55,348 nucleotides of DNA from Octopus sinensis (GCF_006345805.1 NW_021833798.1:1-55348); one strand, 5' to 3'. Positions 1-55,348 are shown, numbered from the stretch's first letter. Program-made: numbers and translations. The notes: a model not told the origin generated them from the sequence alone.

Positions 1-414
1 GACTGTTGATATATGAAACTATTTTTTCCATTCCAGAATTACGGTTATTTTCAGTTTCTGCATTAGTGAGGTTTCAAATGCTTTACAGATTTTTTTGGAT
101 GGTTTCACTTATTTCTGTCTGTAGGGATATTCCGTTTTCCGGGAATATTTCTTTGCAATGTGATTTGTCGAAATTTGTCCAATAGGAGTGTGAGTTTTGA
201 ATTAATATCTTTCTCTTCATGTAAGATTTTGTCGAGTGTCGAGTTACTTTTTGTTTGACTTTGGGTGGTGGCGTTTTCATTCCCTGCATCGTAGATATAT
301 AACAAAAGAGGGAGTGGTGTTTCTACGCTGGAAAATAATATAGGAAAATGTGTTGTTGAAAATACACTTAAATTTCAAAAACTCGTAAATGTTTAAAATA
401 AATTTATTTACATA

Positions 415-807
415 CTAGCAGTATCGCCCGGCGTTGCTCGGGTTTGTAAGGGAAATAACTATAAAGCATTTTTAGAGAGTTATAGCCAAAAAATAGAAAA
501 AAATGCATTAAAAATGGAAAAAAAATTATGGTAAATTTTTTTTTAAATCGTTGACTCATCGTAGACATTTTTAGAGAGTTACTTCCCTTATATTTAAAAA
601 ATATGCATTAAAATGGAAAAAAATGATGGTAAATTATTTTTAAAATTGTAGACTCATCGTAGACGCGCGCTAATACCCCGAAGGGCTTGATATGAATCAA
701 GACTTGGTTAAACTGCACTGAAAAATGTGGGAGTAGTTAGGAATCTAAATCGGAGTAGACAGACACACAACCTTTCTTTTATATATAAAGACTTTTATAT
801 ATAAAGA
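415..807 (-). mobile_element. Non-autonomous Helitron
   Basis: On the minus strand it starts TC (TCTTTATATATAAAAG) and ends CTAG, with a CCCG-AGCAACGC-CGGG hairpin just before the end; sits between A and T; homologous to five other copies in the window. Confidence 0.8.
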
Positions 808-882
808 TATACCAGACTAGTTTCAACAATATTTTTTGTTTATCACTGGTAAAAGTGTAAAATTAGATAAACATCCTTATAA

Positions 883-985
883 GTTTCAATGTTGACAAAT
901 CAAAATGTTTCAATATCGACAAACTGAAATTTTTCAATATTGCTAATTTAAAATGTTTCAATGTTGATAAATTATCATGTTCAAA
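883..985 (+). repeat. ~24-bp minisatellite, about 4 degenerate copies
   Basis: Repeated GTTTCAAT(G/A)TTGACAAAT..AAAAT units. Confidence 0.7.
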
Positions 986-1117
986 ACAGAAGGTGTAAGT
1001 TTGAAATTAAAACTGTATATCAATTTGTTAGAATGTACAAGGTTAATTAATTTCAGTGGTCGTTGACAAGTCATACTGATAAAAACAAGTGGTATATATG
1101 TAAATATATATGGAAAA

Positions 1118-1350
1118 GGCGGCGAGCTGGCAGAAACGTTAGCACGCCGGGCGAAATGCTTAGCGGTATTTCGTCTGTCGTTACGTTCTGAGTTCAAATT
1201 CCGCCGAGGTCGACTTGGCCTTTCATCCTTTCGGGGTTGATAAATTAAGTACCAGTTACGCACTGGGGTCGATGTAATCGATTTAATACCTATGTCTGTC
1301 CTTGTTTATCCTGTCTATGTTTAGCCCCTTGTGGGTAATAAAGAAATAGG
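1118..1350 (+). mobile_element. SINE family B (GGCGGCGAGCTGGCAGAAACGTTAGC...AAAGAAATAGG)
   Basis: tRNA-like A-box (AGCTGGCAGAA) and B-box (GAGTTCAAATTCC); homologous copies at 8927, 11224, 14636 and 43760-44100. Confidence 0.75.
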
Positions 1351-1414
1351 TTATATATTTATGAGCTTTTGAAATTTAAGTGCATTTTCAACAACATATT
1401 TTCCTATTTTCTTC

Positions 1415-2740
1415 TCTTTTCTCTTTTACTTGTTTCAGTCATTTGACTGCAGCCATGCGGGAGCACCGCCTTTAGTCGAGCAAATCGACCCTGGGACTTA
1501 TTCTTTGTAAGCCCAGTACTTATTCTATCGGCCTCTTTTGCCGAACCGCTAAGTTACGGGGACGTAAACACACCAGCATTGGTTGTGAAGCAATGCTAGG
1601 GGACAAACACAGACACACAAAGACATATATTATATATATATAATATAATATATATATATATATATCATCATCCTCATTTCGTCCGCTTTCCATGCTAGCA
1701 TGGGTTGGACGGTTCAACTGGGGTCTGGGGAGCCCGAAAGCTGCACCAGTCCAGTCAATCTGGCAGTGTTTCTACAGCTGGATGCCCTTCCTAACGCCAA
1801 CCACTCCGAGAGTGTGTGGGTGATTTATGTGCCACCGACACAGGTGCCAGACGAGGCTGGCAACGGCCACGCTCGGATGGTGTTTTTTTATGTGCCACCG
1901 ACACAGGTGCCAGACGAGGCTGGCAGACGGCCACGCTCGGATGGTGTTTTTTATGTGCCACCGACACAGGTCCAACGAGGCTGGCAGACGGCCACACTCG
2001 GATGTGTGTTTTTATGTGCCACCGACACAGGTGCCAGACGAGGCTGGCAGACGGCCACGCTCGGATGGTGTTTTTTTATGTGCCACCGACACAGGTGCCA
2101 GACGAGGCTGGCAGACGGCCACGCTCGGATGGTGTTTTTATGTGCCACCGACACAGGTGCCAGACGAGGCTGGCAGACGGCCACGCTCGGATGGTGTTTT
2201 TTATGTGCCACCGACACAGGTGCCAGACGAGGCTGGCAGACGGCCACGCTCGGATGTGTTTTTATGTGCCACCGACACAGGTGCCAGACGAGGCTGGCAG
2301 ACGGCCACGCTCGGATGGTGTTTTTATGTGCCACCGACACAGGTGCCAGATGAGGCTGGCAAACGGCCACGATCGGATGGTGCTTGTTACGTGCCCACAG
2401 CACGGAGGCCAGTCGATGCGGTACTGGCTACGGCCACGTTCGGATGGTTTTCTTATGTGCCACGTGCCACCGGCACTGGTACCACAAAGATACAAATTCC
2501 ATTGATGTTCATCTATTTTGATTTGTTTTGATTTGATTTGATTTTTTTTTTTTTTATAGCCTGTCGTATATATATATATATATATATATATACGACAGGC
2601 TTCTTTCAGTTTCTGTCTAGCAAATCCACTCACAAGGCATTGGTCGGCCCAGGGCTATAGCAGAAGACACTTGCCCAAGATGCCATACAGTGGGACTGAA
2701 CCTGGAACCATGTGGTTGGTTAGTAAGCTACTTACCACAT
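1415..2740 (-). mobile_element. SINE family A copy split at its central (TA)n by an RTE 3'-end insertion
   Basis: Tail half 1415-1625 and head half ~2580-2740 match SINE A elsewhere; the RTE 3' UTR segment ~1665-2480 lies between them. Confidence 0.75.
1665..2480 (-). mobile_element. RTE LINE 3' UTR or RTE-related SINE with (GAT)n tail, containing an expanded ~62-bp minisatellite
   Basis: CATCATC..GTCCGCTTTCCATGCTAGCATGGGTTGGACGG...GGATGCCCTTCCTAACGCCAACC motif also at 7940-8310, 15788, 23577 and 38134. Unit starts at 1827, 1890, 1953, 2014, 2078, 2140, 2203, 2264, 2326. Confidence 0.7.
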
Positions 2741-2813
2741 TTCCTGCATGGAAACACCACTCCCTCTTTTGCTATATATATATGTATACATATATATAGC
2801 AAAAGTGGGAGTG

Positions 2814-2849
<36 letters not shown>

Positions 2850-3174
2850 TTTTTATAGTTTAATTTTTCTTAAAGAAACACTCAATACCCCTTCTCCCAC
2901 CTCGCCCACCCATCACCTACCAGGTTTCATAAAGCTAAAATCATCCAATCTTTCAATTTTTGCTTCATGTTTAGAATTCTACTGAAATAGTAAACTTAAA
3001 AATGCCAGAAAACCTGACATGCTAGAAACAACAGTTAAACGACCTTATTTCTGAAGAAACTTCCCCGCTTGTAAGTTTTTGAAAGTGGTGAGGTGTTTTC
3101 AGTGCATATAATTATTTTGAAACATCACTATATATTCTGCTTTGTATCCTTTATTATAGTATGGATTTTAATGA

Positions 3175-3341
3175 GCAGGCTGTGTGGTAAGTAGCTTGCT
3201 AACCAACCGCATGGTTCCGGGTTCAGTCCCACTGCGTGGCATCTTGGGCAAGTGTCTTCTGCTATAGCCCTGGGCCGACGAATGCCTTGTGAGTGGATTT
3301 GGTAGACGGAAACTGAAAGAAGCCTGTCGTATATATGTGTA

Positions 3342-3388
<47 letters not shown>

Positions 3389-3600
3389 CTTTGTGTGTCT
3401 GTGTTGTCCCCCTAGCATTGCTTGACAACTGATGCTGGTGTGTTTTACGTCCCCATCACTTAGCAGTTCGGCAAAAGAGACCGATAGAATAAGTACTGGG
3501 CTTACAAAGAATAAGTCCCGGGGTCAAGTTGCTCGACTAAAGGCGGTGCTCCAGCATGGCCGCTGTCAAATGACTGAAACAAGTAAAAGAGTAAAAAGAA
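3175..3600 (+). mobile_element. SINE family A (tRNA-derived head, central (TA)n/(TG)n, GTAAAAGA tail)
   Basis: TGGCTGTGTGGTAA A-box-like and GGGTTCAGTCCC B-box-like head; at least 14 homologous copies in the window. Confidence 0.8.
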
Positions 3601-4154
3601 TATATAAACAACAAAATGTCTGTGTGTGTGTCCTTTATACAAATCCGCAATTTTTCAGTTAGAGGGCTTGCACTTTCTATGGTCATTCAAAACCGTCCAA
3701 GGGTGGTCGTTCACATCTTTACATTTCCTCAGTCACCCCACAAAGCCATTAACAAATCAATAGAAGTGATTATTTTGTGAATTTTCTATCCAAAGCCCAA
3801 TCAAAATGCCCGAAACTTGATACGCCAATTGAATGCCAGCTAGCTGTATGTGATTGGTCGGAGATTTGGACGGTACTCGTGTGTATGTGCACACACACGC
3901 AGCTGTATATGCATGTACTAGCACTATGACCCGGCGTTGCCAGGTCATAGTGCTAGTATTTATTAAAACATACAGGTAATAATAAATTTAAATAGAATTA
4001 CCTTCCACACATCCTTTAAGTTTCAAACTTTGCTATTCACAAATATTTAAAGCTTTCATATCTGTGACCCTCAAAGAATTTTTCTTACCCACCAACCTAT
4101 TATAGAAAATTAAACCTCCTTCTATGCTTACCTTTATTGTATTTTAAATACCAA

Positions 4155-4611
4155 CCACATGGTTCTGGGTTCAGTCCCACTGCGTGGCACCTTGGGCAAG
4201 TGTCTTCTACTATAGCCTCGGGCCGACCAAAGCCTTGTGAGTGGATTTGGTAGACGGAAACTGAAAGAAGCCCGTCATATATATGTATATATATAGATAT
4301 ATGTGTATGTGTGTGTATATGTTTGTGTGTCTGCATGGCACCTTGGGCAAGTGTCTTCTACTATAGCTTTGGGCCGACCAAAGCCTTATGAGTGGATTTG
4401 GTAGATGGAAACTGAAAGAAGCCCGTCGTATATATGTATATATATAGATATATGTGTATGTGTGTGTATATGTTTGTGTGTCTGCATGGCACCTTTGGGC
4501 AAGTGTCTTCTACTATAGCTTTGGGCCGACCAAAGCCTTATGAGTGGATTTGGTAGATGGAAACTGAAAGAAGCCCATAGTATATATGTATATATATATA
4601 AATATATATAT

Positions 4612-4650
<39 letters not shown>

Positions 4651-4716
4651 TAATATATATAATATAATATATATACATATATATATATATATCTATATAT
4701 ATATATATATAATATA

Positions 4717-4751
<35 letters not shown>

Positions 4752-4970
4752 ATATAAGCGTGTGTGTATTTGTACCCCTGGCATTGCTTGACAACCGATG
4801 CTGGTGTGTGTATGTCCCCGTTACTTAGTGGTTCAGCAAAAGAGACCGATAGAATAAGTACTGAGCTTACAAAAAGAATAAGTCCCAGGGTCGATTTGAT
4901 CGACTAAAAAGGCGGTGCTCCAGCATGGCCACAGTCAGATGACTGAAACAAGTAAAAGAGTAAAAGAGAG
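4155..4970 (+). mobile_element. SINE family A with its internal ~150-bp block triplicated
   Basis: GCACCTTGGGCAAGTGTCTTC...GAAAGAAGCCC...TATATG occurs three times head-to-tail before a single tail. Confidence 0.75.
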
Positions 4971-5294
4971 TAAGCGAGGAGAAGTGAAGGAGAAGTTGAA
5001 GAGGTTTTGCATCACACATTATTTTCTCTTTTAAATCTGTATTTTGAAAACTCTCCTTTTGAATCTTCAAACTTTATTTGTCATAAGCTTATTTTTCAAC
5101 CAGTTGGATTTCTATGCATTGTTCCATTCGATGTGTGTGCATGTGCGTATGTGTGTGTGTGTGTGTGTAAACCCATGTAGCAGACATTCTAGTATGTATT
5201 ATTATATATGGTGCAATTCAATATGTGTCACTCCTACTTGTTATTACTAAGTTCTTCCCACAATTTTAAAAATTTCTGAGATAAGTTCTTCACA

Positions 5295-5302
5295 TATAAA
5301 AG
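5295..5302 (+). promoter_or_regulatory. Candidate TATA box for the VWA gene
   Basis: TATAAAAG about 100 nt upstream of the ATG. An upstream non-coding exon is also possible (TTTTATCGCTTCAG near 5374 could be an acceptor). Confidence 0.35.
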
Positions 5303-5398
5303 AGTGAAGTTGAGGATAGGATTCCAAACGACTAGTTCACGATCGCGATCTGCTGCCTGACTTTTATCGCTTCAGAAGAAACGAAAACATTTCCAGCC

Positions 5399-5626
5399 AT
5401 GACCATCGGATATCTTCTGCTTGTGGGCATTTGTCTTGGCATTGCCAGACACGTCTATGCCGTGGATTTGACCCTGAAACCTGGTGAAACCAGTAATGTC
5501 GTCATCGATGCAACCATAAGAAAAATCAGAACAAAATGTATTCTGGCAGAAGATTATTATTTCCTGAGACGGTTGGCAGAGGCCCAGATGGAGTCTATCC
5601 AAGCAAGAACGGGTGGAATATGGAGG
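5399..5626 (+). CDS. Coding exon 1: signal peptide [21 protein letters not shown] plus start of N-terminal domain (VDLTL...FLRRLA...GGIWR)
   Basis: ATG in CAGCCATG context, hydrophobic N-terminus ending V-Y-A, donor GG|GTAAGT at 5627, phase 0. Confidence 0.88.
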
Positions 5627-7452
5627 GTAAGTATCAGATTTGCTAATATACACACAGGCACACACTCACATACAGAGAAGTACACATGCACACACATATA
5701 CATACAAACATATCACGCTTGTTTTGAGTAACTTCCCCAAAATGTCATCAATGGACAACTTCCCTCTGCCATTCAGATAAAGACTGTTTTAGAATAAACT
5801 AGCAGTATCGCCCGGCATTGCTCGGGTTTGTAAGGGAAATAACTATATAAGCATTTTTAGAGATGTAAAGTATAATAGCCATCTCAATATGGCTAACCAC
5901 AAAGGGGGTTGTTACTGTAGCTTTTTACGTTCTGAGATTTAATAATAAATTTTTTAGAGAGTTACTTCCCTTATATATGCCAAAAAATGCACTAAAAATG
6001 GGAAAAATTGATGGTAAATTTTTTTTAAATCGTTGACTCATCGTAGACGTGCGCTAATACCCAGAAGGGCTCGATATGAATCACGACTATAAGATACCCG
6101 GTTTTGGTTAAACTGCACCGCAAAATGTGGGAGTAGTTAGGAATCTAAATCGTAGGAGACAGACAGCACACAACCTCACTTTTATATATAAAGATAACTA
6201 GAATCTCTCTGTTATTGAATACATACATTTAGGAATATTAGTGGAGCATTGTCATCAAAACTTCTGTTAAATGTAAACAAAAAGAGCCCAGATATTGTTG
6301 TTTTGTACCGACCAGAAAAAGTGTGTACCGTCATAGAGGTTAGCTGCCCTGTTAATGTGAATATCTCTTTGAAAATCAAAGAGACAGAAGATAACTATGG
6401 ACAACTGCTGCCTTGAAACCGCCAGCTTCTATATCCAGATTACAAATTCATATTTATATCAATAATAAAAAAAAACAAAATAATGAAATTATTGTATACA
6501 GTGCTCAGGTGCACCACAACTTGTCAGAAAGTGCATATAAAGTATATGCAGTAATGTACAAATGTCTGGAAAGTGAACAGTGTATGAGTCAGATACATGC
6601 TTGTGTGTGTATGGAGGAGAGAAAATCAGGTGTAGTGTTGGCGAACCTCAGAAAGCATGGAAGCTTTGAAGGATGCAGTGCTCCGACAACTAACAACTGA
6701 TGCCGGCAGTTTGTTCCATGCTTCAGCAACTCTTAGCGTGAAAAAATGTTTCCGACAGTCATGGGAGCTGTGCTGTTTTCTGACTTTGTAAATATGTCCA
6801 TGGGTGTTAGACGGGTGGAGTTTGAAAAGGTACTCAGAGAAATAATTGGTGCCCTTAATTTTTGAGTAAATGCTGAAGTGACAATGTTTATAAGCTGGGT
6901 TTTTTAGAAAAAGAAATCAAACAACTAACTTGTACATTACAAAGACTATCTGTAAGTGGAACAATAAAAATACGCAAGACTTTTCTCAAGTATTAAAACG
7001 TGACATTATTTTCGTTTTCTATATTCCGACGATGGAGCTTAGTATCTTTGTTAGAAACCAGCTCTTTCCTTGCAGAAGGTTTCAAATAATTACAAACAGA
7101 AGAGAACACACACACACACACACACACACAACACATCCATATATATACAGATATTAGTTCCTGATGTGTTTCCAGATGAAAGATATATTGGGTGTGTGTG
7201 TTTTTGTGTTTCTGCATGGACATGTGTGTGTGTGCGTGTATAAATATATAAATCATATCTATATATCTATATATAATCATATCTATATAGGCGCAGGAGT
7301 GGCTGTGTGGTAAGTAGCTTGTTTACCAACCAGTCCCACTGCATGGCACCTTGGGCAAGTGTCTTCTACTATAGCCTCGGGCCGATCAAAGCCTTGTGAG
7401 TGGATTTGGTAGACGGAAACTGAAAGAAGCCTGTCGTATATATGTGTATATA

Positions 7453-7504
<52 letters not shown>

Positions 7505-9879
7505 GTGTGTGTATGTTTGTGTGTCTGTGTTTGTCCCCTTAGCATTCCTTGACAACCGATGCTGGTGTGTTTATGTCCCCATCACTTAGCAGTTCGGAAA
7601 AAAGAGACCGATAGAATAAGTACTGGGCTTACAAAGAATAAGTCCCGGAGTCAAGTTGCTCGATTAAAGGCGGTGCTCCAGCATGGCCACAGTCAATTGA
7701 CTGAAACAAGTAAAAGAGAGTAATATTTAAGTGAACAAGTATCCTGTCTTTTCTCCTTACTAAAACATTCGTCTTTGCTAAGTTTATTCGAAGACCTCTC
7801 AAGTCTATACTTAGAATTTCCTCTTTAATTCGCCTGTTGATCTATGAGAACTAAGCCATCAGCATATAGGGATCCCAGTGGATAACCTATCTTACACTCC
7901 TCTGTGATGCTCTGTAGGATTATGAGAAAAGCATGTAAAAAGCACCATCCAAACATGGCTGATGCCAGCACCATATCGACTGGCTTCTGTGCCGGTGGCA
8001 CGTAAAAAGTACCATCCGAACGTGGCCGATGCCAGCGCTGCCTTGACTGGCTTCCGTGCCTGTGGCATGTTAAAAGCACCAACCAATCGTGGCCGCTGCC
8101 ATACTCCCCTGGCACCTGTGCCGGTGGCACATAAAAAGCACCCACTACTCTTGCGGTGTGGTTGGCATTAGGAAGGGCATCCAGCTGTAGAAACACTGCC
8201 AGATCAGACTGGGCCTGGCGCAGCCTTCTGGCTTCTCAGACCCCAGTAAAACCGTCCAACCCATGCTAGCATGGAAAACGGACGTTAAACGATGATGATG
8301 ATGATGATACGACGGTTTCTTTCAGTTTCCATCTACCAAATCCACTCACAAGGCTTTGGTCGGCCCGAGGCTATAGTAGAAGTATGTGGTTGGTAAACAA
8401 GCTACTTACCACACAGCCACTCCTGCGCCTCTAGTTAATTTTAGCTAATTCTTGTTTATTTTCAGATCATTAAAATGGAATGTCAAGTTAAGAAAAACAA
8501 GCATTTTTGACACCTCCTTCTTTTTGCTTTTAATCAAGGTTCTAAGGCCATAAAATGCTAGGGGGACAAACACAGACACACACACATATATATATACATA
8601 TATACGACAGGCTTCTTTCAGTTTCCGTCTACCAAATCCACTCACAAAGCATTGGTCAGCCCAGGGCTATAGCAGAAGGCACTTGCCCAAGATGCCATGC
8701 AGTGGGACTGAACCCGGAACCATGTGGTTGGTAAGCAAGCTACTTACCACACAGCCACTCCTGCGCCTTCGTGATCTTTATACCTTGATCCAATGGTTTG
8801 ATTCTTCTATGGTTTGCTCTTTCGAAGGCATCTGTTTTGTCTTTGTTGCACTTTACAAAGATACTGCTGCGTCAATCATTGAGTGTTACATCTTCTGTTA
8901 TAAGTTGGGTAATAATGCTTTTGTCTGAAACTGGCAGAAACGTTAGCACGCCGGGCTCGTCTGCCGTTACGTTCTGAGTTCAAATTCGGCCGAGGTCAAC
9001 TTTGCCTATCATCCTTTCGGGGTCGATAAATTAAGGACCTGTTACACACTGGAGTCGATGTAATTGACTTAATCCGTTTGTCTGTCCTTGTTTTTTGTCT
9101 GCCGTTACGTTCTGAGTTCAAATTTGGCCGAGGTCGACTTTTCCCTTCCATCCTTTCGGGGTCGATAAATTAAGGACCTGTTACTCACTGGGGTCGATGT
9201 AATCGACTTAACCCGTTTGTCTGTCATTGTTTGTCCCCTCTGTGTTTAGCCCCTTGTGGGAAGTAAAGAAGTAGGTATAAGTTGGGTAATAATGCTTTTG
9301 TCTTTTATTTCTGTAGGTAACCAAAGCCCAACTGACAACTGTCAAAGATGCTTGCAAAGGTACACTGGGACCAAGCTGTAGTAAAGTCCAAACAGAGTTG
9401 AACGTTGCTGTATCAACCGTAACATTGTCCGACCTACGAAAACCCCTATATTCTGGACTGGTAATGAGCTTGTTTATCTTAAACTTACAAGCGCCAATCT
9501 CAGTCGATAAACAAGGGCAAGCAGATTACTGGGTCCAGCATATCAACCCAGATGGCGCGAGGGAAGTCTTCGTAGATTCTGCAAAGAAATTAGAACAGAG
9601 GAATGGTAAGTAGAGATGTTGTTTAGAATTGCATGCGAGATATTTGACATGTGAAGACCTGGTGAGGAGGACCGAGCATTGAAGTACAAATAACAAGTTT
9701 ATTCCGGATCGGATCACAGAATGCAGTGTTTTTGACGTCTATATCTAGCATATTGACCGTCCACTTTTAGTGGTCAGTCCTTTAAATTTTGTATGTAAAA
9801 AATATTTTAATCTTCAGATTTTTTTAATATGCTAGGCCACTGGTTTTAATTGATTAATATCAATTTCTACCCTTATTCA

Positions 9880-9943
<64 letters not shown>

Positions 9944-10436
9944 AAGTTTACGAAAAAAACAAAAAACAAAGACAGGTGGTGTACAAAACAAACAGATGTA
10001 TTAGTATAATGCTCAGGAATAGAAAAAGTCTTTTACGTTTCGAGCCTACGCTCTTCTACAGAAAGGTACACAGAAAAAACAAGGAGAGAAAAAAATGTGT
10101 GTAGTGGCTAATGATCAATCATGATCATGTGATCATGTGACTGACCAGACTATCAGATGTTGCTACACATCGCTGGTCACAATAGGTTCGCATTGTTTTA
10201 GCCTTCGAATGATGCCACCCCGCTAGCTAAGTGAGCAAGCCAACAGAAGAAGGAGTGAGAGAAAGTTGTGGCGAAAGAGTACAGCAAGGTTCGCCACCAC
10301 CACCCTGCCGGAGCCTCGTGGAGCTTTAGGTGTTTTCGGTCGATAAACACTCACAACACCCAGTCTGGGAATCGAAACCGCGATCCTACGACTGCGAGTC
10401 CACTGCTCTAACCACTGGACCATTGCGCCTCCACAT

Positions 10437-10520
<84 letters not shown>

Positions 10521-10611
10521 TATAGTATATATATATGTGTGTATATATATATGTATATATATATGTGTGTATATATATATGTGTATATATATATGTGTAT
10601 ATATATATGTG

Positions 10612-10692
<81 letters not shown>

Positions 10693-10720
10693 TATATATA
10701 TGTGTATATATATGTGTATA

Positions 10721-10782
<62 letters not shown>

Positions 10783-10839
10783 TATATATATATATATACA
10801 CATATATATATATATATATATACACATATATATATACAC

Positions 10840-10891
<52 letters not shown>

Positions 10892-13800
10892 GTATGTATA
10901 AAACAGCTGGTCCCTCTGTTTTTTGAACGTCATTGCTAAGATGTTCGAAATAGATGGTAGGGTAGGATACGGGCTTGTCACCCGCATGGGTACCCAGGTT
11001 ATTTAGGAAGTCGAAATACCCAGTGGCTGGTGCAGCAGTATTGTTGTTAGCTGCTACAAGGGTAAGGGAGATGTCTTGGAAGCCAAGTATAGAGTTTTAC
11101 AAGCAAGTATAAAATTACAGACAGGGTTACACCCCAATTAATGAGGAGTAGATTTCGGCTAGACGGAATGCTGTTTGGCCTTGCCTCCAGGGAGAAGCAT
11201 TATTGGTGCTATTTTTATAGTCAGGCGGTGAGCTGGCAGAATCGTTAGCATGCCGGGCGAAATGCATAGCCGTATTTCGTCTGTCGTTATGTTCCGAGTT
11301 CAAATTCCGCCGAGGTCAACTTTGCCGTTCATCCTTTCGGGGTCGATTAAATAAAGTACCAGTTTCCCACTGGGGTCGATGTAATCGACTTAATCCCTTT
11401 GTCTGTCCTTGTTTGTCCTCTCTGTGTTTAGCCCCTTGTGGGCAGTAAAGAAATAGGTTGGGAGATGAGATATGGGGAGTACATGACTGGGAAGTACCCA
11501 GCAAGTACAAGCAGAGACAAAATCCTTTTAGGACCCCATATAGACAGACCTTTTGAAGTAGAGTTAATCACCAATTGTCATTTGTCATCTCTTCCATAAG
11601 ACCCAACATCTTGAGATCAGCCATCACTACTTCATCTCATGGCTCTTCTTTCATAAGTTCCGTCCATTTTGAGCGACATCCGCTTCTTTATACAACTGCA
11701 TTCATCCATAGATATCACATAACCAAACATAACATACTCCCCTCTTTTCCACATGTCTCTTCTCTTTCCACAAGTTCCATCCATTTTAAGTGATGGCCAC
11801 ATCTTTATGTACCCGCTTTCATCCAAAAACATCACATATCCAAACCGACACAGCCGTCTCTTTTCCATGTCTCATGTCTCTTCTCCTTCCGCAAGTTCCA
11901 TCCATTTTAAGTGATGGCCACATCTTTATGTACCCGCTTTCATCCAAAAACATCACATGTCCAAACCAACACAGTCCCTTCTTTTCCACGTCTCATGTCT
12001 CTTCTCCTTCCGCAAGTTCCATCCATTTTAGACGACAGCCTTTTCTTTATACAACTGTATTCAGCCATATTGCGGATTCCATGGACAGCGAGGCCAACCA
12101 ATGGAGAAGTTCTTAAGCAGATCAGGCCGAAAATGTCGCTAGAAGCTAGGATCACCAAGCATAGACTGGCATATTTCGGTCATATTATGCGGAGAAAATC
12201 CCTGGAGAAGGACATCATGCTTGGAATGGTCAGTGGCAAGAGAGGAAGAGGCCGACCAATGGAGAAGTTCTTAAGCAGATCAGGCCGAAAATGTCGCTAG
12301 AAGCTAGGATCACCAAGCATAGTTGGCATATTTCGGTCATATTATGCGGAGGAAATATCTGGAGAAGGACATCATGCTCGGAATGGTCAGTGGCAAGAGA
12401 GGAAGAGGCCAACCAATGGAGAAGTTCTTAAGCAGATCAGGCCGAAAATGTCGCTAGAAGCTAGGATCACAAGCGTAGATTGGCATATTTCGGTCATATT
12501 ATGCGGAGGAAGTCCCTGGAGAAGGACATCATGCTCGGAATGGTCAGTGGCAAGAGAGGAAGAGGCCGACCAATGGAGAAGTTCTTAAGCAGATCAGGCC
12601 GAAAATGTCGCTAGAAGCTAGGATCACCAAGCATAGTTGGCATATTTCGGTCATATTATGCGGAGGAAATATCTGGAGAAGGACATCATGCTCGGAATGG
12701 TCAGTGGCAAGAGAGGAAGAGGCCGACCAATGGAGAAGTTCTTAAGCAGATCAGGCCGAAAATGTCGCTAGAAGCTAGGATCACCAAGCGTAGATTGGCA
12801 TATTTCGGTCATATTATGCGGAGGAAATATCTGGAGAAGGACATCATGCTCGGAATGGTCAGTGGCAAGAGAGGAAGAGGCCGACCAAGAACCCGCTGGC
12901 TTGACACCATCAGGAGTGATACCGGAATGGACATGACCAATCTGAAGGAAGCGGCCCAGGATAGAACTGACTGGAGGACACTGATCCAACGAGTGACCGA
13001 GCGTCGACTTCGACTGAGCGAATAGAGAGAGATTCAGCCATATACATCACATGTCCAAACTAATAAAGTCCCCTCTTTCCCATGTCTCTTCTCTAACAAT
13101 TCCATCTAGTTTAAGCGACAGCCACTTCTTTATGCAACTGTCTTCATCCATACACACCACATGCCCAAACTAACACAGTACCTCCTTTCCCACATCTCAT
13201 GTTTCTTCTTCCACATGTTCTATCTAATTTAAGCGACAGCCACTTCTTTATGCTGCTCTCTTCATCAATACCCATCACATGTCCAAACCATCACAGTCCC
13301 TTCTTTTGCACATCTCATATCTCTTCTCCTTCCGCAAGTTCCATCCATTTTAGACGACAGCCTCTTCTTTATACAACTGTATTCAGCCATATACATCACA
13401 TGCCCAAACTAACACAGTACCTCCTTTCCTACATCTCATGTTTCTTCTCCTTCCACATGTTCCATCCATTTTAAGTGACAGCCACTTCTTTATGCTACTC
13501 TCTTCATCAATACACACCACATGTCCAAACCATCACAGTACCCTCTTTACCACATCTCATGTCTCTTCTCTCACAATTCCATCTAATTTAAGCGACAGCC
13601 ACTTCTTTATGCAACTGTCTTCATCCATACACATCACATGCCCAAACCAACACAGTCGTCTCTTTTCCACACTCCCTCTTATGCCTAATTTTTTCTCAAT
13701 ACACAAGCACTTGATCATACATGCACACTGATGTTGAACATCCAACAGAGCATACTAACTTCATTCCTCTCTAGTCTTCGGTTGTCCTTTTCATTCATGG

Positions 13801-15738
13801 CCCATTTTTCACTACCATGTAGCATTGCTCTTCATTCACAAAAATATTACAATCTACATTTTTATGCAGAGAGATCTTTTGTTGCCCGTAAGTGTAATGG
13901 CTCTCTGAATTTTATCCATCCTATTTTTATTCTTGCAGCTGTAATTTAAAAACAATCAAATGCATAAATTTAATAAGAATTTTATATTTACAGACTTATA
14001 AAGATAAGTTTGTTTTAAATATTTTTCCAGATTGCGCCAGTGCCCAGATCGACCTTGTTTTCCTGATTGATTCATCCGGAAGTGTTCAAGAGCCTAACTT
14101 TAATAAGACAAAAAACTTCTTGGAAAATATTGTGCGTAATCTAGACATTGGTCCAAATAAGACACGTGTTGCAGTGATTAGATTTTCAAGTTTTTCTCTT
14201 GTGTCATTTTCCTTAAGTGCCCACAGTACGAACTCTGCAGTAATAAAGGCTATTGACGCTATAAGTTATGATGATGGTAGTAGTACTGCTACGGACTTGG
14301 CTCTTGACGAAGTACGTACCAGTGTCTTTACAAATACAAGAAAATCTGTTGCTGCAAAAGTTTTAGTTTTGGTCACAGATGGACACTCAAATAGTGAAAT
14401 TAGAACAGTAACGGCAGCTCAGAAACTGAAAGATGACGGCGTCACTATATTTACAATTGGAGTTGCCAATCCAAGAGTGTCTGAGTTAACTGCAGCAGCA
14501 AGTGAACCCAGTTGTACACATTTCATCAACTTGAAAGATTATAATGAGATTGGTTTTATTGTGAGGGAAATTGAATCTGATTCCTGTGAAGGTAAGTCTG
14601 ATGTTTAATAATTGTCATTATCAGTGGTGGTGGTAGGCGGTGAGCTGGCAGAATCGTTAGCACACCGGGTGAGATGCTTAGCAGTATTTCGTCTGCAACT
14701 ATGTTCTGAGCTCAAATTCCATCAAGGTCGACTTTGTCTTTCATCTTTTCGGGGTCAGTGAATTAAGTATATATATATATAGGCGCAGGAGTGGCTGTGT
14801 GGTAAGTAGCTAGCTAACCAACCATATTGTTCCGGGTTCAGTCCCTCTGCGTGGCATCTTGGGCAAGTGTCTTCTGCTATAGCCCCGGGCCGACCAATGC
14901 CTTGTGAGTGGATTTGGTAGACGGAAACTGAAAGAAGCCTGCCGTATATATGTATGTATATATATATATATATGTGTGTGTATGTGTTTGTCTCCCTAGC
15001 ATTGCTTGACAACCGATGCTGGTGTGTTTACGTCCCCGTCACTTAGCGGTTTGGCAAAAGAGACCGATAGAATAAGTACTGGGCTTACAAAAGAATAAGT
15101 CCCGGGGTCGAGTTTGCTCGACTAAAGGCGGTGCTCCAGCATGGCCGCAGTGAAGTGACTGAAACAAGTAAAAGAGTAAAAGAGTATATATATTTCCTTC
15201 AGGCCGAACTTGTAGCCAGGGGCCATGGAGCTGGTCACAGTAGTTAAATGAGGCACTGGCAATGACCTCGCTCGAATGCTTTTTCACATGCCACCAGCAC
15301 AAGTGCTAGTAAGGCAACACAGGTAATGATCGCGCTCAAATGATGTTTTTAATGTGCCATCGGCTCGGAGGCCAGCTTGTTGCTCTGGCCCCGATCTCAC
15401 TCGTATGGTTCTCTTAGTGCTCCACTAGCACGGATGCCAGTCATCGAATTCGATTTTGATTTTAACTAGCCTCAACAAGTTTTTGCAAGCAGAGTTTAGT
15501 GTCCAATGAAGGAAAAGCATGCATAAGTGGGCCGGTTACACCCCTGGCATAGGCCACAAGGTTATGGTCTCAGTTGCGCTTGCCAAGTCTTCTCAAGCAC
15601 AGCATATTTCCAGGGGTCCCGGTCACCAGTCATTGCCTCAGTGAGGTCCAGTGTTTGAAGGTCATGCTTCACCATCTCATCCCAGGTCTTCCTGGGTCTA
15701 CCTCTTCCACAGGTTCCCTCAACTGCTAGAGTGTGGCA

Positions 15739-15777
<39 letters not shown>

Positions 15778-18700
15778 TATATATATATCATCATCATCAT
15801 CATCATCATCGTTTAACGTCCGCTTTCCATGCTAGCATGGGTTGGACGGTTCAACTGGGGTCTGGCAAGCCCGAAGGCTGCACCAGGCCAGTCAGATCTG
15901 GCAGTGTTTCTACAGCTGGATGCCCTTCCTAACGCCAACCACTCCGAGAGTGTAGTGGCTGATTTTATGTGCCACCGACACAGGTGCCAGACGAGGCTAT
16001 ATATATATATATTAAAGTATATTTATTACTTAATTATTTTATTGTTATTTTAATTTTAATATTTCTATTATATGTAATTTTCTAGATGGTGTAATTTAAT
16101 TGTTCATTTTGAATTGATAACAAGTGTTTTTTTTCCTAATTATATATATATGTGTGTGTGTGTGTGTGTATAGGCATAGGAGTGGCTGTGTGGTAAGTAG
16201 CTTGCTTACGAACCACATGGTTCTGGGTTCAGTCCAAGCAAAGCCAGGCTGTACTGCTAGTTATATTATATTATATTATATGATATACCATATGGTATGG
16301 TATGGTATGGTATGGTATTGTATTGTATTGTATTTAACTGCTATATTGTGTTTTCTTAAATGTTACCTTCTGTCTTCAGCTCCGGCCGTTGTTCAGAACG
16401 AAACTTCATTACTCAATATGGCCATTCCAAAAACTAACGAGACAAAACAACAAGTCCTGCAGATCAACAACATGGCAAAGTCCACCTTGGGTACAACAGT
16501 TCTGGTAAGATGAATATTCTAGAACAATATCAACTGAGTTGTGGTTTTCTAATTTTATGGATGAGTGAGAAAGACGGGACAGTACCCATAAACCTCTTAG
16601 TCCTTCCAAGACTGGATGGTCACATTCTTATTATTAATGTTTAATTGGGAGATTTATGGCTGCAAGATAAATGTGGACAAAGGAGGGAATTCTGGAGAGT
16701 GGGTCGACATTGTGTGGGTGGAGAAAGGATTGGGCATAGTGGTTAGTACAGGAAAAGTGGGGTTTAGACATAGAATGTGTGATGAAGAGGGCAGAAACGG
16801 GTGTGCCAAATTTAGTTTGAAGTGGCTGGTATGTAAATAGCTACTTCTGAGAAGACAATGTTGTAGTAAGGTGGAAGAGACAATAGGTGGACACAGAGGG
16901 TTTAAGGGACACAGTTTGGACGTCTTTTCTAAATGAAGCAGTCAGATGAAATCAGGGACACTCTTTTACTCTTTTACTTGTTTCAGTCATTTGACTGCGG
17001 CCATGCTGGAGCACCGCCTTTAATCGAGCAACTCGACCCCGGGACTTATTCTTTTGTAAGCCCAGTACTTATTCTATCGGTCTCTTTATTTGACCAGAGG
17101 CTATAGTAGAAGACACTTGCCCAAGATGCCACGCAGTGGGACTGAACCCGGAACCATGTGGTTGGTAAACAAGCTACTTACCACACAGCCACACCTGCAC
17201 CTATAACACTGTATATGTTATATGCTTTTCATGAGTGTCCAGTTTAGTGCAGTCACTGTATATTATATCTATTGTTATTTTCTCCAGGTGAATGTCCAGT
17301 GTGGTGTGGTCACTCTGTATATTATATCTGTTGTTATTTTGTCCAGGTGAATGTCCAGTGTGGTGTGGTCACTCTGTATATTATATCTGTTATTCTTTTT
17401 TCTGGGTGAATGTCCAGTGTGGTGTGGTCACTCTGTATATTATATCTGTTGTTATTTTCTGCAGGTGAATGTCCAGTGTGGTGTGGTCACTCTGTATATT
17501 ATATCTGTTGTTATTTTCTGCAGGTGAATGTCCAGTGTGGTGTGGTCACTCTGTATATTATATCTGTTGTTATTTTCTCCAAGTGACTATCCAGTGTGGT
17601 GTGGTCACTGTGTATATTATATCTGTTGTTATTTTCTCCAAGTGACTATCCAGTGTGGTGTGGTCACTCTGTATATTATATCTGTTGTTCTTTTTTCTGG
17701 GTGAATGTCCAGTGTGGTGTTGTCACTCTGTATATTATATCTGTTGTTATTTTCTGCAGGTGAATGTCCAGTGTGGTGTGGTCACTCTGTATATTATATC
17801 TGTTGTTATTTTCTGCAGGTGAATGTCCAGTGTGGTGTGGTCACTCTGTATATTATATCTGTTGTTATTTTCTCCAGGTGAATGTCCAGTGTGGTGTGGT
17901 CACTGTGTATATTATATCTGTTGTTATGTTCTCCAGGTGAATGTCCAGTGTGGTGTGGTCACTCTGTATATTATATCTGTTGTTATTTTCTCCAGGTGAA
18001 TGTCCAGTGTGGTGTGGTCACTCTGTATGTTATATCTGTTGTTGTTTTCTCCAGGTGAATGTCCAGTGTGGTGTGGTCACTCTGTATATTATATCTGTTG
18101 TTATGTTCTCCAGGTGAATGTCCAGTGTGGTGTGGTCACTCTGTATGTTATATCTGTTGTTATGTTCTCCATGTGAATGTCCAGTGTGGTGTGGTCACTC
18201 TGTATGTTATATCTGTTGTTATTTTCTCTAGGTGAATGTCCAGTGTGGTGTGGTCACTCTGTATGTTATATCTGTTGTTATTTTCTCCAGGTGAATGTCC
18301 AGTGTGGTGTGGTCACTCTGTATATTATATCTGTTGTTATGTTCTCCTGGTGAATGTCCAGTGTGGTGTGGTCACTCTGTATATTATATCTGTTGTTATT
18401 TTCTCCAGGTGAATGTCCAGTGTGGTGTGGTCACTCTGTATATTATATCTGTTGTTATGTTCTCCATGTGAATGTCCGGTGTGGTGTGGTCACTGTGTAT
18501 ATTATATCTGTTGTTATGTTCTCCAGGTGAATGTCCAGTGTGGTGTGGTCACTCTGTATGTTATATCTGTTGTTATGTTCTCCATGTGAATGTCCAGTGT
18601 GGTGTGGTCACTCTGTATGTTATATCTGTTGTTATTTTCTCCAGGTGAATGTCCAGTGTGGTGTGGTCACTCTGTATGTTATATCTGTTGTTATTTTCTC

Positions 18701-21700
18701 CAGGTGAATGTCCAGTGTGGTGTGGTCACTCTGTATATTATATCTGTTGTTATGTTCTCCTGGTGAATGTCCAGTGTGGTGTGGTCACTCTGTATATTAT
18801 ATCTGTTGTTATTTTCTCCAGGTGAATGTCCGGTGTGGTGTGGTCACTCTGTATATTATATCTGTTGTTATGTTCTCCAGGTGAATGTCCAGTGTGGTGT
18901 GGTCACTCTGTATGTTATATCTGTTGTTATGTTCTCCATGTGAATGTCCAGTGTGGTGTGGTCACTCTGTATGTTATATCTGTTGTTATTTTCTCCAGGT
19001 GAATGTCCAGTGTGGTGTGGTCACTCTGTATATTATATCTGTTGTTATTTTCTCCAGGTGAATGTCCAGTGTGGTGTGGTCACTCTGTATATTATATCTG
19101 TTGTTATGTTCTCCTGGTGAATGTCCAGTGTGGTGTGGTCACTCTGTATATTATATCTGTTGTTATTTTCTCCAGGTGAATGTCCAGTGTGGTGTGGTCA
19201 CTGTATATTATATCTGTTGTTATGTTCTCCATGTGAATGTCCGGTGTGGTGTGGTCACTGTGTATATTATATCTGTTGTTATTTTCTGCAGGTGAATGTC
19301 CAGTGTGGTGTGGTCACTCTGTATATTATATCTGTTGTTATGTTCTCCATGTGAGTGTCCGGTGTGGTGTGGTCACTGTGTCTATTATATCTGTTGTTAT
19401 TTTCTCCATATGAATGTCCCGTGTGGTGTGGTCACTCTGTATATTATATCTGTTGTTATTTTCTGCAGGTGAATGTCCAGTGTGGTGTGGTCACTCTGTA
19501 TATTATATCTGTTGTTATTTTCTCCAAGTGACTATCCAGTGTGGTGTGGTCACTCTGTATATTATATCTGTTGTTCTTTTTTCTGGGTGAATGTCCAGTG
19601 TGGTGTTGTCACTCTGTATATTATATCTGTTGTTATTTTCTCCAGGTGAATGTCCAGGGTGGTGTGGTCACTGTGTATATTATATGTATTGTTTTGTTCT
19701 CCAGGTGAATGTCCAGTGTGTTGTGGTCACTCTGTATATTATATCTGTTGTTATTTTCTCCAGGTGAGTGTCCAGTGTGGTGTGGTCACTCTGTATATTA
19801 TATCTGTTGTTATTTTCTCCAGGTGAATGTCCAGTGTGGTGTGGTCACTCTGTATATTATATCTGTTGTTATGTTCTCCAGGTGAATGTCCAGTGTGGTG
19901 TGGTCACTCTGTATATTATATCTGTTGTTATTTTCTCCAGGTGAATGTCCAGTGTGGTGTGGTCGCTCTGTATATTATATCTGTTGTTATTTTCTGCAGG
20001 TGAATGTCCAGTGTGGTGTGGTCACTCTGTATATTATATCTGTTGTTATGTTCTCAAGGTGAATGTCCAGTGTGGTGTGGTCACTCTGTATATTATATCT
20101 GTTGTTATGTTCTCCAGGTGAATGTCCAGTGTGGTGTGGTCACTCTGTATACTATATCTGTTGTTATTTTCTCCAGGTGAATGTCCAGTGTGGTGTGGTC
20201 ACTCTGTATATTATATCTGTTGTTATTTTCTCCATGTGAATGTCCAGTGTGGTGTGGTCACTCTGTATATTATATCTGTTGTTATTTTCTCCAGGTGAAT
20301 GTCCAGTGTGGTGTGGTCACTGTATATTATATCTGTTGTTATTTTCTCCAGGTGAATGTCCAGTGTGGTGTGGTCACTCTGTATGTTATATCTGTTGTTA
20401 TTTTCTCCAGGTGAATGTCCAGTGTGGTGTGGTCACTCTGTATGTTATATCTGTTGTTATTTTCTCCAGGTGAATGTCCAGTGTGGTGTGGTCACTCTGT
20501 ATATTATATCTGTTCTTATTTTCTGCAGGTGAATGTCCAGTGTGGTGTGGTCACTCTGTATATTATATCTGTTGTTATTTTCTGCAGGTGAATGTCCAGT
20601 GTGGTGTGGTCACTCTGTATATTATATCTGTTGTTATTTTCTCCAGGTGAATGTCCAGTGTGGTGTGGTCACTCTGTATGTTATATCTGTTTTTATTTTC
20701 TCCATGTGAATGTCCAGTGTGGTGTGGTCACTCTGTATGTTATATCTGTTTTTATTTTCTCCATGTGAATGTCCAGTGTGGTGTGGTCACTCTGTATGTT
20801 ATATCTGTTCTTATTTTCTGCAGGTGAATGTCCAGTGTGGTGTGGTCACTCTGTATATTATATCTGTTGTTATTTTCTGCAGGTGAATGTCCAGTGTGGT
20901 GTGGTCACTCTGTATATTATATCTGTTGTTATTTTCTCCAGGTGAATGTCCAGTGTGGTGTGGTCACTCTGTATGTTATATCTGTTGTTATTTTCTCCAG
21001 GTGAATGTCCAGTGTGGTGTGGTCACTCTGTATGTTATATCTGTTGTTATTTTCTCTATGTGAATGTCCAGTGCTGTGTGGTTACTCTGTATATTATATC
21101 TGTTCTTATTTTCTGCAGGTGAATGTCCAGTGTGGTGTGGTCACTCTGTATATTATATCTGTTGTTATTTTCTGCAGGTGAATGTCCAGTGTGGTGTGGT
21201 CACTCTGTATATTATATCTGTTCTTATTTTCTGCAGGTGAATGTCCAGTGTGGTGTGGTCACTCTGTATATTATATCTGTTCTTATTTTCTGCAGGTGAA
21301 TGTCCAGTGTGGTGTGGTCACTCTGTATATTATATCTGTTGTTATTTTCTGCAGGTGAATGTCCAGTGTGGTGTGGTCACTCAGTATATTATATCTGTTG
21401 TTATGTTCTCCAGGTGAATGTCCAGTGTGGTGTGGTCACTCTGTATATTATATCTGTTGTTATTTTCTCTAGGTGAATGTCCAGTGTGGTGTGGTCACTC
21501 TGTATATTATATCTGTTGTTATGTTCTCCAGGTGAATGTCCAGTGTGGTGTGGTCACTCTGTATATTATATCTGTTGTTATGTTCTCCAGGTGAATGTCC
21601 AGTGTTGTGTGGTCACTCTGTATATTATATCTGTTGTTATGTTCTCCAGGTGAATGTTCAGTGTGGTCTGGTCACTCTGTATATTATATCTGTTGTTATT

Positions 21701-24700
21701 TTCTCCAGGTGAATGTCCAGTGTGGTGTGGTCACTCTGTATATTATATCTGTTGTTATTTTCTCCATGTGAATGTCCAGTGTGGTCTGGTCACTCTGTAT
21801 ATTATATCTGTTGTTATTTTCTCCAGGTGAATGTCCAGTGTGGTGTGGTCACTGTATATTATATCTGTTGTTATTTTCTCCAGGTGAATGTCCAATGTGG
21901 TGTGGTCACTTTGTATATTATATCTGTTGTTATTTTCTCCAGGTGAATGTCCAGTGTGGTGTGGTCACTCTGTATATTATATCTGTTGTTATTTTCTCCA
22001 GGTGAATGTCCAGTGTGGTGTGGTCACTCTGTATATTATATCTGTTGTTATGTTCTCCAGGTGAATGTCCAGTGTGGTCTGGTCACTCTGTATATTATAT
22101 CTGTTGTTATTTTCTCCAGGTGAGTGTCCAGTGTGGTGTGGTCACTCTGTATATTATATCTGTTGTTATTTTCTCCATGTGAATGTCCAGTGTGGTCTGG
22201 TCACTCTGTATATTATATCTGTTGTTATTTTCTCCAGGTGAATGTCCAGTGTGGTGTGGTCACTGTATATTATATCTGTTGTTATTTTCTCCAGGTGAAT
22301 GTCCAATGTGGTGTGGTCACTTTGTATATTATATCTGTTGTTATTTTCTCCAGGTGAATGTCCAGTGTGGTGTGGTCACTCTGTATATTATATCTGTTGT
22401 TATTTTCTCCAGGTGAATGTCCAGTGTGGTGTGGTCACTGTATATTATATCTGTTGCTATTTTCTCCAGGTGAATGTCCAATGTGGTGTGGTCACTTTGT
22501 ATATTATATCTGTTGTTATTTTCTCTAGGTGAATGTCCAGTGTGGTGTGGTCACTGTGTATATTATATCTGTTGTTATATTCTCCAGGTGAATGTCCAGT
22601 GTGGTGTGGTCACTCTGTATATTATATCTGTTGTTATATTCTCCAGGTGAATTTCCAGTTTGGTGTGGTCACTCTGTATATTATAACTGTTGTTATTTTC
22701 TGTGGGTGAGTACCCAATTTGGTGCGGTCACTCTGTATGTTACATCTATTGTTATTTTCTCCAGGTGGGTGTCCAGTGTGGTGTGGTCACTGTGTACGCT
22801 TCATTTAACAACAGTTATCCCAATGAAGCCGACTACGACTACGAGGATTGGGCAACTGACAATAAGCCGGGCAAATTATTTCTTGTACAAAAATCAGAAC
22901 TTGATCAGCTTTTCCTTACTGTTCTTTCCAAGAAACGATTTGATCTCAATTCCTCAGCCTGTGACAATCCTTCCTACAACATCAGCTTCAAAACAACAGG
23001 TAAGCTACTTCATTTTCTTTTATACATTGTTCTATAATATCCTTTTCAAACTCCACCCGTCTAACACCCGTGGACATGTTTACAAAGTCAGAAAACAGCA
23101 CAGCTCCCATGACTTTCGGAAACGTTTTTTCATGCTGAGAGTTGCTGAAGCATGGAACAAACTGCTGGCATCAGTTGTTAGTTGTTGGAGCACTGCATCC
23201 TTCAAAACTTCCATGCTTTCTAAGATTCGCCAACACTACACCTGATTTTCTCTCCTCCATACACACGCAAGCATGTATCTGACTCATACATTGTACATTA
23301 CTGCATATGCTTTATATGCACTTTCTGACAAGTTGTGGTGTACCTGAGCACTGTATACAATAATTTCATTATCATTATTATTATAATCTTTATATCTTTA
23401 ATGTAAAGGCTGTAGATTACGGAATGATCAGTGAACCCTTTTGCATTCAAACTGGACATATCCGGCCCAAATATCCTACCTGTTTTATGTTCAGACTGGG
23501 GCTGCTCTAATATTTTTTTCCTCTGCTATTTCATATCAATCTATGAATGCGTGAAACATCAGATGAAAATGAAACGTCATCATCATCATCATCATCATCG
23601 TTTAACGTCCGTTTTCTACGCTAGCACGGGTTGGACGGTTCGACCAGGGTCTTGGAAGCCAAGGAGGCTGCACCAGGCTCCTGTCTGATCTAGCAGTGTT
23701 TCTACAGCTGGATGCCCTTCCTAACACCAACCACTTCATGAGTGTAGCGGGTGCTTTTTACGTGCCACCGGCACAGGTGCCAGGGGAGTCGCCAATCCTA
23801 ACCTTGCTGACAGCCTCTTTGTATAGGGCCTGTACAGCCCTTATTAGCCATTCGTCAATCTCCAGTTTCCGCATCGACCACCAGATAAGGGATTGGGGGA
23901 CCCTGTGAAAGGCTTTTTTAGGTTCTTGAAAGCAGGTAGGTGATGGGTGGGGGAAGGAGCAGTGAACGTTTCTTTAAGAAAAATTAAACTTTAAAAAGAA
24001 ATATATTTCCTAGATTCGTAATCTCTTTCTCTTTCTCTTTTACTTGTTTCAGTCATTTGACTGCGGCCATGCTGGAGCACCTCCTTTAGTCGAGCAAATC
24101 GACCCCGGGACTTATTCTTTGCAAGCCCAGTACTTATTCTATTGGTCTCTTTGCCGAACTGCTTAGTGACGGGGACATAAACACACCAGCATCGGTTGTC
24201 AAGCAATGCTAGGGGACAAACACAGACACACAAACATACACACACATACATATATACGACAGGCTTCTTTCAATTTCCATCCACCAAATCCACTCACAAG
24301 GCTTTGGTCGGCCCGGGGCTATAGCAGAAGACACTTGCCCAAGGTGCCACGCAGTGGGACTGAACCCGGAACCATGTGGTTGGTAAGCAAGCTACTTACC
24401 ACACAGCCACTCCTGCGCCTATGTGATCTTTCTTAAGAAAAGAAAACACTTCTATGCAAACCCATGCAAAGTGTACCTTCCCTTTTCACTTTTAAACAAG
24501 CAATAATAAACAAGCAGTGATGATTCTGCCCATAAGAAAGGAACAAATAATACAATATGGCTGTATGCATTGCTAATCTTTATATATAAAAGTGAGGTTG
24601 TGTGCTGTCTGTCTCCTACGATTTAGATTCCTATCTACTCCCACATTTTGCGGTGCAGTTTAACCAAAACTGGGTATCTTATAGTCGTGATTCATATCGA

Positions 24701-25116
24701 GCCCTTCTGGGTATTAGCGCGCGTCTACGATGAGTCTACGATTTAAAAACAAATTTACCATCATTTTTTTCCATTTTAATGCATTTTTGGCATATATAAG
24801 GGAAGTAACTCTCTAAAAATTTATTATTAAATCTCAGAACGTAAAAAGCTACAGTAACACCCCACCTTTGTGGTTAGCCATATTGAGATGGCTATTATAC
24901 TTTACATCTCTAAAAATGTTTATATAGTTATTTCCCTTACAAACCCGAGCAATGCCGGGCGATACTGCTAGTATATAATAAACGTATTTCCATCTTTTAT
25001 TATTTTCAGTGGCCACGATAACTCCAGTAAGAATGAGTGATGCTGCAGTCACTAAACAGCTTTTTATAAACGCATGGATTTATGCCGGGCTCTTACTTCT
25101 TTGGCAAATGGCTTGA
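5399..25116 (+). CDS. Six-exon gene for a 514-aa secreted, probably GPI-anchored VWA-domain protein (signal peptide, uncharacterised N-terminal domain, VWA, C-terminal domain, GPI signal)
   Basis: Exons assembled by hand: 228+289+561+125+235+107=1545 nt, open from ATG 5399 to TGA 25114-25116. All five introns start GT and end AG after pyrimidine tracts, and phases match (0,1,1,0,1). Confidence 0.9.
5799..6194 (-). mobile_element. Non-autonomous Helitron in intron 1
   Basis: Same TC...hairpin...CTAG termini as 415-807; A/T flanks. Confidence 0.8.
6478..6835 (-). mobile_element. 5'-truncated CR1-like LINE 3' end
   Basis: Homologous to 23036-23385 and 28718-29355, and to the 3' end of the long CR1-like element; (ATT)n-type tail. 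Confidence 0.75.
7288..7722 (+). mobile_element. SINE family A
   Basis: GGCGCAGGAGTGGCTGTGTGG head to GTAAAAGAG tail. Confidence 0.8.
7835..8310. mobile_element. RTE fragments: minus-strand RT piece (7835-7935) next to a plus-strand RTE 3' UTR with (GAT)n tail (7940-8310)
   Basis: Translation [26 protein letters not shown] resembles the YADD motif region; tail GACGTTAAACGATGATGATGAT at ~8281-8308. Confidence 0.6.
8927..9275 (+). mobile_element. SINE family B with an internal ~130-bp duplication, flanked by a 28-bp direct repeat
   Basis: TATAAGTTGGGTAATAATGCTTTTGTCT at 8899-8926 and 9276-9303. Confidence 0.8.
9317..9605 (+). CDS. Coding exon 2: [13 protein letters not shown]...[10 protein letters not shown]...QADYW...LEQRN
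   Basis: Acceptor TCTTTTATTTCTGTAG ends 9316; open frame matches track ORF 9398-9613; donor G|GTAAGT at 9606, phase 1. Confidence 0.88.
10030..10065 (-). ncRNA. Minimal type I hammerhead-ribozyme-like motif (Penelope-type) with variant core
   Basis: Minus strand reads CTTT-CTGTAGA-A-GAGC GTAG GCTC-GAAA-CGTA-AAAG: stem I, core, stem II hairpin, GAAA, palindromic ACGT stem III, GUA cleavage triplet. Core has U at position 6 instead of A. Confidence 0.55.
10130..10433 (-). mobile_element. SINE family C (tRNA-derived head GGAGGCGCAATGG...GGTTTCGATTCC)
   Basis: Homologous to 45643-46027; clear A- and B-box-like motifs. Confidence 0.75.
10434..10900. repeat. Long (TA)n/(TATG)n compound microsatellite
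   Basis: Visible directly; produces the spurious YI-repeat ORFs in the track. Confidence 0.95.
10990..11520 (+). mobile_element. Degraded RTE reverse-transcriptase fragment interrupted by a SINE B copy (11224-11458)
   Basis: Translation [23 protein letters not shown] and a degenerate AIFIVR segment resemble the N-terminal RT region of RTE elements. Confidence 0.55.
11575..13950 (-). mobile_element. RTE LINE C-terminal region with several internal ~120-bp duplications
   Basis: Minus-strand translations such as [31 protein letters not shown] match the RTE C-terminal RLxWFGHV...GRGRP signature. Confidence 0.75.
12071..13031 (+). mobile_element. Second-family RTE 3' fragment nested antisense in the first, with five ~158-bp tandem units and a 12-bp TSD
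   Basis: [11 protein letters not shown]...[14 protein letters not shown] translation; TSD ATTCAGCCATAT at 12059-12070 and 13032-13043; an uninterrupted homologous site is visible near 13380. Confidence 0.85.
14031..14591 (+). CDS. Coding exon 3: complete von Willebrand factor A domain
   Basis: Acceptor ATTTTTCCAG ends 14030; translation [12 protein letters not shown] (MIDAS DxSxS), [30 protein letters not shown]; donor G|GTAAGT at 14592. Confidence 0.95.
14636..15185 (+). mobile_element. Partial SINE B (14636-14765) followed by SINE A (14779-15185)
   Basis: Homology to other copies of both families. Confidence 0.75.
15240..15995 (-). mobile_element. RTE 3' coding end plus proximal UTR (15240-15740) and a separate distal 3' UTR copy (15788-15995)
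   Basis: Minus-strand translation [47 protein letters not shown]; second copy has a (GAT)n tail. Confidence 0.75.
16380..16504 (+). CDS. Coding exon 4: [42 protein letters not shown]
   Basis: Acceptor CCTTCTGTCTTCAG ends 16379, phase 1 in; donor CTG|GTAAGA at 16505, phase 0 out; two N-E-T sequons. Confidence 0.82.
16965..17205 (-). mobile_element. Internally deleted SINE A abutting the left edge of the 59-bp array
   Basis: Tail and head homology, central part missing. Confidence 0.75.
17208..22797 (+). repeat. 59-bp tandem array (~93 units) derived from the intron 4/exon 5 junction
   Basis: Consensus ATTATATCTGTTGTTATTTTCTCCAG|GTGAATGTCCAGTGTGGTGTGGTCACTCTGTAT. First clean AG at 17286-17287, last at 22763-22764: 5477 nt/59 is about 93. 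Some units are 57 bp; both edges are diverged. Confidence 0.97.
22765..22999 (+). CDS. Coding exon 5: [26 protein letters not shown]...[14 protein letters not shown]
   Basis: Acceptor GTTATTTTCTCCAG ends 22764 (last unit of the 59-bp array); complex open frame matches track ORF 22690-23037; donor AG|GTAAGC at 23000, phase 1. Confidence 0.85.
23036..23385 (+). mobile_element. CR1-like LINE 3' end starting ~36 nt after the exon-5 donor
   Basis: Translation [36 protein letters not shown] (CR1 C-terminal signature); (ATT)n tail. Confidence 0.8.
23577..23905 (-). mobile_element. Internally deleted RTE: 3' UTR fused to an RT fragment
   Basis: (GAT)n tail at ~23577; minus-strand translation [33 protein letters not shown]. 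Confidence 0.65.
24030..24420 (-). mobile_element. SINE family A
   Basis: Full head-to-tail homology. Confidence 0.8.
24577..24971 (+). mobile_element. Non-autonomous Helitron ending 38 nt before exon 6
   Basis: A|TC at 24576/24577, CTAG|T at 24968-24972, 3' hairpin CCCG..CGGG. Confidence 0.85.
25010..25116 (+). CDS. Terminal coding exon 6: [35 protein letters not shown], probable GPI-anchor signal
   Basis: Acceptor CATCTTTTATTATTTTCAG ends 25009 and phase 1 matches exon 5; small-residue cluster S-D-A-A (candidate omega site), polar spacer, hydrophobic tail to the stop. Confidence 0.8.
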
Positions 25117-25267
25117 TCAGAACTAGTGACCATCTATAAATGGTACCAATACCAATGGACTCTTATACACCCACATAAACACATCCATACATGCATGTGA
25201 CTGCGTGTGTACCGTTGGCGATTTTTTTTGCTCTGTCTTCCCTTCTCTGGATCCTTCCGTCTCCTAT

Positions 25268-25302
25268 GTTTCTGACGAAGAGCTCCGCTCAAAACGTAAA
25301 AC
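25268..25302 (+). ncRNA. Minimal hammerhead-ribozyme-like motif in the Penelope leader, probably inactivated
   Basis: GTTT-CTGACGA-A-GAGC TCC GCTC-AAAA-CGTA-AAAC: canonical CUGANGA core, but GAAA reads AAAA (G12 lost). Confidence 0.6.
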
Positions 25303-25438
25303 CCTCCTTCTTCCCTTCCTTCCTGAGCGTCCAATAATACTATATTTGTTCCACGTCCTCGCGTTGTTGTGTTTTTTTTGTGCTTTCATGTTTGGATTAA
25401 CTATATATACATATATATGTATATACATACATATATAT

Positions 25439-25489
<51 letters not shown>

Positions 25490-27220
25490 ATATTTTTTTC
25501 TAATTTTTATATATATATATATTATATTTTGTGAAATTTGATTTAGTATTTCTAAACTGAATTTTTCCCTGTAAGTTTGGAATAATATTCCCTATTATTG
25601 TTGTTGTTGTTGTTGTTTATTATTATTATTATTATTGTTGTTGTTGTTGTTGTATTTTTACCTAATGTTTCTGAGTGCATTTACCCTCATTTTCGTCAGT
25701 TATGGAACTTGCAGGTAAAATAGAACCACTTTTTGGGAATTCATCTTTGAAGGATATTCCCATACCATCTAGAAAGGAACATATTTTAAAACTGATTTAT
25801 AATATTAAAGATTTTATTTCTAGGATTAAATGGAAAGCCTACTATGATAGTTGTAACATATCTAACATTAATGATGTAGAGAATAATAATCATATTAACT
25901 GAAAATTTAAATCTAGGAAGGAACTTCCATATAATAGAGAAATTCAGGTTTTAGAGAACAATATTTGGAAGGAGGTAAAAAAATTTAATTTTCATAAATA
26001 CCCAAAATTGACATAATGAATATTTAAGAAATTTAGCTATTAAAATAAAAGAAATGTGAAATATGGAAGGTATTATAGTACAATCAGATAAAACTAAGAA
26101 CCTCTATAAACTAGATATTAAATTATATGATATCCTATTAAAGAAAGAAATGAAAAATATAATATTGTTCCAGAAAATATACTCTATAATATAAATAAAG
26201 ACTCTAAATTAATAATGATGAAATATAATTTAGATAATAAAACTGAACCTTATGTACCTATGCACCCTAGAATAACTTTGAAAGACCATAAGGAAAATTT
26301 TTACTCTGACCCCAAGGTTAGATTAATTTGTCCATGTAAATCAGATTTAAGTAAATTAATTAAATTTATTCTAGATAAATACTTTACTCTCTTTTTACTC
26401 TTTTACTTGTTTCAGTTATTTGACTGCGGCCATGCTGGAGCACCGCCTTTAATCGAGCAAATCGACCCCAGGACTTATTCTTTGTAAGCCTAGTACTTAT
26501 TCTATCGGTCTCTTTTGCTGAATTGCTAAGTTACGGGGACATGAACACACCAGCATCGGTTGTCAAGCGATGTTGGGAGGACAAACACAGACACACAAAC
26601 ACACACACATACATATATATACATATATATATATACAAAAGGCTTCTTTCAGTTTCTGTCTACCAAATCCACTCACAAGGCTTTGGTCAGCTCGAGGCTA
26701 TAGTAGAAGACACTTGCCCAAAGTGCCACGCAGTGGGACTGAACCCGGAACCATGTGGTTGGTAAGCAAGCTACTTACCACATAGCCACTCCTTAATAGA
26801 TTAAACAAAATTAATTACCTTAAATTTGGGAATAGTACTACTGATACTTAAAAATGATTTCATAATACTAAAGATCAAAAGAAATATAAATTCATTCAAA
26901 TAAATATAGATAATTATTATTCTTCTATTGATGAGATCGTACTCAATAAAGCCCTAATTTATGCAATGAATAAGGTAGGAATGACTTCTGATGAAGTTAA
27001 TGATATTAAAATGGCTAGAAAATCGTTAATTAGATATAATAATAAATTATAGGCTAGGAAGGATACTAGGAACTATTTTGATATACATATGGAGGCACCA
27101 GATTCTGCACAGGTTACTGATTTAGAAGGTATTTATTTATTATCAGAACTTCAATTAGAAAATTTAAAATTGGAGGGTGGTTTATATAAGGATGACCTTT
27201 TATTACTTACTAAGGATTGT

Positions 27221-27455
27221 CTTTCTATCCGCTCAGTCGAAGTCGACTCTCGGTCACTTGTTGGATCAGTGTCCTCCAGTCAGTTCTATCCTGGGCCACT
27301 TCTTTCAGATTGGCTATGTCCATTCCTGTATCACTCTTGATGGCGTCAAGCCAGCGGGTTCTTGGTCAGCCTCTTCCTCTCTTGCCACTGACCATTCCGA
27401 GCATGATGTCCTTCTCCAGGGATTTTCTCTGCATAATATGACCGAAATATGCCAA
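27221..27455 (-). mobile_element. 235-bp 5'-truncated RTE 3' end with a 12-bp TSD
   Basis: Reverse complement of ~12800-13030; TSD ACTAAGGATTGT at 27209-27220 and 27456-27467. Confidence 0.88.
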
Positions 27456-28298
27456 ACTAAGGATTGTACAAATAGAAAATTAGAATTATATAAAAAGAAA
27501 CTTTATAATTTCTTTAAAAGATATGGTTTAAGTATTACTATTTATAATGAGAACTATAATGTTAATTATGTAGATGTTAATTTTAATTTAATAAGGGGTA
27601 AAACCCAACCATTCCATAAAATTAATGAAAATCTCAGATATATTAATGCTTATAGTAATCATCCACCTGCTGTTTAAAAATCATTGATAAATAACGTAGG
27701 TAAAAGAATATCATTATTTTCTTATGATTTAGAGATTTTTAATAAACATGCACCTTATCATAATAAAGCCCTGCGTGAGGCAGGATATAATAATATTATT
27801 AAATTCTTTAATATTTGTAATTGTAATTATTATTTGAAGGATTATAACATAAATGATTTTTATAATGATAAACCTAATTATCTGAATTATGATAAGTTTT
27901 ATTTAGGTAACTATCGTCTTAATAATAATAGGTATTTTGATAATATAAATCATACATTTAATAATGGAATAAAAAATTAAAATATAAATAAAAATAAGAT
28001 AAAATTTAATTCAATTAATGATGATAATGAATTTAATAATATTACAAAAAATATAATAATAATAATAAAATATAAAAAATAAGACTAAAATATGGTTAAT
28101 CATTCCTTTTGGGGCTCAGGTAAAAATATATGTTATTAAAGAGATTTTAAATATAATTGAAATATTCATTAGGGATAATAAAAAATATTATAACATTCTA
28201 GAAGCTTAGATAATTTTCGTCTTTTTCATTAATAAAAATATTTCTTCATTTTCATTAATAAATTTATTCTATCTTTTTACACGTCTTTACGAGTATAT

Positions 28299-28597
28299 TC
28301 TTTATATATAGAGCTGAAGTTGTGTGTGTGAGAGTCTGTCTACTCCGATTTAGATTCCTAACTACTCCCACATTTTGCAGTGAAGTTTAACCAAAAGAGG
28401 GTATCTTATAGTCGTCATTCATATCGAGCCCTTCTGGGTATTAGCGCGCATCTACGATGAGACTACGATTTAAACAAAAATTTACCATCATTTTTTCGTT
28501 TTTTTAATGCATTTTTTACTCGGTTTTATATAAGGAAAGTAACTATCTAAAAATGCTTATATGGTTATTTCCCTTACAAACCGGGCGATACAGCTAG
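28299..28597 (+). mobile_element. Internally deleted non-autonomous Helitron
   Basis: TC start, CTAG end, homologous interior, hairpin partly deleted. Confidence 0.7.
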
Positions 28598-28717
28598 TTT
28601 CTTATAAATGCTAAGACCTACATTTTTACGTTTAATATTCAGTTATATAATATTCATCGATAAGTAACGTTTTTTATTTAACAATATTATTTAATTTTTG
28701 AATTGTATTATGTTTAA

Positions 28718-29355
28718 TAATAATGAAATTATTGTATACAGTGCTCAGGTGCACCACAACTTGTCAGAAAGTGCGTATAAAACATATTCAGTAATGTACA
28801 AATGTCTGGAAAGTGAACAGTGTATGAGTCAGATACATGCTTGTGTGTGTATGGAGGGGAGAAAATCTGGTGTAGTGTTGGCGAATCTCAGGAAGCATGG
28901 AAGTTTTGAAGGATGCAGTGCTCCGACAACTAACAACTGATGCCGGCAGTTTGTTCCATGCTTCAGCAACTCTCAGCGTGAAAAAATGTTTCCTAAAGTC
29001 ATGGGAGCTGTGTTGTTTTCTGACTTAGTAAACATGTCCATGGGTGTTAGACAGGTGGAATTTGAAAAGGTGGTCAGAGTTATTGTTTGTACGATGGTTA
29101 ATAATTTTATGGGTGTCTGCCACGTCAGCTGCCAGACGTCGGAGTTTCAATGTGTCCATGCCCAGTGAAGTAAGGCATTCAGAATATGGCAAATGCCTGA
29201 TGGAGGGTATTCTCTTGGTTGCCCGTCGCTGAACGGCTTCCAGACGATTAATATCCTGGGCAAGACAGGGGTTCCAGACTGGTGATGCAAATTCCAGGTG
29301 AGGTCTTACCCTAACTATATAAAGCCGCAGATAGATAGCCGGAGAACGGCTCACA
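28718..29355 (-). mobile_element. 5'-truncated CR1-like LINE (~640 bp)
   Basis: Translation VRPHLEFASPVWNP..QDINRLEAVQRRATKRIP. Confidence 0.85.
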
Positions 29356-29398
29356 GAATTTGATTATTATAATTGCTAAAATATTAATTTATATTTAA

Positions 29399-29857
29399 CT
29401 AGCAGTATTGCCTGGCGTTGCTCGGGTTTGTAAGGGAAATAACTATATAAGCATTTTTAGAGAGTTACTTCCCTTATAGATTCCAATTCGGGCTTTCTTA
29501 GCCATTTCTGTTTTGGTGTCTTCAAGCCATGAAGTCGTTGTTCTAAAAGGACGCTGGTCTCCTTGACAATGGTTTACGACGTTGATTTCCTTACACTCCC
29601 TTCCCCACAGCTTCACGAGGGAGGGAAGAAGGGGGAGAAGCAACAGAGGTGCAGCTGTGAGCGTGGACGCCAACTCCGCCGCCATCGAGACACGAAAAAA
29701 TATGCATTAAAATGGAATAAAAAATGATGTTAAATTATTTTTAAAATCGACTATAAGATACCCGAATTTGGTTAAACTGCACCGCAAAATGTGGGAGTAG
29801 TTAGGAATCTAAATCGAAGGGGACAGACACTCACACAACTACAGTTTTATATATATA
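29399..29857 (-). mobile_element. Helitron subfamily copy carrying a ~220-bp insert
   Basis: CTAG end at 29399-29402; insert ~29478-29700 shared with 46275-46790. Confidence 0.75.
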
Positions 29858-31155
29858 ATTTCTTGATATTATTAGTTACGATATGTATACCTATTTAATT
29901 TATTGTTCATCATTATTTTTATAATGTGATTTAACGTATTACATATAATTTACTTTGAGAAATAGTTTTCTAAGACAATATATTATTTAATAGTTAAGAG
30001 GTTTATTTGTTACATAGTATTACATTTAAGTAAATAAGTTTAATATTAATTGATATTTTGGTCAACTCTATAAGTGAGTGAAATGTTAAATCTATATATA
30101 CTATAATTAATTAATAATATAGTAAGTTTATATTATAGGTGTGTATATATTTGAACCATTTTCTATTTCTAATTCTAATATTTATAGCTTGTACTGGCAT
30201 TATGTATATAATTTAACATGAATTTTTTTAGTATATATTGCCTAATTAGAATAAGATTTAATTTAGATGTTTATTAAATAAATAAATTAACTAATTAATA
30301 ATTTAATTTAATGTATATAGATTAAATTATAATATTTTAGTTTTCGCTTAATGTATAATAATAATAATAATAATAATAATTGTGTACAGTGCTCAGGTGC
30401 ACTACAACTCATCTAAAGTGTATATATAATCAGGTGTAGTTTCGACGGATTTCGGAAAGCATGAGGGCCTTAAAGGATGCAGTGTCATGGCAGTCAACAA
30501 CTGATGCAGGCAGTTTCCACGCTTCAGAACCCTGAGCGTGAAAAATGTTTCCGAAAGTCATGGGAGCTGTATTGTTTTCTGACTTTGTAGGCATGTCCAC
30601 GTGTGTTAGACACATGGAGATCAAAAGGTGTTCAGTGGTTGTTGTTGGTGAGGTGGTTGATAACTTTGTGGGTGTTTACCAAGTCCGTCGCCAAACGCCG
30701 GAGCTTCAGTGAATCCATGCCCAGGGAAACAAGGCGCTCAGAATATGGTAGGTGTCTGATGGAGGGTATGCGTTTGGTTGCACGTCTCTGGACAGCTTCC
30801 AGGAGGTCAATGTTCTGTGCGAGATAGGGGTTCCAAACTGATGATGCGAATTCCAAGTGTGGTCGTACCATAGCTGTATACAGTTTTAAATAGATGGCTG
30901 GAGAGGGCTAACAAAAGACCTGCTGAGTGATGCCAAGACACCCTCGGCCTTCCTGACAATCTTAGAGATATGCTTTGACCAACGCAAATCACTGCTGACA
31001 GTGATGCCTAGGTCACGCTCGCAAGAGGATTTCTTGATATCAGTGTTGTGGAGGGAGTATGTGAACGCAGGGTTTTTTCTCCCAAAATGCATGGTGGTAC
31101 ACTTGTCCACAGCCAGTTTCAGTTGCCAGTCTGTGATCCATTGCTGCATTGTGTT

Positions 31156-33200
31156 CTAGGTCTGATTGCAGGAAAGAGTTGTAGACATCAGGATCTGTCC
31201 TCTGATTTCAAGGTACAGCTTGATGTCGTCTGCATATTTCAATACTGTGGCATTCTTTAAATTGGCATCTATGTCGTTAATGTATGCCACAAACAAGAGG
31301 GGACCAAGGACAGATCCCTGTGGTACACCCGATGACATCTCATATGGTGTAGAGTGCTGTCCTAGAACTGTGACTACCTCCTTTCGGCTGAGGATGAAGG
31401 ATTTCAACCAGTTAAAAAGGTCATCCCCCACACCCATTGCAGAGAGTTTCACCATAAGCCTTTTGTGTGGCACAGAGTTGAAAGCCTTAGCAAAGTCAAG
31501 GTAGACAACATCCACCCATGAGCCACTGTCAGTAATCTGAGTAATGTCCTCAAGGAACTCGACAAGCTGGTCACTGCAGCTGGAGTTAGGGACAAATCCA
31601 TATTGTGAGGGTCGGATGAGACTGTGAGAGCTCCAGAAGTTCCAGAGTGTTTCTCTGACACACGATTCCATCAGTTTTGCAATACAGCTAGTGAGACTGA
31701 CTGGGCGATAGTTGACAGGTGATGTGCGGTCGCCCTTTTTGAACAGAGGAATGACACTGGCAGTTTTCCACTGCTCCGGAGTAGCACCATTGTTGAGACA
31801 GTACTGGAAGAAAATAGAAAGCTGGTGTAAAAGGAAGTGCCTGCCACGTTTGAGAAGCAGGTATGTAACTCCATCGAGACCAGGGGAGGCAAAGTTGCGC
31901 TTACTTTGAAGGTGACGTCGCAGCATTGCAGGTGTAAATTCCATAGTTGTTATGGAGTTTGCTGTTAGTGATGGTGAAGATGGTACATTTTGACTTTCAA
32001 CAGTGAATATGTTTGCATAGCACTCGGCAATGAGTTCTGCGCATTCCTTGGGGTCGTCAGTGATCTGGTTTGTGTGAGGGTTGCGAAGAGGGCCCACTGG
32101 AGAGTGAGGTCTCTGCTTCGAATGCACATATTTCCAGAAAACCTTGCTGTCAGGATTGGCTGCTATGCACTGTTCAAATTCAAGCACTGCTTTTTTTGTC
32201 ACTTGCTTGAGATGGTTGGAGGATTTATTCCGCTTCTTCCTGTTGGTGTCTGATTTATGCAACAACTTGTATTCCCGTTCAGCAGTCCGACGTTCCTTCC
32301 TGGCAAGTCGGACCGCTGAAGTTTCCCAAATTGCCCTTTTGGGGCGGTTCTTCTTTTTTTGTTTACGTGGCACTGATGCTGCACATGCTGCCCATATTGA
32401 GTCCAGGATACTCTGGAGTATAGTATTCACATCTCCAGAGTTGTAGAACTCACGCCAGTTTGGGTGCTGTAGTTCAGTGTGGTACAGGTTCCAATCTGCT
32501 CTCTTCCAATCGAAGGAAGCAGATTGGAGATGGTTCAGGTGTTTGTTGCCCGCAAGAGCCAGATTGGCGATGATCATAGCATGATCAGAGTCACCTAGAG
32601 GTTCCTCCGTTGTGCAATTGATAACTGCTTCAGGAGTTGTGGTGAAGAGCAGGTCCAAGGTGTTGTCGCCTCTGTTGGAGAGGTGACTACTTGTGACCAG
32701 TTTGAGTCCAGCACAAGCTCAACAAAATCGTTTGCACTCTGTGGCCAATGGAAGGTCTCCCAATCGATCTCAGGATGATTGAAATCGCCTGCAATAAACA
32801 CATAAGTGGCTGTTTTCCTGGCAGCAGCTCGGAGGACATTGCAAAGCTGTGTGTCCGATGGTAACTTGGGGGACGATAAACAACGCCAAGCAGGAGTGTT
32901 GACATGGTCATACGCACGTCACAGAAAAAAACTTCTTCTTGTGATTCGTTCAAATCGGCACAAGGAATTACCAAAAAATTTGAACGAACGTAGACCATCA
33001 CACCACCACCACGGCGGTTAGTGCGGTCCTTACGGAAGAGGTTGTACCCCGTAATGTTGAAAACCCCATCACAGAGTAAGGAATGCGCCCATGTTCCGTG
33101 ACAGTGATGAAGTCAGGGTCAACACTTCTGACGTAGGCGTTGAACAAATGTATTTGTTGCATAAACTGCGAGCATTTAAGGACAACAATTTGTACCCTGC
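31156..33200 (-). pseudogene. CR1 ORF2 (APE and RT), frameshifted; 500-aa intact stretch at 31156-32658
   Basis: Motifs as above are split over several frames in the ORF track. Confidence 0.88.
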
Positions 33201-33414
33201 TCGCAGTTTATGATGGTGTGTAGAGGATGGCAGGTTGTTCTGGCTTAGTTTCCCTGAGTTGCTGTAGTCTTTTTAGTTATTGTGGGTAGAGAGCACTCAG
33301 ACCAGCTGGTATCTCTCTTCCACGTTTCAGCAGTCTTGACAAATCTCCAGATTTGTCCATCTTCCCGAAGACTGAAGCTTTCCTGTAGAGCTGAGTTCCT
33401 ATTCAGGGAAGCCA

Positions 33415-34022
33415 CTACACGTAGCTTCTTCGGGCGTACATCGGACGGTAAGCCTGGGCGTGTCGGAAGGTGGTCCGATTTTCCCGCCCAGCTTTAACTG
33501 AGGCCAGATGGTAAGAGGTTGCCTCAGTGGGGTCCGTAAAAGACAACTTGATGAGCCTAGGTTTTGGGCCAGGTCGTCCAAGGCGGATAGCACCCGTTGG
33601 GGGAACGCAGCCTAGGTCTTTGGCTGAGTTGGCAGCAAAAGCCTGAAGATCAGCCATGTCTTCTGGCACCCCAATGGCGATGACTTCATGGGTGGCAGAA
33701 TCCGCGGTCTTAAATGCGACAAGAGGCACAGGTACAGGGAGGTTCTTTAGCAGAGCATTCCGATAAGACCCCTCATTGTGGAGTCCAACCTGAATGGTTG
33801 CTTTTATTCCTGCTACTTCCCCTTTTAAAGCACAGATCGATTGTTGCAGTTCTGCAAGAACCGCACTGGTCAATTGGTGTTGTTGTTGTTGCTGCTGTTG
33901 CTCTGGTTGTGGTTGATTTTGTTGTTGTTGTTGATGTTGTTGTTGCTCTGGTTGTGGTTGATTTTGTTGTTGCTGCTGCTCTGGTTGTGGTTGATTTTGT
34001 TGTTGCTGCTGCTGCTGCTCTA

Positions 34023-34055
<33 letters not shown>

Positions 34056-34371
34056 CTGGTTGTGGTTGATTTTGTTGTTGCTGCTGTTGCTGTTCCGCCT
34101 CCTCCACGGGAGTGGCAGGGGGAGACACAATCGTCGGTTGTGGAGGCACGCAGGCCTGACACTGAAAAGTCCAAGATTTAAGCTGAACCATCTTCCAGAG
34201 TCTATCCATCATAGCATTATGATGGCTCTTTTTTTGGCCTGGGATCTTCTGAAAGTCCGTGGCACATTGGAGGCAGACAGAGATGAGACATGTCCCACAT
34301 TCGACCCAGCGATTACGGAACGTATTTTCGGGTTCCGTACAGATGTGGCAGGTGTGTGATTTTCTGGGCAG
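33415..34371 (-). pseudogene. CR1 ORF1 with N-terminal PHD-like zinc finger and Q-rich repeat
   Basis: The frame of track ORF 33415-34212 stays open upstream to a CTG at 34371 (possible mutated ATG): PRKSHTCHIC..VECGTC..VCLQC..FQCQAC, then (Q)nNQPQPE repeats and a coiled-coil-like segment. Confidence 0.7.
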
Positions 34372-34982
34372 TATTCTATTTTAGAGCAGCGACCAGTCTT
34401 ATCGCACGCCGCTATGGATTTCACCATGGCGATTCTGTTGGTTCTGGTCATCCGTAGAGACAGAAAATGTAAACAACAATACGATAAAAGAAAATATAAA
34501 ATATTTGTTTTTGATTCGTTCTTTTTTGTGTATATTCCTTGTTCTTAAATATTGTGTGTGTATATACACATGTTTCGTTCTTTTTTGTGTATATTCCTTT
34601 TTTTCTTAAATATTGCGTGTGTATACATAAAAGTATTTGTGCGTATAGACACGGAGAAAGTTTGTAAACAGAAATGAAATTTTTGATTTTTTTTTGCAGT
34701 ATATATATATATATATACCCAAGCAATTTTAAACATAAATTTAACAAATATATTCTCATATGCAGATAGTTGTAGTATATAATTATAGTTATGATACACT
34801 TAATAAAATGTATTTGAATGGCAGCGGATGTTTAGAAATGATTAATATTTATAGAAAAATCGCAAAAATGGAAATTGCTAACTTCATAACCATCAACGTT
34901 TGCAGCTGATTTAAGTGGAGATTTAATGAATTAGGGAAACGATTTGTTGGTAAGGACTTTCTAGTATATTGTAACTTATATT

Positions 34983-35890
34983 TTGTATTTTATATATATA
35001 TTTACTCTTTTTACTCTTTTACTTGTTTCAGTCATTTGACTGTGGCCATGCTGGAGCACCGCCTTTATTCAAGCAAATCGACCCCGGGACTTATTCTTTG
35101 TAAGCCCAGTACTTATTCTATCGGTCTATTTTGCCAAACCACTAAGTGACGGGGACGTAAACACACCAGCATCGGTTGTCAAGCAACGCTAAGGGGACAA
35201 ATGCAGACACACAAACACACACATACATAATATATATATATACATATATACGACAGGCTTCTTTCAGTTTCTGTCTACCAAATCCACTCACAATGCATTG
35301 GTTGGCCCAGGGCTATAGCAGAAGACACTTACCCAAGATGCCATGCAGTGGGACTGAACGCGGAACCATGTGGTTGGTTAGCAAGCTACTTACCACACAA
35401 AATAATTTAATTAATTGTATTTATTTTCTAATAATGATAATTTATAGTTTGTTATTCTTTTCTTATATAAGTTAAAATGTTATTTTTATAGATATAATAA
35501 ATATATAGGTGCAGGAGTGGCTGTGTGGTAAGTAGCTTGCTTACCAACCACATGGTTCCGGGTTCAGTCCCACTGCGTGGCACCTTGGGCAAGTGTCTTC
35601 TACTATAGCCTCGGGCCGACCAAAGCCTTGTGAGTGGATTTGGTAGACGGAAACTGAAAGAAGCCCGTCTTATATATGTATATATATATATGCGTGTGTG
35701 TGATTGTGTGTCTGTGTTTGTCCCCCCCAACATCGCTTGACAACCGATGTTGGTGTGTTTACCTCCACGTAACTTAACGGTTCGGCAAAACAGACCGCCA
35801 GAATAAGTACTAGGCTTACAAAGAATAAGTCCTGGGGTCGATTTGCTCCAGCATGGCCGCAGTCAAATGACTGAAATAAGTAAAAGAGAA
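34983..35890. mobile_element. Two SINE A copies, head-to-head (34983-35398 minus; 35505-35890 plus)
   Basis: Family homology. Confidence 0.78.
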
Positions 35891-36084
35891 CGGTTTGCCC
35901 AAAAAGACAAATCCAAGGGAGACAACTAACGAAAGAAGCAACCCAAGAGTAGAGCCCCTTGATTCATGAGTGCTGTCTGTGAAACAGGTTTCTCACCGTG
36001 TATCCAACGAGCGTATGACAAATGGGTTTCTTGGGCCTGAAAATGAAATGCAGGCTTGCAGCATATCCTGTGCCGGCGTGTTAG

Positions 36085-36684
36085 GGATCTTTTCGGTTTG
36101 AACGGCAGTTTGTAACATAATTTCTAGGTAACTAAAAAGTTTTAAACTTCGTATACTGGTAGAATGTGTTTATAAAACATCTTTTTCTCTTGGCTTTATT
36201 GAGAAAATTCTATGGTTTGTAAGATATTTGTTGCTTTTTTTCTTCAATTTCTGCAATTTCAACCAATCAATGACGTCTATCGAGGTGAAAAACATTCTGT
36301 GCCGTATGAATATGTCCCTCGTTTAAGGAACAGATTGGGTTAATGGATCTTTTCGGTTTGAACGGCAGTTTTTAAAAAATAATTTCCACGTAACTAAACA
36401 CTTTTAAACTTCGTATACTGGTAGAATGTGTTTATAAAACATTATTTTCTCTTGGCTTTATTGAGAAAATTCTATAGTTTGTAAGATTTTTCGTCTGAAA
36501 ATTTGAGCATTTCGGCAATTTTAACCAATCAATTACCTCCAATGAACTAAAATCATTTGCTGCGTCTAAAACTGAGACAACATCCTGTAACTAACCCTAA
36601 ACCTCCCCCTAACCCTAACCCCAACCCTTTTTTTTTTTTCTTAATTGTTAAATTAATTTATTTGTTACGCGAAGGAAAAGATCC
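36085..36684. mobile_element. Composite or rearranged MITE of the GGATCTTTTC-terminus family
   Basis: GGATCTTTTCGGTTTGAACGGCAG at 36085 and 36345, GAAAAGATCC ending 36684; interior is reverse-complement-homologous to 44176-44572; TAACCC repeats at ~36590-36626. Confidence 0.65.
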
Positions 36685-36965
36685 CATGTTACTAAGGTAC
36701 AGATGTGTAGAGCTTGCTAGTAAATAGTGTTTTACCATAAGCATCAACCATTCCACCTATAGAGCATGCTACAGTAAGGTAAGCCAGACAGTTTTTGTAA
36801 CAGTGTTATTTCTATACAGGTTAGTACGGTACCTTGACTCACAAGTGTTGTCATATTGTTTGTGAAATACTAGGGTCAACTTTTATGCGGGGTCTATGGA
36901 AAATTCCCAGTTTTTTGGTCAAAAATAGGGTTTCGACTTTTACATGAGATTGACTATTACTCGAG

Positions 36966-37462
36966 TATGTGTGTGTGTGTGTATGTATGTATGTGTGTGT
37001 GTATGTAGGTATGTATGTATATATGTATGTATGTGTGTATGTATGTATGTATGTGTGTATGTAGGTATGTATGTATATATGTATGTATGTATGTGTGTGT
37101 GTGTGTGTATGTATGTATGAGTGTATGTATGTATGTATGTATGCATGTATGTGTGTGTGTATGTATGTAAGTATGATGTATGTATACATGTATGTATGTA
37201 TGTATGCATGTATATATGTATGTATGCATGTATGTATGCATGTATATATGTATGTGTGTGTGTGCGTATGTATGTATGTATGTATGAGTGTATGTATGTA
37301 TGCATGTAAGTATGTATGTATGCATGTATGTATGTATGTATGCATGTATGTATGTATGTATGTGTGTATGTATGTATGTGTGTGTGTGTGCGTATGTATG
37401 TATGTATGAGTGTATGTATGTATGCATGTATGTATGCATGTATGCATGCATGCATGTATGTA

Positions 37463-37519
<57 letters not shown>

Positions 37520-37552
37520 ATGCATGCATGCATGCATGATGTATGTATGTAT
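36966..37552. repeat. (TATG)n/(TG)n compound microsatellite
   Basis: Visible directly. Confidence 0.95.
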
Positions 37553-37589
37553 GTTATGTCAGGTCACTTTCAAGTGCTACTGGTAACAT

Positions 37590-37755
37590 ATAACCCAGTA
37601 CAATCTGTTGCATGGTCAGGTCGTCAGCGACTAAACTGGCAACCCCACCAAGCTTGCTTGGTGAGGAGGATGTGTATTGGACACTCTGCGGGATGAAAAA
37701 CAAAACCCGTCAAAGGGCGGAAGAACTCTTGAGAGTCAACGGCCATCCAATAAAT
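37590..37755 (+). repeat. Interspersed repeat of unknown class; second copy inverted at 48824-48990
   Basis: AACCCAGTACAA..TGCATGGTC.GGTCGTC.GCGACTAA..TGGCAACCCCACCAAGCTTGCTTGGTGAGGAGG..GCCATCCAATAAA is shared between the two loci. Confidence 0.7.
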
Positions 37756-38382
37756 GTCTTAAGGCTGTATCATGCGCAGGGACATAGAAATAATCGGACT
37801 GAATACCCAATCGTGTGGTTAAATCATTGAGAGTGAAGGACTCCTAGCCTTTGTTAGGGCATCCTTCTAGGCGAAGGTAACTCAGGTAACTGGGATAACT
37901 CCGACATAAAACCTGCGGCTCAGTGGTTACCGATGATGTTGACTTGTTCTTCTTTTCGGATTATGGCTGCTGTTGCTTAGAGAGTGGGATTGACTCAGTG
38001 CACAGCCTTTCCACACTTAAAAAAAAAAATCTTCTTGCACGGGCATTGCATGAGAACAACATTGATTAAGCTTCGTGCAATGGCCATACTCGATAACGAG
38101 GGGGCAGCCACCATGTATGGTATGTATGTATACCATCATCATCATCATCATCACCGTTTAACGTCCGTTTTCCATGCTAGCATGGGTTGGACGGTTCGAC
38201 CGGGATCTGGGAAGCCAGGAGGCTGCACCAGGCTCCAATCTTGATCTGGCAGTGTTTCTACGGCTGGATGCCCTTCCTAACGCCAACCACTCCGCGAGTG
38301 GTTGGTGCCAGGGAAGGCTGGCAGCGGTCACGATCGGTTGATGCTTTTTACATGCCACCGGCACACGCATACATACACACGC

Positions 38383-38427
<45 letters not shown>

Positions 38428-38476
38428 ACTGCAGCTTTAAAGCTGAAACAACTTTAAAGAGTTTAAAGAATGACAG

Positions 38477-38660
38477 GAGTAGCTGTGTGGTAAGTAGCTT
38501 GCTTACCAACCACATGGTTCCTGGTTCAGTCCCACTGAGTGGCACCTTAGGCAAGTGTCTTCTACTATAGCCTCAGGCCGACCAAAGCCTTGTAAGGGAT
38601 TTGGTAGACGGAAACTGAAAGAAGCCCGTCGTATATATGTATATATATTGTATATAATAT

Positions 38661-38697
<37 letters not shown>

Positions 38698-39102
38698 AAG
38701 TGACTTTGTTATTGATGTGAAATCCTTAAAAAATATACCACGACGTCTATACATTTCTAACCTTGAACTCTCAACCTTGAACTTGTTCGCATATAAACGT
38801 CCCGTTCGTTTTATTTTTATTTTCTCATATATTATCCCTTTTTTTTACATTCATTTCATGATCTTTGACTTCTGGCCGAAATCAGATCGCCATGTTGATT
38901 CGCTAGCCTCTGCACGCATTTTTTTCTCTCCTTCTTTCTGTGTTTTTTCTCTGTGTATCTTTCTGTTGAAGAGCGTAGGCTCGAAACGTTAAAGACTTGT
39001 TTTATTTATATTTCCTGAGCGCCATACTAATACAATTGTTTGTTTGTATTCCACCTGCCTTCGTCTTTTATTTATTTCCGTAAACCTTTTCATAAAGCTT
39101 CC

Positions 39103-39141
<39 letters not shown>

Positions 39142-39345
39142 TATGTTTGTGTGTCTGTGTTTGTCTCTCCAATATCGCTTGACAACCGATACTGGTGTGT
39201 TTATGTCCCCGTAACTTAGCGGTTCGGCAAAAGAGGCTGACAGAATAAGTACTAGGCTTACAAAGAATAAGTCCTGGGGGTCGATTTGCTCTACTAAAGG
39301 CGGTGCTCCACCATGGCCGCAGTCAAAGTAAAAGAAAGTAAAAGA
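38477..39345 (+). mobile_element. SINE A split at its (TA)n by a Penelope-leader-like fragment (~38700-39100)
   Basis: Head 38477-38640, tail ~39140-39345; the middle carries a hammerhead-like motif. Confidence 0.7.
38958..38995 (+). ncRNA. Minimal hammerhead-ribozyme-like motif with variant core
   Basis: TCTTT-CTGTTGA-A-GAGC GTAG GCTC-GAAA-CGTT-AAAGA. Confidence 0.5.
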
Positions 39346-39349
39346 GTAT

Positions 39350-42300
39350 ACCACCACCGTTGCCACCACTCTGTGACTACTACCATTGCTATCATCGCCA
39401 ACGCAATCAGCATCACAAACACCACCACCACCACCACCACCACCACCACCATCACCATCACCACCACCACCACCATCACCACCACCACCACCACCTCCAC
39501 CACCATCACCACCACCACCACCACCACCACCATCACCACCATCACCACCCCCATCACCATCACACCACATCACCATCACCACCACCACCACCACCTCCAC
39601 CACCATCACCACCACCACCACCGCACCACCATCACCACACCCCATCACACACCACCGCCACACCATCACCACAACACCACAATCACCACCATCACCACCA
39701 CACCACCATCACCACCACCACAACCACATCCACCACCACCAACCAACGCCATCACCGCCATCACCACCACCATCACCATCACCACCACCACCCACCACCA
39801 CCACCATCACCACCATCACCACCACCATCACCATCACCACCACCACCACCACCATCACCACCATCACCACCACACCACCATCACCACCACCACCACCATC
39901 ACCACCACCACCATCACCACCATCACCACCACCATCACCATCACCACCACCACCACCACAATCACCACCATCACCACCACACCACCATCACCACACCAAC
40001 CCATCACCACCACCACCATCACCACCACCACCACCACCACCATCACCACCACCACCCACCACCATCACCACCACACCAACGCCATCACCGCCATCACCAC
40101 CACCATCACCATCACCACCACCACCACCACCATCACCACCATCACCACCATCACCACCATCACCACCACCATCACCATCACACCCCACCACCACCACCTC
40201 CACCACCATCACCACCACCACCACCGCCACCACCATCACCACCACACCATCACCACCAACCGCCACCACCATCACCACCACCATCACCATCACCACCACC
40301 ACCATCACCACCACCACCATCACCACCATCACCACCACCATCACCATCACCACCACCACCACCACCATCACCACCATCACCACCACACCACCATCACCAC
40401 CAACAACCACCATCAACACCACCACCATCACCACCACACCAACAACCATCAACCACCACCACCCCACCACCATCACCACCACCACCATCACCACCATCAC
40501 CACCACCATCACCATCACACACCACCACCACCATCACCACCATCACCACCACACCACCATCACCACCACCACCACCATCACCACCACCACCATCACACCA
40601 CCCCCACCACCATCACCACCACCACCACCACATCACCACCACCACCAACACCATCCCACCCACAACCACCACCCCCCCCCATCACCACCATCACCACACA
40701 CCACCACCACCACCATCACCACCATCACCACCATCACCACCATCACCACCACCATCACCATCAACCACCACCACACCACCGCCACCACCATCACCACCAC
40801 CACCACAGCCACCACCATCCCCACCACCACCATCACCACCACGCCACCACCATCACCACCACCACCACCATCACCACCACCACCATCACCACCACCACAT
40901 CACCACCATCCACCACCATCACCATCACCACCACCACCACCACATCACCACCATCACCACCACACCACCATCACCACCACACCACCTCACCACCCCACCA
41001 CCATCACCACCATCACCACACCATCAACCATCACCACCACCACCATCACCACCACCACCATCACCACCATCACCACCACCATCACCATCACCACCACCAC
41101 CACCACCATCACCACCATCACCACCACACCACCATCACCACCACCACCACCATCACCACCACCACCATCACCACCACCACCACCACCACCATCACCACCA
41201 CCACCACCACCATCACCACCACCACCAACGCCATCACCGCCATCACCACCACCATCACCATCACCACCACCACCACCACCATCACCACCATCACCACCAT
41301 CACCACCATCACCACCACCATCACCATCACCACCATCACCACCACCACCACCACCATCACCACCACCACCACCATCACCGCCATCACCACCACCATCACC
41401 ATCACCACCACCACCACCACCATCACCACCACCACCACCATCACCACCATCACCACCACCATCACCATCACCACCACCACCACCACCTCCACCACCATCA
41501 CCACCACCGCCACCACCATCACCACCACCACCATCACCACCACCGCCACCACCATCACCACCAACACCACAATCACCACCATCACCACCACCACCACCAT
41601 CACCACCACCACCACCACCATCACCACCACCACCAACGCCATCACCGCCATCACCAACACCACCATCACCACTACCAACACCACAATCACCACCACACCA
41701 CCATCACCACCACCACCACCATCACCACCGCCATCACCGCCATCACCAACACCACCATCACCACTACCAACACCACAATACACCACATCACCACCACCAC
41801 CACCATCACCACCACCACCACCGCCATCACCGCCATCACCAACACCACCATCACCACTACCAACACCACAATCAACACCACACCACCATCACACCACCAC
41901 CCACCACCACCACCACCACCACCTTCTATCGCAACTATAACCGCCGCCACCACCACTACTACCGCTGTCACCATTGTCATCATTACCCCAATCATCAATA
42001 CCACTGGTCCCCTTCCATCGCCACCTACTAACACCGCCTCCACTGCCACCACCACCACCTCCTCTTCCACCACGAGCACCGCCGTCATCACTACCACTAC
42101 CACCACCACAAAAACCACTGCTAGCTCCCCCCCATCAACACCACTGCACCGCCAATAACAACAACAACACCGCCATGAACTCTCACTACTACATCTACCA
42201 CCTCCACTACTACCTCTACTGCCATAACCACCACCACCACCACCACAAAAGCCACTGCTAGCTCCACCACCACCTCCATCAACACCACTGCGCCGCCACC

Positions 42301-42680
42301 ACCAACAACAACACCGCCATGAACACCCATACTACATATACTACCTCCACTACTACCTATACTGCCATAACACACCACCACCACCACCACAAAAGCCACT
42401 GCTAGCTCCACCACCACCTCCATCAACACACTGCGCCGCCACCACCAACAACAACACCGCCATGAACACCCACTACTACATATACTACCTCCACTACTAC
42501 CTATACTGCCATAACCACCACCACCACCACCACAAAAGCCACTGCTAGCTCCACCACCACCTCCATCAACACCACTGCGCCGCCACCACCAACAACAACA
42601 CCGCCATGAACACCCACTACTACATATACTACCTCCACTACTACCTATACTGCCATAACCACCACCACCACCTCCATCAA
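39350..42680 (+). repeat. 3.3-kb (CAC/CAT)n trinucleotide tract with a diverged ~140-bp higher-order repeat at its right end
   Basis: Visible directly; all three plus frames lack stops for more than 2.5 kb because of composition. Confidence 0.92.
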
Positions 42681-43584
42681 GAACGGCGTCGCCATTCCCA
42701 TCGCCACCAATTCGTTTGATTTCCGCATTTTACCAGAACATAACAATACCAGCGTTGACTTGGAAGGAGCGGCTGTGATTCACTGATTGGTCGAGCATTT
42801 AAGTAGCATTTTGCCTGGTCTTTGCGATCCAGCTACTCTGTAAAGTTCCACTTGTGAAGAGCAATTGAGAGTGATTCCATTATCCTAATGTGATGGTGGT
42901 GGTGGTGATGGTGGTGGTTATGATGGTGTTAGCGGTGTGAGGGGAGAGTTAGTCTGGTGAGATCAGGAAGTACCAGAAAAAAGATCTAAAGCCACTCGCT
43001 TCTTATGGTTGTGGTGTGTGTGTGTGCGTATGGTTGTGTGTATGTGTGTGTGTGTAGTAGGTACTTAAGGACTGTTATGGCCATTACTCAGAGTTTCATA
43101 GACACGAAAGCATATGTTCAGATGAGGAAAATCCTTGACCGAATTTGAGCGGAAATGGGGTGGGCTCCCTATTGGTCACTGGAAAGCTAGTTTCCTGCTA
43201 GAAATGTAGGGTCACTTGCTGAACGATGTTGAAAACTGTTGTATAAATCACTGCAATGTGATATTAAAATGGTTCTACTAGGGAGCAACGTATCACTTCT
43301 CCACCATGCATAAATACCACAAATTTTTTTCAATAATCATGGTATTTAGGCTTTTAGTCTTGCATAGATGAGTGTGAGTGAGTGACCACCTTCGGTTATG
43401 AATGACCATGGAATTGCACCTAGAAAGTTACCCTCCGAGGTACAAGTCTGGGCAAGGTTGTTTATGGAAGATCAGCAGTCGCCTATGCATACCAGCCTCC
43501 ACTCTCCACGCCACCGATGTTATCCAAGGGAAAGGCAAAGGGGGCCGATATAGCTTGGCACCAGTGACGTCGCAGCTCATTTAC

Positions 43585-44105
43585 TAACGTGCAAGTGGCT
43601 GAGCACTCCACAGACACGTGTACCCTTAACGTAGTTCTCGAGGAGATTCAGCGTGACACAGAGTGTGACAAGGCTGGCCCTTTGAAATAACAGGTACAAC
43701 AAAAACAAGAAGAAAGAGAGAGAGAAAGTTGTGGTGAAAGAGTACAGTAGGGTAGTAAAGAAATAGGTAGTTCGTCTGCCGATACTTCGTTCAGAGTTCA
43801 AATTCCGCCGAGGTCGACTTTGCCTTTCATCTCCTCGAGGTCGATAAATTAAGTACCAGTTGCGTACTGGAGTCGATCTATTCAACTGGCCCCCTTCTCC
43901 AAAATTTCGGGTCTTGTGTAGCACACCGGGCGAAATGCTTAGCTGTATTTCATCTGCTGGTATTTCGTTCTGAGTTCAAATTCCGCCTAGATCGACTTTG
44001 CCTTTCGTCCTTTCGGGGTCGATTAAATAAGTACCAATTACGCACTGGGGTCGATAAAACCTTTGTTTCTCTCCTCTATGTTTAGCCCCCTGTGGACAAT
44101 AAAAA
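43585..44105. mobile_element. Cluster of partial SINE C (minus) and SINE B (minus, then plus) copies
   Basis: Homology to 45643-46027 and 1118-1350. Confidence 0.7.
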
Positions 44106-44175
44106 AATAAATATCTGGTAGCTGTTTTTTGTCTTTAATATACAAAGACAGAAACTTGTTTGCAGTAACAACTTG

Positions 44176-44572
44176 GGATCTTTTCGGTTTGACCGGCAGT
44201 TTTTTCTAGCGGTGTCATATGAAATTGTCACCCATAATTATGACCCTAGTATCGATCTATTGCTTTTCAATCTGTTTTGGGGTTAAGGGTGGGGGGGAAG
44301 TGTATCTTTGTTTCTTCAGAAATGTAAATAAACCCAATCTGTTTCTTAAACGAGGGACATATTCATACGGCACAGAATGTTTTCACCTCGATAGACGTCA
44401 TTGATTGGTTGAAATTGCAGAAATTGAAGAAAAAACAACAAATATCTTACAAACTATAGAATTTTCTCAATAAAGCCAAGAGAAAAAGATGTTTTATAAA
44501 CACATTCTACCAGTATACGAAGTTTAAAAGTGTTTAGTTACAAAGAAACTGCCGGTCAAAGCGAAAAGATCC
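44176..44572. mobile_element. 397-bp MITE with 27-bp TIRs and a perfect 8-bp TSD
   Basis: TIR GGATCTTTTCGGTTTGACCGGCAGTTT with one mismatch to the right TIR; TSD ACAACTTG at 44168-44175 and 44573-44580. Confidence 0.9.
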
Positions 44573-44904
44573 ACAACTTGTGCATCTCGCCTACTCATGT
44601 AGATTTTTTTTACCTTTTACTTCTTTGTTTCTTTTCTTTTTTATTCCTTCTTTTTTTTTTTTTTTTGCTTTCGGTATTTTGTAATTTGCATTTCATTGTG
44701 TAGGAGGTCGTCGCGAGCATGGTCTGTGCACAACGTGTTTTACCGCGCTTATTGTAATCCACGCAGCTACCACAAATATGCACTGCCGTCACCACCACCA
44801 CCACTACTATCACCACCACCGCCGCTCCTCCTGGTATTCTACTAATGCTACACAAACATTGTTAGCAGCTTCTGATGCTACTATCCTCGTAGTTCTCTCC
44901 CTCC

Positions 44905-44944
<40 letters not shown>

Positions 44945-45609
44945 GTCTTTCATTATCATCATTGTTATCGTGACGTTATCAGCAGCTACTGTGACTGCTG
45001 AAGCGGCGGAGGCGACGGAGACGGAGGTGGTATTTGCTTTCAACGACCCGCCTCTGAATTGCTGTGAACCTTGCTATTGCGAGTTATCTGTCCTTAACTG
45101 CAACCCAGTATCTTGACACACACACACACTGGCGCACACACACGGGCGCACACACACACGCAGGTGCACACACACACGCAGGCACACACACACACACACA
45201 CACACACACGCAGGCACACACACACACGCAGACGCACCCACACGCAGGCGCACACACACACAGGCGCATACACACGCCGGCGCACACACACGCAGGCACA
45301 CACACACACACGCAGGCGCTCACACACACACGCACACACGAAGGCGCGCGCACACACACACACATACATACACGGGCGCGCACAGGTAGACTAATACGCA
45401 GATATATGTATATAGTCATATACGTACACACACACACACACACGCAGGCACGCACACGAGGGGTTGCTGAAAAGATCCTGGCTTTAAAGGGTATAACGAA
45501 AGGCCTAGTTGGAGGCCCAACTCTCCGAGTGTGAATCTGAGAGGAGAACATGTTGCATAAAATCATAATTAACTGATCCTCCTCGGGATGTGCGTGTGTG
45601 TGTCTGTGT

Positions 45610-46250
45610 GGAGGCGCGTGGCTTAGTGGTTAAGGTGTCAGCTGTGGAGGTGCAATGGCCCAGTGGTTAGGGCAGCGGACTCGCGGTCGTAGGATCGCGG
45701 TTTCGATTCCCAGACCGGGCGTTGTGAGTGTTTATTGAGCGAAAACACCCAAAGCTCCACGAGGCTCCGGCAGGGGATGGTGGCGATCCCTGCTGTACTC
45801 TTTCACCACAACATTCTCTCACTCTTACTTCCTGTTTCTGTTGTACCTCTATTTCAAAGGGCCGGCCTTGTCACTCTCTGTGTCACGCTGAAAATCCCCG
45901 AGAACTACGTTAAGGGTACACATGTCTGTGGAGTGCTCAGCCACTTACACGTTAATTTCACGAGCAGGCTGTTCCGTTGATTCGGATCAACCGGAACCCT
46001 CGTCGTCGTAACCGACAGAGTGCTTCCAAGGTGTCAGCATCATGATCGTAAGATTGTGGTTTCGATTCCTGGGCCGGGCGACGCGTTGTGTTCTTGAGCA
46101 AAACACTTCATTTCACGTTGCTCCAGTCCACTCAGCTGGCAAAAATGAGTAACGCTGCGATGGACTGGCGTCCAGTCCAGCTGGGGAACACATACGCCAT
46201 AGAAACCGGGAAACCGGGCCCATGAGCCTGGCTAGGCTTTAAAAGGGCGT
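45610..46250 (+). mobile_element. SINE family D with a SINE C (45643-46027) nested in its tRNA head
   Basis: 11-bp TSD AAGGTGTCAGC at 45632-45642 and 46028-46038; removing the insert rejoins the A-box (TGGCTTAGTGG) and B-box (GGTTTCGATTCC). Confidence 0.85.
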
Positions 46251-46274
46251 ATTTATGTATTATTATTAATATTA

Positions 46275-46787
46275 TATATATATATATAAAACTGTAGTTG
46301 TGTGAGTGTCTGTCCCCTTCGATGTAGATTCCTAACTACTCCCACATTTTGCGGTGCAGTTTAACCAAATTCGGGTATCTTATAGTCGTGATTCATATCG
46401 AGCCCGTCTGAGTATTAGCGCGCGTCAACGATGTGTCTACGATTTTAAAAATAATTTAACATCATTTTTTATTCCATTTTAATGCATAATTTTTCGTGTC
46501 GATGGCGGCGGAGTTGGCGTCCATGGTCACACCTGTACCTGTTTGCTTCTCCCCCTTCTTTCCTCCCTCGTGAAGCTGTGGGGAAGGGAGTGTAAGGAAA
46601 TCAACGTCGTAAAGCGTTGTCAAGGAGACCAGCGTTCTTTTAGAACAACGACTTCATGGCTTGAAGACACCAAAACAGAAATGGCTAAGAAAGCCCGAAT
46701 TGGCATCTATAAGGGAAGTAACTCTCTAAAAATGCTTATATAGTTATTTCCCTTACAAACACGAGCAACGCCGGGCGATACTGCTAG
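46275..46787 (+). mobile_element. Helitron subfamily copy carrying the ~220-bp insert
   Basis: 3' hairpin-like GAGCAACGCCGGGCG and CTAG|T end; insert ~46490-46710 homologous to 29478-29700. Confidence 0.78.
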
Positions 46788-47663
46788 TTATATATATAAC
46801 GTTTAGTACTTCGTTGCAGTCGAGGGTTACCAATTGTAACGGCTAAACAATAGGATGGAACGTCGGAATGGTCGCCAATTGTAAAAGTTTGTTCTTAAGG
46901 TTTTGGTTGCCAGTGTGCAAGATGGAAGAACAGTGATTGAAGCTGTAAAGAAATATTTATTTACCGTTACTTTGTATATATCCTGAACCACGACGGGTCG
47001 ATGTGTATAATTAGTAAATAGAAAAGCATGCGCGGTAAAAAGAGTTAATTTCCGCCGGTCTTGTGTACACGTTCTCATAGTAGAATATATAGAGAGAGAT
47101 GGTAAAGTTACAGAGAAAAGAAATTTACGCCACCGATAGTTGTTGTTAACAAACAACGGCAGTAATTTTATTCAGCTGAATACACGTCATTGATTGGTTG
47201 AAATTACCGAAATACGACAACTTTAGCAAGAAATAACTTCCAAAATACTGAATTTTCTCAACAACGCCAAGAGTAAAATATGTTTTATGTGACACATTCT
47301 ACAAGTATACTTGTTTCTACAAGTTTGAAAGTATTTAGTTACAAAATCATTTTTTAAAAAAATCTGTCGGTCAAAAGGTAAAGATCCGGACGTAGTAATT
47401 GTTTTTAGACGGGGGTCACCAGTGTAATCAATGGATGTGAGAACTGTTCATGTGAAGGTGAAGGCCGCAGTTCTTTAACTCGGAGTCACCAATTGTAATC
47501 GATGCCTGTTATGGTGCAACCTCGGGATCACCAATGTGTAACGGTTAGTTCATCGTTGCTGTCAAGAGTAACCAATTGTAACGGTTAAACAATAGGATGG
47601 AATATCGCAGTCGTCACCAATTGTAAAGGTTTGTTGTTAAGGTGTTGGCAAACGTAACTACTG

Positions 47664-48420
47664 TGGAGTGGCTGTGTGGTAAGTAGCTTGCTTACCAACC
47701 ACACAGTTCCGGGTTCAGTCCCACTGCGTGGCACCTTGGGCAAGTGTCTTCTACTATAGCCTCGGGCCAACCAAAGCCTTGTGAGTGGATTTGGTAGACG
47801 GAAATTGAAAGAAGCCCGTCGTATAGGCGCAGGAGTGGCTGTGTGGTAAGTAGCTTGCTAACCAACCACACGGTTGCGGGTTCAGTCCCCTGCGTGGCAT
47901 CTTGGGCAAGTGTCTTCTACTATAGCCCGGGCCGACCAATGCCTTGTGAGTGGATTTGGTAGACGGAAACTGAAAGAAGCCTGTCGTGTATTGTATATAT
48001 ATGTATATGTGTGGTTGGTGTGTCTGTGTTTGTGTTTGTCCCCCTAGCATTGCTTGACAACCAATGCTGGTGTGTTTACGTCCCGTCACTTAGCGGTTCG
48101 GCAAAAGAGACCGATAGAATAAGTACTAAAAGGTGGTGCTCCAGCATGGCCGCAGTCAAATGACTGAAACAAGTTAAAAGAGTAAAGAGAGAGAGAGTAT
48201 ATATATGTGTGTGTGTGTGTGTGTCTGTGTTTGTCTCCCCAACATCGCTTGACAACCGATGCTGGTGTGTTTACGTCCCCGTTACTTAGCGGTTCGGCAA
48301 AAGAGACCGATAGGATAAGTACTAGGCTTACAAAGAATAAGTCCCGGGGTCGATTTGCTCGACTAAAAGGCGGTGCTTCAGCATGGCCGCAGTCACATGA
48401 CTGAAACAAGTAAAAGAGTA
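47664..48420 (+). mobile_element. Tandem or partially duplicated SINE A cluster (two heads, two tails)
   Basis: Family homology. Confidence 0.75.
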
Positions 48421-48629
48421 CTGTCACTCACAGAAAAAAACTATTGTTTTACCGTGAGAAAAGTGGTGTTGAATCGTTAAGGGAAATTTGGCAATTGAGG
48501 ATCGAATCCATGCTATTCCTACATGAAGCCACAACACACACACACACGCACACAAAGAAACAAACACACACATAAATATATATGTAGAAGGTTGAAAAGG
48601 AAGACACGAGTTGATATATATGGGAAAAG

Positions 48630-48823
48630 AAAGTCAAGGTAGAAAATGCTAAAATAATTTTATAAAAAAACATTTGAGTACCGGTTTCAGTCATAGAGAC
48701 ATTTTCAACTTTTTTCCAAAATTTAATTGTTTTCCTTACTTACAGTTGAAAGACTCTCAATGACTGAAACCGGTACTCAAATGTTTTTTATAAAATTATT
48801 TTAGCATTTTCTACCTTGACTTT
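48630..48823. repeat. Foldback element with ~65-bp near-perfect inverted arms
   Basis: 48630-48694 versus 48760-48823 differ by a single 1-nt homopolymer indel; a further 8-bp pairing at 48703-48710/48744-48751. Confidence 0.85.
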
Positions 48824-50093
48824 TATTGGATGGCTGTTAACTCTCAAGAGTTCCTCCGCCCTTTGACGGGTTTTGTTTTTCATCCCGCCGGGTGTCCAAT
48901 AAACACCCTCCTCACCAAGCAAGCTTGGTGGGGTTGCCGGGTTAGTCGCCGACGACCCGACCATGCAACAGGTTGTACTGGGTTACATACATACATGCAT
49001 TCATACAGGCAAGCAGGCAGATTGTCAGAAAGATTCATGTGCTGCACACTTAAATGCATAAATATGCAATGTAGCAAAGTGACATGTAAAGACATTTTGA
49101 CAGAAAATGATTTAGGTGTATCTGTCGATGTAGATGTGTTTCTTCGAGTGATTACATGATATATCTCGTCAAAACAACGTCTGTCCTTTGAGGGATCGAT
49201 GCTAGATAAGTCAAAACAGTTGTAGTGATCAATAAATTTGATCGTACCTTCCATCTTTAGTTTCTCTCATTAATCAAATACACACACACACACACATATA
49301 TATTACTGATCATGGCCGGTTTATAGGGTAACCGCCCTTCACCGGTAATTGATATAGACTGCTCTACTTCTTAGAGTTTGCGTTTCTTCTCCGGACTTAT
49401 GATTTTGTAAAAAAAAAACAATATATATATATATATATATTAATAAATAAAACATATGCATATATATATACATATATGTACGTACCTACCTCTACATGTA
49501 TTTATACACGCATATATGAGTACAGGACACAAAAAAAAAAAACGTCGAACACAATGAGAAACGAAAACATAGACACAAACCCAAGGAACTGGACATTTTT
49601 CTTTAAAAAATAAAAACAGAGTACAGGACAAATAACACAAGGAAAAAACCCCTTCTTCAGTTGCCATGGTTTCATCTACTCTAATTTTCGAAGGTGAAGG
49701 CGAGACGTATCTTCGATAGAAACTTTCCTTCCTGCGAAAAGCAAATCAAATAAAATTTGAGATCTTTTTGCGGAGGGGTAAAAATGGTAACAAAAAAGGA
49801 CAGTAACGACAGTACAAAATATAAACAGTAAAAGACAGGACAAGGAGAATAACAAGACAAGAAGGGCTGATAAGCCGAACGAGAAAAAGTATTACGAACG
49901 CTATTTTTGAGAACGGCGAAGGAGCAACAGAAAATGCCGTCTACACTTCAAGGAAGTCAGGCCAGAAAGACAGTAGCAGAGCTCATGTATATATATGTAT
50001 TTGTATGCATGTATATACGTATGTATGCATGTTTGTGTGTGTGTATATATATATTATGTATGTATATATGTACGTGTGTCTCTATGTGTATAT

Positions 50094-51078
50094 GTTAGTT
50101 AGTTAATTTGGCTCAAAAGCAAATAGCAAGGCCATGTAGGGGGACATGGAGTTAAGTACAGGGTGGTGTTCATGTAAAGAGTTCAGGCCACTTGAGGTCC
50201 AGGGAGGCTTTGAACAAAGCGGTCGTCGGCATCTTCACCATCTCGTCTGGCAGCTTGTTCCACGGATCCGCAACCCGGACGGAGAAAGCTCCCTCCTTCG
50301 ATTGAGATGAAATCGTCGCAGGTAGAGCTTTTCGGAATGACCCCGCAGCCGACGCTCTGGAGCAGGAGTGAAGAACAGCTCTTTCGAGAGGTTACACTTT
50401 CGCTTATGATGTTGTGGGCGAGAATGAGATCACCACGGCGGCGGCGTTTTTTCAAGAGAATAAAGGTCGAGCGTCCTCAGCCTTCTTCGTAGGACAAATT
50501 TTTGAGACCATGAACCATGCGGGTAGCCAGCTTCTGGACTCTTTCGAGATGCTGTATGTCTTTGAGGAGATAAGGAGAAGAGGCTTGAATCCCATACTCC
50601 AATATGGGTCTCACCAGCGTGACATAGAGTGGTAGGAATATGGCTGCTGTGAGCATTCCGAATGACCGTCGAATCAAGAACAGAATTCCGCGTGCTTTGT
50701 TGGCAGCATGGACGCACTGGGCCGAAGGCGAAAAGGAGGAATCCACCAAGATACCCAGGTCCTTTACCTGATCGGTCCTCTCCAGCAGCAGACGACCCGG
50801 CTCGAAATCAAGTTGAGTTGCAGGAGTAGAGCCGACAGGCAGATGACAGCACTTTGACACGTTCAGACACAGGTTCCAATCGTTAGACCACTTCCAAATT
50901 TGGTGGAGGCATCGACGAAGATCCTCTATATTACCGCGAGGAGCGACCAGTTTGATATCGTCGGCAAATAGAAGGGTGTGTTGCGTGAGGTCGTCGGGCA
51001 AGTCATTTATGAAGACTAAGAACAACAAGGGCCCAAGCACTGAACCTTGAGGCACGCCACTGCTCGCACTGGAGACGT
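50094..51078 (-). mobile_element. 5'-truncated CR1/L2-like LINE RT fragment (different family from 30355-34470)
   Basis: Translation SGVPQGSVLGPLLFLVFINDL..LFADDIKL..VRPILEYG..LERVQKLATR; (TAAC)n tail near 50094. Confidence 0.88.
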
Positions 51079-51373
51079 CGGTGTCTATGTATGTGTGTGT
51101 ATGTATGTATGTATGCATGCATATATGCATGTATGTATACCTGTATGTATGTATGTTTGTGAGTGTGCACACTTTCGTGCGTGTGTAGGTATGTTTGTGT
51201 CTTTGCGCATATGTTTGCACTATCGATTCCGCTTGGCAATCAGTATTGGTTTGTTTACACCTCCGTAACTTAGCGGTCCGGCAAAACAGAAGCCAATAAG
51301 AATGGGTTCCAGGCCTTGAAAAACAAAAACAACAACAACAACAATAATGATAATATTAATAATAATAATCAAA

Positions 51374-51785
51374 TAGGCGCAGGAGTGGCTGTGTGGTAAG
51401 TAGCTTGTTTACCACCACATGGTTCCGGGTTCAGTCTCACTGCGTGGCACCTTGGGCAAGTGTCTTCTACTATAGCCTCGGGCCGACCAATGCCTTGTGA
51501 GTGGATTTGGCAGACGGAAACTGAAAGAAGCCCGTCATATATATGTATATATATATATATATGCGTGTGTGTGTTGGGTGTCTGTGTTTGTCCTCCCAAC
51601 ATCGCTTGACAACCGATGCTGGTGTGTTTACGTTGCCGTAAGTTAGCGGTTTGGCAAAAGACACCGATAGAATAAGTACTGGGCTTACACAGAATAAGTC
51701 CAGGGGTCGATTTGCTCGACTAAAGGCTGTGCTCCAGCATGGCCGCAGTCAAATGACTGAAACAAGTAAAAGAGTAAAGAGTAAT
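51374..51785 (+). mobile_element. SINE family A
   Basis: Full head-to-tail homology. Confidence 0.8.
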
Positions 51786-52000
51786 AATAATAATAATAAT
51801 AATAAATAATAATAATAATAATCAAGTAGTGTGGTCAATTTTTTCGACTAAACCCTTCAAGGCGGTGTCCCCAGCGTGACGGCAATCTAATGAATAAATC
51901 AAGCAGAAAATAATAGAAATATGTTTGTGTGCTTACATATATATATATATAGATATCTTTCTTTCTCTTTCTCTCTCTCTCTTTCCTCTCTCTCTCTTTC

Positions 52001-52034
<34 letters not shown>

Positions 52035-52125
52035 CACACACACATACACTATACATACAGTAGCTGTCTCTGAATAGATATAAATATTATACTCCTAGTT
52101 CCGTAAACACACACGTAAATGTATG

Positions 52126-52205
<80 letters not shown>

Positions 52206-52398
52206 TAGAGATAAATATACATGTGATTGGTGTGTGTGTGTTGTGTATATATATATATATATATATATTATTTATACACGCACACACAATCACATGTAGA
52301 TGTAGTTTTATCGCTCACATTTAAATTGTGCTGTCAAGCTTTCCCGCTATATAAACACACATACGCTGACATTCTCTCACGCTTTTGATATATATATA

Positions 52399-52483
<85 letters not shown>

Positions 52484-52804
52484 ATGTGTATACATACATG
52501 AATTTATTAAATATATGTATACACATATTTATGTATATGCATACACACATATGTGTATGTGTGTCTATATATACACATATATACAGACATACATATATAT
52601 GTATGTGTATATATGTATATGTATAAATACATATATGTCCATTCGTGTATACACACCTCTTCTCATATCTTTTCTCACGCTCTCTCTCCCACTCACACGC
52701 ACATTCAGATACACACGCACACTCACACTCACATACACACCTACACTCACACTCATACTCGCGCACTGACCCCTACTTAAACATTAACAGCCCCCTCTAG
52801 CTAT

Positions 52805-52851
<47 letters not shown>

Positions 52852-52999
52852 CATATATATACTCTTTTTTTCTGTAATTCAATAAACATGCACCATCTTT
52901 CCCCCAATCATTCATATTTAGTCTTTCTCTTTCTATCTCTCACCCCCCGTTCTCCATTCCTTACTTTCACTTATCAATCTCTATATATTCTTTACTTTC

Positions 53000-53120
53000 A
53001 CCACCTGGTCTGTCTGTCCCTCTCTCTCTCTCTATCTATATCTATCTGTCTGTCTATCTACCTATCTATCTATCTATCTATCTATATATCTATCTATCTA
53101 TCTATCTATCTATCTGTCTA

Positions 53121-53152
<32 letters not shown>

Positions 53153-53252
53153 AACAATCTATCTATCTATCTATCTTCTATCTATCTATCTAGCTTCTCT
53201 ATCTGTCTATCTGTCTGTCACTCTATTATCTATCTATTTATCTATCTATCTA

Positions 53253-53295
<43 letters not shown>

Positions 53296-53352
53296 ATCTG
53301 TCTATCTGTCTATCTGTCACTCTATCTATCTCATTTCTTATATAGATCTATC

Positions 53353-53394
<42 letters not shown>

Positions 53395-53404
53395 CTATCT
53401 ATCT

Positions 53405-53447
<43 letters not shown>

Positions 53448-53450
53448 GTT
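53000..53450. repeat. (TATC)n/(TA)n microsatellite block
   Basis: Visible directly. Confidence 0.92.
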
Positions 53451-54699
53451 TAAGTGTTTAGTTTTAGTTTAATAGAACTTGTCTGCCGTTCAAAAAAGAT
53501 CCTATTATATAATTAAATATATATATATATATAATATACTTCAGTGTAATTTTCTTTCTCTCTGTCTCTATCTCTTTCTCTCTCTTTTATTATCTTCACT
53601 TAAGTTAACCTCTGTCACTTCCTATCCTTCACTCACTTTACCCACTCCCTCTCTCTCTCTCTCTCTCTCTTTTATCCTTCACATTATCCTCTCTTTCGCT
53701 CACTCATTTACATACACCCTCTCTCTCTCCCACACTTTCTTTCTATCCTTCACTTACATCACCTCCGTCTTCCCCCCTCTCGTTGACATTCGCCCCTTTC
53801 ATCACCTAGTTCCTTCCTTCCTTTCCTATTGTCTCTCACACTATTTCATTGACCTCTTCTTTCACTCTACTGTTTAACCTTCTCCCTCTCTCTTTCTCTT
53901 TCTGTCTTATTCTTTCTCTCAAGCCTCCCCTTCACCCTGTCTTTCCTTATTCCTTTTGTCTTTCTGTCATCTGTTGTGGCTCTCTCTCTCCTTATCTCTG
54001 CTTCTGTCTTTCTTTGTATCCCCCTCTCTCCCTCTCTTTATTCCTCATGCTTCTTCTCTTTATCCTCTACTGTCTCCCTCCCTCCTTATTAACTGTCATT
54101 GCCCCTCTCTTTCTCTTTTATGTCTTTCTCTCTGCCATGTATCTCTTACTTTACCCCCCCACCGTCTTTTGTCATCTATTGTCTCCCTCTTTTTCTCTCA
54201 ACTCATACTCCCTCTTCTCACTCATGTACAAACTCTTCCCCCCTCTCTCGATATCACTGACGACACTCCTCCTCTCCCTACCCCTCTTCCTTATCCCCGG
54301 TCCTCTATTTTTCCCACCAAACGCTATTTTCTTCCTTCCATCCTCCCCATCAGCACAAACACCCTCTCTTTCTCTTGTCTTCATTTATTCTCTCACTCTC
54401 TCTCTCTCTGACATTCTCTTGACTCTTACTTCTACTCCTCCTTTTGTCTCTCTTTTCCTGTCTTTCACCTTCTCTCACTTTCTCTGTCATACCCCTCTCG
54501 CTTTCTCTTACTATTTCACCATTCTCTCTCCTTTTCTCTCAGTGCATCATCCGCTCTCCCTTTCTTCTCCTCTTTTCCTTTGTCGACTCTGTCGTCCTCT
54601 TTGTCTTCTCTCTGCTCACTCTCTCTATTTACATACGATTCCCCCTCAGTATTCCTTTCTCTCCGTCGTTCCTTTTCCCTTCGCCTATACCTCTGCCTA

Positions 54700-55348
54700 T
54701 CTCTCTTTCTCTCACTATATCATCCCTCTCTCTTACTTTCTCTTACTATATCCCACCTCTTCCTCTTTCTGTCATCCCCTCTCTCTCACTCTCTGTCTCT
54801 CACTATATCATCCCTCTCTCTTACTTTCTCTTACTATATCGCACCTCTTCGTTCTTTCTGTCATCCTCTCTCTTTCACTCTCTGTCTCTCACTATATCAT
54901 CCCTCTCTCTTACTTTCTCCTACTATATCGCACCTCTTCGTTCTTTCTGTCGTCCTCTCTCTCTCAGGCTCTGTCTCTCACTATATTATTCCTCTCTCTT
55001 ACTTTCTCTCACGTCTTCGTTTTTTCTGTCATCCTCTCTCTCTTTCTCTGTCTCTCACTATATCATCCCTCTCTCTTACTTTCTCTTACTATATTTCCAC
55101 CTATTCGTTCTTTCTGTCATCCTCTCTCTGTCTCTCACTTTGTGTCTCTCACTATATCATCCCTCTCTCTTACTTTCTCTTACTATATCGCACCTCTTCG
55201 TTCTTTCTGTCATCTCCTCTCTCTCTCACTATATCATCCCTCTCTCTTACTATATCACACCTCTTCGTTCTTTCTGTCATCCTCTCTTTCTCTGTCTCTC
55301 ACTATATCATCCCTCTCTCTTACTTTCTCTTACTACATCGCACCTCTT
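54700..55348 (+). repeat. Pyrimidine-rich ~88-bp tandem repeat, at least 7 copies, running off the window end
   Basis: CACTATATCATCCCTCTCTCTTACTTTCTC landmark at ~54713, 54801, 54890, 54979, 55056, 55150, 55227 and 55300. Confidence 0.85.

Follow-up and report, generated by a model that had tools for sequence, protein, structure and literature searches.

A tandem array built from a gene's own 3' splice site in intron 4 of an octopus VWA-domain gene

Gene organization at the locus

The window, by which we mean the whole 55,348-nt stretch of Octopus sinensis DNA that was analysed (NW_021833798.1), carries on its plus strand a six-exon gene. The spliced model encodes a 514-aa protein with 100% identity over 100% length to RefSeq LOC115230439 (uncharacterized protein, Octopus sinensis), by which the gene model of an earlier note on this DNA was confirmed. 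Exon 1 (5399..5626), with the start codon and signal peptide, exon 2 (9317..9605) and exon 6 (25010..25116), with a hydrophobic C-terminal tail and the stop codon, were placed by tblastn and splice sites and by the match of the spliced model to the RefSeq protein. Exon 3 (14031..14591), with its ends set from splice sites, encodes a von Willebrand factor A (VWA) domain (Pfam PF00092, E 1.6e-43). Exon 4 (16380..16504; tblastn, splice sites) ends in phase 0 at the donor CTG|GTAAGA. Exon 5 (22765..22999) spans 235 nt, the first 32 nt of which are still repeat, and is followed by the strong donor CAG|GTAAGC that the earlier note had pointed out. A Pfam search with exon 5 gave no match except a chance one to DCP1 (E 0.19), and exact-protein look-up of the LOC115230439 protein and of one O. 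bimaculoides relative returned no records.

Intron 4 (16505..22764, plus strand), as delimited by tblastn, splice sites and paralog comparison, is 6260 nt in length, in line with the distance of ~6.2 kb from the donor given earlier, and ~5.5 kb of it is a tandem array. By contrast, intron 4 of array-free paralogs is ~490-550 nt. The intron 4 acceptor of the RefSeq gene model, ctgtatgttacatctattgttattttctccAG (22733..22764, plus strand), has its AG at 22763-64, and the joining of exon 4 (16504) to 22765 is predicted from this computational model and from protein homology. The five real donors of LOC115230439 all read GTAAG, compared to GTGAAT at the unit junction of the array.

Structure of the intron 4 array

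By use of Tandem Repeats Finder, a single array was detected at 17256-22796 with a period of 59, 94.1 copies (~93 had been counted before), 94% matches, no indels and a score of 9822. Unit-by-unit parsing, in which unit boundaries were set by Hamming anchoring, resolved one degenerate unit (~17208..17257), 93 full decoy units (17256..22732; 59 bp, with six of 57) and the real junction unit (22733-22791), all on the plus strand. Each full decoy unit includes a branch-point-like stretch, a pyrimidine tract, the (C)AG position and the first 27 nt of exon 5. The Tandem Repeats Finder array and the unit alignment agree with the earlier proposal that the gene's own acceptor and exon start make up the repeat unit. 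The final unit was also found, as proposed, to continue into the real exon 5: this unit 95 holds the authentic intron 4/exon 5 junction and departs from the consensus at 5 of its 59 positions, and the array as a whole runs to 22796, which is 32 nt into exon 5. The proposed split of the unit into 26 nt of intron and 33 nt of exon is a valid rotation, but comparison with paralogs places the duplicated segment at ~32 nt of intron and 27 nt of exon, with (C/G)TGTA(T/C) microhomology at the joint.

The units are internally varied and not identical copies. The degenerate first unit consists of an ancestral intron-end remnant and a decayed exon-like part, with no AG at the acceptor position. An octopus SINE copy on the minus strand (16963..17205), identified from its sequence and by alignment with O. 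vulgaris, directly adjoins the 5' edge of the array. At the other end, the last decoy (unit 94, 22674..22732, plus strand) has lost its AG (ctgtgg|GTGAGT) and is of an older unit type that is common to the two-copy paralogs and O. vulgaris copy B. In folded units, each AG|GUGAAU was weakly paired with the AU-rich start of the next unit. The array was rejected as coding sequence, since a period of 59 is not divisible by 3 and no open frame in it exceeds 77 aa (plus strand) or 69 aa (minus strand).

Paralogs and origin of the array

In a whole-genome search of O. sinensis, where copy counts are lower bounds, the 59-mer was seen only beside exon-5-type exons of paralogs. A single copy is present in the paralog at C28:9329495. 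Two intact copies are present at C28:9324853, whose flanks otherwise match those of the one-copy site, with 59 nt added to the intron. Three further paralogs (C28:9317185, C9819 and C2175) have two copies, in which the AG of the upstream one has decayed to GG, and another (C2799) has 14 copies. In an independent chromosome-level assembly of O. vulgaris, three paralogs of the gene were found to have arrays in intron 4 as well, with 52, 74 and 149 units. Across paralogs and species, the unit counts are 1, 2, 14, 52, 74, 94 and 149. By sequence, the O. sinensis paralogs of 1, 2 and 14 copies trace the array to what would have been a single tandem duplication. At their 5' edge, all three O. vulgaris arrays display the SINE and degenerate first unit, the same as the window. 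Because the arrays share the intron, the SINE and the degenerate first unit, the comparison points to a single origin that probably predates the split of the two species as well as the triplication of the gene.

The exon start motif V-x-C-G-V-x-x-Y is kept in array-free paralogs, in multi-domain relatives and as far as Haliotis (abalone), and thus the array is derived from the exon. The opposite order of events, in which the exon was born from a pre-existing satellite, was rejected based on the presence of the exon start in array-free relatives and gastropods and on the unit not being found elsewhere in the genome. An assignment to genome-wide satellite DNA was likewise rejected, as the genome search, with counts that are lower bounds, placed the unit only in this one gene family.

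Competence and decay of the decoy acceptors

When the 93 full units and the degenerate first unit were examined for acceptor competence, the AG was found to be kept at the acceptor position in 70 of 94 decoys and absent from 24, of which 23 read CAT, CTG, TGG, CAA or TAT. The earlier description of ~93 near-identical 3' splice sites is corrected by this count, as not every unit is a live acceptor. Thirty-two decoys are one base away from the real 23-nt acceptor, and the annotated real exon acceptor of LOC115230178 is of the decoy acceptor type with one base different. O. vulgaris copy A has an intact decoy just 59 nt upstream of the real acceptor. Use of a decoy had been predicted to result in an early stop; when exon 4 was joined computationally to the AG-intact decoys, a stop was indeed encountered after 20 codons in 65 of 70 and after 39 codons in the remaining 5.

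The AG is lost from ~1/4 of the decoys in the window and from 26-59% in the O. vulgaris arrays, and in each of the four long arrays it ranks with the most variable positions. The mean non-consensus frequency at the AG was 0.12, 0.13, 0.24 and 0.43 in the four arrays compared to 0.014-0.036 at other positions, and the dominant AG-killing substitution was found to vary by array (G>T, G>A, or A>G plus G>T). This high variability of the AG, reached by different substitutions in each array, suggests that selection may have acted against live decoys. The associated rank argument (~1e-4) assumes independence and equal mutability, and the arrays share ancestry. A further AG lies 12 nt downstream in every unit (CCAG|TG), and units that appear dead at the first AG are hence not necessarily inert. 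Masking of the decoys by RNA structure was rejected; the z-score was -3.06 for four units versus -1.39 for the real junction, a gap that is too small and model-dependent.

Choice of the real acceptor

The accepted AG scanning model begins at the branch point and not at the donor, and each unit has its own branch-point-like stretch. The earlier statement that the array runs against simple first-AG scanning was, therefore, too strong. As every unit is equipped with its own branch-point-like and pyrimidine stretches, what has to be explained is the choice among branch points and pyrimidine tracts. The older debate on donor-to-acceptor scanning has been summarised (PMC1557585).

We consider it fairly probable that the array is a locus-specific intronic minisatellite which arose from duplication of a boundary-spanning 59-bp segment, and that it is most likely functionless and tolerated by a combination of exon definition, decoy decay and nonsense-mediated decay or re-splicing. 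In this scheme, the 59-bp segment across the intron 4/exon 5 boundary of the VWA-domain gene would have been tandemly duplicated, with TGTA(T/C) microhomology at the joint, and slippage or unequal crossing-over would then have raised the duplicate to tens or hundreds of copies on the upstream side of the exon. Many decoys are only one base away from the real site and, therefore, the distinguishing signal must lie downstream. The last copy alone precedes the rest of the real exon and the strong GTAAG donor at +235 and would thus be the only one open to recognition by exon definition, which, as in the earlier note, is our best guess from the sequence for how correct splicing is achieved. The decoys are disabled step by step as AG-destroying variants reach high frequency, a pattern seen in the arrays and possibly due to selection. 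Rare use of a decoy would lead to a stop within 20-39 codons, with the transcript lost to nonsense-mediated decay or its decoy junction spliced again.

The CAG|GTGAAT at each unit junction is, in addition, similar to a 5' splice site and, thus, stepwise or recursive removal is conceivable, as are 59-nt pseudo-exons, routes that are absent from the earlier note. If unit junctions double as 3' and 5' splice sites, whether recursive or dual-specific, the joining of exon 4 to any unit would regenerate a donor (CTG|GTGAAT) for splicing onward, and unit-to-unit splicing could also occur, such that the array would come out piece by piece with no trace left in the mRNA. We view such stepwise splicing as unlikely. 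It is in accord with the AGGT found after the pyrimidine tract in 70 window units (AG|GT is at the junction in 70 of 70 AG-intact decoys) and with the precedent of dual-specific AGGT sites, for which both use and enrichment in tandem repeats are known, e.g., UBC (PMC10809524). The Drosophila ratchet points are likewise a juxtaposed acceptor and donor (PMC8605326). Also in its favor, the full ratchet-point consensus CAG|GTGAGT is found in units 44 and 84 of the window and in 18 units of O. vulgaris copy C; most units read CAG|GTGAAT, with one mismatch (+5) to GTRAGT. Against it, the GTGAAT lacks the +5 G, whereas all real donors of the gene are GTAAG. The GTGA at positions 33-36 is invariant in ~350 units, but many further positions are just as invariant, so conservation of the GT is not special. 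Moreover, the real exon in O. vulgaris copies A and C begins CAG|GTGAGT and yet is annotated as coding; thus, splicing evidently makes no efficient use of a good donor-like sequence placed here. Intron 4 at 6.3 kb is also short in comparison with known recursive introns.

A rather improbable alternative to our preferred reading of a tolerated minisatellite is that the array largely broke the splicing of intron 4, in which case the RefSeq model would rarely or never be realised and the copies would be drifting to pseudogenes. No transcript-derived octopus protein was found among 59 homologues, and the O. vulgaris annotation, in which exons 1-4 of copy A are fused to exons 2-6 of copy C, leaves exon 4 and exon 5 of copy A unjoined across the array. 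The dN/dS among the four array-bearing genes is 0.7-1.0, a range that would suit such drift but is also expected of a fast-evolving secreted gene family. It gives no sign of strong purifying selection on the protein and is uninformative as proof of function. By contrast, all four copies retain full-length ORFs (513-514 codons) with canonical GT/AG at every boundary at a dS of 0.05-0.09, and exon 5 is of 93-99% nucleotide identity between the two species.

There is also a slim chance that the array is regulatory, with unproductive pairs of acceptor and weak donor that hold splicing factors and slow or block intron 4 removal, such that intron retention or nonsense-mediated decay would set expression and copy number would act as a tuning knob. 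The persistence of arrays of 52-149 units in four genes and two species fits with this, as does the early stop that always results from decoy use, and decoy exons in human cells are described to promote intron retention (PMC6097662). However, the one- or two-copy paralogs look equally intact, and the frequent AG loss suggests selection against, not for, decoy activity. Taken as a pair, a working chain of dual-purpose splice sites that is removed by stochastic steps, or live decoys that set the rate of intron 4 removal, would likewise be an unlikely account of the array. That the array or its length stems from mis-assembly of a short repeat, which the earlier note had named as a finding that would refute it, is very improbable and, for the existence of the array, largely refuted (the exact copy number is less secure), since three O. 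vulgaris arrays in an independent assembly have the same flanks in the same intron and their own variant composition, and the window's array has internal variant structure, even though the window is an unplaced 55-kb scaffold and the fragments C2799, C9819, C8602 and C2175 show this region of O. sinensis to be poorly assembled.

Significance

Work on acceptor choice mostly relies on one or two engineered duplicate sites. This single gene family provides a natural graded series of 1, 2, 14, 52, 74, 94 and 149 complete acceptors, each with branch region, pyrimidine tract and AG plus the 27 nt of exon start. By counting junctions in RNA-seq or minigenes, exon definition, first-come-first-served co-transcriptional choice, recursive splicing and decoy retention could be compared. 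If the AG pattern holds up, it would be a rare visible case of selection against cryptic splice sites inside a repeat; if the decoys are simply ignored, the locus would be a striking but conventional illustration of exon definition. If instead the dual-purpose chain or the rate-setting role is true, copy number (52-149) would be a heritable expression dial in a fast-evolving secreted gene family. Should either reading prove true, this would be a natural system without precedent, in which the rules of acceptor choice could be measured on dozens of identical, complete 3' splice sites lying in cis.

Comparison with known systems

Several known systems share features with the octopus array. Decoy exons, as described in Parra et al. 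2018 (PMC6097662), are likewise pseudo-exons within introns whose ends look like splice sites and which do not undergo productive splicing, but they are single conserved cryptic exons with demonstrated factor binding, whereas the octopus decoys form a repeated array known from sequence. The polyubiquitin gene UBC has AGGT at every unit boundary as a potential donor or acceptor (Duan et al. 2024, PMC10809524); its units are coding and in frame, such that stochastic splicing alters monomer number, in contrast to the 59-nt, out-of-frame and intronic octopus units, which would give stops if retained. Drosophila ratchet points (PMC8605326) resemble the octopus array in part, in that a pyrimidine tract and CAG abut GT(R)A(G)T in intronic, non-coding sequence. 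Known ratchet points occur singly, as conserved sites with a strong GTAAGT in very long introns. The octopus array differs in its dozens of copies, its 6.3-kb intron and its mostly weaker GTGAAT, and is known from its sequence.

In the limited library of literature searched, no description was found of this octopus locus or of a 3' splice-site version of the type of minisatellite known from human F7 (coagulation factor VII). Intron 7 of F7 has a 37-bp minisatellite (Borensztajn et al. 2006, PMC1557585) in which, similarly to the octopus array, the terminal unit spans the exon/intron boundary, the intronic pseudo-sites are identical or, in the octopus, nearly identical to the authentic site and use of a pseudo-site would disrupt the message. 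The exon-abutting copy alone is used in F7, as demonstrated by minigenes, while for the octopus we infer such usage. The F7 minisatellite multiplies a 5' splice site in 5-9 copies downstream of the exon. By contrast, the octopus array multiplies a 3' splice site together with its branch-point region and pyrimidine tract, 52-149 times and upstream of the exon, and, unlike F7, has been inherited across paralogs and two species. Among known systems, F7 comes closest, and the octopus array is its 3' mirror image at ~10x the copy number.

Host gene and repeat array

A six-exon model of LOC115230439 was built from homology and canonical splice sites, with all exons on the + strand: exon 1 (5399-5626; start codon and signal peptide), exon 2 (9317-9605), exon 3 (14031-14591; VWA domain, PF00092, E 1.6e-43), exon 4 (16380-16504), exon 5 (22765-22999) and exon 6 (25010-25116; hydrophobic tail and stop). 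The 514-aa spliced model matched 'uncharacterized protein LOC115230439 [Octopus sinensis]' from end to end with 100% identity, and its exon 4/exon 5 protein junction (…TTVL joined to the ten residues that follow) was found again in proteins of O. sinensis, O. vulgaris and O. bimaculoides. The window is an entire unplaced scaffold of a 2.72-Gb assembly of 13516 contigs. Members of this mollusc family combine a VWA domain, at least one copy of an unannotated domain of ~80 aa that starts with V, and a hydrophobic tail; a chitin-binding domain (PF01607) is additionally present in gastropod and bivalve relatives. Exon 5 (22765-22999) encodes a ~78-aa version (V.VQCG.VTVY…P…YDY…C.NP.Y), of which certain octopus proteins (relatives P0004 and P0011) have as many as 5-6 copies and which is recognizable in Haliotis. 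No Pfam family was found for this domain, and it is classed as an unannotated mollusc domain.

Tandem Repeats Finder detected a single array at 17256-22796 (period 59, 94.1 copies, 94% matches, no indels), and the units were also split one by one. By this parse, a degenerate unit (~17208-17257, +) precedes 93 full decoy units (17256-22732, +; six have a length of 57 nt) and a last unit (22733-22791, +) that carries the real junction and matches the consensus at all but 5 of 59 positions. The consensus unit has an acceptor part, CTGTATATTATATCTGTTGTTATTTTCTCCAG, followed by an exon-like part, GTGAATGTCCAGTGTGGTGTGGTCACT; the real acceptor is ctgtatgttacatctattgttattttctccag and exon 5 begins GTGGGTGTCCAGTGTGGTGTGGTCACT. 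The parse of 17256-22796 thus confirmed the proposal of the earlier note that the 59-bp unit consists of the gene's own acceptor and exon start and that the last unit is the real junction. The array structure is real, recurs in a second species and can be traced in its evolution.

Other repeats were observed in the window. Intron 2 holds a 157-bp tandem array (12090-12888; 5 copies, 96% match) with 121-bp arrays on both sides (11655-12030 and 13096-13671), an arrangement also present in two of three O. vulgaris paralogs, copies A and C (17488-19038 and 73998-76092 of the O. vulgaris stretch L024). Translation of the 157-bp unit gives a retrotransposon-like peptide, so the array resembles a mobile-element fragment amplified in tandem. 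A CAC trinucleotide tract (39420-41923; ~842 copies, 78% match) produces spurious His/Thr/Pro-rich open frames of ~900 aa and is followed by 144-bp repeats (42086-42676). Downstream of the gene, a 520-aa endonuclease and reverse-transcriptase-like open frame (31156-32718, -, continuing to ~33112) indicates a non-LTR retrotransposon copy; further fragments lie at 29025-29363, 30632-31155 and 50477-51355.

Origin of the array

The start of the exon 5 domain is conserved in paralogs that have no array, in a distant octopus protein with repeats of this domain and in Haliotis asinina (VTCGVLDIYTS); the exon is therefore ancestral and gave rise to the array. Among the matches listed from the whole O. 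sinensis genome, the 59-mer adjoined exon-5-type exons of paralogs only. These paralogs form a series. One copy is present at C28:9329495 (intron end ccgtatatgtcatacctattttgttttccaccag) and two intact copies at C28:9324853, where the flanks are as in the one-copy site and the intron is longer by 59 nt; the order at the latter is ancestral acceptor, 27 nt of exon start, second acceptor and exon. Two copies with the upstream AG now GG or TG occur at C28:9317185 and on C9819, C2175 and C8607, 14 units in two blocks separated by a 375-bp insertion on C2799, and 94 units in the window. Microhomology was found between exon +28, (G)TGTA(T/C), and intron -32, (C)(C/T)GTAT; its presence at the unit joint fits a duplication that may have been born by slippage.

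The two exon-5-type exons at C28:9324765-9324877 and C28:9329466-9329527 (4766-4878 and 9467-9528 of stretch L018) are 4.6 kb apart with near-identical flanks; in the first, two acceptors spaced at 59 nt are both fully intact, and the second has a single acceptor. This pair provides a natural two-copy test of acceptor choice inside one genome.

Arrays in O. vulgaris

A 96-kb stretch of O. vulgaris chromosome OX597840.1, located via the O. vulgaris protein P0002, carries the six-exon gene three times: copy B is inverted (- strand) and the other two lie on the + strand. All three have the 59-bp array between exons 4 and 5 (52.1, 74.1 and 149.4 copies), which makes an assembly artefact, the refuting case named in the earlier note, highly improbable. 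The 5' edge has the same layout in the window and the three O. vulgaris copies, namely the tail of one SINE insertion and then the same degenerate first unit; the array therefore appears to have arisen once, before the triplication and before the split of O. sinensis and O. vulgaris. At the 3' end of the array, the window is nearest to copy B (exon 5 98.7% identical in nucleotides, GTGGGT start in both, and a penultimate unit that has lost its AG in common), whereas its internal unit variants CCAT, CTGCAG and ATGTTC are those of copy A. This mosaic implies exchange among paralogs.

Acceptor choice among decoys

The ~93 near-identical 3' splice sites described in the earlier note were borne out in part: the 23-nt acceptor (-20 to +3) of 32 window decoys is one base off the real acceptor with an equal pyrimidine count, but AG is kept at the acceptor position in just 70 of 94 (live decoys). 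In LOC115230178, a real exon is annotated with the same acceptor type, ctacag replacing ctccag, so the sequence is competent in another context. When exon 4 was joined in silico to live decoys, a stop followed after 20 codons in 65, as had been proposed for decoy use in general, but after 39 codons in the other 5. Since the last decoy has no AG at this place (ctgtgg|GTGAGT), the closest live decoy AG lies 118 nt upstream of the real one. Predicted RNA structure distinguished decoys from the real site weakly.

The claim that this locus contradicts first-AG scanning was too strong. Scanning for AG begins at the branch point. As every unit contains a branch-like A (aUuAu, 21-22 nt 5' of AG) and a pyrimidine tract of its own, the choice would be made at branch-point and tract recognition. 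We consider it reasonably probable that the array is a side effect of repeat expansion, that the real acceptor wins by exon definition, being the sole one with exon sequence past +33 and a strong donor at +235, that decoys are progressively disabled over time, and that leaked decoy-spliced transcripts are cleared by nonsense-mediated decay.

Stepwise or dual-specific splicing would instead proceed through the unit junctions, CAG|GTGAAT, which are donor-like; units 44 and 84 read CAG|GTGAGT. The common junction is weaker than the true donors of LOC115230439, which are GTAAG in 5 of 5, and we regard this explanation as unlikely. G|GTGAGT, a full donor consensus, is carried by a few units, with junctions at 19764 and 22120 and, in the last decoy (22706-22711), right after the destroyed AG and 59 nt upstream of the real acceptor.

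Integrity of the array-bearing genes

That the array-bearing genes are in fact crippled is improbable: in all four, the ORF (513-514 codons) runs without interruption and every boundary has canonical AG/GT. Their pairwise dS is 0.05-0.09 with dN/dS of 0.7-1.0, values compatible with a secreted family that evolves fast or with weak constraint. P0002 (837 aa; L024 5001-91398) is a fusion of copy A exons 1-4 to copy C exons 2-6 that bypasses the copy A array, copy A exons 5-6 and all of copy B. The fusion may be an annotation or prediction artefact caused by the array; alternatively, it may hint that copy A exon 4 fails to find its own exon 5. The O. vulgaris annotation does not cross the copy A array, and the exon 4/exon 5 junction across it is a predicted one.

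Nucleotide identity to the three O. vulgaris copies is 90-91% for the VWA exon (14031-14591) and 93-98% for exons 1, 2 and 4; by this measure the ligand-binding (VWA) domain evolves faster than neighboring exons. This divergence and the dN/dS values possibly reflect diversifying selection or exchange with other paralogs.

Variability at the decoy AG

The units of each long array were aligned and non-consensus frequency was scored per position. Mean values for the two AG positions, intron-like positions 1-30 and exon-like positions 33-59 were 0.12, 0.036 and 0.016 in the window, 0.13, 0.030 and 0.025 in copy A, 0.24, 0.022 and 0.023 in copy B, and 0.43, 0.028 and 0.014 in copy C. Ranked by variability, an AG position came first in two arrays (copies B and C), second in one (copy A) and joint third in that of the window. 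The window and copy A lose the AG mainly by G>T and copy B by G>A, and in copy C A>G and G>T dominate together; of the decoys in the three O. vulgaris arrays, 39/53, 39/75 and 60/148 are live. A rank argument gives ~1e-4, assuming three independent array lineages and equal mutability of all positions; since the arrays are related by descent and amplification spreads variants, the signal is suggestive and not proof. AG variability thus points to possible selection against live decoys, with the caveat that a second AG 12 nt downstream (CCAG|TG) is present in every unit and well conserved. A regulatory decoy array that leads to intron retention is another, improbable explanation.

Comparison with known systems

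Unused sequences that look like splice sites are abundant in introns, and exon definition would account for the array in a conventional way. The array stands out by its copy-number series, by real and decoy acceptors that differ in one base, and by the AG footprint. Among described cases, the human F7 intron 7 minisatellite comes closest. The first unit of this 37-bp repeat straddles the boundary of exon 7 and intron 7, and the repeat presents 5-9 identical 5' pseudo-sites, the exon-adjacent one alone being used (PMC1557585). In the literature searched, neither a 3' splice-site counterpart of the F7 array nor a report on the octopus locus was found. Dual-specific AGGT arrays of UBC (PMC10809524), Drosophila ratchet points (PMC8605326) and decoy exons (PMC6097662) are related phenomena, and the octopus array is a candidate member of these classes. 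Compared to F7, the octopus array is a mirror image, with a 3' instead of a 5' splice site repeated; its copy number is roughly ten times higher, its unit is a whole acceptor module, and it has been inherited across paralogs and species.
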